This document shows positions 1 to 64,000 of a stretch of 64,000 bases of DNA, one piece after another. The stretch covers positions 32,001 to 96,000 of the IMG/VR virus record IMGVR_UViG_3300044624_001054. One strand, written 5' to 3'. Positions within the stretch are counted from its first letter, which is position 1; every line of letters begins with the position of its first letter. A program made the translations under genes and the position numbers. The stretch is from a virus. Below the pieces are notes generated by a model. The model saw only the letters and a program-made list of their open reading frames with translations. It did not search any database and was not told the origin of the DNA.

Positions 1-51
1 CGCTGAACGAGTTCATCCGTAAGTACGCTAAGACCTTGGTGGAGGTGTAAC

Positions 52-495
52 ATGATTGACCCTAGCATGACTGACATTCATCCTTACCCGCCAACTATGC
101 AGGAGTTGGAGTTGCGGGTCATCGAACTGAATACAGAGATCAACCGTCTGACTTCAGAGGTAGAGGCTATACAGAGTGACCGTGACTACTGGAGGGGCCA
201 GACGAACTATCGTCAGGCCCAGATTGACGGTCTTGAGTCATATCTCAAGGAGAACTTTGACTACATTGATGAGAATGTGACGCAGGAACTTGTTGATATC
301 TTCTCTCTTACTATCACCAGGGACTATGATGTGACAATCACCGTCACATTCTCTGGTGTTGTTACTGCTCCTCTCAATTTCGATATGGATAGCCTTGAGG
401 ATTCTCTGAATGCTAGTCTTGAGGCATCCTACTACGGAGATGTAGAGGCAGACTTCTCAGAGGATCATATGGAGATTGACTGGACAGAGAGTTAG
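52..495 (+). CDS. Hypothetical protein, N-terminal coiled coil and very acidic C-terminus
   Basis: 147-aa ORF preceded by a GGAGG RBS. Confidence 0.75.
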   Translation: MIDPSMTDIHPYPPTMQELELRVIELNTEINRLTSEVEAIQSDRDYWRGQTNYRQAQIDGLESYLKENFDYIDENVTQELVDIFSLTITRDYDVTITVTFSGVVTAPLNFDMDSLEDSLNASLEASYYGDVEADFSEDHMEIDWTES

Positions 496-527
496 GCAGC
501 GGTGGTATCCTAACTACGCCTCCGCCC

Positions 528-563
528 TGCAGACCTGAGCATGTCTTGCATAATAAACTGCTC
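528..563 (+). ncRNA. tRNA-leader pseudoknot motif, copy 1
   Basis: Stem AGAC/GTCT around loop CTGAGCAT; loop GAGCA pairs with TGCTC (559-563) after AAAC; ends 3 nt before tRNA-Glu. Confidence 0.75.
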
Positions 564-566
564 ACG

Positions 567-639
567 GCTCCCATCGTCTAGAGGCCAAGGACGCCGCCCT
601 TTCAAGGCGGTAGCACGGGTTCGAATCCCGTTGGGAGTA
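567..639 (+). tRNA. tRNA-Glu(TTC)
   Basis: Acceptor GCTCCCA/TGGGAGT, anticodon arm CCGCC-CT TTC AA-GGCGG, T loop GTTCGAATC; CCA not encoded. Confidence 0.95.
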
Positions 640-642
640 CAA

Positions 643-704
643 CCCCTGGAGAGAATGTGCGGAATCCGCCACCAACCCCACCATTCCGCTTCCCTCTCCA
701 GGGG
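643..704 (+). other. Long hairpin directly 3' of tRNA-Glu
   Basis: CCCCTGGAGAG/CTCTCCAGGGG plus GCGGAAT/ATTCCGC, with a C/A-rich loop. Confidence 0.7.
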
Positions 705-711
705 CCTAGTC

Positions 712-755
712 GGGCGGGGGGAAGTTGACGGTCTCCTTCCCCCTGCCTTGTTTTA
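712..755 (+). terminator. Rho-independent terminator
   Basis: GGCGGGGGGAAG...CTTCCCCCTGCC followed by TTGTTTT. Confidence 0.7.
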
Positions 756-860
756 TCGGCCCGGCCCGAAAAATTTAATCTGTCAAGCATTTACGATCTC
801 TCTTTTACGATCACGGGAATTTGTTACCAGAAATTTATCTAAATAATCTGCTAGATATTC

Positions 861-889
861 TTGAGACTGTCAGACCTAGGGTGTATAGT
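861..889 (+). promoter_or_regulatory. SigA-type promoter with internal TGTCAGACC box
   Basis: TTGAGA-N17-TATAGT, upstream of an AAGGAG RBS and the DUF932 gene. Confidence 0.65.
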
Positions 890-923
890 TCTTCTATAAG
901 TTCAATCAACTAAGGAGATACAT

Positions 924-1919
924 ATGGCACACGCAGTAGAGGTTGGCGCTAACGGAGAGCAGGCTTTTGCTTCCTTCCGCGAACCCGCTTGGCATGGTCT
1001 TGGTACCGTGTTCTTTGAGGAGAAGTCCACCCGCGAGATGCTGGATGCGGCTTACCTTTCTAACTGGGACGTTCGCCTTGAGGCCGTTCCTTACCCTTCC
1101 GACTACAATGTGATCACGCCTTCCTACATGGTACTGCGTGATAACCCCTTTGACCAGGGAACTGACGTTCTCGCTACCGTTGGCGAGCGTTACCACGTTC
1201 TTCAGAACGAGGATCTTTTCGACTTTGGTGATGCGCTGCTTGACGGTGGTCGCTGGGAGACCGCTGGCTCTATTCGCCAGGGTCGCGTTGTGTTCGGCTC
1301 GCTTGCGCTTGAGCGTGAGACTGTCCTTGATCCCAACGGCGTTTCGGATGTTGTGAAGTCCTACCTTCTCGTCCACACCTCGCATGACGGTTCTACCGCT
1401 GTGCAGGCTTCCATCACTCCCGTCCGCGTTGTGTGCCAGAACACTCTGAACATGGCTCTTCAGGGTGTGAAGCAGTCCTTCAAGATTCGTCACACGCAGA
1501 CTGTCGGTGGCAAGGTTATGGCTGCACGCGAGGCTCTTGCTCTCGCAAACACCTACCTGGATGAGTTCGACAAGGAGGCCAAGGCTCTCATCGCCAAGGA
1601 TATCACCAAGGCCAAGTTCGATGCCATCGTGCAGGCTGTCTACCCTCGCCCTGAGGCTGATGCCAAGGGTGCTGTCAAGAAGTGGGAGAACAAGGTCGAT
1701 CTCATTGAGGAGATTTGGACCTCTGACACCAACAACATGATCGCTACCACCGCGTGGGGTGCGTTCAATGCAATGACGGAGCGCCTTGACTGGTTCCGCA
1801 AGGGTCGTGGCGAGCGGGGTGCTGAGAATGTTCTCGCTGCTGCTAGTGGTTTCGATCCTGTCACCAATGCGGAGAAGGGTCGCATCCTGAAGGCTGTCAA
1901 GGAGATCGCTTTCGCGTAA
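924..1919 (+). CDS. DUF932 / TIGR03299-type phage-plasmid protein
   Basis: Motifs PAWHGLG, ETAGS, SHDGS, TPVRVVCQNTL, IRHT, TAWGAFNAMTE; strong RBS. Confidence 0.85.
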   Translation: MAHAVEVGANGEQAFASFREPAWHGLGTVFFEEKSTREMLDAAYLSNWDVRLEAVPYPSDYNVITPSYMVLRDNPFDQGTDVLATVGERYHVLQNEDLFDFGDALLDGGRWETAGSIRQGRVVFGSLALERETVLDPNGVSDVVKSYLLVHTSHDGSTAVQASITPVRVVCQNTLNMALQGVKQSFKIRHTQTVGGKVMAAREALALANTYLDEFDKEAKALIAKDITKAKFDAIVQAVYPRPEADAKGAVKKWENKVDLIEEIWTSDTNNMIATTAWGAFNAMTERLDWFRKGRGERGAENVLAAASGFDPVTNAEKGRILKAVKEIAFA

Positions 1920-1923
1920 TCAA

Positions 1924-1951
1924 ACATCCTGGGCATGATGTAAAACTGCCT
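1924..1951 (+). ncRNA. tRNA-leader pseudoknot motif, copy 2
   Basis: ACATC-CTGGGCAT-GATGT-AAAAC-TGCCT; ends 4 nt before a tRNA-like gene. Confidence 0.75.
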
Positions 1952-1955
1952 GCAC

Positions 1956-2023
1956 GCCACCCGCGCTGGGCGCAGACGAGATTCCAACCCTTGTCGTGCA
2001 GAGTTCGATTCTTTGGGGTGGTG
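1956..2023 (+). tRNA. Atypical tRNA-Trp(CCA)-like RNA with minimal D-arm
   Basis: Acceptor GCCACCC/GGGTGGT; D-arm GCGC-TGG-GCGC; stem GACGAG/CTTGTC with central CCA; T-arm CAGAG-TTCGATT-CTTTG. Confidence 0.65.
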
Positions 2024-2027
2024 CTTG

Positions 2028-2100
2028 GCACTTGTAGAGTAGCGGTTATCTCGCCACCCTGTCACGGTGGAGATCGTGGGTTCGAATCCCATCAGGTGCG
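2028..2100 (+). tRNA. tRNA-Asp(GTC)
   Basis: Acceptor GCACTTG/CAGGTGC, anticodon arm CCACC-CT GTC AC-GGTGG, T loop GTTCGAATC. Confidence 0.95.
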
Positions 2101-2191
2101 CTTGACAAATCTAAGAATTTGGGGCCGGGCCGTCCAAGAATATTCTAAGACTCTTTTACGATCTTCTTACGAAAGTCACAGGAATTTTCGC

Positions 2192-2220
2192 TGGAATATG
2201 TCAGACCCACATGCTACGCT
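2192..2220 (+). promoter_or_regulatory. Promoter with TGTCAGACC box and extended -10
   Basis: TGTCAGACC at 2199; TGcTACGCT at 2212-2220; same spacing as the 861-889 promoter. Confidence 0.55.
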
Positions 2221-2245
2221 TTATGTATTCGACAGAAGGAGCATT

Positions 2246-2458
2246 ATGAACATCTACGGCATAACAGAAGAAGATATGGCCTCTCCGACCTTTCCCAACG
2301 AGAATGATATTCTTGCATCTATCGTCAAGAACATGAAGGATATTCTAGATGGTGAGTGTGAGCGACCTGATATTGCTGCCCTTGCCGTGTCGATAGACTT
2401 CTTTGTCTTAGATCACTACATGCGTAATGGACGCATCCCTACTGCTTGGAGGAACTAA
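2246..2458 (+). CDS. Hypothetical protein
   Basis: ATG after an AGAAGGAG RBS; the longer track ORF from 1991 overlaps tRNAs. Confidence 0.7.
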   Translation: MNIYGITEEDMASPTFPNENDILASIVKNMKDILDGECERPDIAALAVSIDFFVLDHYMRNGRIPTAWRN

Positions 2459-2682
2459 TGGCAACCATCACATTCTCAGTAGAACTTATCTACGAGGGAA
2501 CTGGTCACTTCATGGATTTTGAATATGACTATGAGACTTGGGATGATATGGCCACCGAGGAAGCGGAAGCATTGGCTGACGATCTTGCTAGTGGTCGTAA
2601 CCCTGAGTTGTTCAATGAGATCATGGCTAACATTTCTATTGTCCCCACCGTTGAGAATGTGGTGGCTGATGAATCTGAATGA
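2458..2682 (+). CDS. Small acidic hypothetical protein
   Basis: TAATG coupling, GGAGG RBS. Confidence 0.7.
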   Translation: MATITFSVELIYEGTGHFMDFEYDYETWDDMATEEAEALADDLASGRNPELFNEIMANISIVPTVENVVADESE

Positions 2683-2989
2683 TGTTGAGACTGGTTGCTA
2701 CATTGACGGTAGTCATCGTGATTCCATCGAATTCTCTTTGCTAGTTATCGAAATGGCTCATGACTATGGATTTGAGTTGGATTGGGACCAGTTTGTCAAG
2801 GATGCCGCCAACATGCGCGATCCTGGTTACATGATGGAAGAGGACGAACTGAACGAGGTTCTAGATGCTATTGAATGGACGTATGAGGATGCGCTAGACT
2901 ATCTCAACATCAACACCCGCGAGCCTTTGATGTGGGTGGTAAGAGACCAGAGTTTGTTTCTTATGACATATGATGAGGCTGATGACTAA
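2669..2989 (+). CDS. Acidic hypothetical protein
   Basis: Start MNLNDVETG inside track ORF 2519..2989; operon packing. Confidence 0.7.
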   Translation: MNLNDVETGCYIDGSHRDSIEFSLLVIEMAHDYGFELDWDQFVKDAANMRDPGYMMEEDELNEVLDAIEWTYEDALDYLNINTREPLMWVVRDQSLFLMTYDEADD

Positions 2990-3054
2990 ACACCATAGTT
3001 ATATACTTTAGCAGGTATATCTATGCTAATTCACACAACTATGTATCTGGAGGA

Positions 3055-3264
3055 ATGATGCTAGCCAGTAATATGCTTACCAAAGATCAGATGCTAGAGC
3101 AGTATGAGGTTCTAGGATTTGCTTATGGCATGTGTGTAGTCAAGCGCATGTCTGATGGTGTGAAGGGGACATTGGATTTTGGAGATCATCCTATCCTCCG
3201 TCCCGAGGATTCTTCCAACCCGCTTGGCTATACTCGTTACTACTACAACTTTGTGGAGGCGTGA
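3055..3264 (+). CDS. Hypothetical protein
   Basis: GGAGG RBS; coupled to the next ORF. Confidence 0.65.
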   Translation: MMLASNMLTKDQMLEQYEVLGFAYGMCVVKRMSDGVKGTLDFGDHPILRPEDSSNPLGYTRYYYNFVEA

Positions 3265-3395
3265 TGAGTAACATTGTATGTTACTTCAATCCAGAATTCG
3301 CTGGTAAGTTTATTGCCAACTGGCTTGACCCCGCCATGTTTGACGACTATACTCTAGATATTGTTGATGATTGCCTAGTGCTTAGGGAGAAGTGA
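3264..3395 (+). CDS. 43-aa hypothetical protein (MSNIVCYF...)
   Basis: Hand-translated; TGATG coupling at both ends. Confidence 0.6.
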   Translation: MSNIVCYFNPEFAGKFIANWLDPAMFDDYTLDIVDDCLVLREK

Positions 3396-3526
3396 TGGAT
3401 GTTTCGGTAGAGGTTCAGAATGTTAGTTTCATTATTGACGCAGAGGATGAGAGCGAGGCTATCGCTAGGGTAGAGGAGTTTCTCCAGGAGTACGCCTGGG
3501 ACTGGACCCAGCCCTACGCGGGATAA
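3395..3526 (+). CDS. 43-aa acidic hypothetical protein (MDVSVEVQ...)
   Basis: Hand-translated; TGATG coupling, GGGAG RBS. Confidence 0.6.
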   Translation: MDVSVEVQNVSFIIDAEDESEAIARVEEFLQEYAWDWTQPYAG

Positions 3527-3529
3527 CTG

Positions 3530-3658
3530 ATGAAACACACATTCATTGTAACGGTAGAGTGCGAAGAAGCAGCAGACGCTTTGCTTGTAATGGGCGAGCG
3601 TTTGGACTATGATGAGGACTATGGATTCCCCTACTCAGTAGATTGGAAGTGGAAGTGA
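3530..3658 (+). CDS. 42-aa hypothetical protein (MKHTFIVT...)
   Basis: Hand-translated; fills the operon gap. Confidence 0.6.
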   Translation: MKHTFIVTVECEEAADALLVMGERLDYDEDYGFPYSVDWKWK

Positions 3659-3828
3659 AACAATATCGTATTGTCCTGCCCCTGGAAGTATGGGGAGAGT
3701 TTGAGGATGACGAGGATCATGAGTTTATCAAGGAAGTCCTAGGAGATAAGTTGGACGGACTCTTGATTTCTACCGACTACCTGTGGGATTATTGGAAAGA
3801 CGCCAAAGTCGAACCTATGGAGGGCTAA
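3655..3828 (+). CDS. Small acidic hypothetical protein
   Basis: GTGA overlap with the preceding stop. Confidence 0.6.
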   Translation: MKQYRIVLPLEVWGEFEDDEDHEFIKEVLGDKLDGLLISTDYLWDYWKDAKVEPMEG

Positions 3829-4181
3829 TGACTAATATCACCATGCACCTTACTGCTAACTTTTACCCGCCCATTCCCGCTGACATTCAGATGCGCGTGC
3901 AGGAGATTTTCGATGAGTTGCAGCGCGACTCCGATCCATATATTCTAGGCTGGGCAGACGTTCCCGAGAATTGGGACTATGACGTATCTGATGAGTCTGT
4001 GTTTGATCGCACCTATGAGTTGCCGAATGGCGCGGTAGTGACAGGACGTAGCCTACTTGATGATCTGCGCCTGTGGGATGCCCTGTGGTGGGACTGTGAT
4101 GAGCCTATGGACACTCTCGCAGACTACGAGCGTGAGCAGAAAGAATATGCAGGCCAACTATCATTTTGGACGGTGGAGTAA
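3828..4181 (+). CDS. Acidic, Trp-rich hypothetical protein
   Basis: TAATG coupling, GGAGG RBS. Confidence 0.7.
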   Translation: MTNITMHLTANFYPPIPADIQMRVQEIFDELQRDSDPYILGWADVPENWDYDVSDESVFDRTYELPNGAVVTGRSLLDDLRLWDALWWDCDEPMDTLADYEREQKEYAGQLSFWTVE

Positions 4182-4411
4182 TGAAGGTTAGATTTCTAGA
4201 GATTGACTGTGGACCAGGCGGTACAGTATGGGAGTTGCACGCTAACACCCATGAGCATCTTAGGACATATGACAGCGAGGCGGCTATGCTGAATGATGCT
4301 GCCCTACTTAGAATGGTCAATGTAGATTATAGATTCTACACTCAGGCTGAATATAACCTAGAGGTACAAGTAGAGATCATGACAGAGAATGGGGCATGGA
4401 ATGAACGATAG
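4181..4411 (+). CDS. Hypothetical protein
   Basis: TAATG coupling, GGAG RBS. Confidence 0.65.
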   Translation: MKVRFLEIDCGPGGTVWELHANTHEHLRTYDSEAAMLNDAALLRMVNVDYRFYTQAEYNLEVQVEIMTENGAWNER

Positions 4412-4655
4412 AGAGTATCTAAGAAGTTTGGGATTTGAGGTAGGTGATCGTGGTCGGTACTCTAAGGAGATGAAGGCTGCCCTTGCTACCCGCGACGGAG
4501 TAGATCCTGATGCCCCCGCTTCTGAGTATGGTGCTAATGATAGGTTCGCGGACGGTCGGTATCGTGTAGAGCGATCCAATGGTCTTCCAAGGACACCAGA
4601 CGTTCCAGGTATTGACTTTGGCCCTGGACTTGCGGTATCATCGACACGGAGGTAA
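4401..4655 (+). CDS. Lsr2-like DNA-binding domain protein
   Basis: REYLRSLGFEVGDRGRYSKEM matches the Lsr2 C-terminal RGR (AT-hook-like) pattern. Confidence 0.65.
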   Translation: MNDREYLRSLGFEVGDRGRYSKEMKAALATRDGVDPDAPASEYGANDRFADGRYRVERSNGLPRTPDVPGIDFGPGLAVSSTRR

Positions 4656-4658
4656 AAC

Positions 4659-4937
4659 ATGGAGGATAAGGTATCCAAACAGATATTGTCAGGCTTTGCA
4701 GATAGTAGGCTCAATCCCTCACATCTTGCATGGCTTGTCAAGTTGCATACAACGCCACAGATCGACAATATGCTAAAGGAGTTCTTCTATTATTACACCG
4801 TGTTCCGCAATCAGGATACAGAAGAAAACGATGCACGATGGATGGGAGAGAAGTTGATGAATGACCTACGAAATCCAGACTATGATGGTCTAAGCAATCC
4901 TCCTCCCCCTGGTACACGCATAGTGTTTGCAGATTAG
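4659..4937 (+). CDS. Hypothetical protein
   Basis: GGAGGT RBS. Confidence 0.7.
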   Translation: MEDKVSKQILSGFADSRLNPSHLAWLVKLHTTPQIDNMLKEFFYYYTVFRNQDTEENDARWMGEKLMNDLRNPDYDGLSNPPPPGTRIVFAD

Positions 4938-4941
4938 ACAT

Positions 4942-4969
4942 ACTTCCTGGGCATGAAGTTAAACTGCCC
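4942..4969 (+). ncRNA. tRNA-leader pseudoknot motif, copy 3
   Basis: ACTTC-CTGGGCAT-GAAGT-TAAAC-TGCCC; ends 3 nt before tRNA-Tyr. Confidence 0.75.
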
Positions 4970-4972
4970 CTA

Positions 4973-5052
4973 GCCTCGCAGCCCCCAAGGTGGGGGAGCG
5001 GTCTGTAAAACCGTCGCCATTGGCACGCTTGGTTCGATTCCAAGGCGGGGCA
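4973..5052 (+). tRNA. tRNA-Tyr(GTA)
   Basis: Acceptor GCCTCGC/GCGGGGC, anticodon arm GCGGT-CT GTA AA-ACCGT, long variable arm, T-arm CTTGG-TTCGATT-CCAAG. Confidence 0.88.
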
Positions 5053-5080
5053 CTTGACAAATCGATTCGGGCGTGCCGGG

Positions 5081-5555
5081 CTATCCACAAGTTATCCACA
5101 ATACCTTTACGAACCTATTACGAACGATCACGGAAAAATCACAGGAATTTTTAAGACATTAAATTTTATTAATGTCACACACATATGATAGGATGGCACA
5201 TGGAAATTTTATTATGTATTATCATAGGGCTATTATGGCTAGGATTATTCACTCCACCGCCCCGCGATTAGCGGCGGCGGTGTGTCATTTATATCCCCTA
5301 TATAACTATGTAAACAATAGGGTAAATACCTATCATTTCTGATAATATATCTTCAACTTTTGATAACTTTTATGTCAAAAGTATTACGATCCGACCATAA
5401 AAAATCACTGGAATTTTTGGCATATTCGCCTATATTTATCTAATTAGACATTACGAACGCGCCTAAAAAATCACTGGAATATTTACCTTAAAATATTCTC
5501 ATATACACGAAGTTATCCACAGGTTATCCACCATTACGATCCCGCCTGTGGATAT
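5081..5555. promoter_or_regulatory. Cluster of DnaA-box-like 9-mers; candidate origin or DnaA-binding region
   Basis: TTATCCACA at 5092 and 5513; one-mismatch boxes at 5081, 5524 and 5547 (reverse). Confidence 0.6.
5200..5271 (+). CDS. 23-aa hydrophobic micropeptide, probably leaderless
   Basis: MEILLCIIIGLLWLGLFTPPPRD; ATG lies 5 nt after a TGaTAGGAT -10 element. Confidence 0.55.
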   Translation: MEILLCIIIGLLWLGLFTPPPRD

Positions 5556-5817
5556 CTCTCCATATAACAGTAAGATAACATTCAATTCTATAAATGCGTA
5601 CGTTTTACATAACATCAATGTCTTTTGGTAGAAAGTGGATCAAGGTGGGACCTTGTGGGGACCACCTTTGACGCTATATCAGGCATGTAGGGGAATGTTT
5701 TTTATAGGTAAATATACGGGATAGCCCATATGTTTATTCCTATGTCTTATTACTAGTGTTGTTATTATATAGGTAAGGGGGAAGACTCCCACTACTACCG
5801 CCGCCAAAATTATTGGC

Positions 5818-5943
5818 TCATGCCTTCCCATATTTAGTCTTGCAAGGATCGCACCATTTGGTGGATACGAACTTCTTGTCTACACTCCATTTAATCATGC
5901 AGGAATACTCAGCATGTTTGGTAGCAGTACAGGTACTAGTCAT
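5818..5943 (-). CDS. 41-aa Cys-containing hypothetical protein
   Basis: Hand-translated MTSTCTAT...WCDPCKTKYGKA. Confidence 0.45.
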   Translation of the reverse strand: MTSTCTATKHAEYSCMIKWSVDKKFVSTKWCDPCKTKYGKA

Positions 5944-6018
5944 GCAAAATCCTTAGTCTAAGATATTATCCATGTCTTCACAGATTTGTTCGAAATCATT
6001 CATGATGCTTCCAATCGT

Positions 6019-6144
6019 TCATGCTACTTCATTCTTAGTAGTTTCATCAAATGGTTCGTCATCGAACTCTATGTCAAAGTCTATGAGAGCATCAGCAATA
6101 TAATCAAGAAACTCTTCTACTCTATTTCTCAGATAGTCCATCAT
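6019..6144 (-). CDS. Small acidic hypothetical protein
   Basis: GGGAGG RBS before MMDYLRN. Confidence 0.55.
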   Translation of the reverse strand: MMDYLRNRVEEFLDYIADALIDFDIEFDDEPFDETTKNEVA

Positions 6145-6222
6145 TGTTCTTCCTCCCAAGACAAATATAGCATATTTCCCCATCCCAAGGAGGGCCATCC
6201 TCAAAGCAGTTATGTTCTTCCA

Positions 6223-6429
6223 TTACATTACAATATCATGGCGATGTGCTTCTAGCCACCGCTCCACTTTCCTATTCAGTCCCCACCACGACAGGGCATA
6301 GATTCGCTTCATGGGGTGTCCGCAGACCCAATCCCAATCGGGATAAATTTCTGCGTATTTCACTCCCATAAAGATCGAATGATTTACCCTGTTATATATT
6401 ACCTTGTACATATCTTCCCTGTTCATCAT
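6223..6429 (-). CDS. Hypothetical protein
   Basis: ORF track; start adjusted. Confidence 0.55.
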   Translation of the reverse strand: MMNREDMYKVIYNRVNHSIFMGVKYAEIYPDWDWVCGHPMKRIYALSWWGLNRKVERWLEAHRHDIVM

Positions 6430-6479
6430 TACCCCCAATAACATATTGTGCGGGTGTTTCTACTTTCGGCTTTCGATTT

Positions 6480-6650
6480 TTACTTTCCGCGATACTTGCT
6501 GCGAAGTGGTGGCTTTAGTCCAGCCTTTACACATTGTGCGTAGGCTTGCCCATACTTCTTCTCAGAGCCCTCGCCAGCCTTGCCGCCCGTCTGCTTCTTT
6601 ACGTCTTTGCTTGCAATCTCTAGATCCCTTAGAAGATCCTCGTTGTTCAT
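6480..6650 (-). CDS. 56-aa basic hypothetical protein
   Basis: Hand-translated MNNEDLL...YGQAYAQCVKAGLKPPLRSKYRGK. Confidence 0.55.
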   Translation of the reverse strand: MNNEDLLRDLEIASKDVKKQTGGKAGEGSEKKYGQAYAQCVKAGLKPPLRSKYRGK

Positions 6651-6822
6651 TAGTTTACCTTTCTAGATAAGTGGTCATATTTCTCTGCCGCCGCTATTGC
6701 AACCCTTGCCAGATCATACCAAGTTTTAGCATTTGTTTTATATGCATTCATCAATACACTTGCTATGTATTCTACCTTGTCTATAGGCTCCTGTAAAGAA
6801 ATGTCAGCCTCTTCATGGATGC

Positions 6823-7023
6823 TCATAACAACTTCTCCTTCAATTCTGCTATGAGTCCTTGTATGGTGTCACATGACTCATGCCGCCACCAAAGATCGCA
6901 ATAATCATTATGTGTAGTTTGACACATAAGGCTACGCAAATCTATGATTAATCTATTATACACCTCACGTTCAACAGATGAAGTGTCTAATTCCTCGGAG
7001 CATTGCCAGCATCTAACGCTCAT
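6823..7023 (-). CDS. Hypothetical protein with CxxC
   Basis: ORF track. Confidence 0.55.
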   Translation of the reverse strand: MSVRCWQCSEELDTSSVEREVYNRLIIDLRSLMCQTTHNDYCDLWWRHESCDTIQGLIAELKEKLL

Positions 7024-7191
7024 ATTTTTTATTTAAGTATTCATTGTAAGCGTTGATTGCTATTCCTGCATCAAGCATGGCGATCTCAGCCCAGTTCTTA
7101 CCATCGTCTGAGTTAATCCAGTCTGAATCATTATATCTTTTGGGGAACCATGACTTCATCAAGGCCTCCGCCACATGAGTTAAACCTGGCA

Positions 7192-7767
7192 TTAGATTTC
7201 CTTTAGTCCCTTTAAAGGTTTGCCTGCCTTAATATTAGCCATGTTAGAAAGAGTATTGGTAACAACTTCTAGCGTGGTAAGAACATTAATGTACATATCT
7301 TCTGGGTGCCAAGGGGTATCTGTGCCGCCGCCATAAGTATCGTCAAACGCTACACGAAGAATCTCAAAGAATTCTTCTGCAGTAACATAGTATGCCGTCC
7401 AGGGATAATTACTAAAAGAAACGCTGGACTCAGCCGTCTTGTTATTTTTCTGAATCTGAATATTATAATCATCAAACTTGTTTGTTGTAGTAGTTGATGA
7501 AGTAGTGTAGGTAACAGTAGGGTTCATGTCCATATCCTTTCGTAATGAATTCCAAATTAATGTAAGATCATCCGCCGAACACCAAAGTTCTTTAGACCCA
7601 CCGCTCCAAAGCGGCGTATTAAATTTTACTAGATAATCTCTGGAAGTACTTTTATTATCTCTTCCAGGAACAAATTTGATAACTGTCCCCCTATGATTTG
7701 TTTCAAGGGAGGGATTTTTAAAGTTTACAATATCTCCAGGCTTTGGGATATATTTATATTCAGTCAC
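7192..7767 (-). CDS. Hypothetical protein
   Basis: ORF track; AAGGAG RBS; GTGA overlap. Confidence 0.65.
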   Translation of the reverse strand: MTEYKYIPKPGDIVNFKNPSLETNHRGTVIKFVPGRDNKSTSRDYLVKFNTPLWSGGSKELWCSADDLTLIWNSLRKDMDMNPTVTYTTSSTTTTNKFDDYNIQIQKNNKTAESSVSFSNYPWTAYYVTAEEFFEILRVAFDDTYGGGTDTPWHPEDMYINVLTTLEVVTNTLSNMANIKAGKPLKGLKEI

Positions 7768-8246
7768 TTAAACTCCTTGTGTGTAGGCCAGTAGTAAGTG
7801 CATTTTCCTGGACAGCATACATACTCCTGGTAGATTTCATATTCTGCGCGATACTGTGGGTATAGGTCTGGGGCTTTTTCATATAGCCGACCTCGGTGGG
7901 TAGTAAGGACATGATGAAATGTATTGTTATCAAGCATCCATGAAGGTGCGCTAGTATCCGACCATACATTGCCATCGGCCATCCTTTGAATTTCATACCA
8001 GTTTTTTTCCCACTTATAATCTCGCCGCTGCATCTCCCTACGGATAGCATTTAGATAATAGTACAGAGTAATAGAGTGATTGTCAAACATTCTGACTGCT
8101 GGATGATTGCGCCAAGCGTTAGACTTAGACTCGCCAACTAAGATAGTCATAATCTGACGGCCTTCAAGGAGTTGTTTGACTAGACGTTTGGTATCTAGTT
8201 GTTGGGCAGTATAATCAAAGTCTGATTCTGGTAGAAATACCTGCAT
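7764..8246 (-). CDS. Pyrimidine-dimer DNA glycosylase / endonuclease V-like (MSMEG_6728-type) protein
   Basis: MQVFLP..LDTKRLVKQLLE..WRNHPAVRM..H..L..K.P..Y pattern. Confidence 0.75.
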   Translation of the reverse strand: MQVFLPESDFDYTAQQLDTKRLVKQLLEGRQIMTILVGESKSNAWRNHPAVRMFDNHSITLYYYLNAIRREMQRRDYKWEKNWYEIQRMADGNVWSDTSAPSWMLDNNTFHHVLTTHRGRLYEKAPDLYPQYRAEYEIYQEYVCCPGKCTYYWPTHKEFK

Positions 8247-8421
8247 ATCATGAATTACTTTCTCTAGTTGCTGCTGCAAGGGCTAATGTAGCAAACACCT
8301 GTGCGGCTGCATACATTCCAATTTCGGCAAAGTGCATAGCCTTCTTCTCGTACTCAGTACTGCGAGTCATTATACTTATCCTGAAACTTCATCTCAAAGT
8401 AGTCATCGATTCCGTCCATTA

Positions 8422-8877
8422 TTACTCCCATCCTGGAACTACTGTGGTTGGAATATTATTTTCTTGCCATAGTTTGATAATGCTGGGGTTGTCATCCCAC
8501 GCATGAATTATATCGTAGGCGTTACGGAGCGTGTCAAGCATATCTTTCTTGACCTCATAGTCTTTGCGATTGTCCTCGTCCCCGCGCATCATTAGCATAT
8601 CGCTAGGAACCTCATGCATTGCCAGCCACCAAGCAGTATGATTCCGCCACATATGCTTACGGGCTGTAACAACTAGTACCTCATGTCCTAGCATATGTGC
8701 CATCTGAGCAGCATTTACCACATGATCATGTGCAGGAACGTTTACAGACTCAGCATGGAACTTATTAAAGTGTTTGATGACTCTACGTTTTGTATTATCG
8801 TATTTAGTTAGATGATGACGAATGGATGACACATCTGCTAGGGTGCCATCCATATCAAATATGACTGCCGTTCTCAC
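8422..8877 (-). CDS. HAD phosphatase, polynucleotide kinase 3'-phosphatase-like
   Basis: FDMDGTL, VTAR, MR..DNRKD..VK, WDDNP motifs. Confidence 0.8.
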   Translation of the reverse strand: MRTAVIFDMDGTLADVSSIRHHLTKYDNTKRRVIKHFNKFHAESVNVPAHDHVVNAAQMAHMLGHEVLVVTARKHMWRNHTAWWLAMHEVPSDMLMMRGDEDNRKDYEVKKDMLDTLRNAYDIIHAWDDNPSIIKLWQENNIPTTVVPGWE

Positions 8878-9065
8878 AGCATCTCCTCATAGTCTGGGTG
8901 GTCTAGCGGTGTTGGGGCAGTAACGAGAGTACCACATTGGGCACATTCTGCGCTAGTTAGATAGCCACAAATATTATAATCTTCATCAAACGTAACACAT
9001 ACTTTTAGCAGCCAACTTCCACAATTAGGGCATTCTGGACTAGGCAAACCTCGTGCATCAAGCAT
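8874..9065 (-). CDS. Zinc-ribbon protein
   Basis: CPNC...CAQC. Confidence 0.65.
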   Translation of the reverse strand: MLDARGLPSPECPNCGSWLLKVCVTFDEDYNICGYLTSAECAQCGTLVTAPTPLDHPDYEEML

Positions 9066-9307
9066 CGATCACTTCTTTCGTATAGAAATTATACGGCGGA
9101 CATTACTAGGAGATTTATCCTCATCATCCCACAGCCATTCCCATGGGTTGATTTCATCACCATTATTCCAATCGAACATGGGGAGATAGGACTTCATAGA
9201 TACCTCCAATTAGCGAGATCTTTTATTATTTACTTGCCTTTTTTGTTTCATTAGACGTTCAATTTCTTCGTCTAGATCTTCTTCTTCATCGTAATCGTAA
9301 GTTGTGT

Positions 9308-10318
9308 TCATAATTGTAGCCACTCTGGATTATCCAGAGTCCATTTTACCGTTCTCTCTAAAGATTCTTCAAGTGATAGGGGTGCCTTCCACCCTGTACC
9401 AGCAATTTTAGCACCGTCCAAAGCATAACGCAAGTCATGTCCTGGACGAGATGAGTGGAAATCTACTAGTTCATAGTTTAATTCATTTCCAACAAAACTA
9501 GCAACCATTTGAGCCATCTCTAAATTATCCATCTCTCTCTCGCCAACAACATGGAATTTTTGAGGGGCCTGAGACTCTCCATAGACTGGCGTAGGCTGGT
9601 TCAGGGCATGGAGTAGGGCATCTGCCTGGTTCCTAGCATGAAGATAATATCTACTGCCAATCTGTCCAGTTGGAGAAGCATGGATAGCCATTTTATCTCC
9701 AGCCAAAACCTTCTTAATGGTCATAGGGATGAACTTCTCTGGGTCCTGCATCTCACCAATGATGTTCATGGTGTTGGTGATAATTAGAGGTACACCATAT
9801 GTCCTCCAATATGAATAGGCAATTGACTCTTGGGCAGCCTTAGATGCAGAGTATGGATTGCTTGGGAAGTACTGATCCATCCATTCACGGTGGGCATGGC
9901 CTACAGGAGCAGGGCCATAGACTTCATCAGTAGACACATGCAAAAACTTCTCAATGTCTGAGAATCTTGCCCACTCTAGCATATTACAAACTAGAGATAC
10001 ATTATTCTCAATGAAAGGGACTGGCTCTGTAATAGACCTATCAACATGCGAGTCGCTAGCAACGTTAAGAACATAGTCAATCTTGCCAATCTCATGAGAT
10101 AGGACAGGAGAGATAGGGGCAGTAAGGTCATGCTTAAGAACCTTTACCCTCTTAAAGTCATCATCGTATCCTGCCACCGCCAGACGAATTCTGTCTGTTA
10201 TTCCACGGTGTCGAAAAGATACCAAACAAACTACATTCCAGTCTGTGTTGGCAAGAATGTGACGCAATACATGGCTGCCAACAAATCCGCTAGCACCAGT
10301 TAGAAGTACAGTAGTCAT
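9308..10318 (-). CDS. rmlB: dTDP-glucose 4,6-dehydratase-like extended SDR
   Basis: TGASGFVG, SHVDRSI, STDEVYG, YSASK, PEKFIP, RPGHDLRYALD. Confidence 0.85.
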   Translation of the reverse strand: MTTVLLTGASGFVGSHVLRHILANTDWNVVCLVSFRHRGITDRIRLAVAGYDDDFKRVKVLKHDLTAPISPVLSHEIGKIDYVLNVASDSHVDRSITEPVPFIENNVSLVCNMLEWARFSDIEKFLHVSTDEVYGPAPVGHAHREWMDQYFPSNPYSASKAAQESIAYSYWRTYGVPLIITNTMNIIGEMQDPEKFIPMTIKKVLAGDKMAIHASPTGQIGSRYYLHARNQADALLHALNQPTPVYGESQAPQKFHVVGEREMDNLEMAQMVASFVGNELNYELVDFHSSRPGHDLRYALDGAKIAGTGWKAPLSLEESLERTVKWTLDNPEWLQL

Positions 10319-10372
10319 TAATTTCCAATCGTTTTCATTATTATGACATTATTCATAGCCATATGTCAATAC

Positions 10373-11239
10373 TTATATCCAGCCTTTAATGGCTCTTTTA
10401 ATTCCGTCTTCAAGGGAGATCTGAGGAGTATATACCTTAAGCATATTTGTGTTATCTGAAACTCTATACATAACTCCTACTGGTTCTGCTGGTAAGTGGC
10501 GAAAGGTTGGCTCATAGCCGACTATTTTTGCTACTAGTTCAGCAAATTCATTAAATGAAACTGCCTCAGAGTTGCCAAGATTTAGGGGCTGTAAGTAATC
10601 TTGAGTGATAGCGGCATCTACAGCCTTTACGATATCTATGATATGAATGAAATCACGAACTTGTGTTCCATCTCCCCAGATATCAAATGGATCTGCTCTG
10701 TCCACACCTCGCTTGATATAGGATGGAAAGGGGTAGGAAAGATCTTGATCTGTGCCGTATCCAGAGAAAGGTCTAAATACATGAACCTTAATCCCTTCTG
10801 CTTGAGCAAACTGAGCAAGATATTCTCCCGTTAATTTTGCCCAACCATAAGTAAGGTCTGGGTTAGATACGTTTGTTAGATCTATATCTGATTCTTTTAG
10901 TTTAATATTAGACCCAGAAGTCTGCAATTTAATTGGATAGGCAGCGGAACTAGAGAAGTATACAACTCTTCCTGGGCGAGTAAGAAGCACCCATTGGAAG
11001 AAATCACTATCTATTGCTAGATCTGTTGCAACACTAAGAGGATTGCCTTCAATAGTTTTCCTGCCGCCTACTATCGCGGCTAAATGAATTACAAGATCAT
11101 AATACTCTCTGTTTACTTTAAAGAAATCTCTACAGTCATTACCACTTTTGATATCAATAATTGTTAGATCATGATCTTTATAGTGCATCTGGAAATATTT
11201 TCCAACAAACCCCTCACCACCAGTAATTAGTATCTTCAC
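10373..11239 (-). CDS. NAD-dependent sugar epimerase/dehydratase
   Basis: TGGEGFVG, HLAA, SSSAAY, YGWAK, WGDGTQVRDFIH. Confidence 0.88.
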   Translation of the reverse strand: MKILITGGEGFVGKYFQMHYKDHDLTIIDIKSGNDCRDFFKVNREYYDLVIHLAAIVGGRKTIEGNPLSVATDLAIDSDFFQWVLLTRPGRVVYFSSSAAYPIKLQTSGSNIKLKESDIDLTNVSNPDLTYGWAKLTGEYLAQFAQAEGIKVHVFRPFSGYGTDQDLSYPFPSYIKRGVDRADPFDIWGDGTQVRDFIHIIDIVKAVDAAITQDYLQPLNLGNSEAVSFNEFAELVAKIVGYEPTFRHLPAEPVGVMYRVSDNTNMLKVYTPQISLEDGIKRAIKGWI

Positions 11240-11895
11240 ATATCTACCTTAAACTTATTTAATTCATCTGCAATGTTGTACATAAGATACTGCTCCCAAG
11301 CAATTTTGTCATTATCATTCATGGCAGCGCTGTTAACTTCTTTATAAAGTTCATCTGCATTAGATTTACCTACAGAATAATGCATATGTTCTATGGTTAC
11401 GTCTGAGTAATACTGTAGTGTATTAAGTCTACGACCTAACTCCATCCAGAAATTATCTAAATAAAGATGTTTCATCTTTGGCGGAGCCATGTAGCCTAGA
11501 GTTCTAATAATATTAGAGTCCAGCATAGCGGCTGTAGCAAGACGCTCTCCCTGAATTAAATCATTTCCATAAGAAACAGTATTCTTCTTAGCATGACGCA
11601 TGAAGATTTTGTCCCAGCCTGAAGTTCTAATTCTATGATCATCGCCCATGAATGTAATGTAGTCGTACTGATCGGAGTACTTATTGGCAACCAAATTTAG
11701 CGTTCCATTCATTCCTTTTCTATCATTTACTTCCCAGATTACATCGTCATACCGCTCTGAATAATTTTGTGCATCATCAGAATCGATGGCAAAACATAGG
11801 GTGGTTTGATCTGAAGTATTCTGGACAAAGGAATCATAGAATTCCGCTGCATTATGTGGTCGCGATCTTGTTGGAACTATTAACAGGTTTTTCAT
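11236..11895 (-). CDS. Glycosyltransferase, GT-A/family 2-like
   Basis: IVPTRSR N-terminus, FMGDD (DxD-like), LYLDN..IEHMH. Confidence 0.75.
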   Translation of the reverse strand: MKNLLIVPTRSRPHNAAEFYDSFVQNTSDQTTLCFAIDSDDAQNYSERYDDVIWEVNDRKGMNGTLNLVANKYSDQYDYITFMGDDHRIRTSGWDKIFMRHAKKNTVSYGNDLIQGERLATAAMLDSNIIRTLGYMAPPKMKHLYLDNFWMELGRRLNTLQYYSDVTIEHMHYSVGKSNADELYKEVNSAAMNDNDKIAWEQYLMYNIADELNKFKVDM

Positions 11896-12680
11896 TAATA
11901 TCCTAACTTCTTCTTTTCATTTTCAGTAGACGACCAAGTATGAGTATTCTTATAGAAATCATACTCTTCTTCCGTCATCGGTTGCTTTTCCCACCAACCC
12001 ATGTGGCGACAGGTAAATCTCCCAGCAATTCTAATTGCACTTGTATTACATGTCATTCTACCAGGGACATGATCTATTTCTTCAAGGAATTTATCTCTAT
12101 TATAGAGAGAAAATGTCGTATCAATCGGGGCGGCGTACAAATCGTCTACCTCTGGTAACTGATCAACCTTTCTAGACCAGTAACTTCTTTCCCATAGATC
12201 CACTTGATTGGGATTAAAAAATCTTTCTCTTTCTTCTGGTGTGTCAATGTCTATTGCGAGGCCAACCTTTGACACGCCGTACATATCAACGATCCTTCTC
12301 ATTTTATCAATTGCATTATGAGGCATTTGCTCGTTGAATAATAAATCTGGATCTGTCACGATGAAATACTTGGGCATCCGTGAACAGATATCTTTATTTT
12401 CTGTGTAGTATCTTGGGCCATGGTTTTCTGACCAACGAACTACATGATATTTTTGTGATAGTTTTTCTAATAAATCTATCATTGGCGGGTAAGATGAATT
12501 ATTATCGCATATGATAATATTCGTCCACCCACGACTCTCTAGTTGATCAATCATAGACTTAAGATACGTTGGTGCATTGAACGTTGGGATAATAATAGGT
12601 ACATCATCTGGAATAAGTGTTGATGAATCATTATCTTTCTGGTATTCCAGCGCAACCCTAATATCTTCATACATCGGCAT
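11895..12680 (-). CDS. Glycosyltransferase family 2-like
   Basis: IIIPTFN, ICDNNS, VTDPD. Confidence 0.75.
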   Translation of the reverse strand: MPMYEDIRVALEYQKDNDSSTLIPDDVPIIIPTFNAPTYLKSMIDQLESRGWTNIIICDNNSSYPPMIDLLEKLSQKYHVVRWSENHGPRYYTENKDICSRMPKYFIVTDPDLLFNEQMPHNAIDKMRRIVDMYGVSKVGLAIDIDTPEERERFFNPNQVDLWERSYWSRKVDQLPEVDDLYAAPIDTTFSLYNRDKFLEEIDHVPGRMTCNTSAIRIAGRFTCRHMGWWEKQPMTEEEYDFYKNTHTWSSTENEKKKLGY

Positions 12681-13291
12681 TATCTATTTTCTCCTAAAAC
12701 CTCTGGTATGTGGACGTATCCGTACTTTGAAATTATTTCTTCAAATAGAAAGCCGTCAGCAGAATGATCATACCTGTGCCAGCCGCCAATAGACTCCCAC
12801 GCTTTTTTACTAACAACACATTGTAAAAGATCAATCTTACCCATAACGGGAGGTATACCAGAAAAGTAATTTATGCCAAACTTCTCATGCTTACACGCAA
12901 AAACTACAACGTCTGCCTTTGTTTTATCTATTTTGTCGGATATCTTCTGCAACGCTTCTGGATATAATATATTATCTATATTAAAGTGTAGGATATATTC
13001 TCCAGCAGCCTGCTTGATTCCAAGATCTCTGGAGTGATGGCCCCATCCATATCCAGCATAAAACTGGTCTAAGCCATAGATTCCATAATGCTTTTCTGTG
13101 TTTATAAATCCAGTATTTTCTGGTACATCATCTAACTCATTATCATACGAGCCTTCTCTAGGTCCGTCATGAATAATTAATAGTTCAAAGTCTTTAAAAG
13201 TCTGATTGTTTAATGACTCTATGCCTTCACGCATTCTATCTCTTGGCACATGATTCTCAGCGTCAGTCGCAACTATTGTAAATCTTGTCAT
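12680..13291 (-). CDS. Glycosyltransferase family 2-like
   Basis: SLNNQTFKDFELLIIHDG, RDLGIKQAAGEYILHFNID. Confidence 0.8.
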   Translation of the reverse strand: MTRFTIVATDAENHVPRDRMREGIESLNNQTFKDFELLIIHDGPREGSYDNELDDVPENTGFINTEKHYGIYGLDQFYAGYGWGHHSRDLGIKQAAGEYILHFNIDNILYPEALQKISDKIDKTKADVVVFACKHEKFGINYFSGIPPVMGKIDLLQCVVSKKAWESIGGWHRYDHSADGFLFEEIISKYGYVHIPEVLGENR

Positions 13292-13292
13292 C

Positions 13293-13937
13293 TTATTCCT
13301 TAAAGTACCAGTCGTCCCATGCAGATAGTTCTTCAAGTATTCTAGTATACCCTTTAGATACCATCAGATCATATATTTTTTCTCTGCTGTCTGTGTAATT
13401 ATGCTCTATTGTGAATAGTTTAATGTCTTTATTGAATGAGAATGCTGAGAGGATATCAAATTCTGACCCCTCTGTATCTATAGATACATATTCTATAGTG
13501 CTAGGAGCATTGTGAAATTCTAATAAATCATCAAGGGACACCGTTTCTACCTCAAACTGTGTGCCCCGTTTTCTATTACTAGCCCACCTATCTGATTCCG
13601 TATAATCGGTAATGGTTGATAGTTCAGACATTTCATCAACAGATGTAAATGAAATAAGTTCTCCAGTTTTGGTATACACACAGCGATGATCTACTATGCA
13701 TTCTCTACTCTTTAGTGACTCATGAAAGATAGGATTTGGTTCTACTAAAATGCCCTTCCATCCATGATCTTTTTCTAAAAGATATGTATTAGAAATGTTT
13801 TCTGCGTCGGCGGCACCAAACTCAACAAAGAATCCGTTGTCTCCAAAAATACTGGCGACAAGAACATCCTGACCTAGTTGAGACTTGCGTTCTTTAGATT
13901 TTAGTTGATCTGAGATAAACTCTAGATTGATATTCAA
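13293..13937 (-). CDS. FkbM-family methyltransferase
   Basis: SQLGQD, FVEFGAAD, GWKGILVEPN, IDTEGSE. Confidence 0.85.
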   Translation of the reverse strand: MNINLEFISDQLKSKERKSQLGQDVLVASIFGDNGFFVEFGAADAENISNTYLLEKDHGWKGILVEPNPIFHESLKSRECIVDHRCVYTKTGELISFTSVDEMSELSTITDYTESDRWASNRKRGTQFEVETVSLDDLLEFHNAPSTIEYVSIDTEGSEFDILSAFSFNKDIKLFTIEHNYTDSREKIYDLMVSKGYTRILEELSAWDDWYFKE

Positions 13938-14146
13938 CTTCCTACCTTATCATTAATTATGCAATCCATGCAGTAGAATCCTGCATAATCATTATATGCT
14001 ATATCTGTAAGAAGATGAGATAATTCATTAAATTGGGCTACTTCATTGACACAATTTATATTAGAGCAGTAGTATTCTTGAGGTTGCTTTATATCTTCAA
14101 TACGCTTTTTCTTAAAAGATAAAGGAAAAGACTTAATCAGATTCAT
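13934..14146 (-). CDS. Hypothetical protein
   Basis: ORF track; Cys pairs. Confidence 0.55.
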   Translation of the reverse strand: MNLIKSFPLSFKKKRIEDIKQPQEYYCSNINCVNEVAQFNELSHLLTDIAYNDYAGFYCMDCIINDKVGS

Positions 14147-14303
14147 AGTCTATCCCCATCTCTCTAACATCGGTGAGATCATCATTCTCAATGATCTCCT
14201 CATAGTTTATCCCGTCCTTATAGTACTTAACAAGACAGAAATTTGCATAGTATTTAATGACCTTGCCCCAACATTTTTCAGACTCTATCCATACCAGACT
14301 CAT
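14133..14303 (-). CDS. Hypothetical protein
   Basis: Start MSLVWIES overlaps the upstream stop. Confidence 0.6.
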   Translation of the reverse strand: MSLVWIESEKCWGKVIKYYANFCLVKYYKDGINYEEIIENDDLTDVREMGIDYESD

Positions 14304-14551
14304 CTTACCGTCCTTGGCGGATCTCCTGGCACTCCTTGAAAATCGCAAGCATATCCAAATTTCTCTACCAATCCCTTTAGTTTATAAAGATATTCCATAA
14401 CAGTCATTTGTTTTTCTTTAGATAAAGACATTACCTCATTTTCATAAACCCTGAGCGCAATAAATTTTGGCATCTCAACAAGGTCCACGACTATATTATA
14501 CGGAGGCTTATGCTCTTTCAATATCTTATAAACTAATGGATCATAGATCAA
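14300..14551 (-). CDS. Hypothetical protein
   Basis: ORF track; GAAGGAG RBS. Confidence 0.7.
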   Translation of the reverse strand: MIYDPLVYKILKEHKPPYNIVVDLVEMPKFIALRVYENEVMSLSKEKQMTVMEYLYKLKGLVEKFGYACDFQGVPGDPPRTVR

Positions 14552-14825
14552 TGTCTTCTCCTTCAGAGACTAGTTCTAGAACTCTAGCCCAGATTTCCTG
14601 GGTTTTATGAGAATTTCTTACATTGTCTAGTTTACCATCATTTAGAAAAACGCCACCCCATACACCAAAAGATTCTGTTTTCACGCCATAATCAAAACAT
14701 TCTTTAATTACTGGGCACGACAGGCATTGTCTATCTATATCTCTTGCGATATCCTGATCTAATTCATATTTGTCAAAATAGAGTTCTGTGTCAGTTCCAG
14801 CGCATAGCGCTTCACTTAGCCACAT
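14541..14825 (-). CDS. whiB: WhiB-family Fe-S transcription factor
   Basis: W...ALC...F...CLSCPVIKEC...GVWGG. Confidence 0.9.
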   Translation of the reverse strand: MWLSEALCAGTDTELYFDKYELDQDIARDIDRQCLSCPVIKECFDYGVKTESFGVWGGVFLNDGKLDNVRNSHKTQEIWARVLELVSEGEDIDL

Positions 14826-15030
14826 ATTTAGAGGGAACTTTCCATCCATTACTGCCTGGGTAATACTTGTTTGTTACCCCCCACTTTCCATACCGAAACA
14901 TACCGTTCTTCTTGTAGAATCCATCCTTAAGAGGCTTCCAATCTACAATAGTCCAACCATCCCAAAATAGATTAGTATTAGAATCTACAATAGCATGGGC
15001 AGCGTTGTAATCGATAAATACCTGGCTCAT
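14812..15030 (-). CDS. Hypothetical protein
   Basis: ORF track; coupled. Confidence 0.7.
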   Translation of the reverse strand: MSQVFIDYNAAHAIVDSNTNLFWDGWTIVDWKPLKDGFYKKNGMFRYGKWGVTNKYYPGSNGWKVPSKYVAK

Positions 15031-15386
15031 TATTCCTCACTTGTTGTATAGACGATTTTCTTTATTCCATTTTTTCTTATTGCTTCATAACATCTCTTGC
15101 AGGGTCGGCTATCTCTAGCCTCTCCTCGCCTATTTACTCTAGCAACATAAATAGTTGCCCCGCTTACATCCTTAGCCTTCTTTATTGCATCCACTTCTGC
15201 ATGTACTGAGCAATGATCTTTGATATGCTCACTAGATACAATTCGTGGATGACTTCTATCCTTATTCATTCCTGTGGAAATAACTCTTCCACCCTTTACA
15301 ATTACAGATCCGTGCTTCATGCGACAGTCTGACTGGGATGCCAGGTAGGACGCAACTGAAAGATATGCTTGGTCGCGCTTAGATAC
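15030..15386 (-). CDS. Zinc-dependent cytidine/dCMP deaminase-like protein (start uncertain)
   Basis: KHGSVIV, HAE, RPCKRC; frame stays open upstream of ATG 15320 but has no canonical start there. Confidence 0.75.
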   Translation of the reverse strand, partial: VSKRDQAYLSVASYLASQSDCRMKHGSVIVKGGRVISTGMNKDRSHPRIVSSEHIKDHCSVHAEVDAIKKAKDVSGATIYVARVNRRGEARDSRPCKRCYEAIRKNGIKKIVYTTSEE

Positions 15387-15422
15387 GGCGACCTGCTCCT
15401 TTGATAATTCTCATGGTATCTC

Positions 15423-15791
15423 CTATACCTTGTATATGCTTACGGGAATATTTTTATTCTCTGCTTCAGAGATGACAACATCAAAAATCTCTGACCTATC
15501 ATTCTTCGTTGATAGATATACTACACTATTAAGGTCGTAGTTGTCAAAGTTTTCTGCAACATCATTTTTAAGTACACGATAGAATCGTGACTTAATTCCC
15601 TTCTGCCGGAAAAATCCTTCAGTTTTGTTTACAAATTCGGCAGCGAACTGATTAATTTTGTACGGTCCTGCAGTATAAATATCAATTCTATTGTCATCAC
15701 TAGAGACATTGTTGTCAATAGCCACGACAACTGCACGGGTAAAAGTATCGTAGTCTGAGAACTTATTGTTCCCATAAACAAGAATTTTCAT
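15423..15791 (-). CDS. Hypothetical protein, possibly SLOG-like
   Basis: MKILVYG...FSDYDTF N-terminus. Confidence 0.55.
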   Translation of the reverse strand: MKILVYGNNKFSDYDTFTRAVVVAIDNNVSSDDNRIDIYTAGPYKINQFAAEFVNKTEGFFRQKGIKSRFYRVLKNDVAENFDNYDLNSVVYLSTKNDRSEIFDVVISEAENKNIPVSIYKV

Positions 15792-15800
15792 TATTATTCC

Positions 15801-16298
15801 TTAGTATAGGTCTCTAAATTCGCCTTGTATAAGCCAAGTGTTTGTAAAAATTTTATTTAAAATTATTGCGTCCCACCTAGATGTTAAGTATACATCAGAG
15901 GGTGTCTCAATTTCAATATTTTCAGAGCCTGCCACGATATTAACATCTCCTTCTCCTCCACGAACAATGGTAATCCTAGACCCATTGTGTATATTTGGAT
16001 CAGAAGAGTTATCTGGGATGATGACGTTGCAATATGATGCGGAAAAAATATAAAGTATGTTTTCTGAATACCCTTGGTTTAATGTAAAGTTTAACGATGC
16101 TGTTGAAGGACTTCCTATTACAAATGTTTCTGGGGCTATAAGTATTTTTAAGTTATCATAGTTTACTACATCTGTCCAAGATCCATCAACCACCATTCTA
16201 TAGGTTAGATTTATATCATTATAATATAATGCACCATCTTCTGCCTCTACTGGATCTTCAGATAGGGTTACTGGTTTTATTAATGAATAAAAGTCCAT
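15801..16298 (-). CDS. Virion-associated / fibre-like hypothetical protein
   Basis: C-terminal G..ITIVR.G.G.V...TNTWLIQG module typical of fibre proteins. Confidence 0.5.
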   Translation of the reverse strand: MDFYSLIKPVTLSEDPVEAEDGALYYNDINLTYRMVVDGSWTDVVNYDNLKILIAPETFVIGSPSTASLNFTLNQGYSENILYIFSASYCNVIIPDNSSDPNIHNGSRITIVRGGEGDVNIVAGSENIEIETPSDVYLTSRWDAIILNKIFTNTWLIQGEFRDLY

Positions 16299-16804
16299 TA
16301 CAATTTACCTTCATTAACATTAACAAATCTACCGCCCCAGATACTCTTATTTACATTAACGTATCCAGGGGGAATTGCTGCTAAACGACATTTGCCCATC
16401 TCTTGTATTTCATAAGAAAGAATCTTACACCCCAAGCCACCGTCTTCTTTCTCAAAATGTAAAGAACAGTTGCCACACATTACACCAATAGATGCTTCTT
16501 CATTTTGAGCAGCAGTTTCATAGCCGATCCAAATGCCTGTTTCTTCTGCATTTAGGGGGCCGTAGTTATATGCTATAGATACTAGGGAGTCGTGGAATTG
16601 TTTCTCTGCGTCGGACAATTGTTCGTACAAATTATGCTCTGCCTTAGAAATATCTTTCTTAGATCTTGCTTCAGCGGCATAGAGGGCACGCTGTTGCTCT
16701 ATAGCCTCACGACGGGTTCCATGAGTTCCACGAACGGTTCCATCTGGACTTATTACGGAATACCCAGATTTTCCACGATAGTTTTGTCTAATATCATACG
16801 GCAT
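16298..16804 (-). CDS. Hypothetical protein with 4-Cys C-terminal domain
   Basis: CGNC..C..C; GGGAGG RBS. Confidence 0.65.
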   Translation of the reverse strand: MPYDIRQNYRGKSGYSVISPDGTVRGTHGTRREAIEQQRALYAAEARSKKDISKAEHNLYEQLSDAEKQFHDSLVSIAYNYGPLNAEETGIWIGYETAAQNEEASIGVMCGNCSLHFEKEDGGLGCKILSYEIQEMGKCRLAAIPPGYVNVNKSIWGGRFVNVNEGKL

Positions 16805-16835
16805 AGTTCAGCCTCCCAAGCATTTTATAAATCTA

Positions 16836-17993
16836 TTATACCTTAAGCAAAGGAATTTTTTCTTTCTTGGATTCCTTAGCCTTTATGTCAATGAGTTCGA
16901 TAGCCTCTGACCATTTATATTTAACTGTAAATATATTATATTTCTCTGCTACAGTTTTATAATTTTTCTCCCGCTCAAATTCCCTGACTTCTGGGTCTAG
17001 CAATTGTTTAAGATTCTTTAGCCACTCTTTATTATTTTTAGCGACTCTTCCTGCCCCAGCATCTGCCAGGTCACGATATTCCTGTGTGTTGGAGGCTACA
17101 AATGGCACCCCCGAAAGGGCATACTCAAGCCCCTTGAGATTACTCTTAGCCTCATTAAATGGGCTAGGTTGTAGAGGAACAATTCCAATATCCATAGGCA
17201 TAAATAGATTGCCATAGTACTCTGGCCTAGCACCAGTATAGCCAGTAATTTTATCTGGATCTATATTTAATGCTTCTGCCGCCCACTTTGGTCTATCTAA
17301 CATGATTCCAGAATGATGAAATCTTAAATCATTCTGCTCAATAACAGTTTTTAGTGGAGCAGAGACTTCAACAAGGTCATTTACTCGCCACATCATTATG
17401 CCTACCCAGCCAACAGTAGGTTTATTTCCAGATAAATCAATGCGGTACATAAACGATCTTGGGTCTAATGAATTAGGAACAATATAAACATTATCGTTAT
17501 ACTGAAGCATTCTTTTTTCTAAGAATTTGGTGCTTGCAATAATTCCATCAGCGGCGGAGTAGGTAGCAATTAGATGCGCCCTATTATTATCTGGAAACTT
17601 CTCTGGATCTGTAGTGATAAAGGCTAGGTTATCTTCTGGAAGTTGCTCAAAATGATCATCAGTATCGACAATTACTGTTTGCCCTAATTTTCTGGCTTCT
17701 CTAATATACTTTGGCGCATCCTTGTGCATAAAAAGTTTGAGAATAACTACGTCTAACTTATCAAAGCACCAGTCATAATTTTTAATTACACCAATTCTTC
17801 CAGCCTTTAATCTTTCATAGGGCTTAACTGCAACAAAACCTTCCCCATCCTTCCACCCAATTTCACCAACCATAGTTTCATGACCGATTTGATTAAGATT
17901 ATGTGCGGGAAGCATCATGCGTATGTTAGTACAGCCACCAGGCTGACCTTCTATATGGTCCCCCCAGTCGGTGGACAAAAAACCTATTCTCAT
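16836..17993 (-). CDS. Glycosyltransferase, GT-B/family 4-like
   Basis: DTDD, VGWVG, DIGIVPL..FNEAKSNLKGLEYALSGVPFVAS. Confidence 0.85.
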   Translation of the reverse strand: MRIGFLSTDWGDHIEGQPGGCTNIRMMLPAHNLNQIGHETMVGEIGWKDGEGFVAVKPYERLKAGRIGVIKNYDWCFDKLDVVILKLFMHKDAPKYIREARKLGQTVIVDTDDHFEQLPEDNLAFITTDPEKFPDNNRAHLIATYSAADGIIASTKFLEKRMLQYNDNVYIVPNSLDPRSFMYRIDLSGNKPTVGWVGIMMWRVNDLVEVSAPLKTVIEQNDLRFHHSGIMLDRPKWAAEALNIDPDKITGYTGARPEYYGNLFMPMDIGIVPLQPSPFNEAKSNLKGLEYALSGVPFVASNTQEYRDLADAGAGRVAKNNKEWLKNLKQLLDPEVREFEREKNYKTVAEKYNIFTVKYKWSEAIELIDIKAKESKKEKIPLLKV

Positions 17994-18001
17994 TGATTTC
18001 C

Positions 18002-18343
18002 TTAAGATCTGTCTTGAACGACTATAAAAGAAAGAGAGATGGATGATCCATTAGTAATGCTTGAGGTCACATCTCTAAAATATATTGTAGCAGTTTGGCA
18101 GTTGGCTGCAACAGAATAACTATAAGAAAGTTTTGCTCTGGATGATTCGGCAGAATCCAACTGGCCTATAGTAATATAAGTTTTTGCAGCAGCGCCACTA
18201 TGCATAGTAGAAGGTAGGTTGATGGTAGCACTACCTAAATAACTTGTTATATTAGTAGAAGTAACAGAACCAAAATGTAACTCTCTTGGTGATAACGAGG
18301 CCACATTATTTGATAAATTAATTGTTACGCTTGCACTATACAT
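18002..18343 (-). CDS. Ser/Thr-rich beta protein, probably virion-associated
   Basis: ORF track; composition. Confidence 0.55.
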   Translation of the reverse strand: MYSASVTINLSNNVASLSPRELHFGSVTSTNITSYLGSATINLPSTMHSGAAAKTYITIGQLDSAESSRAKLSYSYSVAANCQTATIYFRDVTSSITNGSSISLSFIVVQDRS

Positions 18344-18349
18344 ATTTTT

Positions 18350-18742
18350 TTAATCAGAGAGTTTCGACTCTACCGATATATCTCCTTTTGCAAAAGTGAA
18401 TCGATCATTCCTACCATTATGAACTAATGAAAATTCATACACGGCGCTCGCGGTAGAAAGTAATTCTGTGCTTAGTAAATTACTAATGGTTACTTCTGTA
18501 ATTCCATTGGCTGTTTGTGCTGGGCTAACTACTGTTTCGTTAGTTGTCGGTGAAATAGATATTCCTGTAGGAGTAACATCTACAAGAGATGAGTTCTGTT
18601 TATTATAAATTTTAAATTGCCAACTTCCAGTAGTAGAATACACAGCATTATCTGGATTTAGTATTTTGAATGATATCTTAGATGTGTCCCCAGCATACAG
18701 CAATAAATCAATTACTTCTGGTCCAAACTCTATGTTTCCCAT
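18350..18742 (-). CDS. Hypothetical protein, probably structural; leaderless start
   Basis: TGATATAAT 6 nt before the ATG. Confidence 0.6.
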   Translation of the reverse strand: MGNIEFGPEVIDLLLYAGDTSKISFKILNPDNAVYSTTGSWQFKIYNKQNSSLVDVTPTGISISPTTNETVVSPAQTANGITEVTISNLLSTELLSTASAVYEFSLVHNGRNDRFTFAKGDISVESKLSD

Positions 18743-18774
18743 ATAAAAATTATATCATCATTAATCTATTTAAT

Positions 18775-18829
18775 ATGGTATGGCGGGGGAGTTGCCGCAC
18801 ATTTTATTGTGTTTCCCCCGCCATACCGT
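18775..18829 (-). terminator. Strong hairpin / probable terminator
   Basis: ATGGTATGGCGGGGGA...TCCCCCGCCATACCGT just after the transglycosylase-like gene. Confidence 0.6.
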
Positions 18830-18836
18830 GATAAAA

Positions 18837-19460
18837 CTATATTTTTTCAGGTGTGCATTTCTTAGGGAATAGTGACCATCCAGTATTGAACGGTGCAATC
18901 ACCCATGAATATGTCAATGAAGATCCCCAGAGGGAATAATACATTCCTGCATCAACATACCATGAGTCCTTCTTATGAGAATATCCATACCCCCAGTTAT
19001 GCATTAAGCCATGATCAAAGAAGTGTTTCTTTACAATTACGGCTTGTTGATATCTATCTAACATTGCAGACCTGGACCACCAAGATTTTCCAGACCAAGC
19101 GCTGGTCTGTATCTGGGCCCACCCTAGGGCACCTGAATACCAAGGTGAACTTTCATCTAGGCTCTGATGCTTAGACTCACGGTAGGTAATAGCCCACATT
19201 CCTCTAAGCATTCCAGGCTTTGTAAATCCTGCCTTAAAAAGAATTTTTGATGGCTTGTCATTACACTTTTCTGGTAACGTCCAAACCTTTTCTTTTTGCG
19301 CTGTTCTTTCTAGTGTATCAGCGGTGGCAGGATTACCTGCACTTTCCGCCAAGGGCGCAGACTTAGCATACGCCATGCTTGGTGCAGCAATAAAAGTAAT
19401 TGCCAAAACTGCGGCGGCAATCCAATCTACTGCCAAACCAATTTGGTTTTTTGTCGTCAT
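18837..19460 (-). CDS. Secreted lytic transglycosylase (SLT/lysozyme-like) protein
   Basis: Signal/TM N-terminus; MWAITYRES catalytic Glu motif and GWAQI; AAGGAGG RBS; TTGACT-N17-TAGAGT promoter. Confidence 0.65.
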   Translation of the reverse strand: MTTKNQIGLAVDWIAAAVLAITFIAAPSMAYAKSAPLAESAGNPATADTLERTAQKEKVWTLPEKCNDKPSKILFKAGFTKPGMLRGMWAITYRESKHQSLDESSPWYSGALGWAQIQTSAWSGKSWWSRSAMLDRYQQAVIVKKHFFDHGLMHNWGYGYSHKKDSWYVDAGMYYSLWGSSLTYSWVIAPFNTGWSLFPKKCTPEKI

Positions 19461-19519
19461 GTTGACCTCCTTGGGCGGCAACAGTATTCTACTCTACAGT
19501 AGAAATTTATATAAGTCAA

Positions 19520-19843
19520 TTAATTATAGTAATCTGCATGACCACTATCAATCATTAATTTGTTTATACTAGATATTTGATCGGCAATAAATATTTCTCC
19601 CAGAACCCGACCATATTTATCGTCTTTATCTAATTGTGTTTTTATGGTTACAGTAGATCCTGCTGGCAGAGTTTTTGTTAAAAATTCTGCCGATCTTTTA
19701 CCTGGCTCAGTATATTTTTCTGGAGCATCAATAAGGGAAAGTCTCACCCTTTTAGTAATTTTTATATGAAATCCCAGGTCGATTATTAAATCGACTGTAT
19801 CGCCATCCACAACCCTGGAAACTTCTGCACTATATGTATACAT
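19520..19843 (-). CDS. Staphylococcal nuclease (thermonuclease)-like protein
   Basis: RVVDGDT, RL..IDAPE, DKYGRVLG, INKLMI..GHA. Confidence 0.88.
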   Translation of the reverse strand: MYTYSAEVSRVVDGDTVDLIIDLGFHIKITKRVRLSLIDAPEKYTEPGKRSAEFLTKTLPAGSTVTIKTQLDKDDKYGRVLGEIFIADQISSINKLMIDSGHADYYN

Positions 19844-19951
19844 TTTTATCCCATTTAACAATTTCAATCATATTATTGTAGATATTAATATGAGGTTTCA
19901 TCGTATATTTATTATCTGATTTAATCAAACAATAAAATGTAAAGTATGACA

Positions 19952-20350
19952 TTAAAACGTTGGGCCACACAGATAGTTTTTAGCACCAACAATTAGGGCT
20001 GCGCCAAACTTAGCACCATTATCGTTACCCATATTGTTATTTACTAATGCCTCTGCAAGAATATATGTAATTTCATCTTCAGACAGCCCTTCTGAAAGTC
20101 CAGCGCAGATGGTATTTCCAAGAGAAATAATGTCTGACTCATTGGCAATCTGTCCATACGTCCCGCCGTTTTCTTTAACAAATTGCACAAACTTTTGTGT
20201 GCTTGTTGTGACACCATCATCAACACTTGGTGCTGGAAGGGGCGCTGGCACTTGCTCAGTAATAGTAACGGTTGGTACTGGCTCTGTCTGTGATGTACAT
20301 CCAACTAGTGCCACCGCAGAAATAGCGGCTGCAACAAAAATCTTCTTCAT
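19952..20350 (-). CDS. Lipoprotein, DUF732-like
   Basis: Lipobox LVGC; PTVTIT linker; G..IC..L..G.S and final YLC. Confidence 0.7.
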   Translation of the reverse strand: MKKIFVAAAISAVALVGCTSQTEPVPTVTITEQVPAPLPAPSVDDGVTTSTQKFVQFVKENGGTYGQIANESDIISLGNTICAGLSEGLSEDEITYILAEALVNNNMGNDNGAKFGAALIVGAKNYLCGPTF

Positions 20351-20421
20351 ATTAATCCTTTTCTATAAATGACTTGCCCACGATACTAAGCATATAGTAA
20401 TCGTGGGCGGTGTGTCAATAA

Positions 20422-20580
20422 TTATGACTGGCGAGAAAAGATAGCATCAATTTCTGCTACATGGGACGGGCCAAATCGTGCAGCCTCATGCCTTGCTCTT
20501 TCCCATTCACTCTGAAGTTTATAGTTGCTTGTGGCATCTGTCTTAAACATTCCAGAGAAAAGTATTCCAAGTGCTTTCAT
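20422..20580 (-). CDS. 52-aa hypothetical protein with its own promoter
   Basis: Hand-translated MKALGILF...EIDAIFSRQS; AAGGAGG RBS; TTGACC-N17-TAAGAT at 20637-20609. Confidence 0.7.
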   Translation of the reverse strand: MKALGILFSGMFKTDATSNYKLQSEWERARHEAARFGPSHVAEIDAIFSRQS

Positions 20581-20663
20581 TATATCCTCCTTGTGGGTTG
20601 ATACTTTAATCTTATCAGGGTAACTCTAAGGGGTCAAGTTTAGAAGGCTTTTTGTGACCAGCC

Positions 20664-20837
20664 TCACTCATCATGGTCCCACCGAATAATCATCATTGCA
20701 TATTTCAGCCCCTGTCTAAACCATTCTGATTGTTGAGAATATTCTTCCATGTATGGGGCTTCAATACATTCTTCTATCTGTTCTGAAAATCTGTCCCGCC
20801 AATATTTTTGGCATTCATTATCACTATGCATTTCCAT
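20664..20837 (-). CDS. Hypothetical protein
   Basis: Part of the track ORF lying downstream of tRNA-Asn. Confidence 0.5.
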   Translation of the reverse strand: MEMHSDNECQKYWRDRFSEQIEECIEAPYMEEYSQQSEWFRQGLKYAMMIIRWDHDE

Positions 20838-20838
20838 G

Positions 20839-20910
20839 CTGGCCTGGTAGGATTCGAACCTACAACCCATCGGTTAACAGCCGATTGCGCTGCCATTGCG
20901 CCACAGACCA
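20839..20910 (-). tRNA. tRNA-Asn(GTT)
   Basis: Acceptor TGGTCTG/CAGGCCA, anticodon arm ATCGG-CT GTT AA-CCGAT, T loop GTTCGAATC. Confidence 0.93.
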
Positions 20911-20922
20911 CTACTTAAAACG

Positions 20923-20993
20923 CTGGAGAATCAGGGGTCGAACCTAAACTAAATGTTCCAAAGACATTTGTGCTGCCATTACACCATTCTCCA
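20923..20993 (-). tRNA. tRNA-Gln(TTG)
   Basis: Acceptor TGGAGAA/TTCTCCA, anticodon arm AATGT-CT TTG GA-ACATT, GTTCGAC. Confidence 0.88.
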
Positions 20994-20996
20994 TAA

Positions 20997-21098
20997 CCGA
21001 TGTGCCAGCGGGTAACTACACCATCCCAAGGTTTTCTGCACGTTTGACTAACTTCATGCTGGTATCAACCGCGTAACTCGGCATTGCTGGCACATCGG
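20997..21098 (-). ncRNA. Unidentified ~102-nt structured RNA
   Basis: 13-bp perfect terminal stem CCGATGTGCCAGC/GCTGGCACATCGG filling the gap between a stop codon and tRNA-Gln. Confidence 0.55.
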
Positions 21099-21101
21099 GG
21101 C

Positions 21102-21476
21102 CTATTCTGTTATATCGAAAGCGGAGCCTTTCCACATTTTATTGGATGACTCTCTTCTCCTCATAATAGCATTCCTCTTCGATTCTGCCCAGGATCTTCC
21201 TGAGTCTCCTCCCCAAAGAAGCCATGCGATAAGACCATTAGATGGATACCCCTCCTCACCTTGACTCCACCCCTTGCCTTTTTTATCAACGGCGTGGCGG
21301 CTAAAGAATGAATGCATCCTTAATACTGTAGACTCACTTAGATTCTTTTTATTAGCAATGTCTCTTGCGCGTGCAATTCCTACTGAGGTTCCCCCACGAT
21401 TAAATTCGTCGCGCAAGGCTAGGCCACGACGGGCATTAGATGCCATGGAATCTGTTGGAACATATGATTCAGCCAT
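21102..21476 (-). CDS. Conserved-looking phage protein, possibly head-associated
   Basis: GGTSVGIARA, RMHSFFSRH, IAWLLWGG motifs. Confidence 0.65.
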   Translation of the reverse strand: MAESYVPTDSMASNARRGLALRDEFNRGGTSVGIARARDIANKKNLSESTVLRMHSFFSRHAVDKKGKGWSQGEEGYPSNGLIAWLLWGGDSGRSWAESKRNAIMRRRESSNKMWKGSAFDITE

Positions 21477-21604
21477 CGTATTTCTCCCATCTCCAAAAAC
21501 TTATATAGTATGCATGAAAATGTGTATCACAAGCATGAGTCTTGGTTTCATTTCTTTCTCCAACCCATGCCGCTGGTTGTTCACAAAATCTGCATTCCAT
21601 AATA

Positions 21605-22165
21605 TTATAGCATTCCAAGTTTGGTCGCATAATCATACATCATAATTCCGCTAGCGACACTAACGTTAAGACTCCTGACGCTACCAAGTTGTGGAATCAT
21701 TACAATATCATCAGCCATGCCAAGCCCCATTGGACTTACCCCTCGCGCCTCTTCACCAAAAATCATAAATGTATTGGGACTCCATTCATATTGAGTGACA
21801 GGAATAGCACCAGGAACATTATCTACTGCTACCCACCGCATATCCCTAATATGAGGCTCATTAAGATAAATATGGTCTAGTGACGGTGCATATTTGAGAT
21901 GAATATAATTTTGTGTTCCTACCGCGCCACGGCGGTCCCATCTTTTGTTACCAATGATCCAGGATTCTTTTGCTAGAAACGCATTAGAGTTTCTAATTCC
22001 AGACGCTTTATTAAAGTCTCCAGAAATATTCTCAAACCCTACAACGAATGGAAGACGCTTAGTATCAAGGTCCGCCTTTATCTGATCATTCTCCCACTCT
22101 TTATAATAGTCAATCACGTTCCTTGTATCCTGGGTCAGGGAATCCACCGTTCCACTCTCCTCCAT
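21605..22165 (-). CDS. SpoU/TrmH-family (SPOUT) RNA 2'-O-methyltransferase
   Basis: N.SGIRNSNAF, IFGEEARGVS, IPQLGSVRSLNVSVASGI. Confidence 0.88.
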   Translation of the reverse strand: MEESGTVDSLTQDTRNVIDYYKEWENDQIKADLDTKRLPFVVGFENISGDFNKASGIRNSNAFLAKESWIIGNKRWDRRGAVGTQNYIHLKYAPSLDHIYLNEPHIRDMRWVAVDNVPGAIPVTQYEWSPNTFMIFGEEARGVSPMGLGMADDIVMIPQLGSVRSLNVSVASGIMMYDYATKLGML

Positions 22166-22490
22166 TGTACGCTCCTGTGCTATAGATTAAATACATCATT
22201 GATTTTTCATCTTCATTAAGTTCATCTGCCTGCACCCAGTCTTCAGATTTATTAGTAAGATAGATGAAGGCATTGCCGTCCTCGTCCATTTTTAAATCTA
22301 TGAATCCTTTGAACCATAGGGAGTTCAATATGTCTGAATCCATCTGTCGCATCCACTCTACAAGTTCTTGTTGTTCTTTGTAAAATAGTTCAGTAACTTT
22401 ATATACTGGATCTCCAACAGGATTATATCCTACCACCTCAATGTACCCTCGTTCAAGCATTATCTCTATTAACTCTTCATTCATATCCAT
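22110..22490 (-). CDS. Hypothetical protein
   Basis: ORF track. Confidence 0.65.
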   Translation of the reverse strand: MDMNEELIEIMLERGYIEVVGYNPVGDPVYKVTELFYKEQQELVEWMRQMDSDILNSLWFKGFIDLKMDEDGNAFIYLTNKSEDWVQADELNEDEKSMMYLIYSTGAYNGGEWNGGFPDPGYKERD

Positions 22491-22491
22491 G

Positions 22492-24270
22492 TTAAACCAT
22501 CCCTATAGATTGGATATAGTCATCTATATTGTTTTGTCCGCCTGATGGAGGCTGAATGATATTTCTTTTTGCCTCTTGCTCTCTCTGATCTCTGATAAAT
22601 TGTTTATATGTGTGGACTTCTATCTCAACCTCGCCAGATTCTTTTCTGGTGTTAGATATAGAATTATAAATAGATCCACATACAGCATCAGATAGGTCTT
22701 TACTTCCCTTTCTAGGATGGTCAACTTTATCACGAATGATTCTTAACTGCAATAGTTCGTCAGTAAGAAGTTTAATGCTTGGGCCAATGATTCTTTCTTC
22801 TCCCACCAACATAGCCATATCATCATAGTGTTTTTTTGCTACAGATAATGTCTCTGTCTCTATACCAATCATTCTAAGTTCTGTCATAATATCGTGAGAG
22901 TTCCATCTATCAAAGGTTACCTTTTTAATATTAAAGCCGCGAGACCTAAGATCAATGATGAATTGCTTTACTTCAGAGAAGTCTACAGATTTATCTGATG
23001 TGGGTGTCCACCATCTAACACAATCTACAACAACTATTGGGCTTACAACATTATGATTCATAAAACTTTTAAGATGAACCCATCTATCAACGTGGGCCAT
23101 AGCGACGGCGCAATGATCGTGTTTCTGGGCTAGGTCAACATGTATGTAGTATTCTTTTTCATCCTGTGGAATGAACCAATCCTTAAACCTACCGTCATCG
23201 TCTACGCCATTCATTGGCTGATTAAAGCAGGCGAGAATCTTCTCTTTTGATTTAAAGAATGCATCGACTGCATCGGGAGGCATACACGCAAATCTTCCAA
23301 GTGCATCTGTTGGGTTATTGTAAAAAGCAATCTTAAAGTCATTGATTGATCTAGTTGGATTTACTTCCCAGGTTGGTCGCTTTAAGGCAAATACTTTAGG
23401 GTATTTATAAGCATTTATTTGATCTTCTTCCCACTCAATCGTGAACTCATTTTCTTTTACACCATCTAGTTCATCATCTAATTTGAAAGTATGAGATCTA
23501 ATAACTACATCTTTATCGGCAATAACAGCGTTGTATCTTTGCTGAATAAAATCATCACGATACCTAGGGAATGAAAGAAGAACAACCTTCCCAACATCTG
23601 GGAATCGTGAATCTACGGAGGCTCTATACATATCATAGATCGCCTGACCAGTCTTTGCCTGCTCGTTACCACTTGTTGAGACTGTGCTAAAACCAGAGAT
23701 CTCGTCCAGGATCACGCAGATAACATTGTAGCCCTCCCAGGACTCTCGCTCCGAATGTCCTGAGTGACATGTAATAGATTTATCAAATGATACACTCTGA
23801 GCGGTAATGTTGTACTTTCCAACAAACCAAGGAGAGTCTTCAATCCTTTTACGGAAACCTTTGAAGAATACGTTCTTTGCCTGTTCAGAGTTAATAGCGA
23901 TATTAATAATATCAATCGAGTCACCAGGGGGCTTACCAAAATATTTAGCAGGGTCTTTTAAGCACAGCAATAAATATACAAGGTAGGTCACAGAGATAGT
24001 GGAAATATAATCTTTTCCACTTCCCTTTCCAAGTTGAAGAATAACTTCATTACAGGTTTGACGGCTTCTTTTTACGCCCTCCTCTTCCCCATATAGTTTT
24101 ACCAATGTATCTTTTTTATACACTTGAGTCATGGCTTTGATTGCTTGATATTGAAATGCTGAAAGCGGGGGGAGGTGGAGGTAGTCTTCATTTGTAACAA
24201 ACTCTTCAATGTTTACTGGATGCTCATCAAATTCATCCTCTTCTAGAGCAGAGATAAAATCATCAAACAC
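22492..24270 (-). CDS. terL: Terminase large subunit
   Basis: Walker A GKGSGKD, Walker B VILDE, nuclease HVDLA..D, DHP..SKDLSDA. Confidence 0.88.
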   Translation of the reverse strand: MFDDFISALEEDEFDEHPVNIEEFVTNEDYLHLPPLSAFQYQAIKAMTQVYKKDTLVKLYGEEEGVKRSRQTCNEVILQLGKGSGKDYISTISVTYLVYLLLCLKDPAKYFGKPPGDSIDIINIAINSEQAKNVFFKGFRKRIEDSPWFVGKYNITAQSVSFDKSITCHSGHSERESWEGYNVICVILDEISGFSTVSTSGNEQAKTGQAIYDMYRASVDSRFPDVGKVVLLSFPRYRDDFIQQRYNAVIADKDVVIRSHTFKLDDELDGVKENEFTIEWEEDQINAYKYPKVFALKRPTWEVNPTRSINDFKIAFYNNPTDALGRFACMPPDAVDAFFKSKEKILACFNQPMNGVDDDGRFKDWFIPQDEKEYYIHVDLAQKHDHCAVAMAHVDRWVHLKSFMNHNVVSPIVVVDCVRWWTPTSDKSVDFSEVKQFIIDLRSRGFNIKKVTFDRWNSHDIMTELRMIGIETETLSVAKKHYDDMAMLVGEERIIGPSIKLLTDELLQLRIIRDKVDHPRKGSKDLSDAVCGSIYNSISNTRKESGEVEIEVHTYKQFIRDQREQEAKRNIIQPPSGGQNNIDDYIQSIGMV

Positions 24271-24788
24271 TAGAAGCCCTCTGCCTTACCTGTAACTTCT
24301 TCTAGTCTTTTAAAGACTTCTCTCTTACAATGCTCACAGTCTGCAACGACTTCCTTTAAAATCCTAACTAAGATCTCTTGCTTCCGCTCGGTCTCAATGA
24401 TCTGTTGAGCAATTTCGCTGTCCTCAATAAGGCCAGCCTTCTGAAGCATATCTATTTGTTTTTGCTGGATATCTGCAACAATTTTAATGCCAGCAGTTTT
24501 TTTACCAAGATCCCCGATTGTCCCCGCCTGACTAATAACATCCCAGCCCTCTTCAATAAGCATGGAGTAATGTCTATCTGCGCCAGATAATGCCTCTCTT
24601 GCACGCATCTGAATCTGTCTATCGCTTTGAATAACAGAACGCCACTCGTCAAGATACTCTTGAACCTCTGCTCTTTTAAAGCCAGTAAGTTTAGCGATAG
24701 ATGCTGGATTAGTAGTTCCTTTTAAGAATACATCTACAACCTTATTTATTTTTTCCCACCGTTCGGCAAGAACTATATCAGTTGACAT
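24270..24788 (-). CDS. HTH/helical protein, candidate terminase small subunit
   Basis: N-terminal HTH-like IAKLTGFKRAEV; directly upstream of terL. Confidence 0.5.
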   Translation of the reverse strand: MSTDIVLAERWEKINKVVDVFLKGTTNPASIAKLTGFKRAEVQEYLDEWRSVIQSDRQIQMRAREALSGADRHYSMLIEEGWDVISQAGTIGDLGKKTAGIKIVADIQQKQIDMLQKAGLIEDSEIAQQIIETERKQEILVRILKEVVADCEHCKREVFKRLEEVTGKAEGF

Positions 24789-25080
24789 TCATCTTCTTCC
24801 TAATACTCTTCTTTGCGTGGACCACTCCTTTAAGTTTTTCCACATAGAATGATCTATATTCCCCAGTAGTAGGAGAATAGCAATCTATCCAAGTAACATC
24901 TTTTTTAACATTGTGAGCGAGTCTAATAAATCTAAAAGATCCACGAACATCCTTAAATTTTAAGGAATCACCAGGCTTAATAACTGTTTTACCAAATTTA
25001 AGTTCATAGAACACAGATATGTCTGGATTTACTTTATATGTTGGCAACTCTTCTGAATCACCGACTCTTTTTTTAGACAT
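24778..25080 (-). CDS. Hypothetical protein
   Basis: AAGGAG RBS before MSKKRV. Confidence 0.7.
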   Translation of the reverse strand: MSKKRVGDSEELPTYKVNPDISVFYELKFGKTVIKPGDSLKFKDVRGSFRFIRLAHNVKKDVTWIDCYSPTTGEYRSFYVEKLKGVVHAKKSIRKKMNVN

Positions 25081-25091
25081 GACTCTCCTTG

Positions 25092-25268
25092 TTAGGTGGC
25101 GAATCCACTTCCGCCACGGGTGGGAGCCCAAACCATTCCTGGGGAATCAATGTTTCTGACTAGCCTCAGTCCGCAGTCGGGGCATATAGCATTGTCTCTT
25201 TCTTCCATCTTCATTAACATCTCATGTGACTTATCACAATCAATGCATGTAAATGTGTAAAGCGGCAT
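25092..25268 (-). CDS. FmdB-family zinc-ribbon protein
   Basis: MPLYTFTCIDC...CPDCG...GSGF. Confidence 0.75.
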   Translation of the reverse strand: MPLYTFTCIDCDKSHEMLMKMEERDNAICPDCGLRLVRNIDSPGMVWAPTRGGSGFAT

Positions 25269-25612
25269 TACTTCCATGTCTCCTTAAGTGCAATACTCAA
25301 TAATACCAGATAACCCATCAGGTCGTCAAGGTCGTTCTCCTTAAAGGTATCATCCCCATTCATAAATCTAGATAGTTTATCATCTATACGAACCTTTATC
25401 TGTTCAGTTGTGTCTGATCGTGAAAATATTCTTACTGGGTTAAGCGCTGAGTTACCGTACGATCTATTCTTTTCTATAAGTAAAGAGGTTACTCTAGTAC
25501 ATTCATCTTGAATTGCCATCTCAACGGTGTTACGAGGAATTAATTGCACACCTTCTTTTATATCATCCATAATTTTCTCAGCATACATGCGCTGTAGGTC
25601 TTGTTCAATCAT
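25268..25612 (-). CDS. Nucleotide-modification-associated / dNTP pyrophosphatase-like helical protein
   Basis: KNRSYG...RIDDKLSR...DLMGY. Confidence 0.6.
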   Translation of the reverse strand: MIEQDLQRMYAEKIMDDIKEGVQLIPRNTVEMAIQDECTRVTSLLIEKNRSYGNSALNPVRIFSRSDTTEQIKVRIDDKLSRFMNGDDTFKENDLDDLMGYLVLLSIALKETWK

Positions 25613-25776
25613 TTTTTACCAAACTTTCTTAGGTCACGGATGAGATTATATTTTACTAAGTATCGATAGATAGTCTGATGACTTACCCCGCATTCTTTAG
25701 CAATCTCTTCTAAAGATTTTTTATCTACAAGATATCTTTTTGTAAGGAATGCTTTGTTTTCATATAATTTAGCCAT
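25609..25776 (-). CDS. 55-aa HTH DNA-binding protein
   Basis: Hand-translated; SLEEIAKECGVSHQTIYRYL. Confidence 0.75.
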   Translation of the reverse strand: MAKLYENKAFLTKRYLVDKKSLEEIAKECGVSHQTIYRYLVKYNLIRDLRKFGKK

Positions 25777-26335
25777 AATTTACCAGATTCTTGTGAGCAT
25801 AATAGGCTAGTCCAAAGGCATCTCCAACATCATTATCTTCTAGATTTATGTTAAACATATTATTGAAATGATCTAAAGTTTTTTGTTTTCTTGTAGTCCT
25901 TGCATAATTTCTATACCAATTGTCTGATTTGCCTGGATTGTCTAGTCTTATCTGAGCCTTCTGAGCCTTTGTTAAATTATTATTGTTAATGTATGACTGC
26001 CATTGTATTGGAGGGACAGTAATAATTCTTTTAGAATCTAGTGCCAGTTCTGAAATCAGAACTCCCACTATCATAGCCATGTGTATCGCTACTGCTTGAG
26101 ACTTTACCATAATGGCTGATTCTATACAAATATAATCGGGCTTTATCTCTTCTTTGATAAACGGCATCTTATCCCTACAGTCAATTACCTTATCGTAGAT
26201 ATTGTTGCCATGAAAATCTATCTTACCCCATTTAATTGGCTTTCCATCAAACAGGCAGAAGGCAAAGGAGTTTGTTGATGAATCTACTCCAAGTACTGTG
26301 CTAGCGTTTTGTTTTATAAGTTTTTTTAGCGACAT
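25769..26335 (-). CDS. ruvC: RuvC-like resolvase
   Basis: LGVDSST, CIE, DNDVGDAFGLA. Confidence 0.75.
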   Translation of the reverse strand: MSLKKLIKQNASTVLGVDSSTNSFAFCLFDGKPIKWGKIDFHGNNIYDKVIDCRDKMPFIKEEIKPDYICIESAIMVKSQAVAIHMAMIVGVLISELALDSKRIITVPPIQWQSYINNNNLTKAQKAQIRLDNPGKSDNWYRNYARTTRKQKTLDHFNNMFNINLEDNDVGDAFGLAYYAHKNLVNYG

Positions 26336-26597
26336 TGTTTATTACCTCTAATATATTTCCACGGCTGTTTTTATTATCCTGATCTACGCAAATAAAGCAT
26401 TTATTATTTTCATTGTATCTGCTTAGTAATTGACCGCAGCCACAGTATCTTTTTTCTCCATTGAGTCTTTTTTTATTTTCATAATACTTACTCATTATCT
26501 TTTTATTTGTTGCTAGTCTACAACAAGCAGGATTACAATACTTTTGGTTCTTTTTATTTGACTCAAAGGGTGTACCGCAGTTAGCACAATTTTTCAC
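26301..26597 (-). CDS. Zinc-finger protein
   Basis: Multiple CxxC motifs. Confidence 0.7.
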   Translation of the reverse strand: MKNCANCGTPFESNKKNQKYCNPACCRLATNKKIMSKYYENKKRLNGEKRYCGCGQLLSRYNENNKCFICVDQDNKNSRGNILEVINNVAKKTYKTKR

Positions 26598-27370
26598 TCT
26601 ACCCCAACCTTAAGGTTAGTTATTTTTAATGTACCTGCATCTTTTTCTAAACAAGTTTCCGATACTGGGCAGCCTTTACATGTCCAGGTAGATTTAGTGT
26701 AACCCCTTTTAGGAATTACATCATCTTTATATGATCGGTATACTTCCTGCATCCAGCCAAAAACATAGTCTATATAGTCTTTATTCTTTTCATTCATTTT
26801 GATGGGAATCGCAAGTAACTCATTGTCATTTTTATTTTCATAAAGAATGAAACCTTCTTCCGCCCCCTCAATCTTCATATAAATTAGTAATTGAAGAAAA
26901 TGACTTGAAGAAGGTACTCCCTCGCCCTTTCTTTGAATGAAATATTGGTCTTTAATTGTTTTGATTTCTCCAATGATTTCTTCATCATTTATCTCCAATA
27001 CTACGTCAGCAAATCCTCTGACGGGAGGGTCTTCACTTTTAATCTCCCGCTCTTTTTGTTTTAATAAACCCGTGCTTTCTATAAGTTTTTCAATTCTTTC
27101 ATGAGCATCTGTACCAGATCTCATAGATGCAATGTTGGCGGCGGGGATATTCTCAGTAAATTCTGCACCGTTAAAGGCTATATACCAATATCTTGCACAA
27201 GTTCCATGACCATATCCAATAGTGCTAGGAGCAAAAGTTTTCTTTTGTTTAAACTCTTTTACCGTATTGGTCTTTTGATATGCAGAGTTTAGCATTTTAA
27301 CAAATTTTTTAGCATCCAGCCTAGTTTCTTTTGGCTGGCTAAGTAATGAAGATATTAGATTTTTAGCCAT
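26594..27370 (-). CDS. Cas4-like PD-(D/E)xK exonuclease
   Basis: CARYW, GTDAH, GFAD..EIKT, QLLIY, CKGCPVSETC. Confidence 0.82.
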   Translation of the reverse strand: MAKNLISSLLSQPKETRLDAKKFVKMLNSAYQKTNTVKEFKQKKTFAPSTIGYGHGTCARYWYIAFNGAEFTENIPAANIASMRSGTDAHERIEKLIESTGLLKQKEREIKSEDPPVRGFADVVLEINDEEIIGEIKTIKDQYFIQRKGEGVPSSSHFLQLLIYMKIEGAEEGFILYENKNDNELLAIPIKMNEKNKDYIDYVFGWMQEVYRSYKDDVIPKRGYTKSTWTCKGCPVSETCLEKDAGTLKITNLKVGVE

Positions 27371-27372
27371 AA

Positions 27373-27705
27373 TTAACCTAGATTATACCTTACTGTATAT
27401 TTGAGCGAGTCTACTAATTTATCTAGAGCCTCTTTAGTTGAATAATATATATTCTTTTTAATATTGTTTGGAGAACCTGTAGGACCCTTTGCTGCCGTTG
27501 AATACCATGCTGCTAGAATTCCAAACTTAGCAGACAAAGCCTGCAGTTTTGCGATTAAAGTAAGTGCCTGAACAGGAGGAATATCTGGCTTTGAAATAAT
27601 TTTTACAATGGCAGCCATCGCCTCATCTAGTCCGTCATCGCCTACAAAATCATGAATGTCAGCGAACTCTGATACCTGATTGATTAAATCAATTGTGTTT
27701 TCCAT
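27373..27705 (-). CDS. Hypothetical protein
   Basis: ORF track; GGAGG RBS. Confidence 0.7.
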   Translation of the reverse strand: MENTIDLINQVSEFADIHDFVGDDGLDEAMAAIVKIISKPDIPPVQALTLIAKLQALSAKFGILAAWYSTAAKGPTGSPNNIKKNIYYSTKEALDKLVDSLKYTVRYNLG

Positions 27706-27997
27706 CTAATTCCTCCAATAACTCTTCAAGTACTTCCCACTCAATAACGGCAAGTCTAGTTTTTCTACCGCCACTTCCTATTACAGCCATAAGTAAAGGA
27801 TTTTTTTTATTATCTGTTCTCAGGCAATCTGTAACTATCTTTGCCCACATATCTTCACTTAAAGATAGAGACTTCCCATATTCTTTTACATCTACTACAA
27901 ATCTAGGCAGATTTCCATCGGCCTTTTGATATTGCCCCCGACCGCTATTTTTATGAGACTTAGCACCCATTCTTCTAAGTTCTGATCGCTCACTCAT
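27689..27997 (-). CDS. PD-(D/E)xK Holliday junction resolvase-like nuclease
   Basis: E.....SG...KAD...DVK pattern. Confidence 0.6.
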   Translation of the reverse strand: MSERSELRRMGAKSHKNSGRGQYQKADGNLPRFVVDVKEYGKSLSLSEDMWAKIVTDCLRTDNKKNPLLMAVIGSGGRKTRLAVIEWEVLEELLEELDGKHN

Positions 27998-28187
27998 AAA
28001 CTAATCTAGCGCTTCCATCATGACCATTGGGGCAGGTCCAATAAACTTTCTTATTTGATGAATCATACATACCTGTGGTCGCCACTTCAAAGCAGCCTTG
28101 CTCTGGGCAAGAGAATGACCCACCTATTTCTTTAAACTTTGCATTAGATTTACTTGGAGCAGTAATAAAAGCCTTAGGGTCAATCAT
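27990..28187 (-). CDS. Small zinc-binding protein
   Basis: C...C and CPNGH. Confidence 0.6.
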   Translation of the reverse strand: MIDPKAFITAPSKSNAKFKEIGGSFSCPEQGCFEVATTGMYDSSNKKVYWTCPNGHDGSARLVYE

Positions 28188-29191
28188 ATTTTTTCATAAA
28201 CCAATCTAGTTAATTCTTCCTGCATGTCAAGATCCTCTCTGGCTCTTGCAATAACATTAGCACGGCCTTGGATTCTTTCACCTAAAACAGTATACCAGGC
28301 ACCACCGCGCTCAATAATTCCAAGCATTTCAGCGGTGTCTACTAGGTCAGCGACACTGTCTACACCTACATGATTCCCTTGGAAGTAAAAATCATACGAT
28401 CCTGTAATAAACTGTGGGCCAGTCTTGTTATAGTCAATGGTCCAATTAACTGGTCTTCCAACCTTCTGCTCAATTAACTTATCACCGACAGAAATTTTAT
28501 CCTTGATTGATGAGGCTTCTGCTTCACTAGACCACAATTTAATGATAGTACTAGAGAAAAACTTTACAGCCATTCCTCCAGTAGGAATATGGCTAGCGTG
28601 CATTGATCCAAATTGATTTCTTTGCTGAGAGATAAGTATCAGCAGGGTCTTATCGTTTACATAATTTAACATCTTTACAGCATGGGTCATATCTTTTGCT
28701 TCCGCACCAATTTGTTTAGTATCTTGCAGTTGTTTAAGTTCTGACCCATCTTTTTCAAAGTAGATCGCTGGTAGTAGTGCAGAAATAGAATCTACAACTA
28801 GAAGATCTACTCCTGACTGAATAAGTTGAGTGCCAATATCAACCATTTCATTAATTGTTTTAGCGGGGGAGTAGATCAAGGATCGTGAGTCTACACCTAA
28901 CTTTTCTGCCCATTCTGGAGAGTAGGACTGCTCTGAGTCTATCCAAGCACATAGTTTACCCTCTTTCTGTGCTTGTGCAATAATTTGTAGGCAAAATGAT
29001 GACTTACCAGCCGACTTATTGCCCCAGATAAGTACCTGTCTGCCATAAGCAAGGCCTCCTTTTAACGCTGTGTTCAAGGATAGGCTTGGTGTTTTCTGCT
29101 TATGTATTTCTACGTCAGCGGCGCTTCCTACCATCTTTCTTATTTTTGGGTCTAGCCTGGATAGAACTTCCTCCATCATCATGTCGCTCAT
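28184..29191 (-). CDS. recA: RecA/UvsX-like recombinase
   Basis: GNKSAGKSS, WIDSE, LVVDSISAL, TGGMAVKFFSS, GAWY. Confidence 0.92.
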   Translation of the reverse strand: MSDMMMEEVLSRLDPKIRKMVGSAADVEIHKQKTPSLSLNTALKGGLAYGRQVLIWGNKSAGKSSFCLQIIAQAQKEGKLCAWIDSEQSYSPEWAEKLGVDSRSLIYSPAKTINEMVDIGTQLIQSGVDLLVVDSISALLPAIYFEKDGSELKQLQDTKQIGAEAKDMTHAVKMLNYVNDKTLLILISQQRNQFGSMHASHIPTGGMAVKFFSSTIIKLWSSEAEASSIKDKISVGDKLIEQKVGRPVNWTIDYNKTGPQFITGSYDFYFQGNHVGVDSVADLVDTAEMLGIIERGGAWYTVLGERIQGRANVIARAREDLDMQEELTRLVYEKI

Positions 29192-29345
29192 TAAAATGAT
29201 TCTCCAATACTTCCGCTAATTCTTTTACGCTCTCATGTCTGGAACGTTTTAATGTGTCTATAATTTGTATTATTGCATCTTCATCATGCCCACGAATTAC
29301 CATAAGTTTTTCTCCGTCTGAGCCATGAAGAAAGTAAGCCTTCAT
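29115..29345 (-). CDS. Hypothetical protein
   Basis: Start MKAYFLHG within the track ORF. Confidence 0.55.
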   Translation of the reverse strand: MKAYFLHGSDGEKLMVIRGHDEDAIIQIIDTLKRSRHESVKELAEVLENHFNERHDDGGSSIQARPKNKKDGRKRR

Positions 29346-29349
29346 TATA

Positions 29350-29688
29350 TCATCCACGAACGCCATGCAGCCTTGGGCGATCTTGATTAACAATGGATTT
29401 TTTCATAAGAACTTCATCTAGAGATGGCAGTTCCCCCGAATAAAGTTTAATACCTTTATATAAATCTAAGGTTCTAATAATAAGATCTGCAATTTCTTCC
29501 ACCACCGCTTGATCACCCTTGTCTTTCCTCAGGGCTTCTAGGATTTCTGTAGCCTCTGAATGGATCATAGCGATCTGCTTTGAGTAAAAGATAAAAAAGT
29601 CTTGCTCTTGCATTCTAGATAGTGGTTCCCAGAATCCTTTTTGCTCTGCGGTATGGTGAAGTCTATCTGCCAATGTATCTAAATTCAT
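29350..29688 (-). CDS. MazG-like nucleotide pyrophosphohydrolase
   Basis: HSEATEILEALRK...EEIADLIIR..D. Confidence 0.75.
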   Translation of the reverse strand: MNLDTLADRLHHTAEQKGFWEPLSRMQEQDFFIFYSKQIAMIHSEATEILEALRKDKGDQAVVEEIADLIIRTLDLYKGIKLYSGELPSLDEVLMKKSIVNQDRPRLHGVRG

Positions 29689-32600
29689 CTTATAAAACCT
29701 TTTAATGTAGTAGCGCCAGCGGCAGTTTCTCCAAATATTGGGCGGCAATTAGTTCCTGGCTTCATCTTTGCAATTGCCTCTGCATACATAGTGGGAAAAA
29801 TTACTATGGATATGAGATCTTTATCTTCGTTGGCGAGAACAGCATTAGCCATCTTGTCGCCCTTCTTAGTCTTTCTAGGTTCCATATCTACAACAAAATA
29901 TTCTTCTGGACCTAGAACCATAGTCTTTGCCTTTAGAAATTGTACAAAAGAATTGTTAGAAGAGTCAAGAGAATCTGGGGTAAGGTAAGAAAGAATCCTG
30001 TTATCAGATATTAGAAAGATGTACATCTTACCAGGCTCAATTACTGTGTCCTGATTATGGAAAACTCCAACGCTTCCCGTCTTATCTACAATTTCTACCC
30101 TGCTCCAGCCATCGCCTCGCTTAATAGATTTCACCATACCCATAACAATAAAGGCTCCGCTTTCATCATATTCTTCTAAAGGTCTAAAGTATGACTCTAC
30201 CCAGCGAGGAATATTAGTAACAAACTCTGGAATATTAAGGTACTCGTACAGATATTCTCGCTCGTTACCCGACCTGGGATTGTCATCAAATGCCGCAGCA
30301 CCGATTCTATTAAGCCCTTCAATCGCCCTGCTATTTACGCCAGATCCCTTTTTACTTGTGAATTCTGTGAATTCTTTATAGGAACTGAATGGCCTTTTAG
30401 CAATAATCTTCTTAGAGATTCCCTCAGACAGGTACTTAATGTTGCCTAGGCCAAATCGAATGGCGTCACCCTCTAGAGTGAAGTCTTCTCCAGACTCATT
30501 GATGTGAGGTAGACGAATCTTAATATTCATTCTCTTAGCCTCAATTAGATAGTCTGTCCTTTTGTCTTTATCTAATTCATTCTTTAGTAGCGAGAACATG
30601 AACTCAGTTGGATAGTACCTCTTTAGCCAAGCCGTCCAATAAGATAGCGTAGAATAGGCAACAGCGTGACTCTTATTAAAGGAGTATCCAGCATGGGCCT
30701 CAAACATATGCCAGAGTTTTTCCGCTGACTCCTTAGAGATGTGCTTAGAAGCGCCAGAAATAAACTTATCCTTGAACTGGTCGAATTCTTTTGCATCCTT
30801 CTTCTTTCCAATGATCTTACGAACTTTATCTGCTTCTGTCATTGTCATTCCACCAAGATAGACGCAGGCCTGCATAACTTGCTCTTGGTACAGAATACAT
30901 CCATAGGTATCCTCAGTAAACTCTTTAAGAATAGGATGTAGATAGGACACCGCCTGACGCCCCTTCTTTCTCTTAATATAATCAGCACCAATAGTATTCA
31001 TAGCACCAGGACGAACCAGCGCATTAGAAGCGGCTAGTTCATTTAGATTACTAACACCCATTTTAATTATAAGGTTTGTGTATGGAGTTGCTTCTGCTTG
31101 GAACACACCCTTAGTAAACCCTGCGCTTAAGTCAGCGTATACCTCTGGATCATCCATAGGAATCTTATTAAGATCAATTTCTATCCCCTTGCGATCCTTG
31201 ATACTATTAATGGTATCTTTTACTACCGTCAAGGTTTTAAGTCCTAGAGCATCGATCTTGATTAGACCAATTTCAGCAGCCTGATCCATATCCACGGCGA
31301 CCACAGGAATTCTATTATCGCTATGGGCATCTTTTCTAGTTTCAATAGGGGCATACGATGAGATATCTGTCTTAGATGTAACGATTCCAGCAGCGTGCAA
31401 ACCAGTACCACGAATTCTGCCACGGAGTTTGTCGGCATACTTTACTACCTCTGGGTACCTCTCTCTGAAATCTTTGGCCCCTGGCGTACGGATAAATTCT
31501 TCCCATGTCTCAATACCCTTCAATGCTTTATTTACCTCTGAGAGTGGGATGTTAAAGGCTCTAGCAACGTCCCTAACAACACCCTTATCTCTAAAAGTAT
31601 TAAACGTTGCGATAGAAGCAACATGCTTATACTCTTCAATTAGATACTCTTTTACTTCTCCACGACGGCGATCTTCATAGTCTGTATCGATATCGGGGAA
31701 ATCATTTCTGTCTGGGTTAATGAATCGGAAGAACAATAGATTATGTTCAATAGGGTCCACCTCTGTAATACCTAAAGCATAACAAATTAAACTTCCTGCT
31801 GCCGACCCACGCCCAGGACCAACCAAAATACCTTGTGTCTTAGCCCAATTAATCATGTTTGCAACGACTATAAAGTAAGAGGCAAAGTTCTTCTGCTTAA
31901 TAATCTCTAACTCTTCTTTGGCACGATCTAAGTATTCTAATTCAATAAGTTCACGACTTCTAAGACCATCCATAACACGCTGCCTTAATTCTGCGTCGGG
32001 GTCTTGATGACTTACTGGAAGAAGATCTACGCCAAATTTAATATCATAGGGCTGGATCTTATCACTTATTTCAACACTATTCTCATAGATATCTTCTCGG
32101 TCGATTCCTTGGGCAAGCATTCTATCTTTAACGTCCTGATATCCCATAAGCCAAATATCTAAATCCTTAAATGACATTTGCCTTTCGCCGTAAATGTATT
32201 CTAGTCTCTCTAGAAGATCCTTAATCTTACGGCTTTTATTAAAGTCTGCATCCTTAAGAACCTTAGGGTGAGTGCCCAGGATAAGCATGATTTCTTCTGC
32301 AATCCTGTCTTCTGGGGAAGCGAAATGACAGTCTAGTGTAACTACAGGCTTAATACTCAACCTGTCAGCCAGATTCAAAAGGGAATGATTCAAGGATGCA
32401 GGATTGTGCGGCTGAATTTCCATATAGAAATCATCACCGTATACGTCTTTAAACCACTTTGCATATTGTACCGCTGCCGCCTCATTGTCATTCTCAATGG
32501 CCTTTGAAATCATTCCATTCATGCAGCCAGAAAGTATAACTAGGTCTGATCCAAACTTTTCTAGCATATCAAAGTCGGTACGCGGCTTAATGAAAAAGCC

Positions 32601-32942
32601 TTCTTCCCAGGCGTTTTCTGATAAACGATTAAGATTGTTTAGGCCGTTATCATTCTTAGCCAAAATGATCAAATGGTTGTAGATCTGATCATCGGGAGTT
32701 CTTTCCTTGCGAGATCTCTTGTCTAGTCTGTCGGTAGTAAAGTAAGCCTCTAGTCCAAGGATAGGCTTAATGCCATGATCCTTACCAGCCTTTACCATCT
32801 CTCTATGTCCGCTTAGAGTGCCATGATCTGTAACACTAAGGGCAGTCATACCAACCTCTGCTGCCCTTTTGATCAATTCCTCTGGCGACGAGTACCCGTC
32901 TAGAAGAGAATAAAATGAATGTGAATGATGGTTATGAAACAT
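29685..32942 (-). CDS. dnaE: DNA polymerase III alpha subunit
   Basis: PHP domain HSHSFYSLLDG/TDHG, GPGRGSAAGS, PDIDTD, HAAG, YSFNKSHA. Confidence 0.96.
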   Translation of the reverse strand: MFHNHHSHSFYSLLDGYSSPEELIKRAAEVGMTALSVTDHGTLSGHREMVKAGKDHGIKPILGLEAYFTTDRLDKRSRKERTPDDQIYNHLIILAKNDNGLNNLNRLSENAWEEGFFIKPRTDFDMLEKFGSDLVILSGCMNGMISKAIENDNEAAAVQYAKWFKDVYGDDFYMEIQPHNPASLNHSLLNLADRLSIKPVVTLDCHFASPEDRIAEEIMLILGTHPKVLKDADFNKSRKIKDLLERLEYIYGERQMSFKDLDIWLMGYQDVKDRMLAQGIDREDIYENSVEISDKIQPYDIKFGVDLLPVSHQDPDAELRQRVMDGLRSRELIELEYLDRAKEELEIIKQKNFASYFIVVANMINWAKTQGILVGPGRGSAAGSLICYALGITEVDPIEHNLLFFRFINPDRNDFPDIDTDYEDRRRGEVKEYLIEEYKHVASIATFNTFRDKGVVRDVARAFNIPLSEVNKALKGIETWEEFIRTPGAKDFRERYPEVVKYADKLRGRIRGTGLHAAGIVTSKTDISSYAPIETRKDAHSDNRIPVVAVDMDQAAEIGLIKIDALGLKTLTVVKDTINSIKDRKGIEIDLNKIPMDDPEVYADLSAGFTKGVFQAEATPYTNLIIKMGVSNLNELAASNALVRPGAMNTIGADYIKRKKGRQAVSYLHPILKEFTEDTYGCILYQEQVMQACVYLGGMTMTEADKVRKIIGKKKDAKEFDQFKDKFISGASKHISKESAEKLWHMFEAHAGYSFNKSHAVAYSTLSYWTAWLKRYYPTEFMFSLLKNELDKDKRTDYLIEAKRMNIKIRLPHINESGEDFTLEGDAIRFGLGNIKYLSEGISKKIIAKRPFSSYKEFTEFTSKKGSGVNSRAIEGLNRIGAAAFDDNPRSGNEREYLYEYLNIPEFVTNIPRWVESYFRPLEEYDESGAFIVMGMVKSIKRGDGWSRVEIVDKTGSVGVFHNQDTVIEPGKMYIFLISDNRILSYLTPDSLDSSNNSFVQFLKAKTMVLGPEEYFVVDMEPRKTKKGDKMANAVLANEDKDLISIVIFPTMYAEAIAKMKPGTNCRPIFGETAAGATTLKGFIR

Positions 32943-32957
32943 TTGTCTCCAATAATA

Positions 32958-32990
32958 AGTAGGCAGTAGGAGTATATCCTACTGCCTACT
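32958..32990 (-). terminator. 14-bp hairpin between SSB and dnaE
   Basis: AGTAGGCAGTAGGA/TCCTACTGCCTACT. Confidence 0.6.
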
Positions 32991-33006
32991 CAACGATCAA
33001 TATTAT

Positions 33007-33660
33007 TTACCAATCAACTGATGTGGTTGAACTAGTGTCTACGTCTAGCCCCATGTAGAAGGCTTCCTGATCTGGATATGATACCTGGCGAACTGCTACC
33101 TTCTCAAGTTCAAAAGGCTCAACGCCTGACCAATCAAACTTCTCTGTGTCTGGTGCGAGGGGAATAAGGGTATAACTTGTCTGAGTACCCGTTCCTGAGC
33201 GCTTGAGACGCCATTGAAGGTTGGTAATTGACTGAGTATCACCAGCATACTCAATGAGAATATTCGTGGCTGGAGACTTCTGACCGACGCCCTGAGACCA
33301 TACAGCAACATACTGATCTGTACCGTCATCTACAAGAACATTCGTGTAAAAGCGTAGGCGAGACTTCCATCCAACCTTAGGATCTTTACGGTGCATTTCA
33401 CAGCCAAAGCATCGACCCTCATCGTCTAGGCTACAAAGCCCCTTGCGACGGTAATCCTTTGGGTTAGTATGCTCTGCCACAACAATGGCAAGCCCACGAC
33501 CCTTATCATAATGCGGTGAGTCTGGATCTAGTTCATTAACAAAACGAATTTTAACGCTCTGACCATCTTCTAACTTGAGCCAGCGTGCGCGGGAGCCTTC
33601 TTCCACTTGGGGGCGCTCCATCTTACTCTTGATATTCTTCAAACCTGTAATAACTGACAT
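33007..33660 (-). CDS. Single-stranded DNA-binding protein (gp32-like)
   Basis: WLKLEDGQSVKIRF, Zn ligands, KRSGTGTQTSY, acidic/aromatic C-terminus; lies between primase and polymerase. Confidence 0.7.
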   Translation of the reverse strand: MSVITGLKNIKSKMERPQVEEGSRARWLKLEDGQSVKIRFVNELDPDSPHYDKGRGLAIVVAEHTNPKDYRRKGLCSLDDEGRCFGCEMHRKDPKVGWKSRLRFYTNVLVDDGTDQYVAVWSQGVGQKSPATNILIEYAGDTQSITNLQWRLKRSGTGTQTSYTLIPLAPDTEKFDWSGVEPFELEKVAVRQVSYPDQEAFYMGLDVDTSSTTSVDW

Positions 33661-33709
33661 GATGTTTCTCCTAAAAGTATTTGACCCTATAAGTGGATCG
33701 ATGAATATA

Positions 33710-34660
33710 TTATACCGCTAATATTAAAGTATTTCCAGAGTATTTATTAAATAAATCCTTCATTTCTTGGTCAGACAAATCCCCTACGTCTTTAGCCTTA
33801 GTAAGAGATACTACTTCTACTATTTTGTTTTTAACTCCACCAACTATTCTTTCCACCATTTTTTTACCAGCGTCGTCTGAGTCTGGACAAACAATTATAC
33901 TCTTTGCATACTGTTGTAGCAAATGAATTTGAGTTCTACTTACTGTAGCCCCAAGGGTTGCAACAGCATTAAAACCTGATTGATTTAGACGAATCGCATC
34001 AAAAGAGGACTCAACTACGATTATCGATGATCTCTTAACTTTATTTAAGTTAAATAGCACCTTGCTCTTAGGTAGTCCAACGCTATTCTTAAATGACTTT
34101 CCTTCTACTGATCTCGCCACAAATCCTAGGCATCTATTAAATTCATCAAATACTGGAACAACGACCATATCTTGCTTGTCTGAGTATCCTAGTTTAAAGT
34201 CAATAAACGACTGATGGTTAATATTTCTTGAGTAGAAGTATTCTTTAGCCCGTTGGCTTTCTAGTAAATTATTATGAAGTCTGTTGATTGTATCGATATC
34301 AAACTCTGGGTGATCTAAAGAGGTGTCTATTGTTTCAGATACTACGCGCTCAATATCTACTGAATCTCTTTTTGAATGTATTATCCTACTGGCCTCAAAG
34401 TAATTTCTATTTGTAGTCCTCATTACCATGTCGATGATAGAGCCAGATTCGCCACATGAAAAGCAGATAAACATTCCATTGTTCTTATCTACTTCACAAG
34501 CGGGAGTATGTATATTGTAATGGAATGGACAGAATATAAGGAAGTGTGTGTCAATTTCCCCGCCGACTTTAATATCACAGGATTGTAGAATCGATGCTAT
34601 TTGTCCCGATGTGTAGTATTCATCGGAATTAGATTGTTTCCGCTTACCGCTAGATAGCAT
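33710..34660 (-). CDS. DNA primase (CHC2 Zn finger + TOPRIM)
   Basis: CPFH..CFSC, VVESSFDA, PDSDDAG, KDVGD. Confidence 0.88.
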   Translation of the reverse strand: MLSSGKRKQSNSDEYYTSGQIASILQSCDIKVGGEIDTHFLIFCPFHYNIHTPACEVDKNNGMFICFSCGESGSIIDMVMRTTNRNYFEASRIIHSKRDSVDIERVVSETIDTSLDHPEFDIDTINRLHNNLLESQRAKEYFYSRNINHQSFIDFKLGYSDKQDMVVVPVFDEFNRCLGFVARSVEGKSFKNSVGLPKSKVLFNLNKVKRSSIIVVESSFDAIRLNQSGFNAVATLGATVSRTQIHLLQQYAKSIIVCPDSDDAGKKMVERIVGGVKNKIVEVVSLTKAKDVGDLSDQEMKDLFNKYSGNTLILAV

Positions 34661-34899
34661 TGTGCTTTAGACCTTCCAACATATACTCCATATATTGTTA
34701 ACAAGAATGTGTACTTATCTTCCTTGTATTCTAGACTAAACGCTGGGTCTATGTCAAGGTGGGGGACATATCCATTTGATCTCATCATATCTACAAGGAT
34801 AGTTTCATATCTTTCTCTGACACTAGGAATGGCTGAGTCATCCTCTATGAGGCCATCAATATGAAATTCTTTTATTCTTTTGTGTCCCACAAACGACAT
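34597..34899 (-). CDS. Hypothetical protein, leaderless start
   Basis: CGGTATAAT 6 nt before the ATG. Confidence 0.7.
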   Translation of the reverse strand: MSFVGHKRIKEFHIDGLIEDDSAIPSVRERYETILVDMMRSNGYVPHLDIDPAFSLEYKEDKYTFLLTIYGVYVGRSKAQCYLAVSGNNLIPMNTTHRDK

Positions 34900-34922
34900 A
34901 ATTATATTATACCGTTTGTTAA

Positions 34923-36146
34923 CTATTCAATTGGATCTAATATTTCTTTAAACGTTCCTTTATCAAAGTCTATTTCTAGATAGAAGTCACCCATGTATCC
35001 ATGACGATTCTTTCTAAATGCTGCCTCTAGAATATCTGAGTTAGCCTTACGCCCCATACTTAAAACCCAATCAGCATCATATGCAATTTGTCGTGACCAT
35101 GCAACCTGACCAAGTTGTGGCACAGATTCTAGATCAGTAGAATCATCTGGAGTTGCTGACGCAATTGCAAGAATTGGTGTCTGCTGAGAGATAGCAAGAA
35201 GTTTTAATTCTCTAGATAGATTCTTAATCTTTACTGTTTCATTCTGAGAAGTTCCAGCATTATCTGTCATCAACTGCAGGTAGTCCACAATAACAATGTC
35301 TGGCTGGTATTGATCTATCTTAGAGGCAATAAGGTTAGGTGTCATCTCTGCACCAGTATCATTAGAAATAATTTTAAAAGGCTGCTTATTATTCAGAGTT
35401 TTATCCGCCCATAGTTTAAACTCATTGTCATCTACTCTGCCTGCACTAAGTGCGCGATGACTAAAAAATCCATCTCCAATAATTGTAAAGATTCTATTAC
35501 GAACCTCATACTCAGTCATTTCAAGGCTGATAACCATAGGCTTGTACCCATGCTTCCAGGCCTGTACTGCAAAGTACAATGCCAGCCAAGACTTTCCGAT
35601 GGCTGGATAGGCGAGCAAGATCCCTAACTGACCTTTAGCAATACCCATAGGAAGGCATACGTCAAACGATGTGATATCTGTTTTGATACCCACCTCACCA
35701 TTCTCCGCAGACTTTCTTGTCTTCTCAAAATAGGCCAAAGCATTATCTACATCTGTTACATCGATATCTCTAACCTTGGCTCCAATGCGAGCCATCTTTG
35801 CAACATCCTTAGAGAGTTCTTGAAGCGCTTTAGTTGTCTCGTTTTCATTTACCATCTGAGCAGTTCTACGCAAAGAAAGTCTAATAGATTCGTCTAGGTA
35901 TGCTTGACGCAACTTATCCATATGATAAACGGTTGGCCCAGACTCTACTGCATCAAAATCACGGAACCGCGTAGTAATGAGGCTGGCGTCTGGGACCTCT
36001 CTAGTTTGATCATAGTAATCTTTAATGAAGAGCCAAATGTCAGAGCAGTCTTTTATAAGTTCATCAGCATTGCTATCAAACATCACATGAATATCTTTGT
36101 TTTTACATACTGATGAAATAACCTCTATCTCTTCAAGATAGGCCAT
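34923..36146 (-). CDS. dnaB: DnaB-like replicative helicase
   Basis: AYPAIGKS, SLEM, IVDYLQLM, SRELKLLA, IAYDAD, KNRHG. Confidence 0.92.
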   Translation of the reverse strand: MAYLEEIEVISSVCKNKDIHVMFDSNADELIKDCSDIWLFIKDYYDQTREVPDASLITTRFRDFDAVESGPTVYHMDKLRQAYLDESIRLSLRRTAQMVNENETTKALQELSKDVAKMARIGAKVRDIDVTDVDNALAYFEKTRKSAENGEVGIKTDITSFDVCLPMGIAKGQLGILLAYPAIGKSWLALYFAVQAWKHGYKPMVISLEMTEYEVRNRIFTIIGDGFFSHRALSAGRVDDNEFKLWADKTLNNKQPFKIISNDTGAEMTPNLIASKIDQYQPDIVIVDYLQLMTDNAGTSQNETVKIKNLSRELKLLAISQQTPILAIASATPDDSTDLESVPQLGQVAWSRQIAYDADWVLSMGRKANSDILEAAFRKNRHGYMGDFYLEIDFDKGTFKEILDPIE

Positions 36147-36471
36147 TTAAATACTCCGCTCTTAGTTGACGAGTTTTCTCTCTTGACTCCGCCCTGATTC
36201 TATCATCTTTTTCTGAGGACAGTCTAGATAAATGTATAGTAGAAAAATTATTATAGAACCATGACAAAGAGTGACCCTCACGGCTTGTTTTGAAATAAAA
36301 AGTAAGTGTTTTACACACTTCATCTCTGCCAAAGTCTTCGACAAGTGAGGACATACCCCACTTTTCCTTATACTTATTTAGGACGGGGCTCTGCCCATAC
36401 TTTATCCTATATAGACCAGAGTAATCTGACAATAATGAATATGCTTCTTTATCGCTTTTACTTGCTGCCAC
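36133..36471 (-). CDS. Hypothetical protein upstream of the helicase
   Basis: ORF track; coupled. Confidence 0.7.
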   Translation of the reverse strand: MAASKSDKEAYSLLSDYSGLYRIKYGQSPVLNKYKEKWGMSSLVEDFGRDEVCKTLTFYFKTSREGHSLSWFYNNFSTIHLSRLSSEKDDRIRAESREKTRQLRAEYLNGLS

Positions 36472-36676
36472 TTAAATCTGCCTCAATCTCTTGAACACGG
36501 CGGATAAGTTGCTCTTCTACAAAATCATAAACTCTGTCCATGGCCTGGGATACCGTTTCGTGATTACGAACATAATCTTCTACCCCAAGATCTACATGAA
36601 TGTTTTCATAATTTCCGAGATTTCGTACGAACTTCAATCCCACCTTCACCCTCGTCAGGTTCATCTCCTGGCTCAT
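36458..36676 (-). CDS. Hypothetical protein
   Basis: RNLGNYE motif; coupled. Confidence 0.7.
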   Translation of the reverse strand: MSQEMNLTRVKVGLKFVRNLGNYENIHVDLGVEDYVRNHETVSQAMDRVYDFVEEQLIRRVQEIEADLSGSK

Positions 36677-36926
36677 CTAATGTCTCCAATCCCGTAGTAA
36701 ATCCAATTGGATTACTTTTCTCTTCTTCTTCATCTCCACCTAAATATCTGGCTAAATCATACCATGCTCTTGCCACCTTGAGCAATCCATCTGAGTCATG
36801 CGATTCTTTTGCAATGTTTCCTGCACGCATCAATGTCAGCGAGCAGGCTAGCAAGGCGCTTTCTGTAGATATTGTTTCACCGATAAAGTCTATTAACTCA
36901 TCTTCTTCAGTTTTCTTTTTAACCAT
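36606..36926 (-). CDS. Hypothetical protein with acidic tail
   Basis: TAATG coupling. Confidence 0.6.
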   Translation of the reverse strand: MVKKKTEEDELIDFIGETISTESALLACSLTLMRAGNIAKESHDSDGLLKVARAWYDLARYLGGDEEEEKSNPIGFTTGLETLDEPGDEPDEGEGGIEVRTKSRKL

Positions 36927-37459
36927 TAAAAATCTACCGTCCTCCACACAGGAATATAGTCTCCATTTTCTGTTTGGACGTAGAGAACGTCCCTGCGTCC
37001 AAGTCTAGCATCTACCTCGTCTTTTGTCACGGTTCTATGGAGTGGAGTTATTGCCCCATCTTTTCTTGGTCGCCCATAATGGACATTTGCAAAATAGTCC
37101 TGAATGTCTAAAATGTCATCTTCATTAAAATAAAATTTACCGTTAGGTCCAGACTGTTGTGGACGTTTAATATTACCCTCTGTAATTGCTATTCTAATTC
37201 TTTCTGGGTGGCGGCTGACCATCTTAGCCACTTCATTAATAAGATATGCTTTCTTAGAGTGTTTTTTCATAGTCTTATATGGATATCTAATCATCTTATC
37301 TTGAATAAAGTTCCATGTTGTAGCAACGTCTGCGGGTATATTAATATGAAGGATATGATGCAACTCGCCGTTGATAAATATTTTACGGCGGCGTTTAGGG
37401 GTTTTTAATACCCCATATCTCTTCCCATCAGGTACAGAGTCTCTTTCTTCATTATCCAT
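36926..37459 (-). CDS. HTH (MerR/excisionase-like) DNA-binding protein
   Basis: YLINEVAKMVSRHPERIR..G.I..P...FYFNEDDI. Confidence 0.6.
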   Translation of the reverse strand: MDNEERDSVPDGKRYGVLKTPKRRRKIFINGELHHILHINIPADVATTWNFIQDKMIRYPYKTMKKHSKKAYLINEVAKMVSRHPERIRIAITEGNIKRPQQSGPNGKFYFNEDDILDIQDYFANVHYGRPRKDGAITPLHRTVTKDEVDARLGRRDVLYVQTENGDYIPVWRTVDF

Positions 37460-37596
37460 CTTCCAAAGCCTCCATATTTTTCTGGGTATCTAAGCGACCA
37501 TCTTTTACCACAACGTAAACAGTATAACTCAACATGTATCTCTGAACCCAAAGTCCTATCCACCATGACTTTGCCGTCACATTTCTTACATAACAT
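37405..37596 (-). CDS. Zinc-ribbon protein
   Basis: CKKC...CLRCG. Confidence 0.65.
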   Translation of the reverse strand: MLCKKCDGKVMVDRTLGSEIHVELYCLRCGKRWSLRYPEKYGGFGRWIMKKETLYLMGRDMGY

Positions 37597-38351
37597 TATG
37601 CAGTAAATACCTTTCCATCTACCACACAGGTATAGTCATGAATCTGAATCAACTGGATATGGGGGTAATCATTTACAACATGCGCTACAGCGAATCCTGG
37701 CTGCCAATTCTTTCCAATGGAATAGTCCATTGCATCTTCATCACAAAGATGACCAATTTCATACCCTCTCAATTTTTGTCCGGTGATATGATAGGTTTGG
37801 AAGTAGGCTCCCATGCGGTGCGAATGGCCGCGTACAAGAGAAACGCCCCAATTATTAACATCGTTACGAACAGATTCTCCAGCGTGCTTAGAGATAGACT
37901 CGCCGTGATGAGCATAGATATCGCCAAATCTTTTAACAGGAGGATCTTGGTATAGGTGCCACTCAAAACCCACCTTAGAGTACTCATAAAGTGAGTCTGG
38001 TGTGACTACATCTAAAAAGGCTGGCGCTTTCTTTGCCAGATAGTCCCCGTGACGAGTCCAGCCATGATTCCCATCATGAAAATGGCAATCAGCCTTGGGG
38101 ACGATAGCCCTGATATCTTGAAGGAATTTTCTAGTTCCATCTACACCTCCATCATTAATTGATACCGACATTTCTGCTGGTTTATCAGCCGCCCAGCGGC
38201 TAGTTGAATCAGCATCGTCAATGTCGCCAAGTAGATCTACGGCATCTGGCTTAAACCACTTCATTACCTTAAGAAATAATTCTACCTTGCGCGGGTCATG
38301 TCGTGGAAAGTGTACATCAGATACCATCATCCACTTAAGATCGTTTGTCAT
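37596..38351 (-). CDS. Metallophosphoesterase
   Basis: SDVH, GDIDD, GNH, HHG, GHSH. Confidence 0.88.
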   Translation of the reverse strand: MTNDLKWMMVSDVHFPRHDPRKVELFLKVMKWFKPDAVDLLGDIDDADSTSRWAADKPAEMSVSINDGGVDGTRKFLQDIRAIVPKADCHFHDGNHGWTRHGDYLAKKAPAFLDVVTPDSLYEYSKVGFEWHLYQDPPVKRFGDIYAHHGESISKHAGESVRNDVNNWGVSLVRGHSHRMGAYFQTYHITGQKLRGYEIGHLCDEDAMDYSIGKNWQPGFAVAHVVNDYPHIQLIQIHDYTCVVDGKVFTA

Positions 38352-38796
38352 TATTCGCCTTTCGTCGGCATATTCGTGAGCAAAAGTCCCATAAATGTTC
38401 TTTAATTACAGGAACGGTGTAAATCTTACCACACCAGCCACAGGTCTTGTCAACCTTTATGGCTTTGCAATTCGCCCTACATTTTATTCTGTTCTTCATT
38501 AGGGACGGAGATCCATAAAATTCTATCCCACAATACTTACATATCTTCTTAGTCCATGACGGATTAAGTTTATACATAGATACAGTTTTCATGCCATGCG
38601 CTTTATCATGCTCGCGGCGGTGGCACACAAAAAGATTTTCTAATCTATTATCTGTTTTTATTTCATTTATATGATGTACTGACTCATAATCTTTTAACTT
38701 CCTGCCTAGAAATTTTTCCATAACGAGAATATGCTCATAGTACAAACCGTTGATAGATTTAGGATGATCGGAAGGTATTAATTTATAGCCAGACAT
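38335..38796 (-). CDS. HNH endonuclease with C-terminal Zn ribbons
   Basis: EHILVME, VHHINEIKTDNRLENL..H..H. Confidence 0.88.
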   Translation of the reverse strand: MSGYKLIPSDHPKSINGLYYEHILVMEKFLGRKLKDYESVHHINEIKTDNRLENLFVCHRREHDKAHGMKTVSMYKLNPSWTKKICKYCGIEFYGSPSLMKNRIKCRANCKAIKVDKTCGWCGKIYTVPVIKEHLWDFCSRICRRKANNDKRS

Positions 38797-38799
38797 TAA

Positions 38800-39237
38800 T
38801 TATTTAGATGTATACCCAAAAGCAACATAGTTTACTTTTACGTTCGTTGTATTAGTTCTTTTTCTAATTAACTTAACTCTGCAATCAAAGTTGCTGTTGG
38901 TGGTCTTTGTTACTATAAGGTAACCGATTGGTACGCTCCCACCCGCTTCTGGATCTACTAATGTTGCTAATACTATGGGGTTTTCGTTACTGAAATTAGT
39001 ATTACCCTGAAAGCCTATAGTTTCGGTTTTTCCCGTCTGATTTTCAGGAATAGTAATTTCTCGACTCCCAAATATAATCAGAGGTTTATTCTTAGGATTT
39101 CCACCTAGGCCAACTATTTCAATAATGCTATCGTCGCCCTCTTCAGGGACCTTAATTGAATTTATAGATTCAATTATTTTATTTAAAAGTTCATAGGTAA
39201 AGGGCTGCCCATCTGAAATACTATTAAGACGACTCAT
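38800..39237 (-). CDS. Minor tail protein
   Basis: End of tail operon; beta-rich C-terminus ending VNYVAFG. Confidence 0.55.
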   Translation of the reverse strand: MSRLNSISDGQPFTYELLNKIIESINSIKVPEEGDDSIIEIVGLGGNPKNKPLIIFGSREITIPENQTGKTETIGFQGNTNFSNENPIVLATLVDPEAGGSVPIGYLIVTKTTNSNFDCRVKLIRKRTNTTNVKVNYVAFGYTSK

Positions 39238-39394
39238 CTAATTTAGCCTCAAGTTCAATGATCTTCTTGTCGCGTGCCTGAATTTGCTCAGTAGCCTGAG
39301 CCTTCATTACTGCTAGTTTTGTTTCATAGTCGCTAGTCATTTGACCAATGCGCTGTTGTAGTTCCTGGACAATAAGTTCTAGTGTTTGTGACAT
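39224..39394 (-). CDS. 56-aa coiled-coil protein
   Basis: Hand-translated MSQTLELIVQELQQRIGQ... Confidence 0.65.
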   Translation of the reverse strand: MSQTLELIVQELQQRIGQMTSDYETKLAVMKAQATEQIQARDKKIIELEAKLDESS

Positions 39395-39619
39395 TTATGC
39401 TCCCTCAATAGTGGCTAGTTCTTCCTCTAAGGCTAAAATCTTTTCATCAGCCTCTTGTAATTGTATTGTAAAAGAATCAATGTTGGCCTGGTTAGGCATA
39501 GTAACTGCACTTTCAGCAATTAAAGATACTTCAACATTGTATCTGCTATATGCCAGATTTTTAATATTCTGACGTAATATGTGAACTTTTTCTTCTATAC
39601 TTAAAATTTCTTCATTCAT
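39395..39619 (-). CDS. Small coiled-coil protein (paralogue A)
   Basis: GGAGG RBS; LSIEEK..IKNL..RY. Confidence 0.7.
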   Translation of the reverse strand: MNEEILSIEEKVHILRQNIKNLAYSRYNVEVSLIAESAVTMPNQANIDSFTIQLQEADEKILALEEELATIEGA

Positions 39620-39646
39620 GGTTCCTCCATTATACTATTTTTTATT

Positions 39647-39850
39647 TTAGAGTCCAGTTAAAACGCTATTAAGGTACTGAATTTTTGAATTAATACTATT
39701 AATTTGATTATTAGTAGATTCTATCCATCCATCGCTTCCTGATCCTACAAAATTTTCTGCTGCTAGTTCTTGTTCTAAGTAATACTTAGTTGACTCTAAA
39801 TTTTTAATTAAATTATTAATTATTTGAGCCTTTTCTTCCTTAGTTAACAT
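39647..39850 (-). CDS. Small coiled-coil protein (paralogue B)
   Basis: LTKEEK..IKNL..KY. Confidence 0.7.
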   Translation of the reverse strand: MLTKEEKAQIINNLIKNLESTKYYLEQELAAENFVGSGSDGWIESTNNQINSINSKIQYLNSVLTGL

Positions 39851-39874
39851 GTTTATTCTACCTTTCATTATTTA

Positions 39875-42052
39875 TTATGCTGGGATTGCTATAGTATTAG
39901 ACTGAGCCTGGAAGCCCTGGATTCCACCAGTCCTTGTCGCTATAACAATACAATACATGTTTCTTCCCCTCATTGCAGACGTAATGGAAAGGGTCTGACC
40001 ACTTCCCGCAACAGCGCCGTTGCCAAAGTACCAAGTATATGAAAAAGATAAGGTTCCTGTTGGAGAATTAGTTACCTCTCCAATTCCTGCAAAATAACCT
40101 TGCCTTGTACTGGTAACTCGCGTAGTTGCTGATGGCTGTGCAGTCCATGTTCCTGAAGTACATGTAACGCTTACGAGTGCATTTCTTGATGCTACTGGCG
40201 CTGCTGTATTAAGTGGTGGGATAACAATTGTATAAAATCCATCGCCCCATACACCGTCAAAATTAAACCCTCCATTAGTTACAATTCCGGTGTACCCCCA
40301 TGAAGAATTATAATTAGAATGTGTAACATCATAGCCAAAGTTGGTTCTTGTTGATGATAGTGATGGGTCAAGCGCGGGGGATAAACCAACTGTAACACTA
40401 CTTTGAGCAGAAGGATTTCCAGTTACTGCTGCCTGAGCCGTTATAGTTACAGATCCATTAAATGCTCCAGTATTTAATGTGTTAGTAGCCTCCCCAGATG
40501 AATTTGTGGTGGTCGATGATTGAGCAAGACTAGTTCCCGTCAATGCTGTTAATGACCAATTAACAGTAACTCCCGATTGAGAAACGTTATTTCCTGATAT
40601 GTTTTTTAATTGCGCTGATACTCCCAATGAACTGAATGTAGTAATTGTAGCGGTTGCAGGAGTTAGGGTTATGCTAAATACAGTATTATTAGTAGTTAAA
40701 TTAGCATAGGTATAGTCTGGACTATTGCCAGCATCACTTCTAGCAAATATTCTAAAGTTATAGGCGGTATTTGCAGTTAGCACTATTCCCTGCGAGGATA
40801 TATTAAGTGATGTAGCATTTGCCACTATTTCATTACTTATTAATGACCATGTTGAAGAACTTGCTAATTTATACTGTATAGTATATCCAGTTCTTGTTGT
40901 ACAGTTTGCAGTAGCATGGGTCCAGTTAAGTGTAGCACTCTCTCCGTAAGTTGATGATGTTGCACTAAAACTTGGAACATTGCTAATAGATGCCGGAAGA
41001 GTATTTATGTCGATAGTTTGAACTGGAGTTTCAGTATTATCTAGGCTTCTTCCAAATATTTCTATCCTATAAATACCAGCAGTTGGACTATTTAAATACC
41101 CATAAGGAGTAAGACTTATAAATGATTTAGAGTTTTGAGGAGATACAAAATTAAAGTTTTGTGTGTTCCCAAAAATAGGCATCCCTTGTTGAAACTGTAT
41201 TGCCTCTGAAATACTTATAACTCCATTATCAATATCAGCATTATTTGTCCATGTTGCTGTAATTGAATTACAAGTAGATGTTGCAGAAAAGTTTGTAATT
41301 TGTGGATTATATCCTGCAGGAGTAGTTCTTATAACTTCTGACGTAGTGTATAAGAATTGTCCCGATCTTCGAATTCCAACAGTTACTCTATACTGGGTAG
41401 ATCCTGCTAATGGTGGGGAAATACCTCCGCTTGCTGACCTTTTTGTTGAAGAAACTCCTTGCTCAAAGGTGCTACCTGACGGACCTGGGTTAACAGGGTT
41501 GGCATATATTGTATACTCTTCCTGGCCTACAGCATCCCATGTTACTGAATATGATGTTGTCGTAATGGTTGCAGAAGTAATATTAACCGATAAAGCAATT
41601 GGGCTAATTGGATTGCTTACTACTGAAACAGAATTTTGAGTAATAGATGTTGCAGTAGCCTTTATTGTGTATGTTCCTGGAGATGGAACATAAAATCTAA
41701 TATAATACTCATACCCCTCTAATATAAATGAATAATCAAAGTTTTGAGTTTGGATAGGAGTTCCGGTAGCAGTACTTCCAGAATATAATTCACCAACCAT
41801 GCTTTCTAGTTCTGAAGTATTTAGAATCATCTGAACATAAAATCTATCTACAGTATTTACTTCCTCCCAACTTCCATTATCTATAACATTTACTAATGGA
41901 ATAATTGGATCTGGAAATACTACCTTCCACCCCATATCATATACATAGCCAACCTTAGTAGTTTTCCAACCATTGTCGTATATTGATATTGCCGCTGGAT
42001 TCTTCCAGTTTGGATTATTTGGGTCTGATGATGTTTGTAATCTAAATGGCAT
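39875..42052 (-). CDS. Fn3/Ig-like repeat fibre or decoration protein
   Basis: Repeated W..Y..L..Y Fn3 patterns, a Big-1-like TNSSGEA segment, Ser/Thr-rich. Confidence 0.7.
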   Translation of the reverse strand: MPFRLQTSSDPNNPNWKNPAAISIYDNGWKTTKVGYVYDMGWKVVFPDPIIPLVNVIDNGSWEEVNTVDRFYVQMILNTSELESMVGELYSGSTATGTPIQTQNFDYSFILEGYEYYIRFYVPSPGTYTIKATATSITQNSVSVVSNPISPIALSVNITSATITTTSYSVTWDAVGQEEYTIYANPVNPGPSGSTFEQGVSSTKRSASGGISPPLAGSTQYRVTVGIRRSGQFLYTTSEVIRTTPAGYNPQITNFSATSTCNSITATWTNNADIDNGVISISEAIQFQQGMPIFGNTQNFNFVSPQNSKSFISLTPYGYLNSPTAGIYRIEIFGRSLDNTETPVQTIDINTLPASISNVPSFSATSSTYGESATLNWTHATANCTTRTGYTIQYKLASSSTWSLISNEIVANATSLNISSQGIVLTANTAYNFRIFARSDAGNSPDYTYANLTTNNTVFSITLTPATATITTFSSLGVSAQLKNISGNNVSQSGVTVNWSLTALTGTSLAQSSTTTNSSGEATNTLNTGAFNGSVTITAQAAVTGNPSAQSSVTVGLSPALDPSLSSTRTNFGYDVTHSNYNSSWGYTGIVTNGGFNFDGVWGDGFYTIVIPPLNTAAPVASRNALVSVTCTSGTWTAQPSATTRVTSTRQGYFAGIGEVTNSPTGTLSFSYTWYFGNGAVAGSGQTLSITSAMRGRNMYCIVIATRTGGIQGFQAQSNTIAIPA

Positions 42053-42091
42053 ATTATTATCCTATCAAATTATTTCGAAAATATCAATATA

Positions 42092-43495
42092 TTATACATA
42101 CCTTAAGTATATATCTCCTTGGGCTGCGCCCGTAGGGAGAGTAGTGCTAGTTCCATATTTAATAGTATTGCCATTATTTGGGGTATCCGTTCCATTTTTA
42201 TATCTATTGGCTATAGTTCCTGGTGTTTCAATCGGCTCACCATTAATTGTAACCGCTCCGTTAGTTCCAGTTTTTAAATTAATATTACTTCCCGCCCCTT
42301 GAGCATGTATTAATATTTGACCTGGAGTATCGGTAGGGCTAGCATCTACTGCATTTGCCCTAATAACTAAAGTATTTGGGTAGGCTGTTCCTTCTCCACC
42401 CTCATCGTCAGAAACTTCCCACCCAAGGTTAGCCCTTTGTCTAGAAGATGAATCTAGCCATCTTATTTTAGCAGGGTCTCCAGCAGCAGCCTTTAAAAAT
42501 ATATCCTTTCCATCTGATGATAAAATAGAATAAGTATCAGTCACGCTTGCCTGCGTCCCTGATGAATATCTTGTGTACCCAATAGATGCAGAAACACCCT
42601 CAATTATCAAGCCCGTACTTGTTACTTGTCCTTTAAAAAATGCAAAACCATCTCTATCTATTCTAAAGTTTGGAGCGGCTAAAGATCCATGGTCTAAATT
42701 AATTAACATTCCAGCAGAAGAAAATGCACTACCTGTTCCTGGGCCAGAATAACCTCCTGATTTAATATTTCCTGTTGAAATATTTCCACCAGTAATTGTA
42801 GTATTATTGGTAACTATATCTCCAGCCGCCCCGCCATCATCAATTTTTCCATTTAACTCTGATTGCGTGGCATATCCACCTATCGTTACCGTTCCAGTAT
42901 CTGCATCTATATTAAAGGTTTGCACCCCAGAAGTATTATATGAAGTAAATCCAGAATTATTTAAAACTATTCCGCCTGTTGTGGCAGCAGTTTCAGAAGT
43001 AAGAAGCCCACCATTTACTATGAGATTTCCAGATATTTCACCCTCTGTTGCCTCAATCCTACCTCTAACCGCCACGTTTGTAAAAATGGCATTTCCTTCA
43101 GCCGTGATCCCCCACCCTTGGGAACCAAGAATTTTTTCCGACCAGTCTTCATAAACTACAGCAACCTGATCTGTTTCGCTATACTCTTCAGAAACAGTAT
43201 TACCTGATTCATCAATGTAATTAATTGTTACTAGGTCAGTATTCTCAATAGCAGGATCATCAAACTCTACTGAAACTACTGGATAGTACTGACCGCCTGC
43301 TTCTATTTGTATGAGATACCCAGGCTTAATATCAATTGCATCTATGTTTCCGTCAAACTTTGGAATAGAGCCATCAAAATTAAATGAGGATAGCATTGGA
43401 GTGTTAAGTTTAAAAGTTCCATCTGGATCTATAAATGCTGGTAGTGGCTGGAACTGAAGGTTAATTTCCTGAGGATCAAAGGTGTTCTCAGACAT
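42092..43495 (-). CDS. Minor tail protein
   Basis: Beta-helix-like Gly/Thr repeats; GWGI..GNAIF..V.VRG.I.A; position. Confidence 0.65.
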   Translation of the reverse strand: MSENTFDPQEINLQFQPLPAFIDPDGTFKLNTPMLSSFNFDGSIPKFDGNIDAIDIKPGYLIQIEAGGQYYPVVSVEFDDPAIENTDLVTINYIDESGNTVSEEYSETDQVAVVYEDWSEKILGSQGWGITAEGNAIFTNVAVRGRIEATEGEISGNLIVNGGLLTSETAATTGGIVLNNSGFTSYNTSGVQTFNIDADTGTVTIGGYATQSELNGKIDDGGAAGDIVTNNTTITGGNISTGNIKSGGYSGPGTGSAFSSAGMLINLDHGSLAAPNFRIDRDGFAFFKGQVTSTGLIIEGVSASIGYTRYSSGTQASVTDTYSILSSDGKDIFLKAAAGDPAKIRWLDSSSRQRANLGWEVSDDEGGEGTAYPNTLVIRANAVDASPTDTPGQILIHAQGAGSNINLKTGTNGAVTINGEPIETPGTIANRYKNGTDTPNNGNTIKYGTSTTLPTGAAQGDIYLRYV

Positions 43496-44394
43496 TACTC
43501 TGCCTTCCCAAATATAGCGTCACCTGAGTCATTTGTTTGCAGCCAATCGCCCTTCCAATTACTACCGTCGTAGGTATATCTAGCGATAGCAATATAGCAT
43601 AGAATTTTTTCTCCCTTTTCATCATTAAGTGTAAATGATTTAGTGTGAGAAGCCTTTCCTCTAAATTTTGCAACGTCTGATCTAGACGGTGGATTCTTCA
43701 AATTAATCTCTGCTTCACTATCATCCATTAACTTATATTTAATTGATGCTTTATTAGGTCCATTAAACTGTTTGTATGCAAATACAACAATGTCCTCTAC
43801 GTTACCTTTTTTAGGTGGCGTGCTAACTTCTGATATTAGTGAAGGAACTTTTCCTTCCTTACTATCTCCTATGATTGCTTCAGGAAGTTTTACTGTAATA
43901 TTTCTGACCTTTATCTTTTTCTTATACTCTTGGATAGTTCCAGAGGTAGTCAAGTCTGTGGTTGGGGAAGGTTGGGTAGTTTTATTTATACTTACATAGA
44001 CATAATTTTTTTTCTTACTGTCTCCTGGCATCACCACCGCCTGAACATTAGTAAACCCAGCATCTGAACAATTAATAATAACATCGTCATCTGGGGCCAG
44101 ATCTCCTACCCCCTTGGAGTTTGTTAATATCATAAGAAACTTATATCTTCCGTCAGAGACATTTTCTTTCTTTGTATATTTATTAAAGTTAAAAGTTTTG
44201 TTATTGCCAACTTTGTATTGATCTTTATTCTCCACCACCAACTTTATTCCCTTTAATTTACTTACTAAAGGAGGCGCTTGAGGAACTGTAAAGTTTAATA
44301 CATCATCTACTTCCTCGCCAAAAATATTCATCTCTATCATAAACTCTATATAATCCCCAGGGTTTAGATTCGAATCTAGACTAATATTAGACAT
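43495..44394 (-). CDS. Putative tail-associated protein
   Basis: Position in tail operon. Confidence 0.55.
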   Translation of the reverse strand: MSNISLDSNLNPGDYIEFMIEMNIFGEEVDDVLNFTVPQAPPLVSKLKGIKLVVENKDQYKVGNNKTFNFNKYTKKENVSDGRYKFLMILTNSKGVGDLAPDDDVIINCSDAGFTNVQAVVMPGDSKKKNYVYVSINKTTQPSPTTDLTTSGTIQEYKKKIKVRNITVKLPEAIIGDSKEGKVPSLISEVSTPPKKGNVEDIVVFAYKQFNGPNKASIKYKLMDDSEAEINLKNPPSRSDVAKFRGKASHTKSFTLNDEKGEKILCYIAIARYTYDGSNWKGDWLQTNDSGDAIFGKAE

Positions 44395-44396
44395 AT

Positions 44397-45350
44397 TTAA
44401 CCAATCTGATTAAACCCAAGAGATAAAGAATATTCTATTGTAAGAGGAATTCCTGGGGGCTTTCTAACTGGAGTTGTTAGCACAGCCCTGGAAATCATTC
44501 CAGTAATAGTGTCTTGAAGGTAGGAGCCAAAGTCTATTTTTAATCCATCTAAATATAATGCAGAGCCACTAGTTTGCCAAATTCTTGCTGAAGTAATATC
44601 CGTCCATCTTGGAGATCCAGTAATTACTGCCGCCCCCTTTTCTGCTGACACAATAAAGTATCCAGATGAGGTTGGGGTAGTGAATGTATAGTCAAAGTAG
44701 TTGGTGTCATCTGTATAGAATCTAAAGTACACGCTTGAAGAATAACTATTGAGGTCAAATCCCGCTAACCTAAAGGTATCAAATGCCGTATATCGATCTA
44801 TAGATTCTAGAACATTATTACTTGTTTGGTAACTTATGTATGAATTTGTTCCATCAGTTGTCGGGAGGGAAAACAACTGGGTTCCAATTCTTGCTTCTAC
44901 CGCCTCAACTAGTGCCCCCGCACTAGCCGTTCCAACCTTAGTGAATAAGTCAACCCTATCAAAATCGAATATGGTAGATCCTGTAACGTCTGCATTAGTG
45001 TCTGAGATTCCGCCAGGGAATAGCCCCACTTCATGAATTAAATATTGAGCGGTGGAGTCGATCACTCCTCTGTATACTAGAACATCTGTGCTTGAAGATA
45101 TGTCTAGTGAAGAGCCTATGACAGGAGTTCGTCCTATCTCAAACTGCAGGCCATTATTTGTAATTAAGTTAGTAGATGCGCTTATGATATTAGCCTGATT
45201 GCCAATACCATAGGATATTACACCAGCAAAATTAGGTACAATCCCAAGAAGAGATTTTATTGCAATGGCACGACCCATTGAAGTAAGAGCATTCTTTTGC
45301 TCTGCAACAACTTCCCCATCTATTATAAATTTATATATGCCTTCTATCAT
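44397..45350 (-). CDS. Minor tail / baseplate protein
   Basis: N.LT..G, I.EVGLF, ISRAV..K..LTIEY motifs. Confidence 0.6.
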   Translation of the reverse strand: MIEGIYKFIIDGEVVAEQKNALTSMGRAIAIKSLLGIVPNFAGVISYGIGNQANIISASTNLITNNGLQFEIGRTPVIGSSLDISSSTDVLVYRGVIDSTAQYLIHEVGLFPGGISDTNADVTGSTIFDFDRVDLFTKVGTASAGALVEAVEARIGTQLFSLPTTDGTNSYISYQTSNNVLESIDRYTAFDTFRLAGFDLNSYSSSVYFRFYTDDTNYFDYTFTTPTSSGYFIVSAEKGAAVITGSPRWTDITSARIWQTSGSALYLDGLKIDFGSYLQDTITGMISRAVLTTPVRKPPGIPLTIEYSLSLGFNQIG

Positions 45351-46633
45351 GGATTTTCTAGTTCTCCTCCTGGCGTAGCGTTTTCCACTAGACTAATCTT
45401 AAAGTCATCAACGTTCTCTCCTACCAATTCGACATTAAATCTATAGTAAGCCTCTCCAGAATTATTATACCGTAGTTCAAATAAATCTATAAATTCTGCA
45501 TAGTTGTATTTGCTAACTCTGTCCCTATTTCCTTTATCTAAAATATCCTGTATTGCCCCCGATATTTCAGACATTCTTTCGTCTGCCATTCCAGAATTTA
45601 CAGTTCCAGGAGCGTTATAATCTATTATCTCAAAAAAAGACTGACCATCTTCTGTTAGAATTTCGTCATCTGGAATTGAATCAATACCGTCATAATTTAT
45701 TCCGCCTTCAATAAATTCTTTTGTAGAATTAATTAACTGTTTTGTTATTCTCTGGATCTCTTTGGTGATTTTTTTATCCAGATTAGGCATATAAATTCGT
45801 TCATCAGAACCTTTTGGAAGAGTGTAATCTGCTTTATTAAAGGCTGACTTTGGAACGTCTATTTTTTTTCCGCCGCCCTTTACTGTTGGATTTGGGCCTC
45901 CATGAGCAGGCTCGTCCACATCCGGCAGGCCGTCACCATCATCGTCCGTATCGTCTTCATTTAAAATTCCATCTCCGTCGATATCTGGATCTACATTGTC
46001 TGGTATTCCATCACCGTCAGAGTCTACTACAGGAGTCTGATGGCCACCTCCACTCCCCTCACCGCCGCCTGTACCACTACCGCCGCCACCACCTGGGCCT
46101 TTTACTCCTTTGAATAACTGCTTTAAATTCTTTTTTTCTGCATCATTTATTTTTCCATCTTTTACTGCATTAATTAACGCATCTTTTCTTTTATCACTAA
46201 GAGTTTGAAAGAATGCTAATTTTGAATCATCGGGTGGCCCGTTAAAAATATCTTTGACAACATCCCTGTCTTGTTTATTAGATAATTTTTCATATCCTGC
46301 TTGGAATGTTTCCCATTTAGTTTTTGGCTTGTTTCCTCCGCCACCTGGCTTTTGACCAGATCCTGGTTTTTGCCCAGAGCCTTGCTTTGTGCCGTCTGTC
46401 TTACCACCAGTCGGTGGCTTAAGCCCAGTTTCTTTTTTAACCTCTTGTCCTTTTTTATTCAAGGCGCTGTTAAGGATGGCATTAATTTTAGTTCTTTCAT
46501 CTTCTTTAAGATTGCCTTTATTATCTGCCATTTTTTTAGCACGGGAGCGTAAGTTTTCAGCCTCTTCTTGAGAAATAAACTTTTGACTTCTAGCATAATT
46601 AACTTTATCTAATATTTTTTGCAAGTCAGTCAT
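45347..46633 (-). CDS. Tail-region protein with Lys/Gly-rich region and DxDxDG Ca-binding-like repeats
   Basis: DSDGDGIPDNVDPDIDGDGILNEDDTDDDGDGLPD. Confidence 0.65.
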   Translation of the reverse strand: MTDLQKILDKVNYARSQKFISQEEAENLRSRAKKMADNKGNLKEDERTKINAILNSALNKKGQEVKKETGLKPPTGGKTDGTKQGSGQKPGSGQKPGGGGNKPKTKWETFQAGYEKLSNKQDRDVVKDIFNGPPDDSKLAFFQTLSDKRKDALINAVKDGKINDAEKKNLKQLFKGVKGPGGGGGSGTGGGEGSGGGHQTPVVDSDGDGIPDNVDPDIDGDGILNEDDTDDDGDGLPDVDEPAHGGPNPTVKGGGKKIDVPKSAFNKADYTLPKGSDERIYMPNLDKKITKEIQRITKQLINSTKEFIEGGINYDGIDSIPDDEILTEDGQSFFEIIDYNAPGTVNSGMADERMSEISGAIQDILDKGNRDRVSKYNYAEFIDLFELRYNNSGEAYYRFNVELVGENVDDFKISLVENATPGGELENP

Positions 46634-49600
46634 TATGCTTCACCAACCTCTACTATTGATACAGTCATCGATGGACCGCTTGGGCTTACTGAATGAGCGA
46701 TAGAAGATACAACAAATGTTTTATCGCCAAAGTTACTATTGCCCTCATAATACCCACGGGATTTATCGTATATCTTTACTTTATCTCCAAGTTCTATTAA
46801 GGGATTCTCAAAAATCTCCATAGTTAGTTTTATTCTTTGTCTACTGCAATACTTCAAGACCCATTGCATCATAGATCGGGCCTGAGATAATGATTGGATG
46901 TATTGGCTGTCCAGAGAAAATGTTTGATCTCCATAGATAGAAATATTTTTCTCTCTTTCCGTCTGCTTTAATTTATCCTCTTCACTACTTTCATATAAAT
47001 CTTTTGCTGTAACAGTCCCAGAACTTAATTCCTCTAAAGCAATTCCAACAATATATAGGGGAAGCGTCGCGTCAGCGCCTAGCCTCATGGCTCCGCCAGA
47101 AATATTGGCTACAACCAATTTAGCGCCGAAGGCATTAGGCTCATATTTTTTAATTAGATACTTAGGATTAATTTCTGAAATATCTAGAAGAGATGTTGTT
47201 AAAGCAGGGCCAGCAAATCTAATCTCATATTCTCTTACTTGTCTCGCAAGTCTAGCAAAATCATTGTAATAAAAGAGTGCTTCATTCCTGTTATCTTTAA
47301 ACAAGAAAGATTTATTTACAGAAATAGCCCCTTGATTTAACACTTTTTCAAATTGCTTCTTACCCTTAAAGTATGATCCTGGATCATCTTCAAATGGTTT
47401 TGCCGCAGCAGCAATGTATTCATATATGGCCTGAGAATCATTTCTTACAAACATACAAATATTTTTTGAATTAATACCTACTGACTCACCAATTTTTTCT
47501 ACATAACTACCGATCTTATTGTCTCCGTAGTAAATTGTATACTTCATAGCGTCTTTAAACTGTTCGATTTCAATGTCAAGTTCGAATACAGGGTCTAATG
47601 ATTGATTATCAGATTTTATAACTTGAACCGCAGTATCAGATACAGTTACCCCGCCAACGCTTGCTTTCATTAGAAGAGTCGGAGTGTATACAACACTATC
47701 CTTTTGTTTTTCTAATTTAATTCTATAGAATCTAAGGTTCTTAGTAACATCATCTTCTTTATAAAAACCCTTCCCCGCCGCCGCGTTTTCCACCTCTAGA
47801 TAGTATCCTTCACCTAGACTGTTTATGCCAAAACCTATGCCAGCAATTGAAGAGTTAGTGGATGATACTGTATAATTTTTATCTACTATCTTTCTAGGAG
47901 AGTACAGCCTCATTCTTGTAGATATAAAGTTTGGAGCAAATGGCAGAGTAATCTTCTGACCATATAATGCTTTTTCTCCCATAAGAGATACAAATGGGTC
48001 AAAGTCTTTTCCAGGAACATCATCGTTTACCTGATCATTTATTTTATTTAATTCTTTTACTACAGAATTAGATGGCGAGGCGCTTGTGACAGACTCAAGA
48101 ACATCTCTATCCGACTTGGGAGCAGTAGGCCCAGATATTTTAAGAAATCCAAGATAGGTATCTAGCGTATCGCTTGGAATAGTCCCCAAGAATTTTTTAG
48201 CAGACTTGTATTTAACCTTATCTGCAAAATTAAATTTCGTTGTAGCGTCTAGTTGACCTGGAACATTATAGTTTGCTTTTTCCCCAAGAACTAGTTTAAA
48301 TCTATTTGAAGGTTCTATTCCATCAGATTCTTCTACTACTGCATAATGTCTTGACACATCACTATTGAATTTACCTCTACCGTCGCCTATCACTTGATAC
48401 TCATATTTATCATTAACCTTGTTAATATTCTTAAATTTAACGTCTACTATTAAACCTCTAAATGATATTGAGTCACCTTTCCCTAAAGAAGACTTTAACT
48501 CAAAAAACTCTTCCTCAGTAAAAATTATCCTACTGCCATAAACTCCATTGGTGCCAGCGACATAAAATAATTTTCCACGATACTTGATATATTCATTATC
48601 TATAAGAACATATCCTTCATAATCTGGTATCGTAAAACCCTCATTTGTATCTAAATAAATTACTAAAGATCTTCTGTAGTTATCAGCAGTTTCGGTAGTA
48701 AACATTGCTCTAATTGCGTCTTCTTCATTAAATTTTGTATAAGTTTTTTCATCATACAAATCTTTTAACCTATATTCATATAGATCTTTAATGACATTAG
48801 CCGCCCCTAGAACAGATGAGTTATCGTCTGATGGTTGCCACATTATGGTTGTTCCATATTCAAAGTTAGAGAAGGCCAGGGAGTTCATAGGGAATTGATC
48901 TAACAATAACTGCTGATAAAGTTTTTTCTGCGTATCCTCAATGATATTAGACATTGGGGCTCTTTTAGGACCATAAAAATGATATGCAATATCTCCATCT
49001 GTTATGGGGTTAATTTTTTCTTCCGCTAAAGATACAACATTAGAAGTATAACTTGCAGTATATGGATATTCAGTCGCTGACGCAGAAACATTTTCATCCA
49101 TAATAAACCAGAAGTCTGTCCCAGGAGACTGTGCTGGAACTGGATGATCCTCAGAAACCCAGAACCCATAGTAATCACTATAGGTCCATTCTGTCTCTGC
49201 TGGAAGAGCGTCAGTATTACTACCGTAAAAGAACCAATTGTTGTTGTACCAGACATATTTATATGGATCTGGGTTTAAATTATTAATTTCTTGAACAGAG
49301 TCTTCTATTGCAGCATTCTCTGTTAATCTTTCTTTTGTGAGTACGTTTAATTTACCTGTAGCATCATAGTACATAGAACATTGTGTTGCCACCGATATCT
49401 GTTCAAATACTTCTGCCACCGTTTGCTCTCTTTTACAAAAGAAATTCTTAATTAAGGTATCTTCTTTATCGTTTTTACTGTAATCGGAGGACTTCCTAAA
49501 GTCTAGGCCAGTCACTCCAACATTATCTAATATCATTAAAATAATGGCTGATGTAGCAGCAAATGAAGATATCATAAAATCAGGGGCGGACAGTTGCCTG

Positions 49601-50865
49601 AGGTACTTCATACCATCTTCTAAAGAAACTGATACAGAATAATCTTCACCTATATTCCATTGATTTGAGTATAGAACTCCCATTGGAATATTGAATGTCT
49701 GATTTACGTCTGGTACATATACCTTTTGGTAGAAGTTAAATTTTACGTCTTCATTAAGCATTTTAGATGTACTTAAAATGCTAGCAAAAAGAAATTGTCC
49801 GTCCTCATTTGATAAAGATATATTACCAGTTCCAGATACGACCGTTCCGACTGGTAAACCAAAACTTGTAGAATCACCAATGGAAGAGGCTAAATTAAAA
49901 GACTCAACATAGTCACTAACGTCTGCCTCTAGTCGTGGAGATATTTCTATAAGTTCTAGGGGTGCATTTTTAAGAGTGCTGACCCATTTTTCTCCAGTTG
50001 GCTTTTGAGGAGGTAAAACTACTGGAACCATTGAGTCTACTCTAAATCTTATCCCACGAATCTTTTTAAAATGAGTTGGAGATGCTGCTACGAGTTCATC
50101 AAAATCGTCTAGTCTTGTAACTGTTTTAGACCAAGTTCCATTTCTTTGATAGTATAAATTAAGTTCTCCTGATATAAAGTCATCGTTGCTATTGGCAATA
50201 GCACTTGGATTTGATGATCTTGCTTCTGTTCTTGGTACATTATAAACTTGAGTCCATGTACTTCCGACTAAAATATCTATTGAAAAAGATGAAGGAATCA
50301 CAAGATGATTTTGCACCTTAATGACTATCTTATTGCACATAACATCTTGCTCGTAAACAACAAATGGGTTAACATCTAATATGATTCCAGCAATATTCGC
50401 TACCCCGACCATTTTTCTAGTTCCATCAAATCCTAAAAACTTTCCAGAATTATAGTAATCATATGTTCTGCCTTCTGATACTGGATAAAATCTAGCAGAA
50501 GCAGTAGAAAGTCTTGACACTCTAATATCAAATACGCTGTCTGAGAACACGGCCCCAGGATGTTTTTGAGCAAAAACAATTCCAGCGTTTGGTCTATTGG
50601 GTTTAAAAACAGATGATAGTTGTGAATAAAATTCTGATTTAGGATCTATTTTTGTTTCATCTTCATTAAATAAGATTCTGTTTTTTCCGTCGATAATGTT
50701 TGAACTTGTTGATGAATAATTAAATTCTTGACCATCAAGTTTATACAATCCATATTTTTCTATAGAAAAATATTTATTCATATTCCATTCAGCAATAACT
50801 TGATGCTCACTATTTATTCTATCGGCATTTTTATATAGGTCACGAATATCGCTATAGTTTAGCAT
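46633..50865 (-). CDS. Large minor tail (hub/central fibre) protein
   Basis: ~1410 aa, second gene after TMP; C-terminal NPLIELGDKV..FVVSSI pattern. Confidence 0.7.
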   Translation of the reverse strand: MLNYSDIRDLYKNADRINSEHQVIAEWNMNKYFSIEKYGLYKLDGQEFNYSSTSSNIIDGKNRILFNEDETKIDPKSEFYSQLSSVFKPNRPNAGIVFAQKHPGAVFSDSVFDIRVSRLSTASARFYPVSEGRTYDYYNSGKFLGFDGTRKMVGVANIAGIILDVNPFVVYEQDVMCNKIVIKVQNHLVIPSSFSIDILVGSTWTQVYNVPRTEARSSNPSAIANSNDDFISGELNLYYQRNGTWSKTVTRLDDFDELVAASPTHFKKIRGIRFRVDSMVPVVLPPQKPTGEKWVSTLKNAPLELIEISPRLEADVSDYVESFNLASSIGDSTSFGLPVGTVVSGTGNISLSNEDGQFLFASILSTSKMLNEDVKFNFYQKVYVPDVNQTFNIPMGVLYSNQWNIGEDYSVSVSLEDGMKYLRQLSAPDFMISSFAATSAIILMILDNVGVTGLDFRKSSDYSKNDKEDTLIKNFFCKREQTVAEVFEQISVATQCSMYYDATGKLNVLTKERLTENAAIEDSVQEINNLNPDPYKYVWYNNNWFFYGSNTDALPAETEWTYSDYYGFWVSEDHPVPAQSPGTDFWFIMDENVSASATEYPYTASYTSNVVSLAEEKINPITDGDIAYHFYGPKRAPMSNIIEDTQKKLYQQLLLDQFPMNSLAFSNFEYGTTIMWQPSDDNSSVLGAANVIKDLYEYRLKDLYDEKTYTKFNEEDAIRAMFTTETADNYRRSLVIYLDTNEGFTIPDYEGYVLIDNEYIKYRGKLFYVAGTNGVYGSRIIFTEEEFFELKSSLGKGDSISFRGLIVDVKFKNINKVNDKYEYQVIGDGRGKFNSDVSRHYAVVEESDGIEPSNRFKLVLGEKANYNVPGQLDATTKFNFADKVKYKSAKKFLGTIPSDTLDTYLGFLKISGPTAPKSDRDVLESVTSASPSNSVVKELNKINDQVNDDVPGKDFDPFVSLMGEKALYGQKITLPFAPNFISTRMRLYSPRKIVDKNYTVSSTNSSIAGIGFGINSLGEGYYLEVENAAAGKGFYKEDDVTKNLRFYRIKLEKQKDSVVYTPTLLMKASVGGVTVSDTAVQVIKSDNQSLDPVFELDIEIEQFKDAMKYTIYYGDNKIGSYVEKIGESVGINSKNICMFVRNDSQAIYEYIAAAAKPFEDDPGSYFKGKKQFEKVLNQGAISVNKSFLFKDNRNEALFYYNDFARLARQVREYEIRFAGPALTTSLLDISEINPKYLIKKYEPNAFGAKLVVANISGGAMRLGADATLPLYIVGIALEELSSGTVTAKDLYESSEEDKLKQTEREKNISIYGDQTFSLDSQYIQSLSQARSMMQWVLKYCSRQRIKLTMEIFENPLIELGDKVKIYDKSRGYYEGNSNFGDKTFVVSSIAHSVSPSGPSMTVSIVEVGEA

Positions 50866-51404
50866 TACACCTCCACCAAAGTCATGGAGATATCCCAAAG
50901 ATCGTGTGTCGCCCCTCGCTTTGTAATGACATAACTAAAATCCTCAAAGAACACATTATAGTATTCTAATGAGTACTTCAGCGGTACGGCTGAAGATGAT
51001 GTAGGGGTGTCATAAACCAAAGTGAGATAGAAACTGTCTGTATGATCTTTATGCCAGTCAAGCATCTGTTGAGAAGACGCCCAGCCTGTTGTAGTTCCGC
51101 CAAATCTAGTCTCAGATAATTCATCTCGTACGGAAGGAAGATCCTGCCATGACACAGAGAATGTTTTCTTATCTGCCACATGATAAGATCTCATTCTTCC
51201 ATTAATCATTCTTTTCTTATATTCAATTCTTTCTATTGCTATCTGTAACTCTGATCTACTGTCGTCAGTAAGGTATAGGAAGTCTGTATCTGCTGCGCCA
51301 AGATTCCATTGGCCTGAGGCAGCATTAACCACCACGGGAGCATTTTCTGAAAATATCATTAATGCTGGACGAGTCCATATTCTTTGTAATGTCGTAGTAG
51401 ACAT
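50865..51404 (-). CDS. Distal tail (Dit-like) protein
   Basis: Immediately after TMP; R..NG.MR, W..L, ends TLVEV. Confidence 0.6.
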   Translation of the reverse strand: MSTTTLQRIWTRPALMIFSENAPVVVNAASGQWNLGAADTDFLYLTDDSRSELQIAIERIEYKKRMINGRMRSYHVADKKTFSVSWQDLPSVRDELSETRFGGTTTGWASSQQMLDWHKDHTDSFYLTLVYDTPTSSSAVPLKYSLEYYNVFFEDFSYVITKRGATHDLWDISMTLVEV

Positions 51405-51407
51405 GTG

Positions 51408-54400
51408 TTAGATACTCCTACTATGGTTTCTTCTATTGTTTGCAGAGTTAATCATACTAATAACTTTATTAGCAATTGCGTTAGCACCCTTGCCACCAGC
51501 ACCATTTATAACAACCTTAACCTTGGTGTTATTTCTTGTTGAAGAGGAATTTCCAGCATAGTTAGTGTTATTAACTCCAACAGATGTATCTGCCATTGCT
51601 GGCATACTAAATGCTGGCATAGGTGCAGATCCAACCATTCCACCGTCTGCAAACATTCTAGGTTGCATGGATGAACCCTGGAATGGATTGAGTGACCCAG
51701 AGTTAATCTGATCCATAAATCCTTTACCATATTTTGCAACAGATGATGCTTTAACTACATATTCTCCATTAGAAAGCATTGCTGGAATCATATCAGATCT
51801 AGGTCCGCCAGGTCCAGAAATAAATCCTCCAGCCGCATAAGTATTGGGCCTATTGAATGTTCCATCTGGATTAATACCTAGACTAGCAATAGTTTGAGCA
51901 ACCTGTGATGGAGAAACTGATCTACTTTGACTAATTTGAGTATGCATCCAGTCTGCATTTCCATAATGATCTGTAATAAAACCGCCTAAACTTGTTGGAC
52001 CAAACCATTGAAGAACTTTATATTTATTCATCAAAGCGTTCATAGTTTTATACGGTTCTGGTGAATATGATTTCCATGGTGCAAGGGGCGATCTCTTACC
52101 TTTCCACCAATCTGTTACTGCTCGTTTTTCATCGTCGCTAACCCACGACCATCCAAAATATACACCCTCATCTGGTGCATTGATATCTACTGCCGTTCCA
52201 GATGGATGATTAGATTTACCTGGCTCGTCTCTTCCTTCTAGCCCACCTATATAACTAATAGGTCTAATCAATCTATTATAATCACTAGCAAAGGCAAGGA
52301 ATAATGGAAGAACATCTTTATTCATTGTTAAAGACATATTGGTTCCAGGAATTTTACCAGTTGCGGACTGGAACCCAGAATGCGGCCAATTATTAGGGCC
52401 ACCTTGAGCGCCAATAGTTGTAGTTGTTGGTCGTGCAGCGGTAGCAACACCTGTAGTTCCAACCCCAGGAAGGAATCCACCATTAGCAGGAGCATTAGGA
52501 TCATTTCTATTGATTAGCGATAGTTTCCCTCTAAGCCCCCTGTTTGGTAAAGTAAGTGCTTCTCCGCCGTCAGCAAACTTTTGAACTAGTCCACCATTAG
52601 CATAGCCTCTTACTCCTTCGACCATTGCCTTTAGACGTTCTGATAAAACAAATTTTAAGAATTTTGGATTAACTAATCTATGCTGTGGAGCCTGAAGTGC
52701 AAATTTTGCAACAATAGGATCTATAAGACCACCTATCCCGCCTGCATCTCCAAGCATTTCTTCTAACCTAAGAACTTGTTGCTTATATACAGAACCAGTT
52801 ACTTTTCCAAAACCAAATGAACTTCCGTGCCTCGGGTCAAGAATTTTTAATGGGTCGGTAGGATCATTGGGTATTGGCCTGCCGTCATGAGTTTGAAAAA
52901 CATTGCTTCCAAAATCTATTCTATATGGAATAAGTCTTCCTGGTACGCCAAGAGGAATGGATTCATCTTCTTTAATAACATAATTATGTATATGTGAATC
53001 TCTTAATCCAAATAGTGTATCTACAGCCTTTCCTATTCCACCTTCTCTTGCAAGCCTTGATTGCATACTGCTATCTAATTGTGATTCTACAAATGTTAAT
53101 CCGTCCGCCCAATCGCGGTTTGGATTCTTTCCAAAAAATTCTGAAACATGTTTAACATTATCTAACATTGTGCTTGAAGTTACAAGTTCTCCAGGGGGAA
53201 AATAGTTTAGTCCCATCGCAGCAAGTTCTGGTGTGAGGTTCTTCCCAGGGAAGTATCTTTCTTTTGCCCCAATATTAAGAAGGTTTACATCAGGTACATT
53301 CATATTAAGGGCCTTATATGCATTTGCAATTAAAGACTCTAAATAAACAGATTTTGCTCCAGATTCAGAATCATACGGACCTTTAACATATCTACGAACA
53401 CCGTCCTTACCAATAACTAAGCCTCCAGGACTAATTCCCCCCTGACTATTAGGGACTGATGTTCCAAAAACATTATCTAGTTGATTTTCGTCAACAGCCA
53501 TACCTTTTACCCACTCAAGGAGGAGCATATCCCTGGAGGGTACGGCTGCGGTTGGTTTTGATGATGGTGGTAGAATTCTGGGGGCACCCATTCCTAGAGA
53601 AAATCTTAGATCGCTAGTAATTTGTGATATCGCAATAGGCTTAGGTGGAATTAAACCAGATTGCAAAGGTTGCATTACGCTAGAAGTCGCTGCCCTTCTA
53701 GAGGCTGACCTTCCTAATAATGATGCACCCTTAAACCCTATACCTACCCCAGGAATAACTCCAAGAATTTCCATAAGTGCAGCGGCAGATGCAATATCCT
53801 TTCCTTGCTGGTTTGATTGATCAATGCTAGACAATCCATAGAATGGAAGTAGTGAGGCTGGGTCTGCAGCAATAGAAGAAGCCATAGATCCCAAGGTTGA
53901 GAAAATGCCTTGCTGATCAATGCTGTTCTTTATTCCCTGGAACATTAAGTTAAAGCCAGAGCCTGCTCTTCCGCCACCGCCTGCACCAGGCTGCATATAT
54001 CCGCCACGAGTATATGGGCTATTTTGCTCTCTCCTCAATCTCTTCTTTCCATATACATTTCCATATGCCTGCTGGCTAGCACCACTATAACCTGTTGCAG
54101 ACATTGGTGTTCCGCCAGTATATTGCGGCTTAACCTTAACTCCACCAAGATATTTGTTTCCAGCAGCCGCTGTTTCAGCGCGGTCAGCAGATACATAGCC
54201 TCCCGCGTAAAATCCTCGCACAAAACCACCATTAGCAAAACTAGGAATATTGTAACCATATTTCTCCGCCATTTCTGACGCTTTACGATATGCTAATTCT
54301 GCTTCTGGCTTAGGTGTACTGGGGTGGAAAGCCTTTTGTAGTAGCGCTGAAATTCTAGCAGCCTTTGTTGGATTGGCCGCAGCACCAGTTTTAAGAGTTG

Positions 54401-57400
54401 GCCCAGTAAACTGATCTCTTGACGGTCTGGGAGGAGGCTCTCTTCTGGGAGGAGGTTCATTACGAGGAGGTGGCTCTCTGCGTGGTGGCGGTTGCCTGCG
54501 TGGTGGCGGTTCATACCGTGGGCCACTATTGCGTGGAGGAACAAATCCAGGTGGAGGGGGGTTATCAAATGGATTGGGGGCGGTTCTTTCTCCTGGCTTA
54601 AAGAACGGATTTTGGTTACGACTAGCCCAAGCCACTTCATCTGCGGTAGCCATTGGTGGCGCTCCATATTGCAACATCCAACTCTGACGCTCAGAAGTGC
54701 TCCAAGAACTCCATTCTTTTGCAAATCCTTCTGGATATTTTGTTGGGAAATCTTTTATATCCACAAAGTTCGGGTCGTCGCGTAATGTAAACCTATTTGT
54801 ATTTTCTTTAGTTCCTGGACCTGATCTAAATAGTTTATCCTTTGCTTCAGAGAGTCTGGCTCTATCGGCCCTAGGAATTCCTCCTCGGGCACCAAATGGA
54901 AACACACCCATGGCTATTAGACCTCTTGTTAGAGCATCGCTCTCAACATAGGACTGACCACCGATAAATCTTCCCAACGCTGTTGTATCTTGCGTATCTA
55001 TTCCAAAGGCTCTTGCGGGAACCCTGAATGGAGCAAAGAATGAATCAAATATGGTGGCCCCAGCGGTTCGCAATACATTTACCAAGCCCTTAACACCAGT
55101 AGGATCTTCTGGGTTATACCCAATAGATTCAAGATTTATAAGGTCGCGGCGACGGGCTTTAGGTTTATTGTATCCTGTGGATGAGGTTGGAGTGCCACCA
55201 AAATATGTTGGGGGTGGCTTATTATAACCAGTAATAGAAGTTGGGGTGCCGCCATAATATGTCGGTCTTTGTGATGCCTGATATTCTTCGCGGTCGGCAG
55301 AGATATAGCCACCGTAGGCAAACTTTCCGGCATTGATATTATCCATCATATCCTTGCCGTATTTACTTACACTAGAGGCTTGAATTACATATTCACCGTT
55401 TGATAGATAGGCTGGAATTACATCAGACTTCGGTCCACCAGGACCAGTTACTTTTCCGCCGCCCTCTAGCATTACACGACCGTTTTGGATATATCCACCA
55501 GTTGCTGCTCTATTTGGATCTAATGCAGCGGCATCGTAATCATCTGTAACACCATCTCCGTCAGTATCTTTAGTTGTTCCACCTACATCTCCATTAATTG
55601 TTACACTATCAGCAGTAACCGTCATATCTCTAACTTGTTGTGCAGTATCACCAACCCCAGTATCGCCAACATTTTCTGAATTATACATCCATGTTGGATC
55701 TCCTCTTAATCCAAGGTCTTGAAGAACAGCCTCTACTCCCATGGGAACGCCCTTTGGACCGCGAGGCGCTGCAAGGGCCCCAGCCTGCCTGACAGCCTCT
55801 CCAAGAGTTACACCACCACGATAATAAATTTCTTCAATTCTTAGTCTTAGCATTTCTTTTCTTGCTTCTACATAGGGCTTACTCTTTAATTCGGCATAGT
55901 CCTTAGAATATCTTTCTTCGGCTGCTTTAGCATTATCTCGATAGTCTTGCTCCATAGTTTTGATGCCTTCTATTTCTTGGTCTTTATCTTCTAAGGCATT
56001 TTCTCTAGCAGTATTTGCTCTTTCAATTTGTTTGTCATAGAATTCCATTCGATCATCGTGGGCATCTTGTTCTATTTCCATGAGATCTTGAACACCCTTA
56101 ATACGATCTTCCATCATTTGTTCATACTCATCTTGCTCTTTCTGCTTTTGCTCACGAATTTCATCTATGGCTTCTAGTTCAAGATCTCTTCTTTCTTCAA
56201 TCCCAGAGATCATTTCATCATATGAAAACTCTTGGGCGTCCGCAGACATTTGTTCGCGTTCCTGGAGGAATCCAAAAACATCTCCAGATGCAAGTTTTTC
56301 AAGTGCGCCGAAAGCAGTTTTTCTTTGTTGTGCGTAGAATGACTCTGCTTTTTGATTCTTTTCAAGAGATTCAATGTAGGCATCAGAAGATTTTTCAATG
56401 GCCTCACGGCGGTCATCTAGTTGCTGCATCTGCTCATCAAAGTCTCTTCTTCTTACATCCATCTCCTCCTGCATGCCCTCAATGGAGTTCTGACGGCCTT
56501 CCTGTTCCACCTCAAATGCGTCTTGTGCAGATTCTTTTAGACCTTCATATAACTCAATTCTTTCATCCATCGCATCTGAATAATTTTCGAATCTAAGGTT
56601 TGCAGCATCTCTTTGTTCCTGGGCAAACTGATCAATCATCCCAAAGTAACTTTCTTCTGCTTCTATTCTAAGAAGTTTAGTCGCATCTGCTAGTGATTTA
56701 GCACTTACTGCCGCTCGGCCAAGAGCAATGTCAAATTCGCCAGCATCATTGATGGCCTTATCTAAAGAAATTCCGGCAATAGCCATTTGAGTTGCAACTA
56801 CAGTTTCTTCTGCGGTGTCTATTGTTTGTAGAACTGTTTCCCATTCTGCTCCATAGGTATCCCTCAGGTAATCTGATAGCCTTCCTATTGCAGCAGTCCT
56901 ATCATCTGGATCTTCTAGATTATTAATTATTTCTGTTAATTTTTCAAATCCTTCTATGGCAGCGGTAGGGTCTTGCTGGTATGCCATAACTAATGAGTCT
57001 ATTACTCCAGATAGCATTTCTGGATTTACTGTTAATAGATCTTCTATTCTATTTCCTATGGCATCTAATTCATCGCCTATTGCCTTTAATCTATTTTCTT
57101 CTTCTCTACTTGTTGGAGCAATAGGTACATACCCTGGCCCATCTGGAGTTTCTGTTGGTCCTGCTGGACCAATCCTATTTTGTTCTGCACGAGTTTCTCC
57201 AGAAAGAATTTTTCTTCTTTCTTCTTCTAGGGCGGCACGTTCTTTTTCTAAAGTTTGTAAAATTGTTAAACCAGAATTTCCTATTTGTGTTTCTGCTGGA
57301 GAGAATTGACCAACAACGTTATTAACTGCATCCTTAATCGTTAAGGATTCGTCAAGTAAACCCTGGCCTACGGCCTCAGTAAAAGCCTTTCCTCCCGCTA

Positions 57401-60400
57401 GCCCTGCCTCTGCAGCAATTGCCTCTATTGCTGCTTTAGCATTTTCTGCACTCATTCCAGAAATAATCATATTGCTGTATGCAATAGATAATTCTTGAGC
57501 GCCTGCTCCTGCAGACAAAGATTTAATTTGCTCTATTAATGGGGCATAATCTTGGCTTACTGCTTCTCTAAGTGCTTTATCTATTTCCTGTAAATCTTCA
57601 GAGACATTGGACAACCTATTCTTTTCAAGAATGTCGGATACACTCATAATTGTCTCGCCAAAATATTCTGCACTCTTTACTGGATCATTAAATGCTGCTA
57701 TAGCCCTTTGCCTAGCCTCTTCTGCTGCATTTCTATACATCATAAACCCAGTAATAGCAGCAGTTATACTAATTCCTGCAGCAATGCCAACAGGACCGCC
57801 AGCCACACTAAGGAGTCTCCCTGCACCTAATAATGCTGCACCGCCCATCTGTCCGCCGCGTGCAGCAGCCATAGCCCCACCCATTTGAGCAGCCCTTCCA
57901 GCCGCAGCAGAGCCAGCCATTTTACCACCAAGAGATTTCATTCCTAAGAAATTAGTAAACGTTCCTTTTCCTAGCCCCATATTCATCATCATGGTAGCGG
58001 TCATCAAGGCGGTGGTAAATAGGCCAAGTTTTGCAGCGGCGTCAGAGGACGCCCCGCCCATCATTGAGATGCTAGAGGTAACCATAGATAAGGCAAACAT
58101 TGCGTTCATTGCGTTCATGCCCCGCATACCGCTCTGTGCGGCATCTTTTGCATTACCTATTGCAACTGATGGACCAGTAGTTGGAGCAGTACCTCTTTGT
58201 AATAAATAGGACTCTCTTCTAGCAGCAGCAAGTTGTTTTCTTTCATCCAAAGTCATATTTCCAAATCTAGATGATTTTTCTGATACTGCCGAATACGGGG
58301 AAACTCCACCCATAAAGTATCCCATTGATCCGCTTGGACCTACTCCAAATGAAGAAGCGGCGCGTGCTACGTTTGCTCTTGATAATGCTTCGTCTGAACT
58401 TGCCTTAATACGGGCTGTTTCTGCTGCACGCTCTTCAGCACGTTGTCTTATAGTTACAATTCCAGAAAGTTTTTTCTCTAGGGCTAATCTATGTGCTTCT
58501 TCTTTAGCAAGTGCTTCTAGTGTTTCTGTTCTTTTCTTACCAGCAACTGCTCCATCTTTATGAACCCATAGCCCTGTTTCAAGGCTCTTTATCCAATTAG
58601 CAAGAGTTATATTCCCTTGTTTTTGAATTGCATCTGTTCTTAATTGGCTGTCTGTAATCATACCTTGTACAATTACTTCTTTTTGAAGGGCTTTTGTTAC
58701 TACAGATCTTGCTGCAGCCTCATGGTGCATTGCCTCTCTTATTCTAGTAGCAGGGCCTAAAGATTCTGCTCCTGGACCTATGGCCCTTAATGACCCTAGT
58801 GGCCCCATTGCACCACTTACTGATCTTGTTCCAGAGACTATTTCATTGCCAAGTTCTTTTCCAGCGGGTCTTCCGTCTACCTTGCTGGCTCCTTGAATAA
58901 ATCCATCAGATAGATTCTTACCAACTCTATCAGCCTCTAGTGACGGGGATGCTTGCTTAGAATATTTTTTAACACTATTAAGAACTTTAGTTGGAATTTC
59001 ACTAGCGCTAACGCCAAGTTTTACAAAGTATTCTTCTAATGCAATTATTTGTGTCGCGAGTTTTTGGCGAGCCTTAAGCAATATTTCATTGCCTGGATCT
59101 GCTTGCAATCTTCTTTCAATGGCACCGTACTGCTGCAATTGAACTCTTTGTGCGGCCCTCAAGTCCGGTGTAGTGGCTCCAGTTAACCCTGTTGTTCTTG
59201 CATCTAATAAAGTTCTGTCTAATATTGCTCTAGTTTCTGCAGAAAAACCTTTCTTTGTTGCTAAAACTTCCAACGCCTTTTCATATGCATTCATATCTTT
59301 AGTATGAATCATGATTCCGCCAGTCAATGAGGTCATAATTCTATCTATAGTTTTAGCATTAGCCCCTGTTTCTTTCAGGGCTGCCTCAAGTTTTCCCCGT
59401 AAAGAACTTGACAATCCAAAAAGATTTGCCATTTGATTTTCAGAGTCAAGGATGGTCTTCCATAGTTGTGGGTGCCAAGCGATAGCCTGACTATCCAGCC
59501 TTAAATTCTTCATGAATCCGCCAGAACCTATAAGGTGACCTCTTGCTTCGCCTGGGGAAAGGTTACCAAATGCTTTAGAAACTGATGCTGGACGACTTCT
59601 AACATATTCCCCGTCTTTTCTTCTTGCTCTAACTGAAGCCCTTCCTTTTCCTGTACCCTCTACTGCGGCAGAATATCTTTGCAGCCATTTTTCATCTTCT
59701 GGGGTGCCCTTTTGGAATCCTGGTAAAGTTCCGCGATTCATTTCCATTAAGACGGGGGCATATTTTTGTGTGGCAGCACGATTTACTACAAATTCACCAG
59801 GCTCAAGCATGGCGGGTATTTTATCTCCACGACCAGATCCTGGAACAGAGCCGCCTTTATTAAAGGTTAAAGGCAGACCATACTGCCAGGGAGCCATATC
59901 TCCAGTTTGCCTATTTTTTTCAACCTCTGCCGCTTCTTTTTTAGCAATTGCTGCAGCAGTTGGAGGCTTCTTTACCTCCGGCGCTATATCTTTGTGGAAC
60001 CTATATACTGCCGCCCAATCTATCTTTTCGGCGTCTTTAAGATCCTGAACAAGACGCATATACATTTGTCTTTCTGTTTTATCTAAGTATGGAAGTTTAT
60101 CAATGGCTCCGCGAACCTTTACAGATGCTTGAGCAATAGCATTTTTAAATCCTTCAACATACTCTTTTTCTGTCATGGATTTTGCAAGGACTGCTGATTC
60201 TTCGGCAAACCACTTTCTAGCGCCGCCCTTTTTCATGAGGAAGTTTATTTCTGCCTGTTCTTGAACTGATGGCAAAGGGCCGCCAATTACTCTTGGCTGA
60301 GAGGCTTTGTTTGCAACAAATGCTGCCCCAACGTCAGTAACAACATTTCCATAAAGATTATCTGGCTGAAGGTCTTTATCCCTTCTCATAATAGATGCAA

Positions 60401-62978
60401 TAGATTGATTGAAGAAATTATCTTTATCTATGACTCCTGTGCTAGAAGCAAATTTTGCATCATACGGTGATCGTACTGCAAATACAATATCTCCTGTAAC
60501 AGGATGCTTAATTTTTACAAGTTCTTGTATTGGGGTCTTAAGCCCAAAGATATCTCTTGTCAATTGTGAGCCACGAATTTCAGCAAGCGCTGAATCTGCT
60601 GAGTCATGAGTCTTAATTACATATTGTTTTCCACCTTGCTCATACACTCCATTAATACCAGGAATGGCAGAACTTTTACCACCAATAGAGGATACTCTTT
60701 TACCCATATCAGAAACGGGCAGGCTAGCAAATCTTCCTGTTGTTGCTTCTTGATTTACTCTGCTTAGGGTTCCTCTTAATTCTTTTGCTCTCTGTACGTC
60801 TTGATATTTTCTTGCCATTCCAAGGAAGACTGCACCTACTGAAAATCCTGGCAATTGACCTTTATTCATGGCAGAAATTACTGGCCAATATTTAGCGGTA
60901 GCCTCCTTAGTAACAACTGATTCTCCTGGTTCTAGTAAGGCGGGAATTATATCTCCACCACCATATCCACCAGGAACACGCTCTGGAGATGTAGATCCCT
61001 TCTGTCTTCTTATTGGAACTTGTCCCCGTGGGCCAGGAATGGCCCCAGGAACAAATAATGCTGGGTTAGCAGTAGTTAATCTTCTAAGAGATGCTTCATA
61101 GGAAGAAAGAACTCCTGTAAGTCTAAGGAGAGCCTTTTCCTGAGTATCAAATGATGTTGTAAGTCTGTCTACACCAAGTTTTGCAGCCATAATATCTGCA
61201 GTAAGTAATTCGAACTTTTCTGTTTTAATTCCTGCGATTCTTACGCCGATCCTAGTCAGCATCAAGCCAAATTTAAGGCCATTAGCAAAAAGGTTTCCAA
61301 ACAGGCCCACCAACATAATTATTGGACCAGCCAACGCTGCAATGGCTACACTATACTTAGCAAAATCCTTTACTGGCCCAGGGAGTGCTTGGAAGAATGA
61401 TGTAAACATTTTTACACCCTTACCAATAAATTCAAATATTGGAATAAGTGTTTCAGTAAGTACCTCGCCTATTGGCATTATTGAATTTTTTAATTCCTCT
61501 AATGTTCTTTGGAATTTGACAGCAGTTGATTCAGTTAGTGTTCTAATTTCTCCATTAGCAATGGCTGCTAACTCAGCAGAACTCTTAGATGCAAGTTCTA
61601 CAACTTGTTGTGTCTGAGATCCAGCCCTACCAATATTATCAAACAGGGCTGTAATTCTTGCAAACTGATATTTACCAAATATTTGCTCAATGATACGGGA
61701 TCTTGAAAAACTGTCTAGACCCGCTAAAGCATCTTTCATTGCATAAATAGTGGGCATTAGTTGTCCGCGATTTGCTTCTACTATCCCAACAAGATCTACC
61801 CCAAAACCTTTAGCAACTGCAGAGGCTTGTTTTGTTGGATTAATGAGTGATGCAAGACCAGATTTTAATGCATTGGCTGCTTCTGCCGCTGGAATGCCAC
61901 CTTCACGCATAGCAACAAGAAGTTCTGCAAGGTCTCTAATGTCTCCACCTAGACTTCTAACAACTGGACCAACCTTAGGGATAGCAGTAGATAAATCTTG
62001 TAGAGTGGCAGATGTTGAATTTTCTACAGCATTCAAGAAGTTGATTGATTCTGCTAATTCGTTAGTATTAAGTCTAAACGCTGACTGTAGGGCTAAAGTT
62101 GCCTTCATAGCCTCTTGTCTATCTACTTCACCGAGTACAGCCAATCTTGTAGTTTGTTGAACAGCCCCCATTAACTGCTCGCCTTCTTGACCTGTAGCAG
62201 CAATGTCTGCGGCTAGAGCAGCAGTTTCTTTAGCAGCAATACCATATGTTCTTGAAATTTCATATGCTAATTCTTTAACATCATCCCTCATTCTTGCGGT
62301 AGCAGCACTCATTGATCCGCCTAACTCTGATCCGTATACTTTTTGGAACCTAGTTAATTCTTTATCAAGATCTCTAAACTGTTTAGACGCGACGGCGGTA
62401 AAAAGCATCAAGGGTACTGTGAAGCCAACCATCAATTGACGACCAGCCCATTGGGTATTCTTACCCCAGTTAAGCATTGCAGTTGCGCCGCCATTCACCA
62501 GTTGATTAAATACTGAGAATCTTTGTGATGCTAGTGCAGCAGCATTACTTGCTGCATTAATATTCTGAGGCGTCATCATCATTGCCTGTCCGCCGCCAAC
62601 GGGTACAGCGATGGACTGTTGATATCTTACTTGCTGTTCAGCAAGCCTACGCATCAAACTATTTTCACGAGTATACCCAGTAATCGCCTCGCGGAAATAC
62701 TGACGCATAGTAAGGCGATTTGCAGCAAGTTGCCTGCCAAAAGTTTCTACAGCGCTTGTTGCTTTAATAGTTGAAGTTGTAAATCCGCCAGTCTGCCCTA
62801 CTCCTGCCGCAAATGTTGCAGCAAGACTTCTTTGGGCAGTAAGGGCGGATTTATCAAGAGTGTTAAAGGCAGCAGTTAAAGCGCCAATCTGAGTGGTGAG
62901 GGCTTTGATCTGTGCCTGGGCAGCAGAAAGATTTGCGTTATAAGTAATAGTAGAGTGAATGTTAGCCAAATTCAACAC
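51408..62978 (-). CDS. Tape measure protein (3856 aa) with accessory enzyme domains
   Basis: TMP core near 61640-62380, Ala/Gly-rich and coiled-coil segments; follows the tail chaperones; start may be TTG at 62969. Confidence 0.9.
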   Translation of the reverse strand: MLNLANIHSTITYNANLSAAQAQIKALTTQIGALTAAFNTLDKSALTAQRSLAATFAAGVGQTGGFTTSTIKATSAVETFGRQLAANRLTMRQYFREAITGYTRENSLMRRLAEQQVRYQQSIAVPVGGGQAMMMTPQNINAASNAAALASQRFSVFNQLVNGGATAMLNWGKNTQWAGRQLMVGFTVPLMLFTAVASKQFRDLDKELTRFQKVYGSELGGSMSAATARMRDDVKELAYEISRTYGIAAKETAALAADIAATGQEGEQLMGAVQQTTRLAVLGEVDRQEAMKATLALQSAFRLNTNELAESINFLNAVENSTSATLQDLSTAIPKVGPVVRSLGGDIRDLAELLVAMREGGIPAAEAANALKSGLASLINPTKQASAVAKGFGVDLVGIVEANRGQLMPTIYAMKDALAGLDSFSRSRIIEQIFGKYQFARITALFDNIGRAGSQTQQVVELASKSSAELAAIANGEIRTLTESTAVKFQRTLEELKNSIMPIGEVLTETLIPIFEFIGKGVKMFTSFFQALPGPVKDFAKYSVAIAALAGPIIMLVGLFGNLFANGLKFGLMLTRIGVRIAGIKTEKFELLTADIMAAKLGVDRLTTSFDTQEKALLRLTGVLSSYEASLRRLTTANPALFVPGAIPGPRGQVPIRRQKGSTSPERVPGGYGGGDIIPALLEPGESVVTKEATAKYWPVISAMNKGQLPGFSVGAVFLGMARKYQDVQRAKELRGTLSRVNQEATTGRFASLPVSDMGKRVSSIGGKSSAIPGINGVYEQGGKQYVIKTHDSADSALAEIRGSQLTRDIFGLKTPIQELVKIKHPVTGDIVFAVRSPYDAKFASSTGVIDKDNFFNQSIASIMRRDKDLQPDNLYGNVVTDVGAAFVANKASQPRVIGGPLPSVQEQAEINFLMKKGGARKWFAEESAVLAKSMTEKEYVEGFKNAIAQASVKVRGAIDKLPYLDKTERQMYMRLVQDLKDAEKIDWAAVYRFHKDIAPEVKKPPTAAAIAKKEAAEVEKNRQTGDMAPWQYGLPLTFNKGGSVPGSGRGDKIPAMLEPGEFVVNRAATQKYAPVLMEMNRGTLPGFQKGTPEDEKWLQRYSAAVEGTGKGRASVRARRKDGEYVRSRPASVSKAFGNLSPGEARGHLIGSGGFMKNLRLDSQAIAWHPQLWKTILDSENQMANLFGLSSSLRGKLEAALKETGANAKTIDRIMTSLTGGIMIHTKDMNAYEKALEVLATKKGFSAETRAILDRTLLDARTTGLTGATTPDLRAAQRVQLQQYGAIERRLQADPGNEILLKARQKLATQIIALEEYFVKLGVSASEIPTKVLNSVKKYSKQASPSLEADRVGKNLSDGFIQGASKVDGRPAGKELGNEIVSGTRSVSGAMGPLGSLRAIGPGAESLGPATRIREAMHHEAAARSVVTKALQKEVIVQGMITDSQLRTDAIQKQGNITLANWIKSLETGLWVHKDGAVAGKKRTETLEALAKEEAHRLALEKKLSGIVTIRQRAEERAAETARIKASSDEALSRANVARAASSFGVGPSGSMGYFMGGVSPYSAVSEKSSRFGNMTLDERKQLAAARRESYLLQRGTAPTTGPSVAIGNAKDAAQSGMRGMNAMNAMFALSMVTSSISMMGGASSDAAAKLGLFTTALMTATMMMNMGLGKGTFTNFLGMKSLGGKMAGSAAAGRAAQMGGAMAAARGGQMGGAALLGAGRLLSVAGGPVGIAAGISITAAITGFMMYRNAAEEARQRAIAAFNDPVKSAEYFGETIMSVSDILEKNRLSNVSEDLQEIDKALREAVSQDYAPLIEQIKSLSAGAGAQELSIAYSNMIISGMSAENAKAAIEAIAAEAGLAGGKAFTEAVGQGLLDESLTIKDAVNNVVGQFSPAETQIGNSGLTILQTLEKERAALEEERRKILSGETRAEQNRIGPAGPTETPDGPGYVPIAPTSREEENRLKAIGDELDAIGNRIEDLLTVNPEMLSGVIDSLVMAYQQDPTAAIEGFEKLTEIINNLEDPDDRTAAIGRLSDYLRDTYGAEWETVLQTIDTAEETVVATQMAIAGISLDKAINDAGEFDIALGRAAVSAKSLADATKLLRIEAEESYFGMIDQFAQEQRDAANLRFENYSDAMDERIELYEGLKESAQDAFEVEQEGRQNSIEGMQEEMDVRRRDFDEQMQQLDDRREAIEKSSDAYIESLEKNQKAESFYAQQRKTAFGALEKLASGDVFGFLQEREQMSADAQEFSYDEMISGIEERRDLELEAIDEIREQKQKEQDEYEQMMEDRIKGVQDLMEIEQDAHDDRMEFYDKQIERANTARENALEDKDQEIEGIKTMEQDYRDNAKAAEERYSKDYAELKSKPYVEARKEMLRLRIEEIYYRGGVTLGEAVRQAGALAAPRGPKGVPMGVEAVLQDLGLRGDPTWMYNSENVGDTGVGDTAQQVRDMTVTADSVTINGDVGGTTKDTDGDGVTDDYDAAALDPNRAATGGYIQNGRVMLEGGGKVTGPGGPKSDVIPAYLSNGEYVIQASSVSKYGKDMMDNINAGKFAYGGYISADREEYQASQRPTYYGGTPTSITGYNKPPPTYFGGTPTSSTGYNKPKARRRDLINLESIGYNPEDPTGVKGLVNVLRTAGATIFDSFFAPFRVPARAFGIDTQDTTALGRFIGGQSYVESDALTRGLIAMGVFPFGARGGIPRADRARLSEAKDKLFRSGPGTKENTNRFTLRDDPNFVDIKDFPTKYPEGFAKEWSSWSTSERQSWMLQYGAPPMATADEVAWASRNQNPFFKPGERTAPNPFDNPPPPGFVPPRNSGPRYEPPPRRQPPPRREPPPRNEPPPRREPPPRPSRDQFTGPTLKTGAAANPTKAARISALLQKAFHPSTPKPEAELAYRKASEMAEKYGYNIPSFANGGFVRGFYAGGYVSADRAETAAAGNKYLGGVKVKPQYTGGTPMSATGYSGASQQAYGNVYGKKRLRREQNSPYTRGGYMQPGAGGGGRAGSGFNLMFQGIKNSIDQQGIFSTLGSMASSIAADPASLLPFYGLSSIDQSNQQGKDIASAAALMEILGVIPGVGIGFKGASLLGRSASRRAATSSVMQPLQSGLIPPKPIAISQITSDLRFSLGMGAPRILPPSSKPTAAVPSRDMLLLEWVKGMAVDENQLDNVFGTSVPNSQGGISPGGLVIGKDGVRRYVKGPYDSESGAKSVYLESLIANAYKALNMNVPDVNLLNIGAKERYFPGKNLTPELAAMGLNYFPPGELVTSSTMLDNVKHVSEFFGKNPNRDWADGLTFVESQLDSSMQSRLAREGGIGKAVDTLFGLRDSHIHNYVIKEDESIPLGVPGRLIPYRIDFGSNVFQTHDGRPIPNDPTDPLKILDPRHGSSFGFGKVTGSVYKQQVLRLEEMLGDAGGIGGLIDPIVAKFALQAPQHRLVNPKFLKFVLSERLKAMVEGVRGYANGGLVQKFADGGEALTLPNRGLRGKLSLINRNDPNAPANGGFLPGVGTTGVATAARPTTTTIGAQGGPNNWPHSGFQSATGKIPGTNMSLTMNKDVLPLFLAFASDYNRLIRPISYIGGLEGRDEPGKSNHPSGTAVDINAPDEGVYFGWSWVSDDEKRAVTDWWKGKRSPLAPWKSYSPEPYKTMNALMNKYKVLQWFGPTSLGGFITDHYGNADWMHTQISQSRSVSPSQVAQTIASLGINPDGTFNRPNTYAAGGFISGPGGPRSDMIPAMLSNGEYVVKASSVAKYGKGFMDQINSGSLNPFQGSSMQPRMFADGGMVGSAPMPAFSMPAMADTSVGVNNTNYAGNSSSTRNNTKVKVVINGAGGKGANAIANKVISMINSANNRRNHSRSI

Positions 62979-63351
62979 CCTCTGCTAACTCATATATAAC
63001 GCCCATATCTGGGGTAAACCCTTGTTCAATTGCTCCAGCCATGTTTGTATCACCAGTCAGCCTAGCGACTGCTCTAGCCTGAATTTCTTCTACACTAGGA
63101 ATTCGGGCTTCCTCCTTCGGTTCTTCAGAATTTTCGTCAATGTCTATGCCCTGAAGAGCGGCCATAAACTTCTGCTTTCTTCTTTCCGCTTCATAAATTG
63201 CTTTTAATGTAGCGGCAAGTTCTGGCATAGATAGCGACGATTCAAGTTCTTCGTAGTCTTTCCAATGTCCTAGTAGAAAGACTTCTCCGAGCATGGAGGC
63301 TAGGTCTAGATCCTCCCAGCGAGTTCCTGAGCCGTCGCTACTAGGTTTGGG
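62962..63351 (-). CDS. Tail assembly chaperone, -1 frameshift extension (gpGT-like)
   Basis: The -1 frame opens exactly at slippery C CCA AAC and runs into track ORF 62962..63294. Confidence 0.75.
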   Translation of the reverse strand, partial: PKPSSDGSGTRWEDLDLASMLGEVFLLGHWKDYEELESSLSMPELAATLKAIYEAERRKQKFMAALQGIDIDENSEEPKEEARIPSVEEIQARAVARLTGDTNMAGAIEQGFTPDMGVIYELAEGVEFG

Positions 63352-63641
63352 TCATTCAACTTGATATCGGCGGCAACCTCAAGAATCTTATACATTGTCT
63401 GAAGGTCTACTGCTTCTTCAAGTTCTTCCGTAGTCTCTGCCAAGTCTGGAGCAAATTGGCGGAAAGCAATGGATGTGCATTTAATAAGAACATCAAGGAA
63501 CTCGTCCTCGTTCTGAACTTCTGAGGCCTTCTGCCATTCCTTCATAACCTCACGGAGGTTTTTAAGATTAAGGGGCTTGACAGTAATTGTTCTGCCGTCT
63601 AGAAGTTCTAGTTCTACTGTTTCGTATACTTTGGTTGCCAT
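63306..63641 (-). CDS. Tail assembly chaperone (gpG-like)
   Basis: Between major tail and TMP; GAAAGGA RBS. Confidence 0.8.
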   Translation of the reverse strand: MATKVYETVELELLDGRTITVKPLNLKNLREVMKEWQKASEVQNEDEFLDVLIKCTSIAFRQFAPDLAETTEELEEAVDLQTMYKILEVAADIKLNDPNLVATAQELAGRI

Positions 63642-63681
63642 TAGATATCCTTTCGTTGTTTAGCAATATTATACCGTATAA

Positions 63682-63718
63682 ATGATAAAGACGCAGCGTT
63701 TTGCTGCGTCCCTATCAT
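63682..63718 (-). terminator. Hairpin / terminator after the major tail gene
   Basis: GACGCAGC/GCTGCGTC stem followed by TTTAT on the minus strand. Confidence 0.6.
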
Positions 63719-63734
63719 AAACTGTGTTGAATTA

Positions 63735-64000
63735 TTAGAAGATACGGTCAACAATCTTGCCGTATGCAGCGTTGCCGTCAGGAGCCTCGTTAGAGGTAGA
63801 TGGAAGAACGCGGAAGTTAACAGGGAATACTGTGGCATCGTCACGACGAACGCCAACACCAACTGCTTCAACAGAAACAGCGCGGTAAACCGTGTAGATT
63901 CTTTCTGCTCTCTTGTTTGCACCACCTGATTCAGCAACTGAGGTGGGTGCAGAACCAACGAAACACATGGAACGCTCCACGGGAGCAATACCAAGTGAAC
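63735..64000 (-). CDS. Major tail protein, C-terminal part (runs off window)
   Basis: Position upstream of the chaperones; R...T.FPVNFR.LP..YGKIVDR. Confidence 0.65.
   Translation of the reverse strand, partial: SLGIAPVERSMCFVGSAPTSVAESGGANKRAERIYTVYRAVSVEAVGVGVRRDDATVFPVNFRVLPSTSNEAPDGNAAYGKIVDRIF

Follow-up and report, generated by a model that had tools for sequence, protein, structure and literature searches.

Pseudoknots and tRNAs in the early region

In the 64,000-nucleotide stretch of viral DNA analyzed here (the window), the early transcription units are all ordered promoter, ORF(s), pseudoknot, and tRNA(s). The first pseudoknot copy follows a 147-aa ORF of unassigned family (52–495, plus strand; no Pfam match), the stop codon of which (493–495) lies 35 nt before the copy. 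It occupies positions 531–563 of the plus strand: the P1 strands AGAC (531–534) and GTCT (543–546) enclose the loop CTGAGCAT (535–542), and a 12-nt linker (547–558) with AAAC at its 3′ end leads to the 3′ strand of P2, TGCTC (559–563), which pairs with GAGCA. The gene for tRNA-Glu(UUC) begins 3 nt further on (567–640, plus strand; 63.3 bits with the Rfam tRNA model).

The next unit has a sigma-70-like promoter (861–889, plus strand; TTGAGA-17-TATAGT, matching at 10 of 12 positions in the promoter scan), with TGTCAGACC within its spacer. Its 331-aa DUF932 ORF (924–1919, plus strand; Pfam PF06067, 176 bits) has approximately 56% identity to Streptomyces phage proteins and ends in a stop codon (1917–1919) 4 nt before the second copy (1924–1951, plus strand), which consists of P1 ACATC (1924–1928) and GATGT (1937–1941), the loop CTGGGCAT (1929–1936), the linker AAAAC, and the 3′ strand of P2, TGCCT (1947–1951). 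A non-canonical tRNA-like cloverleaf with CCA in a 9-nt anticodon loop starts 4 nt after this copy (1956–2022, plus strand), and tRNA-Asp(GUC) (2028–2101, plus strand; Rfam, 64.3 bits) comes second in this terminal tRNA unit. The cloverleaf had originally been described as a Trp-like tRNA. It is the minimum-free-energy fold of its sequence (−27.1 kcal/mol, with a z-score of only −1.2), but neither ARAGORN nor Rfam called it a tRNA.

An operon of small ORFs follows, with a probable promoter at 2190–2222 (plus strand), the hexamers of which were read by eye and not called by the promoter scan; the spacer motif TGTCAGACC recurs in it at 2199–2207, and the window contains two occurrences of this motif versus 0.2 expected. 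A 92-aa ORF (4659–4937, plus strand; no Pfam match) closes the operon, and its stop codon (4935–4937) precedes the third copy (4942–4969, plus strand) by 4 nt. This copy again has the loop CTGGGCAT (4947–4954), here between P1 strands ACTTC (4942–4946) and GAAGT (4955–4959), followed by the linker TAAAC and the P2 strand TGCCC (4965–4969). The gene for tRNA-Tyr(GUA) (4973–5053, plus strand) begins 3 nt later and, like those for tRNA-Glu and tRNA-Asp, was called by both ARAGORN and Rfam.

Reading of the sequence thus confirmed all three copies of the original prediction, together with their loops, AAAC linkers, P2 pairing, and gaps of 3, 4, and 3 nt to the downstream tRNA or cloverleaf. A fourth copy, composed of GCGAAC, CTGGACAT, GTTCGC, TAAAAC, and TGTCC, was found at genome positions 31299–31329, 702 nt 5′ of the window start, with tRNA-Leu 84 nt downstream of it. 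The four copies of this genome scored 29–42 bits with the covariance model (E-values of 4e-8 to 1e-12), and the next match scored 15.5 bits; copy 1 had 29 bits (4e-8, and 3e-7 in a second search), copy 2 had 41.8 bits, and copy 3 had 41.6 bits. The octamer CTGRGCAT by itself was not significant (three found versus 4.5 expected), so the significance belongs to the whole motif. The prediction had also placed a copy at every early-region tRNA unit. This holds for the plus-strand early region but no further, because copies are missing from the Gln-Asn unit (20838–20993 of the window, minus strand) and from the Ile-Arg-Ser cluster.

A large, uncatalogued family of phage pseudoknots

The element is an H-type pseudoknot of 28–33 nt, with a P1 of 4–6 bp, the loop CUGRRYAU, a linker ending in AAAC, and a 3′ UGYYY. 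Within it, L1 is CU, the 5-bp P2 is formed by GRRYA of the loop and the 3′ UGYYY, L3 is A-rich, and a one-base junction is mostly U (U in 103, A in 12, and C in 3 of 118 distinct covariance-model matches). Both helices covary strongly across the family, as had been proposed from the copies in the window. In alignment A1, 92.9% of the cells pair, versus 74% after shuffling and 33–43% when the partner is slid. For P2, 584 of 590 cells pair over the 118 matches, which were collected with a covariance model built without P2, and 2,000 shuffles gave a mean of 535 and a maximum of 544. G-C is swapped for A-U at P2 position 2 (87:30) and position 3 (87:29), and position 3 also shows a C-G swap.

The covariance-model search that the original prediction had called for returned 127 matches in 85 sources, and more than 70 IMG/VR contigs with the pseudoknot are among the matches listed. 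Named phages have true copies: cultured carriers include phages of cyanobacteria, Firmicutes, and alphaproteobacteria, and further carriers are a Pasteurella phage (with a weaker P2), a microvirus, and crAss-like phages, of which cr7_1 has a true copy. Among the pattern matches in viral contigs, 58 of 120 had a gap of exactly 6 nt, and P1 was at least 4 bp in 46 of these 58. No family in Rfam 15 matches the pseudoknot, including preQ1-I, pistol, HDV-like, and freshwater-2, and we found no paper in the literature describing it in phages. These "gene-end" pseudoknots are not private to this phage but form a large uncatalogued family spread over many unrelated phages.

Copies share the strand of the genes, are always on the same strand within one locus, and never lie inside an ORF. 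Their common denominator is the end of an upstream ORF: in 89 of 97 clean copies, an ORF of at least 50 codons ends no more than 200 nt upstream. Spacers of 0–1 nt between the stop codon and P1 were never seen, and the counts rise sharply at 4 nt and peak at 4–6 nt (1, 1, 10, 10, 7, and 4 copies at 2, 3, 4, 5, 6, and 7 nt, respectively); in about one third of the copies, copy 1 among them, the stop codon and the knot are separated by more than 30 nt. A tRNA starts 3–9 nt downstream in only 11–12 of the 97 clean copies (∼12%), and none starts 10–75 nt downstream. The association with tRNAs is therefore real in this phage but not general, and the element is not dedicated to mRNA/tRNA junctions, as had been supposed. 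Most copies precede an unstructured leader and an ORF, a promoter, or a terminator. In the relatives of this phage, the next promoter or a terminator comes after the knot, which thus ends a unit. The distance to the next start codon varies from 8 to ∼300 nt, and the ribosome-binding site (RBS) is never part of the knot. Many copies lie 20–40 nt 5′ of the start codons of highly expressed genes, such as ssb in S-EIVl and scaffold/capsid genes in Lactobacillus and Staphylococcus phages.

Resemblance to coremin and possible functions

Eukaryotic RNA viruses, beny- and cucumoviruses among them, carry the coremin motif (xrRNA-C), of which there is also a Watson-Crick variant, xrRNA-WCC (Dilweg, Olsthoorn et al.; PMC6546385, PMC10520033, PMC10321173). 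Folds of this type are reported to halt both Xrn1 and scanning ribosomes and to promote −1 frameshifting, the latter in a screen run in E. coli (PMC10520033, PMC10321173). Judged by sequence and fold, coremin and its variant are the closest known relative of the phage family. Matched to the phage column profile, the published coremin 20-mer obtains 25.3 bits, a score reached by none of 200,000 random 20-mers, and 18 of its 20 bases are the majority or invariant phage base. The top pairs of hp1, GUC/GAC, recur in the phages as the P1 seen most often (32 of 97 copies); both loops open with a pyrimidine (C) and close with A plus D, and the spacer GUUAAACU is identical. In both, the loop pairs with the bases directly after AAAC (by Watson-Crick pairs in xrRNA-WCC and the phages), and both are untranslated or intergenic. 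In contrast, the phage loop has 8 nt (CUGRRYAU) rather than YGAD or YGNNAD, and the phage P2 has five canonical pairs rather than three to four that are mostly non-canonical. The phage copies generally lack the hp2 needed for Xrn1 resistance, and their carrier is a DNA phage transcript in a bacterium, not an RNA genome. To our knowledge, bacteria have no Xrn1, and nuclease resistance of the phage knot is putative. The original prediction had missed this close resemblance to a plant-virus motif.

For the copies in this phage, the best-fitting mechanism is a 3′ cap after RNase P cleavage, and we tentatively suggest, as a possibility somewhat short of an even chance, that the knot is a compact roadblock capping the mRNA end that RNase P leaves. 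Each early mRNA would carry the pseudoknot at its tail, with a distance of 4 nt or more from the stop codon sparing a terminating ribosome the need to unwind it; the ribosomal helicase site lies at approximately +11, which fits the wall at a 4-nt spacer. RNase P would then cut at the tRNA 5′ end, 3–4 nt downstream of the knot, so that the message would terminate in the knot and the few nucleotides left behind it would offer 3′-to-5′ exonucleases too little to engage. RNase R, RNase II, and PNPase need a 3′ overhang of roughly 6–10 nt. The knot would thereby fix the end of the mRNA, shield it together with its stop codon, and hold decay back at the mRNA/tRNA boundary. The analysis establishes the structure, the family, its placement, and the likeness to coremin; the coupling to RNase P, the blocking of exonucleases, and the direction of protection are what we infer here. 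Several points count against a 3′ cap: the knot is thermodynamically modest (4–5 bp plus 5 bp), about one third of the copies (copy 1, at 35 nt, included) are over 30 nt away from the upstream stop codon, and the cap seems redundant where a terminator hairpin already lies 3′ of the knot (e.g., L048). Strong conservation of the loop and P2 sequences could instead reflect recognition by a specific factor, and coremin is documented against 5′-to-3′, not 3′-to-5′, enzymes, which would favor protection of the downstream RNA.

Such a 5′-to-3′ roadblock, a true phage xrRNA, would stop RNase J or 5′-end-dependent RNase E scanning from the decaying upstream message, protect the downstream tRNA precursor or cistron, and leave RNAs that begin at the knot. 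Coremin and its variant halt Xrn1 one nucleotide before hp1, a tRNA could act as the required hp2 in tRNA-adjacent copies, and the many copies shortly before highly expressed genes fit this reading. Full-length RNase J was found in the sampled cyanobacterial, Limosilactobacillus, and Phaeobacter lineage genomes, groups whose phages carry the motif, and 28 Gb of E. coli genomes contained no match. Nevertheless, we consider it rather unlikely. Coremin strictly needs hp2 for Xrn1 resistance, and hp2 is generally absent, since the 36 nt after the knot show no excess of structure over shuffled sequence (−3.26 vs. −3.07 kcal/mol); cr7_1 has a true copy, yet no full-length RNase J was seen in a Bacteroidaceae genome. 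Where only the next promoter comes after the knot, nothing downstream is left to protect, and 5′ protection would be superfluous for a tRNA, whose leader is taken off by RNase P. Alternatively, the knot might act on ribosomes, blocking those that read through the stop codon or slide after termination, and so keep the nascent tRNA folded and the next ribosome-binding site unoccluded. This would be independent of any host nuclease, and with the stop codon in the A site, the 4–6-nt spacer peak, with its sharp onset at 4 nt, would place the knot at the entrance for the mRNA. Scanning ribosomes stall at coremin-type knots, which also promote −1 frameshifting; the Watson-Crick variant has these effects even in the absence of hp2, and the frameshifting screen used E. 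coli. However, selection would be weak given how rarely ribosomes read through or slide, and the third of copies beyond 30 nt, as well as the microvirus and crAss-like copies far from an annotated upstream gene, speak against it. A recoding product is impossible in the window because in-frame stop codons follow. Overall, a stopper or insulator of ribosomes appears quite improbable.

We regard as more doubtful still a specific binding site that regulates processing or expression, whether as an operator bound by a protein of the phage or the host (e.g., RNase P or an RNA chaperone) or as an aptamer for a small molecule. Phages of different phyla show no variation in the CU of L1, the A-U pair, AAAC, or the UG of P2, and the topology is preQ1-I-like, but there is no expression platform: the RBS lies outside the knot, at a widely varying start-codon distance. 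Moreover, the junction base varies, riboswitches do not usually occur in several copies per operon, Rfam aptamers gave no match, and a phage-specific protein fits poorly with the host range. A self-cleaving ribozyme, or an endonuclease signal parting the mRNA from the downstream RNA, is very unlikely indeed. As is typical of phage ribozymes, the element lies between genes and in multiple copies, the knot in L010 is ∼700 nt away from a twister-P1 ribozyme, and the order of P1, loop, AAA, and pseudoknot recalls the pistol core. However, all known self-cleaving classes are much longer than 28 nt, the searches gave no match to pistol, hammerhead, twister, hatchet, or HDV, no flanking dinucleotide is conserved as a possible cleavage site, and the RNase P cut is already only 3–4 nt away. 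Nothing supports the small ribozyme or aptamer that the original prediction had entertained.

Comparison with other known systems

The 3′-cap reading has a parallel in the MALAT1/MEN-beta module, with its triple-helical ENE, tRNA-like mascRNA, and RNase P. RNase P generates the 3′ end of MALAT1 by cutting beside a triple helix that protects it. In both systems a compact protective structure, putative in the phage, lies just 5′ of an RNase P substrate (3–4 nt away in the window), and tRNA 5′ processing would thus give the upstream RNA its mature 3′ end. The phage knot has no U-rich/A-rich triple helix engulfing the 3′ end, the tRNAs here are genuine, and most family copies have no downstream tRNA; the parallel is thus an analogy of logic only. 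REP and intercistronic stabilizer hairpins and T7 RNase III sites are likewise multi-copy, same-strand, intergenic elements that define and stabilize segments of polycistronic mRNAs. The phage element differs from these in being a pseudoknot with conserved sequence rather than a long hairpin, and in spanning phages of hosts from several phyla; we know of no nuclease that acts on it.

Two other classes resemble the element in architecture. Luteovirus-type −1 frameshifting pseudoknots (e.g., BWYV) are also minimal H-type knots, with an S1 of 4–5 bp, an L1 of 1–2 nt, an A-rich L3 in the S1 minor groove, and a 4–8-nt spacer from the A-site codon. However, the phage knot is preceded by a stop codon, with no slippery heptamer and no continuing ORF, and in the window a tRNA comes next. 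The preQ1-I riboswitch (RF00522) shares the ∼30-nt H-type knot, the 5-bp P1, a short pyrimidine L1, and the A-rich L3, whereas the phage knot, which the Rfam model does not match, has neither a ligand-pairing C in L2 nor an RBS in P2, and occurs in several copies per operon.

Knot copies and their neighbors in the phage genome

Direct reading of the sequence confirmed the three knot copies placed by the original prediction in the early region, at window 531–563, 1924–1951, and 4942–4969 on the plus strand (copies 1–3). Their P1 stems are 4–5 bp long and unrelated in sequence yet complementary (AGAC/GTCT, ACATC/GATGT, and ACTTC/GAAGT, respectively), and each is accompanied by the 8-nt loop CTGRGCAT and a linker with AAAC at its end. 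Loop positions 3–7 pair with a 5-nt segment to form P2 (GAGCA/TGCTC; GGGCA/TGCCT, with one G-U; and GGGCA/TGCCC). The copies begin 35, 4, and 4 nt after the stop codons of ORFs 52–495, 924–1919 (DUF932), and 4659–4937, and end 3, 4, and 3 nt before the 5′ ends of tRNA-Glu, a tRNA-like cloverleaf, and tRNA-Tyr, with ACG, GCAC, and CTA as the intervening tails. When the whole 106.6-kb IMG/VR virus record, whose bases 32001–96000 constitute the window, was searched with the covariance model described below, four strong copies and no other convincing match were obtained; a fifth match of 15.5 bits at window 26664–26694 (minus strand) was rejected because it had neither P1 nor P2. Copy 4 (genome 31299–31329, 702 nt before the window start) reads GCGAAC/CTGGACAT/GTTCGC/TAAAAC/TGTCC and shows a further compensatory change in P2. 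It lies 7–8 nt downstream of the stop codon of a 51-aa ORF and 84 nt upstream of tRNA-Leu, and the hairpin fold of this 84-nt spacer was not clearly better than that of shuffled sequence (z −1.8). No knot copy was found at the Ile-Arg-Ser unit or at the minus-strand Gln-Asn unit (window 20838–20993).

The four copies belong to four consecutive units, each composed of a sigma-70-like promoter, one or more ORFs, a knot, and one or more tRNAs. Unit promoters of the sigma-70-like type were predicted at window 861–889 and ∼2190–2222 and at genome 31602–31631 (1805–1834 of the collected contig L122), with a TGTCAGACC-type spacer in each, and the −35 element of the next promoter begins immediately 3′ of tRNA-Asp and of tRNA-Tyr. 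Short motifs recur 3′ of each tRNA unit (window 770–900, 2101–2225, and 5054–5480), namely TTACGA(N), TCAC(A/G)GGAATTT, and TGTCAGACC, the last within the promoter spacers. They are shared with the related IMG/VR contigs L021, L076, L080, and L109, and probably serve this phage lineage as operators or promoter elements.

Other features of the region were also recorded. The tRNA-like RNA between copy 2 and tRNA-Asp (window 1956–2022, plus strand) is 67 nt long. Its anticodon stem has 6 bp and carries a 9-nt loop containing CCA, and its D loop has 3 nt; its MFE fold is a cloverleaf, and neither ARAGORN nor Rfam called it. At window 5081–5555, a non-coding, repeat-rich stretch at the junction of the plus-strand early units and the minus-strand ORFs, five DnaA-box-like sites are clustered (TTATCCACA, ≤ 1 mismatch), including the only two perfect TTATCCACA matches in the 64-kb window; an origin or a site of DnaA titration could lie here. 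The GC content is 46–56% in the plus-strand early region (window 1–5000), 36–43% at 5001–12000, and 39.8% in the whole genome. A megablast search of cultured phages with window 1–6000 gave no match.

A covarying RNA family in phages

The knots form a genuine phage RNA family that covaries strongly and is uncatalogued. In the alignment of pattern-selected copies (A1), 92.9% of cells pair, compared with 74% after shuffling and 33–43% with slid partners, and covariation occurs in all five P1 pairs. Because A1 had been selected by pattern, the pairing was recounted on 118 distinct matches of a covariance model containing P1 only, all with 8-nt loops. In these matches, 584 of 590 P2 cells pair (shuffled mean 535, maximum 544 in 2000 shuffles), with compensatory changes at four of the five positions: position 2 is G-C in 87 matches, A-U in 30, and A-C in 1; position 3 is G-C in 87, A-U in 29, G-U in 1, and C-G in 1; and position 4 is C-G in 104, U-G in 10, and U-A in 3. 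The inner three pairs of P1 are formed in all 118 matches, with 2–5 pair types each, and the fourth pair in 100. Invariant or nearly so are L1 (CU), the A-U pair that closes P2, AAAC, and UG, and the junction base is U in 103 matches, A in 12, and C in 3. The architecture is that of a classical minimal H-type knot, with an L1 of 2 nt spanning the 5-bp P2 and an A-rich L3 of 4–6 nt spanning a P1 of 4–5 bp. Topology alone was rejected as evidence, since a generic H-type descriptor gave ∼1000 matches per strand in this genome and only the sequence-anchored family is specific; the octamer CTGRGCAT by itself was also set aside, its frequency being at chance level.

An exact-pattern scan of IMG/VR (CTGGRCAT, 5–16 nt, AAACTGYC) matched at least 117 contigs. 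Among the 120 matches listed, the gap was exactly 6 nt in 58, against a chance expectation of an even spread over 5–16 nt, and a P1 of ≥ 4 bp flanked 46 of the 58 gap-6 matches listed. The covariance model built from the 75 copies in A1 identified 127 copies, distributed over 85 sources and in many cases outside the original search pattern, with up to 8 copies in 13 kb and always on one strand within a contig. When three forms of the consensus were used as BLAST queries, true copies turned up in cultured phages, the carriers including phages of cyanobacteria (Nostoc phage NMeng1; Synechococcus phage S-EIVl, several copies), Firmicutes (Moorella phage MTATph1, five Lactobacillus phages, and Staphylococcus phage StB12), and an alphaproteobacterium (roseophage SIO1), as well as a Pasteurella phage with a weaker P2, the crAss-like phage cr7_1, and a pig-gut microvirus. 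Candidate copies, at the level of BLAST matches, occur in phages of Lentibacter, Celeribacter, and Paracoccus, in additional Staphylococcus phages, and in crAss-like cr124_1. In the 4.7-kb ssDNA microvirus Microviridae sp. MG945738, a true copy at 1064–1090 (CGTC/CTGGACAT/GACG/TGAAAC/TGTCC) is intergenic, 3′ of VP4, with an unannotated ribosome-binding site and ATG 13 nt further on.

Patterns of this kind gave mostly chance matches across 596 Gb of bacterial genomes: P1 was present in only ∼10 of 120, all in MAG contigs, so the motif is phage-enriched and not a bacterial housekeeping RNA. E. coli genomes totaling 28 Gb gave no match to the commonest form of the motif, and a plasmid search gave no true match. 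Among sampled bacterial genomes, the covariance model matched 1 of 151 Enterobacteriaceae, 4 of 151 Rhodobacteraceae, and 0 of 28 members of the Limosilactobacillus group, prophage-borne copies being too rare for such sampling; these matches were all marginal (24–27 bits) and unconvincing on inspection, and positive controls were recovered in 5 of 5 cases.

On a 170-kb phage contig (L010, IMGVR_UViG_3300045988_152521), the knot stands between a full-length ROOL RNA (319 bits) and tRNA-Leu in a region dense in non-coding RNAs (270–864, 1003–1036, and 1719–1784), and a twister-P1-like match of 47.6 bits, under the gathering score, occurs ∼700 nt downstream of the knot. Tandem knots occur 7 nt apart in an Anaerolineae MAG contig (L250, 637–702, minus strand) and ∼30 nt apart in contig L005 (9926–10027, plus strand), recalling the tandem xrRNAs of flaviviruses.

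Genomic context and candidate functions

Context was analyzed in 97 clean copies from a descriptor scan, which gave 105 raw matches on real sequence and 13 on reversed or complement-only sequence. An ORF of ≥ 50 codons ended ≤ 200 nt upstream of 89 of the 97 copies, and no copy overlapped an ORF. The spacer between the stop codon and P1 was never 0–1 nt; spacers of 2–9 nt occurred in 1, 1, 10, 10, 7, 4, 3, and 8 copies, respectively, followed by a long tail. The next start codon was usually 20–40 nt and sometimes > 200 nt from the knot. The 36 nt downstream of the knots are G-poor and show no extra structure (−3.26 vs. −3.07 kcal/mol when shuffled). In relatives of this phage (L021, L048, L076, L080, and L109), which have the promoter motifs TTACGA and TGTCAGACC in common with it, the knot precedes a tRNA or a terminator, or stands directly before the next promoter. 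The original prediction of a tRNA-specific element holds for the window, where a tRNA or tRNA-like unit follows all three copies after 3–4 nt, but not for the family, in which a tRNA lay 3–9 nt downstream of 11 of the 97 copies (∼12%) and none lay at 10–75 nt; the window's tRNA-like unit and the pseudo-tRNA of NMeng1 are further cases of this type. Based on these counts, the upstream gene end is the constant partner and the tRNA link characterizes a subset.

The reading toward which we lean, with somewhat less than even confidence, is that the knot may cap the 3′ end of the upstream message. The ribosomal helicase site is at about +11, which the 4-nt wall in the spacer distribution matches, so that a terminating ribosome would not need to unwind a knot located ≥ 4 nt beyond the stop codon. 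Where the gap to a tRNA is 3–9 nt, cleavage by RNase P would leave a tail below the length that 3′ exonucleases need. The short RNase P tail, the 4-nt wall, and the constant upstream ORF together favor the 3′ cap. Coremin, the xrRNA-C motif of plant and fungal RNA viruses, has a documented direction of 5′ to 3′, which keeps two rivals alive. One is an xrRNA-like block of RNase J or of scanning by RNase E, which we consider unlikely. RNase J was found in three sampled host lineages and was absent from a sampled enterobacterial genome, and because crAss-like cr7_1 carries a true knot whereas full-length RNase J was not found in a Bacteroidaceae genome, RNase J would not be the sole target. The other, a knot that stops ribosomes, seems more doubtful.

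Recognition of a specific ligand or protein is a little less probable again, and self-cleavage is very improbable. In Rfam 15, no family (including preQ1-I, pistol, twister, hammerhead, HDV-like/theta, and freshwater-2) overlapped the copies when window 1–6000 was searched at E up to 10 and seven other loci at E up to 5. A −1 programmed frameshift signal was rejected, as the combination of a slippery heptamer 5–9 nt upstream and a continuing −1-frame ORF was not found; copies 2 and 3 follow a stop codon by 4 nt and have tRNAs downstream, which leaves no such ORF.

It is possible, if short of probable, that phages own a nuclease- and ribosome-stopping RNA class, a minimal pseudoknot that has the coremin fold and much of the coremin sequence. 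No earlier element of this kind would then have been described for bacteria, and the class would account for defined, stable RNA ends in compact phage operons, including mRNA-tRNA co-transcripts. In tRNA-carrying phages, coupling to RNase P would mean that tRNA excision yields a pre-capped mRNA 3′ end. The retention of a 28-nt fold, absent from Rfam, across cyanobacterial, Firmicute, alphaproteobacterial, and Bacteroidales phages and a microvirus suggests a general, unrecognized layer of mRNA architecture. Such a class would connect the viruses of prokaryotes with xrRNA biology as known from eukaryotic viruses, whether the two share ancestry or have converged on a minimal roadblock fold, and would supply synthetic biology with a very small insulator or stabilizer part. 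Cultured carriers exist for direct study (phiEF-1.1, KC5a, StB12, SIO1, NMeng1, and S-EIVl).

Comparison with MALAT1 and coremin

Literature searches by loop sequence and topic found no description of the knot in phages; gp32-type pseudoknots are mentioned, and this motif is not, in a study of candidate structured phage RNAs (PMC10690425). The logic of the 3′ cap parallels MALAT1 3′-end formation, of which an RNase P-coupled knot would be the bacterial counterpart. As in MALAT1-type ends, an RNase P substrate lies directly 3′ of the knot in the window (gaps of 3, 4, and 3 nt), but the knot has no U-rich internal loop and its tails are ACG, GCAC, and CTA, unlike the U-rich ENE that forms a triple helix with an A-rich tail.

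Coremin (GUCCGAAGACGUUAAACUAC) comprises hp1, lp1 (consensus YGAD or YGNNAD), and a spacer; its resistance to Xrn1 requires hp2, and it also stops scanning ribosomes (PMC10520033). One 8-nt loop resisted Xrn1 in the same study, which gives no consensus for that loop. In a Watson-Crick variant, lp1 pairs with bases 3′ of AAAC, and this variant stimulates −1 frameshifting without hp2, in a screen done in E. coli (PMC10321173). Another report, PMC12397905, concerns class 3 xrRNAs and not coremin.

The phage consensus is GUC/CUGGGCAU/GAC/GUUAAAC/UGCCC, and has hp1, the first loop C, a loop A, the entire spacer, and the following U in common with coremin. Phage P1, like hp1, is a short hairpin of ∼4 bp with the spacer directly after it, and its top is GUC/GAC in 32 of 97 copies. 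The phage spacer likewise has the form (G)UUAAAC followed by U; AAAC and the next U were fixed in the descriptor behind the 97 copies, so their invariance rests on A1 (A22–A24, C25, and T26) and the model matches. The bases before AAAC are mostly G, U, and U/A, and the exact GUCC..GACGUUAAACU occurs in 11 of 97 copies. Loop-to-spacer pseudoknot pairing is also shared, as the P2 counts show. A comparison of coremin with the phage column profile scored 25.3 bits, and 200,000 random 20-mers all scored ≤ 13.2, with a mapping that was post hoc and some columns fixed by the descriptor. In contrast, the phage loop, CUGRRYA(U/A), is 8 nt long instead of 4 or 6; it resembles lp1 in its Y start and A-D end and differs in its second base, U, and in its length. 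No coremin-like hairpin was found in a search 3′ of the knots, so the stable hairpin immediately downstream (hp2) is missing; in the window, the tRNA 3–4 nt downstream might substitute for it. Because of the 8-nt loop, the longer canonical P2, the lack of hp2, and the bacterial hosts, we regard the element as a new variant that resembles coremin but lies outside its family.

Follow-up and report, generated by a model that had tools for sequence, protein, structure and literature searches.

Three look-alike stretches as predicted boundaries between early transcription units of an uncultured actinobacterial-type phage

Do three look-alike intergenic stretches of viral DNA mark places where one early transcription unit ends and the next begins, and have gene blocks been exchanged there? 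The stretches lie in a 64,000-nucleotide (nt) segment of an uncultured viral genome, here called the window. Its phage is apparently a roughly 107-kb, siphovirus-like, lytic phage of an actinobacterium. It encodes a WhiB protein (PF02467, E 2e-18) and a DnaE with 57% identity to the DnaE of Streptomyces phages. The genome record (88% complete) yielded no integrase, resolvase or sigma factor, and the phage looks lytic because neither a repressor nor an integrase was found. We lean towards reading the cassettes as seams between early transcription units, built from four independently recurring modules, with transcript starts, processing and termination all deduced from sequence.

Layout of the three sites

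All three sites share a stop codon, a pseudoknot, one or two tRNAs, a GC box, a TTACGA pair, TCACnGGAAT and a TGTCA-box promoter, and each of the elements listed in a preliminary description was found in place at every site.

Site 1 (stop 493 to gene at 924)
493-495: stop codon
531-564, + strand: H-type pseudoknot, copy 1 (S1 531-534 with 543-546; S2 536-541 with 559-564)
567-640, + strand: tRNA-Glu (UUC) (ARAGORN; Rfam tRNA model, 63.3 bits)
643-704, + strand: conserved hairpin 3' of tRNA-Glu with an invariant 19-nt C-rich loop (fold)
712-757, + strand: GC-rich hairpin then TTGTTTT, terminator-like (fold)
758-787, no strand: inverted boundary module, GGCCCGGCCC, 13 nt, TGTCAAG (GC box 758-767; TGTCAAG at 781)
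791-820, + strand: array unit TTACGA-N14-TCACGGGAAT (TTACGA 791, extra TTACGA 805, TCACGGGAAT 811-820)
861-889, + strand: promoter with TTGAGA, TGTCAGAC (868-875) and -10 TATAGT (884-889)
924-1919, + strand: DUF932 gene (Pfam PF06067, E 1e-51; PHROG 1221)

Site 2 (stop 1917 to gene at 2246)
1917-1919: stop codon
1925-1952, + strand: pseudoknot, copy 2 (S2 variant GGG/CCU, compensatory)
1956-2024, + strand: degenerate tRNA-Trp (CCA), reduced D arm (ARAGORN at relaxed threshold only)
2028-2101, + strand: tRNA-Asp (GUC) (ARAGORN; Rfam tRNA model)
2101-2131, no strand: boundary module CTTGACA-N15-GGCCGGGCC (CTTGACA 2101, GC box 2123-2131)
2156-2196, + strand: array TTACGA, N5, TTACGA, TCACAGGAAT, CTGGAAT (TTACGA 2156 and 2167; TCACAGGAAT 2176-2185)
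2199-2220, + strand: promoter TGTCAGAC ... TGcTACGCT (TGTCAGAC 2199; -10 2215-2220)
from 2246: gene after site 2

Site 3 and orphan array (stop 4935 to 5560)
4935-4937: stop codon
4943-4970, + strand: pseudoknot, copy 3
4973-5053, + strand: tRNA-Tyr (GUA) (ARAGORN)
5053-5081, no strand: boundary module CTTGACA-N15-GCCGGGC (CTTGACA 5053, GC box 5075-5081)
5082-5100, + strand: two tandem DnaA boxes, TATCCACA and TTATCCACA, conserved in relatives L160 and L161
5107-5148, + strand: array of four half-sites, TTACGA (5107), TTACGA (5118), TCACGG and TCACAGGAAT (5139-5148), in steps of 11, 10 and 11 nt
5173-5194, + strand: weaker promoter TGTCACAC ... TGaTAGGAT (TGTCACAC 5173; -10 5189-5194)
5200-5271, + strand: 23-codon hydrophobic open reading frame (ORF), then a GC hairpin
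5375-5560, + strand: orphan array, two TTACGA-N14/15-TCACTGGAAT units and three DnaA boxes (5513, 5524, and inverted near 5546)

The identical element order that had been described holds at sites 2 and 3 but not at site 1, where the CTTGACA/GC-box pair is inverted, so that the GC box precedes TGTCAAG, and where two hairpins separate tRNA-Glu from the GC box. The hairpin at 643-704 has three compensatory pairs across two sequence types, and the fold of 641-790 reaches -63.4 kcal/mol (z -3.6). The DUF932 gene is the payload of the block bounded by sites 1 and 2. At site 2, the homologues of the degenerate tRNA-Trp in relatives L163, L166 and L167 are called at the default ARAGORN threshold. Between sites the spacers diverge, as had been noted (mean column identity 58%), with motif blocks invariant.

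The count of three is correct for the window only; the whole genome carries four full DNA composites (window positions -4257, -1259, 2101 and 5053), versus none in 100 genome shuffles. In the same shuffles, the unit TTACGA-N13..16-TCACnG, with eight copies on the + strand and none on the - strand, had a mean of 0.09, and the promoter pattern (12 and none) a mean of 1.26. Composites, array units and promoter copies are all confined to the + strand of a 15-kb early block, which holds at least seven copies of the DNA modules, four of them lacking any tRNA.

Four separable modules

The cassette consists of four separable modules: an RNA module, a boundary site, a one-orientation array and a promoter. 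Neither tRNA nor pseudoknot accompanies the composites at -4257 and -1259 or the partial composite at -5131, which is why we regard the parts as separable; the processing-plus-regulation system proposed earlier is supported as separable modules rather than as one integrated whole. A survey of 626 promoter-like sites found the same element order in >100 related viral contigs, which are not independent samples. CTTGACA lies at -200 to -140, followed by the GC box (-140 to -100), DnaA boxes with TTACGR (-120 to -60), CnGGAAT and finally the promoter. Relatives with coding DNA just ~65% identical retain both this order and these positions.

In the RNA module, the pseudoknot comes right after the stop codon, 3 to 6 nt 5' of one or two tRNAs. 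The H-type pseudoknot covaries. Among 73 distinct copies, 95.1% of cells are paired versus 77.1% in shuffles (0 of 500), and with a slid partner pairing is 27 to 37%; S1 occurs in 62 sequence combinations, averaging 4.3 contiguous pairs versus 2.0 with shuffled partners. Nearly all copies (133/138) lie on the promoter strand. The module would be transcribed from the upstream promoter, and excision of the tRNA by RNase P and RNase Z would leave the upstream mRNA ending in the pseudoknot. This RNase P link is not general, since in relatives just 32 of 133 pseudoknots have a tRNA after them.

In mitochondria and in the tRNA region of phage T4, tRNAs are known to punctuate polycistronic transcripts. 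As in those systems, the tRNAs here abut coding regions and have no promoter of their own, and their excision would set mRNA ends; unlike in those systems, a conserved pseudoknot stands 5' of the tRNA and the same pseudoknot also occurs without tRNAs. The idea that tRNAs punctuate the early units therefore survives in part: they do stand at three seams, but only 3 of about 13 unit boundaries have them, and DNA modules occur without them.

Roles of the promoter and the array

The promoter, TGTCAG-N10-TAnnnT, has 12 copies in this genome, 5 of which place an ATG exactly 6 nt after the -10 element; in relatives the ATG peaks at +6/+7 (46 sites versus 1 to 4 at other offsets). Together with a geometry matching the published PafBC consensus, tGTCgg(N10)tA(N3)T (PMC8635444), this supports the proposal that each cassette supplies a fresh promoter. 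In actinobacteria this layout is recognized by sigma A together with the activator PafBC, and the promoters here may depend on PafBC; they would often start leaderless mRNAs. PafBC-dependent (RecA-NDp) promoters share the 22-nt layout of -26 element, N10 and TAnnnT, with no need for a -35 (PMC8635444), and TGTCAGTGG is present at 148 of the 626 sites of relatives. Unlike them, the copies here are phage promoters, mostly with TGTCAGACCC then an extended -10 TG, and one also has the -35-like TTGAGA. The site 1 promoter is ~100% conserved up to the ATG in relatives. That of site 3 is degenerate, its TGTCAC part not being kept in L161, and it apparently drives the 23-codon ORF as a leaderless message; frame and hydrophobic character of this ORF are kept in L160 and L161.

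The core unit of the array is TTACGA-N14/15-TCACnGGAAT, its parts two helical turns apart and all copies in one orientation. Spacings cluster at 9 to 12, 19 to 21 and 33 nt, and extra half-sites fall in helical phase. At site 1, the first TTACGA and TCAC are invariant in five relatives and the second TTACGA is not; at site 2, L161 and L164 keep the motifs with a spacer altered in sequence and length. Motifs kept while spacers change, a single direction and helical-phase spacings support, by inference, the protein-binding array that had been suggested. It may provide docking sites for one or more sequence-specific proteins tuning the promoter just downstream; a rigid activator geometry is disfavored because anything from 1 to 47 nt separates array and promoter. 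Among the genes of the 88%-complete record, none of OmpR, sigma, DnaA or repressor type that might encode the binder was found. Like the L5-type stoperators of cluster A mycobacteriophages, the sites are asymmetric, repeated in short intergenic gaps at promoters, and oriented with transcription (PMC9283540); unlike them, they are bipartite and ~30 bp long rather than 13-mers, are confined to the 15-kb block, and occur in a record in which no repressor or integrase was found.

Three other readings of the array deserve weighing. Arrays and DnaA boxes could be replication elements (iterons, or an oriC-like mimic recruiting host DnaA and a second origin-binding protein) rather than early-promoter operators, promoter-near copies then being secondary origins or titration sites. 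The orphan array, with its three DnaA boxes, fits this: it is AT-rich, sits at a point of convergence between + and - transcription, and hardly varies among this genome, L160 and L161, in which flanking DNA is 77 to 90% identical. In most cassettes of relatives, moreover, TTACGR is flanked by DnaA-box pairs. The Mycobacterium tuberculosis oriC has MtrA boxes, GTCACAgcg direct repeats, between its DnaA boxes (PMC4285127), and the MtrA of Streptomyces coelicolor recognizes direct repeats of 6 bp set 5 nt apart (PMC5650626), the geometry of TTACGA-N5-TTACGA; GTCACAG occurs at site 2. Actinobacterial oriC likewise sets consensus DnaA boxes beside short direct repeats with (G)TCAC/TTAC in helical phase (PMC4285127), and an AT-rich stretch is present here at 5290-5500. 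Unlike in oriC, however, the arrays are spread over many promoter-proximal sites, and the half-sites match only partly, the likeness to MtrA sites being short. Site 3 and most relatives have host-type DnaA boxes but sites 1 and 2 have none, the arrays are strictly co-oriented with transcription upstream of genes, and in 151 genomes of one actinobacterial order the bipartite unit is at control level (2 matches versus 1 control). We therefore consider a general replication role unlikely. Because neither a promoter nor a + strand gene follows the orphan array, that copy at least may serve replication rather than transcription.

It is a little less likely again that the unit acts as a promoter in its own right, its -35-like and -10-like parts being read by an unrecognized sigma factor of the phage or an alternative one of the host; early/middle promoters would then stand in tandem, and 5375-5560 would give primer or non-coding transcripts. 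The unit is a fixed-spacer bipartite motif in a single orientation, always intergenic and upstream of genes, and at window position -4196, as in some relatives, a canonical TTGACA-17-TAnnnT promoter overlaps it. But no sigma-70 region 2 match and only one weak region 4 match (16.9 bits, in a 55-amino-acid HTH protein) were found in the genome, the A conserved at position 2 of -10 elements is missing from the downstream part, and the in-phase half-sites resemble repeats for a binding protein. That the repeats 5' of promoters are functionless copies spread passively by duplication and recombination, with only promoters and tRNAs mattering, seems highly improbable. Modules at recombination junctions could hitch-hike, and the second TTACGA is dispensable in relatives, but motif invariance amid changing spacers, the conserved order at ~65% coding identity, and an orphan array more conserved than its adjacent genes all argue against it.

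Gene-block exchange at repeated elements

The boundary site, CTTGACA-N15-GGCCsGGCC in either orientation, is a site in double-stranded DNA; at 2101-2131 the hairpin was not significant in a fold test (z +0.23). Comparison bears out the suggestion of a recombination scaffold in which gene content between cassettes varies as blocks: blocks are permuted in eleven closer relatives, and tight junctions fall in GC boxes, promoters or TTACGA arrays. Examples are the L160 junction 2132/-1239, inside box GGCCGGGCC, the block junction 758/759 in L160, L161, L162 and L163, and the promoter-to-promoter junction -4721/-3515. Of 89 rearrangement endpoints, 25 are no more than 15 nt away from a box or promoter, versus 7% for random positions, although HSP ends fall in intergenic DNA anyway, so that strong evidence for recombination at repeats comes from the tight junctions only. 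At the box we distinguished at least seven right-flank classes, each joined to two to four different left flanks.

These exchanges could reflect homologous recombination, for example by the RecA that the phage encodes, with the repeats serving as short stretches of homology. That box and arm form a dedicated site for site-specific recombination, with integron-like excision and re-insertion of cassettes, is very unlikely, even though the box is palindromic around one central base, has its CTTGACA arm at a fixed distance on either or both sides, joins many independent flank combinations exactly at its 9 to 11 bp, and bounds two adjacent blocks whose places are exchanged in L160/L163 relative to this genome. 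A search of the record for tyrosine and serine recombinases found none, promoters and TTACGA arrays hold precise junctions too, as homology-driven exchange predicts, and the ~22 of 31 arm-plus-box bases common to copies suffice for recombinase-assisted homologous exchange.

A close likeness is to the PeSL (promoter-early stem-loop) cassettes of T4-like phages, which also combine small boundary and early-promoter motifs, are found in many copies among small accessory genes, and differ among relatives by insertions, deletions and shuffling with junctions in the motifs (PMC2839356, PMC4122927). In contrast, the seams here belong to a phage of another lineage and host, which is siphovirus-like and shows actinobacterial signals, and have a PafBC-type promoter layout where PeSL has a sigma-70 promoter. 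They are also much larger (130 to 300 nt) and further contain a pseudoknot with tRNAs, a GC-box site and an array of several sites that includes DnaA boxes, and only some copies have a clear terminator stem-loop.

Taken together, the three look-alike stretches appear to be genuine seams separating early transcription units in an uncultured phage of actinobacterial type, and comparison supports the view that related phages swapped gene blocks exactly at the repeated pieces. By analogy, the boundary cassettes would embody the logic of the T4 PeSL cassettes in a new lineage.

Modules at the seams of the early block

The phage record spans 106,615 bases, is estimated to be 88% complete and encodes a 3856-residue tape measure protein, a DnaE-type polymerase, a DnaB helicase, a large terminase, a DnaG primase and a RecA of its own. 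A search for near-identical phage records found none. The three seams in the window (site 1, ~528-890; site 2, ~1924-2220; site 3, ~4942-5195) form the right end of a + strand early block of small ORFs, which runs from about -8200 to 5270 (negative coordinates lie upstream of the window in the same record) and has - strand genes on both flanks. Within about 15 kb of ORFs of 30 to 330 codons, this block holds 12 promoters and at least 7 boundary or array modules.

Genes in the early block and downstream of it (window coordinates)
-2894 to -2679 (15106-15321 of L001, the stretch of this genome holding the early block): WhiB-family transcription factor gene (PF02467, E 2e-18)
7764-8279 (-): pyrimidine-dimer DNA glycosylase
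8422-8877 (-): PNKP-type phosphatase
9308-13937 (-): cluster of two NAD-dependent sugar epimerase/dehydratases, two family-2 glycosyltransferases and an FkbM-type methyltransferase
28184-29191 (-): RecA

The RecA, glycosylase and phosphatase genes lend a DNA-damage and repair flavor to a genome whose promoters, nearby, are laid out like DNA-damage promoters. Window positions 1 to 2000 have a G+C content of 52.8%, compared with 35 to 43% for most of the remaining window, and the region of the DUF932 gene looks compositionally foreign or specially constrained. A search for a relative of the DUF932 protein with a solved structure found none. The WhiB gene, the likeness of the polymerase to that of Streptomyces phages (57% identity) and the apparent leaderless promoters described below all point to an actinobacterial host.

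Four modules can be told apart at the seams: an RNA module (pseudoknot and tRNA), a boundary site (CTTGACA and GC box), an array of TTACGA and TCACnGGAAT, and a TGTCAG-N10-TAnnnT promoter. The preliminary description had named these elements, including a fresh promoter, and all of them were found at all three sites. The identical order that it reported holds at sites 2 and 3, but at site 1 the heptamer is inverted (TGTCAAG, at 781) and follows the GC box (758-767), which two strong hairpins separate from tRNA-Glu. The threefold repetition is likewise correct for the window, yet genome-wide the series is larger. The promoter occurs in 12 copies, all on the + strand and all in the early block. 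The full DNA composite (CTTGACA, GC box, TTACGA and TCACnGGAA) occurs four times, at -4257, -1259, 2101 and 5053, and never in 100 genome shuffles. TTACGA-N13..16-TCACnG is found eight times on the + strand and not at all on the - strand, against a mean of 0.09 in 100 genome shuffles.

These further copies bear on whether the cassette is one integrated unit. The composites at -4257 and -1259, together with a partial one at -5131, are preceded by ordinary genes or a terminator and carry neither tRNA nor pseudoknot; the majority of promoters are solitary; and this genome has just three copies of the pseudoknot. The three sites are thus best described as spots at which four divisible modules come to be stacked. 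The stacking itself is confirmed, and the broader reading placed upon it is supported in part.

Searching viral contigs with the pattern TGTCAGACCC-N3-TG-N-TA, we matched at least 120 stretches. The contigs among the matches listed are mostly 35 to 44% G+C, many are 96 to 115 kb long, and multiple copies usually lie on the same strand. At 626 promoter-like sites among these matches, the upstream elements follow one constant order.

Order of elements in relatives, among the matches listed (positions relative to the promoter)
-200 to -140: CTTGACA
-140 to -100: GC box (GCCCGCA or GGCCsGGCC)
-120 to -60: consensus DnaA boxes on both sides of TTACGR
after the DnaA/TTACGR zone and before the palindrome: CnGGAAT
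-80 to -40: GTGA..TCAC palindrome (218 sites), with the promoter next

The phage itself has a simplified version of this order. DnaA boxes, which are common in the relatives' cassettes, are left only at site 3 (5082-5100) and at 5513-5554, and are absent from sites 1 and 2.

Pseudoknots and tRNAs

The pseudoknot is of the H type, with stems S1 and S2, and is recognized by CCTGrGCAnG, a variable stretch and AAACTGCyCA. This signature has 138 copies in the phage genome and the matches listed, 133 of them on the promoter strand. The bases 5' of CC pair with those 3' of G in 62 sequence combinations, with a mean of 4.3 contiguous pairs compared with 2.0 for shuffled partners. Across 73 distinct aligned copies, 95.1% of cells are paired, a level reached by none of 500 shuffles (77.1%); slid partners in the same alignment give 27 to 37%. 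Changes on both sides affect three S1 pairs and two S2 pairs. An Rfam E-value scan of window positions 1 to 8000 returned only tRNAs and chance matches; neither the pseudoknot nor the hairpins matched a family.

Among the matches listed, a tRNA follows within 40 nt in 32 of the 133 promoter-strand copies (tRNA-Asp in 26), and conversely a pseudoknot lies upstream of 32 of the 46 same-strand tRNAs. Before tRNA-Asp, at least four relatives (L035, L036, L067 and L107) have, in the position of the missing pseudoknot, a GC hairpin with a T run. This replacement fits a pseudoknot that acts on the upstream RNA at its 3' end, a role that we infer. We also considered the stop codon, an 8-nt spacer and the pseudoknot as a readthrough signal; we gave this reading up because the length of the spacer varies (about 35 nt at site 1) and tRNA sequence comes next.

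RNA features at sites 1 and 2 (window coordinates)
643-704: hairpin directly 3' of tRNA-Glu; its C-rich loop of 19 nt is invariant, and three of its stem pairs differ on both sides between two sequence types
1956-2024: degenerate 69-nt tRNA-Trp (CCA) with a reduced D arm

Site 2 holds two tRNAs. Its tRNA-Trp is missed by ARAGORN and Rfam at default settings, while default ARAGORN calls the homologues in three closer relatives (L163, L166 and L167). In these and in L168, similarity to the window stops at 2030, so that tRNA-Asp is not kept. The proposal that tRNAs punctuate the early transcription units holds insofar as nothing but the pseudoknot, and no promoter-like site, lies between stop codon and tRNA, so that the tRNA adjoins the coding region and lacks its own promoter. 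They are not a general boundary mark, however, as the composites at -4257 and -1259 lack them; tRNA-bearing seams number three in the window, plus tRNA-Leu, against about 13 promoters.

Promoters and arrays

PafBC-dependent promoters have the in vivo consensus tGTCgg(N10)tA(N3)T, lack a -35 element and work by sigma adaptation (PMC8635444). The geometry of the phage promoter fits this consensus, and five of the six bases of the -26 element agree; TGTCAGTGG is carried by 148 of the relatives' sites among the matches listed. The promoters thus have the PafBC layout, and their activity may depend on PafBC. In 5 of the 12 copies an ATG lies exactly 6 nt past the -10 hexamer, which implies leaderless mRNAs, and in relatives among the matches listed ATG is sharply concentrated at +6/+7 (46 sites, compared with 1 to 4 at adjacent offsets). 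This spacing lends independent support to reading the promoters as real start sites. At site 3 the distance is 5 nt, and the short ORF that begins there is probably leaderless for that reason; its frame and hydrophobic character are conserved in two closer relatives (L160 and L161). The early region of NootNoot, a cultured relative, contains no TGTCAG-type promoter.

Promoters, arrays and a candidate DNA-binding protein (window coordinates)
-5618, -4752, -3542, -3441 and -2142 (+; in L001): promoters with ATG 6 nt after the -10
5200-5271 (+): 23-codon hydrophobic ORF starting 5 nt after the site 3 -10, with a GC hairpin after it
5375-5560: orphan array at the point of convergence of + and - strand transcription, made up of two TTACGA-N14/15-TCACTGGAAT units plus three DnaA boxes; no gene on the + strand lies downstream
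25609-25776 (-): HTH protein of 55 residues that matches sigma-70 region 4 weakly (16.9 bits), the only small DNA-binding candidate seen

Other promoter assignments were rejected. CTTGACA is not a -35 element, since no copy has TAnnnT 16 to 18 nt downstream and the motif is also found inverted; TTACGA has no properly spaced -10 and in relatives lies 1 to 5 nt upstream of a true TTGACA. The occurrence of TTACGATTACGA on the - strand at 9289 is coding sequence (YDYD).

The conserved core of the array is TTACGA, 14 to 15 nt, and TCACnG(GAAT), with starts 20 to 21 nt apart in 6 of the phage's 11 arrays. Half-site spacings in the phage and close relatives cluster at 9 to 12, 19 to 21 and 33 nt, which points to placement on one face of the helix. 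Relatives of site 1 keep the first TTACGA and the TCAC without change, while three of them have lost the second TTACGA. The motifs are also kept at site 2, where the spacer differs in sequence and goes from 5 to 6 nt. The distance from array to promoter ranges from 1 to 47 nt, and a canonical TTGACA-17-TAnnnT promoter lies within the unit in one copy (-4196) and in many relatives. The orphan array is non-coding, nearly invariant in three genomes whose flanks are 77 to 90% identical, and better conserved than the adjoining genes. It is a candidate origin or other cis site.

A search of the 88%-complete record for proteins that might bind the array gave no OmpR-type domain, sigma-70 region 2 or DnaA domain IV, and no more than the weak region 4 match of the 55-residue HTH protein. 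A possible host binder is MtrA. Actinobacterial oriC regions have MtrA boxes between DnaA boxes (PMC4285127), and MtrA recognizes direct repeats of 6 bp separated by 5 nt (PMC5650626), a geometry shared by TTACGA-N5-TTACGA, with only a partial sequence match. In 151 genomes of one actinobacterial order the bipartite unit stands at control level, and a host search of bacterial genomes for the DnaA-TTACG-DnaA pattern gave 32 scattered matches in unrelated phyla, only two 1-kb contigs being phage-like.

Exchange of gene blocks

CTTGACA-N15-GGCCGGGCC has five forward and two inverted copies, the latter read as GGCCCGGCC-N14-TGTCAAG, and in some relatives the heptamer lies on both sides of the box. 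At sites 2 and 3, the region of the box folds no better than shuffles. The boundary module therefore behaves as a double-stranded-DNA site. A terminator role for the GC box was rejected on the same folding result for sites 2, 3 and -4257; a strong hairpin is present only at the site 1, -1259 and -5131 copies.

Block-wise variation of the gene content between cassettes, which the preliminary description had raised, is borne out in 11 closer relatives, where gene blocks are extensively permuted with precise junctions within repeats. (The gene at 52-495 is 60 to 95% identical in ten of these; the eleventh is a 17-kb contig.) The clearest case is that of L160 and L163, in which block 758-2132, comprising the right half of site 1, the DUF932 gene, the pseudoknot, tRNAs and CTTGACA, lies upstream of the block starting at -1239, and both junctions fall inside the GC box. 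The 758/759 junction recurs with four different left partners, and at least seven right-flank classes each meet two to four different left flanks at the box. A box or promoter is found no more than 15 nt from 25 of the 89 rearrangement endpoints, compared with 7% of random positions.

These junctions at the box might mark the boundary site as a dedicated crossover site, but others lie elsewhere: promoters -4752 and -3542 are joined at one shared junction and two TTACGA arrays at another (822 | 2155), and no site-specific recombinase is encoded, integrases and resolvases (PF00589, PF00239) being absent from the 88%-complete record. Because junctions occur in three kinds of repeat in a phage with its own RecA and neither enzyme, homology-driven exchange is the simplest reading. 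A more elaborate one would make the seams a dedicated exchange-and-control system, in which an oriC-mimic array draws host DnaA and a second host regulator, of the origin or the cell cycle (MtrA-like), to PafBC-type promoters and CTTGACA/GGCCsGGCC is a specialized crossover point. We consider this elaborate reading improbable. If it were true, phage early expression would be tied to three host DNA-status sensors, and promoter-equipped gene blocks would move between phages as units.

Returning to homology-driven exchange, the closest known system is that of the PeSL cassettes of T4-like phages, small composites of promoter and terminator through which recombination shuffles accessory genes and yields minicircles (PMC2839356, PMC4122927). 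As in PeSL, many copies lie amid small accessory genes and indel or shuffling junctions fall in the cassettes. The seams work alike yet stand outside the PeSL family: they belong to a lineage related to Streptomyces phages, their TGTCAG-N10-TAnnnT promoter has no relation to the T4-like sigma-70 early motif, and they are much larger, adding an RNA module, a GC-box site and an array with DnaA boxes. Where PeSL pairs a promoter with a terminator stem-loop, all three sites here have the promoter and only site 1 among them a strong hairpin. L5 stoperators (PMC9283540) are likewise asymmetric sites oriented with transcription, as is the unit (eight on +, none on -). They go with a phage immunity repressor and a temperate life style, but here there is no integrase or resolvase and, among the proteins scanned from the 88%-complete record, no repressor-like match. 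The likeness to tRNA punctuation is partial, tRNAs here not being general boundary markers, and the defining encoded recombinase of integron-type cassettes is missing from this record. PafBC-dependent promoters match in geometry at all 12 copies.

Taken together, the promoters, the RNA modules around tRNA-Asp and the DnaA boxes are tied together as pieces of one architecture. This provides a concrete regulatory grammar (seam RNA, boundary site, operator array and PafBC-type promoter) for a large, widespread group of uncultured phages of ~100 to 115 kb, for which we know of no cultured model. Its short, defined elements (the bipartite unit, the GC box and the pseudoknot) are open to direct test. 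The exact junctions show how accessory gene blocks get reshuffled, a process for which the T4-like PeSL cassettes are, to our knowledge, the main documented example. The recurrence of this logic in an actinobacterial-type siphovirus, there built on unrelated sequences, suggests a general solution.

Follow-up and report, generated by a model that had tools for sequence, protein, structure and literature searches.

Can the tape measure protein (TMP) of a long-tailed phage carry kinases into the host cell? The question is raised by a giant gene in a viral window of 64,000 nucleotides, in which two kinase domains of the HipA/PI3-4K type had been predicted from the sequence. In the analysis reported here, the two regions were delimited as modules D1 and D2 and compared by profile, structural and language-model searches. 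On balance, it seems probable that this is a TMP with linker-joined modules, two of them kinase-type (D1 and D2), which is expelled to phosphorylate host molecules before phage gene expression.

The tape measure gene and its exchangeable modules

The features of the gene are as follows, all on the minus strand, with residue numbers counted in the TMP.
51408..62978, minus: TMP gene, 3856 aa, a single uninterrupted frame (ORF list and translation)
60813..60986, minus: linker ("anchor") copy 1 at the upstream border of D1, core residues 676-688 (regex and architecture table)
59877..60776, minus: module D1, modelled as an atypical kinase-fold domain, residues 735-1034, bounds by HMM
60642-60659, minus: D1 motif GINGVY, residues 774-779, in the Gly loop (772-779)
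residues 786-789, minus: D1 motif YVIK
60357-60386, minus: D1 motif RRDKDLQPDN, residues 865-874
residues 881-884, minus: D1 motif TDVG
59694..59861, minus: linker copy 2 at the downstream border of D1, core residues 1052-1064
55299..55466, minus: linker copy 3, where the coiled-coil ruler ends, core residues 2519-2531
54210..55151, minus: optional module with Pro-rich repeats and DUF2786, residues 2610-2923 (PF10979, E 5e-7)
52608..53513, minus: module D2, probable kinase-fold domain, residues 3156-3457, bounds by HMM
53421-53444, minus: D2 motif QGGISPGG (Gly loop), residues 3179-3186
residues 3196-3200, minus: D2 motif RYVKG
52980-53009, minus: D2 motif GLRDSHIHNY, residues 3324-3333
residues 3353-3357, minus: D2 motif RIDFG
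residues 3447-3452, minus: D2 ERLKAM helix
52119..52364, minus: M15/VanY-like (LAS) peptidoglycan peptidase motif, residues ~3539-3620
51669..51836, minus: linker copy 4, before the C-terminal tail-tip part, core residues 3729-3741

The source is an uncultured long-tailed phage represented by a 106.6-kb viral contig, whose tail genes have their nearest counterparts in Streptomyces and Gordonia phages. The identity of the frame as a TMP, already proposed in the original prediction, is borne out both by sequence matches and by its position in the tail module: a Pfam scan assigned residues 237-435 to PF10145 (PhageMin_Tail; E 4.6e-29, score 102 bits, cut-off 33), PHROG TMP families match the 3856-aa protein (best phrog_10030, E 1e-115), and the N-terminal 640 aa have annotated TMPs of Streptomyces and Gordonia phages as best cultured matches, at 32–35% identity. 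Minor tail protein genes lie downstream of the gene and small genes upstream. The translation shows hydrophobic segments, Glu/Arg-rich helical stretches and a coiled-coil ruler part. In addition, the M15-like region contains an SxHxxGxAxD-type motif and a PHROG endolysin match (E 1e-4), and its Pfam matches to PF13539 and PF02557 are weak and under the cut-offs. All the motifs originally quoted for the two domains lie where they had been placed in this one frame, which is open over 3856 codons; the extents then given to the domains (~59990-60690 and ~52625-53455) were right in location and somewhat too small, as the HMM bounds listed above show. The conservation of the motifs, described below, is beyond what chance would produce.

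The four linker copies have the core D-x-IPA-x-L-x-x-GE-x-V, and mycobacteriophage Douge has two copies of the same linker peptide in its TMP (gp16, PDB 8zdo sequence; E 1.5e-23); a TMP core and a repeated linker peptide are common to the window TMP and to TMPs of this mycobacteriophage type. Related TMPs differ in the modules they bear. In P0003, the closest TMP, D2 is 94% identical and D1 is absent, and a BLASTP map of the window TMP (P0001) against it shows that the Pro-rich/DUF2786 module is missing there as well; P0009 has D1 and no D2; and other relatives swap in NlpC/P60, amidase or lysozyme-like modules. Because the first linker of P0003 and the module after it match the second linker of the window TMP, the unit of linker 1 and D1, ~376 aa in length, is an insertion. 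With D1, D2, DUF2786 and an M15-like peptidase in one TMP and variable content among relatives, the architecture is that of a multi-effector polyvalent protein, and by these comparisons D1 and D2 are optional, exchangeable globular units strung together by the short linker that recurs along the protein. Peptidase, amidase or lysozyme modules are borne by the window TMP and its relatives as by TMPs with cell-wall hydrolases; the modules of mycobacteriophage-type TMPs, however, target peptidoglycan, and the literature searched contains no description of kinase modules in such TMPs.

Fold of D1 and its possible substrates

D1 has the residues expected of a protein-kinase-like (PKL) domain, namely a Gly-rich loop, a beta-3 Lys, a helix-C Glu, an Asp...Asn pair and an Asp-x-Gly. 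Among 15 relatives with 37–81% identity, the Gly loop (G774, G777), K789, E800, D867/D869, N874 and D882 are invariant, and the dN/dS of D1 against its closest viral relative is 0.11. The AF2 model of D1 (pLDDT 76.9, pTM 0.75) is of low confidence at the catalytic loop and activation segment (residues 138-160 of the modelled segment). With this model, Foldseek against the PDB found CtkA (E 4e-5), and in a separate structural search of 48,161 solved chains 49 of the 50 best matches listed were kinase-like folds. In VIA-align, CotH was the best structural neighbour (Z 12.3, rmsd 3.9, 218 aa, 12% identity), followed by CtkA (Z 11.0–11.8), MavQ (10.3–10.4), PI4KII-alpha (10.0–10.1), LepB (9.8), HipA (9.5–9.7), PI4KIII-beta (8.0) and class I/III PI3K (Z 6–8); the model thus has a two-lobed PKL fold, scoring Z 12.3–8.0 against 14 kinase-like representatives. 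The structural search, Foldseek and the second-look alignment are concordant, and on its model D1 is an atypical protein-kinase-like fold of the CotH / CtkA-HipA / PI4KII / MavQ group, as the original prediction of a kinase in this place had anticipated.

The two-lobed fold of D1 is common to CotH of Bacillus cereus (PDB 5jd9/5jda), CtkA, HipA/HipT, PI4KII, MavQ, LepB and Fam20, and the order of Gly loop, Lys, Glu, Asp...Asn and Asp-x-Gly is the same in the CotH group and D1. However, the identity to this group is only 7–16%, and D1 is a 300-residue cassette inside a TMP; unlike HipA, it lacks both the N-terminal subdomain of that protein and an antitoxin partner, and its loop reads R-R-D-K-D-L-Q-P-D-N. 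The catalytic loop of E. coli HipA is D-x-H-x-K-N. Neither module follows this type, since D1 has D-L-Q-P-D-N and D2 has D-S-H-I-H-N with an unconserved His, which is replaced by Lys in one relative (L004), while the wider D2 family reads NWDAVGxxxDN; the D-x-H-x-x-N signature on which, together with IDxG, the HipA/PI3-4K assignment had been built is therefore missing from D1 and unconserved among the relatives of D2. The assignment itself is likewise unsupported, since at E <= 10 neither D1 nor D2 matched any Pfam kinase family, including HipA, PI3/4K (PF00454, the PI3/PI4-kinase catalytic domain) and CotH (PF08757), although no structure comes closer to D1 than CotH. Scanning the complete TMP and every alignment member with Pfam, 26 D2 relatives included, found no kinase family either; the HipA_C and HipA_2 sequence models were unmatched by both modules, HipA_2 appearing only as a cluster of language-model neighbours. 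When D1, D2 and profiles A1, A2 and A3 were run against PDB sequences by phmmer/hmmsearch, only TMPs and cell-wall hydrolases matched, with no kinase among them. This lack of Pfam and PDB sequence matches counts against the kinase reading of the modules. A tblastn search of D1 and D2 against 50,697 GenBank phages gave no match.

The neighbours of D1 also bear on what a delivered kinase would act upon. Lipid kinases are among them (MavQ, PI4KII-alpha, LepB and PI4KIII-beta), hydrophobic stretches occur in the TMP along with a cell-wall peptidase, and the nearest cultured relatives infect actinobacteria, whose membranes contain phosphatidylinositol; instead of defence or translation proteins, the substrates might accordingly be lipids of the phosphatidylinositol type, or small molecules of the envelope such as cell-wall precursors, with the kinases acting where the TMP inserts into the membrane. 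We consider a substrate range of this kind fairly unlikely, given that CotH, CtkA, HipA and Fam20, the top neighbours, are protein kinases and that fold similarity at Z 10–12 cannot discriminate substrates.

The D2 module and its probable kinship with D1

D2 is probably a kinase fold as well, as suggested by its conserved residues, by its profile match with D1 and by Gordonia proteins that connect the two in structure. In 26 relatives, with identity down to 15%, there is no variation at G3181, G3185, G3186, K3199, E3214, D3327 and D3355 and almost none at N3332, and the conservation is likewise seen in an alignment of 12 relatives. The order and spacing of the motifs are kinase-type: a Gly loop, a Lys strand, a Glu helix, a helix followed by Asp...Asn, a strand and Asp-x-Gly. 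The dN/dS of D2 is 0.46, a value taken at very low divergence. A single-sequence search of 1.84 billion representatives returned 7 matches, all of them long proteins and most >3000 aa. The superfamily has no Pfam model; its usual place is in polyvalent proteins packaged in the head, flanked by a MuF and an ADP-ribosyltransferase domain, with fusions to Phage_Mu_F, ADP-ribosyltransferase and NUDIX domains, and in cultured Gordonia phages the gene of this family directly follows the portal gene. The idea that the D2-type domain is a part of the accompanying ADP-ribosyltransferase was rejected, as it forms a separate block between MuF and ART and also stands alone in proteins of ~250 aa.

Could D1 be the only kinase fold, with D2 a different fold, for instance a nucleotide-binding or transferase domain accompanying ADP-ribosyltransferases, in which the Lys/Glu/Asp/Asn/Asp pattern is coincidental or convergent? 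The AF2 model of D2 has a pLDDT of 37 and is unusable for the fold, its wide structural search returned noise from helical hairpins, in which CotH ranked 21st (Z 4.4), and there is no Pfam or PDB sequence match for D2, all of which would suit such a reading. The second-look alignment gave a best kinase Z of <= 4.4; structural matches drawn from so poor a model are not counted against a kinase fold. The rival reading is nevertheless unlikely, as the kinase-type motif order and spacing are invariant over the 26 sequences, and even the poor model gave Foldseek rows, none significant, that were nearly all PIKK and PI3K entries (ATM, VPS34), CtkA, Fam20 and HipA. In addition, the language-model neighbours of D2 include LepB_N, PI3_PI4_kinase and HipA_2 clusters. 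The remaining evidence against it comes from comparison with D1. Profiles of the two families were aligned by hhalign with probability 71–89% and E 3.7e-5 to 2.2e-6, and the Gly loop, Lys and Glu of one line up with those of the other; the match covers the N-lobe only, ~74 columns, a length that leaves some room for a separate fold of D2. The match did not grow significantly when the profile alignment was forced across the C-lobe, BLASTP of D1 against D2 gave no match, and an earlier local hhalign with 9-sequence profiles gave a weak N-lobe match only. The hhalign run on alignments containing whole TMPs (A1 against A2) matched the TMPs to each other and is uninformative for D1 and D2. As far as the profiles tell, D2 is a very distant relative of D1.

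Structure links the two modules by another route. The D1 model finds in BFVD the models of Gordonia phage proteins GodonK gp67 (1479 aa, E 3e-4) and Sixama gp73 (774 aa, E 1e-2), together with viral proteins annotated as PI3K/PI4K. The sole kinase-like region by sequence in these two Gordonia proteins is a D2-superfamily domain (HMM E 1e-32 and 7e-38), which in GodonK gp67 is a compact member at residues 101-284, and the D1 HMM had no match on either of them. Because Foldseek rows carry no target ranges, this bridge presumes that the matched part of the Gordonia proteins is the D2-type domain. The kinase nature originally assigned to the second domain is probable on the indirect evidence of residue conservation, the N-lobe link and the Gordonia bridge; Foldseek on the isolated segments, proposed as a check in the original prediction, came out positive for D1 and gave non-significant rows only for D2.

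Possible delivery of the modules and its meaning

Because both modules keep the Gly loop, the beta-3 Lys, the helix-C Glu, the Asp...Asn pair and the DFG-like Asp, D1 and D2 are predicted to bind ATP-Mg and probably transfer phosphate. By analogy with known systems, the virion may bring ready-made putative kinases into the host, since the TMP bears two modules of which one is clearly and the other probably kinase-type. The TMP trimer would be metastable in the tail tube and would be expelled into the envelope before the DNA; D1 and D2 would next adopt or regain their folds at the membrane or on its far side and might phosphorylate host molecules ahead of any phage gene expression. The catalysis, mature-virion presence, delivery and substrate that these steps call for are points that we only infer.

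Two known systems come close to such a scheme. Kinases have been predicted in the injected polyvalent proteins of phages and conjugative elements by Iyer, Burroughs, Anand, de Souza and Aravind in 2017, where one kinase group was described as having no C-terminal subdomain and as occurring in phages of Verrucomicrobia, Chlamydia and Bacteroidetes (PMC5512222). Like this TMP, polyvalent proteins are large and multi-domain, have swappable enzyme domains and are thought to be injected with DNA, and the D2 family occurs in exactly such MuF-ART-NUDIX architectures; here, however, the carrier is the tail tape measure, and TMP carriers are unmentioned in that paper (PMC5512222). In Thermus phage P23-45, the virion RNA polymerase fused to the TMP, gp96, transcribes pre-early genes (Chaban et al. 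2024, PMC10770324). It is likewise a giant TMP whose enzyme has no part in building the tail and acts inside the host as infection begins, but the polymerase of gp96 is N-terminal and its function has been shown, whereas here two cassettes of predicted kinase type have been inserted, one behind the TMP core and one close to the C-terminus. In the literature on TMP kinases (HipA, CotH) and virion-injected kinases, no description of a TMP-borne kinase was found.

It is also conceivable, but in our view improbable, that the kinase-fold modules are real and not directed at the host, serving instead in tail assembly or length control, in TMP folding or release, or in the envelope channel, or being trimmed in maturation and so staying behind in the cell that makes the virions. 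TMPs are known to undergo processing and to act as an envelope channel (Douge, PMC13033339; P23-45, PMC10770324), and three 300-residue globular domains per trimer would, when folded, exceed the lumen of the tail tube and would therefore have to be unfolded, displaced or removed. On the other side, D1 and D2 are dispensable, with close TMP relatives having no copy of one or the other, which suits accessory cargo better than core assembly; the usual companions of the D2 family, ADP-ribosyltransferase, NUDIX and MuF domains, are characteristic of conflict proteins that are injected; and in P23-45 the RNA polymerase fused to the TMP acts once delivered (PMC10770324). The reading of D1 and D2 as delivered, host-directed modules is kept. 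A wider form of it is somewhat doubtful and is offered tentatively: the TMP could be a second, tail-borne effector platform beside the head-borne MuF, with the D2-type family on both, recombination at the conserved linker swapping the cassettes, and two different active kinases fired into the host envelope or cytoplasm ahead of the DNA to disable defence or rewire the membrane.

The two modules define two unannotated kinase-type families, one of them with a probable kinase fold, in phage virion proteins, and one of the two, the D2 type, occurs, unnamed, in cultivable Gordonia phages (GodonK, Sixama and Mareelih) and Pseudomonas phages (Jeremy and Dolphis), which makes it directly testable. The duplicated linker peptides show a route by which TMPs gain and lose cargo, and for oversized metagenomic TMPs the protein length is not simply equal to tail length. 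If D1 and D2 do reach the host in active form, long-tailed phages could begin to phosphorylate host proteins or lipids before any transcription; as a route to host takeover or counter-defence, such early action is so far on record for enzymes packaged in the head and for a single RNA polymerase fused to a TMP, and kinases are not among the documented cases.

Tape measure gene and tail gene neighbourhood

Both candidate kinase modules lie in a single large gene, whose product was taken in the original prediction to be a tape measure protein (TMP); by sequence it is one, since residues 237-435 align with Pfam PhageMin_Tail (E 4.6e-29), and the first 640 residues and the C-terminal end are recognised by PHROG TMP families. 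Genes for minor tail proteins follow downstream; a 1421-aa example comes just past the TMP gene and a small gene coding for 179 aa, and known tail families match its first 530 residues only. The features discussed here are as follows.

51408-62978, minus: TMP gene, one uninterrupted frame of 3856 codons holding both modules
46633-50898, minus: minor tail protein gene, 1421 aa (phrog_10359, E 3e-65)
58386-59693, minus: conserved module after the second linker, TMP residues about 1095-1530
54210-55151, minus: Pro-rich/DUF2786 module, TMP residues 2610-2923 (DUF2786 E 5e-7)
52119-52364, minus: M15/VanY-like (LAS) peptidase motif S-N-H-P-S-G-T-A-V-D, TMP residues about 3539-3620
567-640, 2028-2101 and 4973-5053, plus: tRNA genes
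20838-20910 and 20922-20993, minus: tRNA genes

The source is a 106.6-kb viral contig, estimated to be 88% complete. In its core the TMP shares 32-35% identity with its counterparts in Gordonia phages and 130-kb Streptomyces phages, which makes the phage a relative of actinobacterial phages. The five tRNA genes are for Glu, Asp, Tyr, Asn and Gln, and the window's opening 4 kb are richer in G+C (0.46-0.53) than the remainder (0.35-0.46).

Kinase-like modules D1 and D2

The original prediction described two HipA/PI3-4K-like kinase domains, and all the motifs quoted for them were found where it had placed them. By HMM, D1 spans TMP residues 735-1034 and D2 residues 3156-3457. Sequence methods gave no match of D1 to Pfam or the PDB. 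An AlphaFold2 model of D1, built from a 9-sequence alignment (pLDDT 76.9, pTM 0.75), combines a sheet in the N-lobe with a long helix C and a C-lobe made of helices. The Foldseek search of the isolated segment that had been proposed as a check returned kinase folds from the PDB, with CtkA on top (E 4e-5), ahead of HipA, HipT, LepB, PI4KII-alpha and ordinary protein kinases. In VIA-align the model reached Z 12.3 against CotH (rmsd 3.9 over 218 residues), 11.8 against CtkA, 10.4 against MavQ, 10.1 against PI4KII-alpha, 9.8 against LepB and 9.5 against HipA; a search of 48,161 chains independent of Foldseek gave the same list, with kinase-like folds in 49 of the best 50 rows. The Gly loop, K789, E800, D867, D869, N874 and D882 are invariant across 15 D1 domains from viral contigs at 37-81% identity, and comparison with the nearest relative gives a dN/dS of 0.11. 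On the model, the fold searches, the invariant residues and this ratio, D1 is an atypical domain of kinase fold whose active site looks intact. The HipA or PI3K assignment is not supported: the catalytic loop reads D-L-Q-P-D-N, which differs from either pattern, and by sequence model D1 belongs to no named family. Two metagenome proteins, P0012 (1297 aa) and P0013 (1222 aa), carry a D1-type domain with no recognisable TMP core and no Pfam match; D1 therefore has at least one carrier besides the TMP.

For D2, phmmer against 1.84 billion representatives yielded no more than seven relatives, each a long protein and most above 3000 aa. An alignment-based search of viral contigs reached distant relatives, and a profile search then added 37 shorter proteins; no member of this superfamily matches a Pfam family. 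The consensus is G-S-N-P-G-G ... D-G-V-K-R-Y-V-K-F-Y ... E ... N-W-D-A-V-G-x-x-x-D-N ... R-I-D-x-G-G, and the equivalents of G3181, G3185, G3186, K3199, E3214, D3327 and D3355 are invariant in 26 sequences. The D-x-H-x-x-N signature claimed for D2 fails here, its His not being conserved. Long viral-contig proteins of the wider family have the domain flanked by Phage_Mu_F and ADP-ribosyltransferase, and some include NUDIX as well. In cultured Gordonia phages it occurs in the gene directly after the portal gene, with a large ADP-ribosyltransferase gene next, and in Pseudomonas phage Jeremy in a 1213-aa 'ADP-ribosyltransferase'. Carriers in cultured phages, with positions in each phage locus, are:

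L036, 4180-8619: GodonK gp67 (Gordonia phage)
L037, 2614-4938: Sixama gp73
L034, 5662-7866: Mareelih gp77
L035, 1087-4728: Pseudomonas phage Jeremy

When the profiles of the D1 family and the D2 superfamily were compared, the probability of a match was 71% (E 3.7e-5), and 89% (E 2.2e-6) with a larger alignment; the match is confined to the N-lobe, where Gly loop, Lys and Glu line up, and is not significant through the C-lobe. Among predicted viral structures, the D1 model matches phage 'ADP-ribosyltransferase', MuF-fusion and portal-fusion proteins, viral proteins annotated as PI3K/PI4K, and the Gordonia phage proteins GodonK gp67 (1479 aa) and Sixama gp73 (774 aa). In the last two, sequence reveals a single kinase-like region, the domain of the D2 superfamily (HMM E 1e-32 and 7e-38), and the D1 HMM matches neither. 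This bridge from the D1 model to D2 is suggestive rather than proven, since the Foldseek matches came without target ranges. In a language-model atlas, LepB_N, PI3_PI4_kinase and HipA_2 clusters are among the neighbours of both modules. The D2 model from nine sequences is poor (pLDDT 37), and its Foldseek matches, nearly all to ATM, VPS34, CtkA, Fam20 or HipA, are non-significant. A kinase fold for D2 is considered quite probable.

Linkers and cassettes among related TMPs

The linker core D-x-IPA-x-L-x-x-GE-x-V occurs four times in the TMP, at residues 676, 1052, 2519 and 3729; the mycobacteriophage Douge TMP, structurally resolved over its last 42 residues alone (PMC13033339), has two copies of the linker. 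Other modules are bordered by shorter (F/Y)-A-x-G-G junctions. The module at residues about 1095-1530 shows the pattern G-H-x-x-G ... W-H-x-x-x-W ... E-N-Q, also present in the related TMPs P0003 and P0008, and has no Pfam match. The Pro-rich/DUF2786 module contains five R-x-E-P-P-P repeats and has at its start and its end the near-duplicate junctions A-Y-G-G-Y-I-S-A-D-R-E and Y-A-G-G-Y-V-S-A-D-R-A-E. The M15/VanY-like motif, between D2 and the last linker, lies in a region matching a PHROG endolysin family (E 1e-4), with Pfam matches under cut-offs.

As the original prediction had suggested surveying, cargo varies among related TMPs. In the closest, P0003 (3002 aa), D2 is present and 94% identical, and both D1 and the Pro-rich/DUF2786 module are missing. 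Its first linker and following module correspond to the second linker and module of the window's TMP; therefore, linker 1 plus D1, about 376 residues, is an insertion with the duplicated linker at its borders. In P0009 the D1 cassette is present without D2, the two occur together in none of about 19 relatives compared, and related TMPs instead bear peptidoglycan-type modules (NlpC/P60, amidase, lysozyme-like). D1, D2 and the Pro-rich/DUF2786 module behave as cassettes within TMPs.

Proposed delivery and implications

TMPs of long non-contractile tails are located in the tube and expelled into the envelope before the DNA. A TMP-fused enzyme can work after delivery, since in P23-45 the pre-early genes are transcribed by a virion RNA polymerase borne on the TMP (PMC10770324). 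Head-packaged polyvalent proteins share the MuF/ADP-ribosyltransferase architecture of D2's wider family; injected kinases were predicted for them in 2017, in a paper that does not mention TMPs (PMC5512222). By analogy with P23-45, and from the company D2's family keeps, D1 and D2 would most likely be accessory kinases delivered together with the TMP. Fold similarity does not discriminate between protein and lipid substrates, because protein kinases (CotH, CtkA, HipA, Fam20) as well as lipid kinases (MavQ, PI4KII, LepB) figure among the neighbours.

This TMP is a variant within kinds already known, namely tape measure proteins bearing enzyme modules and the polyvalent proteins of virions. No published description of a kinase within a tape measure protein came up in a literature search. 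New here are a second, different kinase-type module within one TMP, the tie between TMP module D2 and MuF/ADP-ribosyltransferase polyvalent proteins, and a clean case of a cassette inserted where a linker is duplicated. In the large proteins of the cultured phages, which offer ready experimental systems, the probable kinase domain of D2 type is unannotated.
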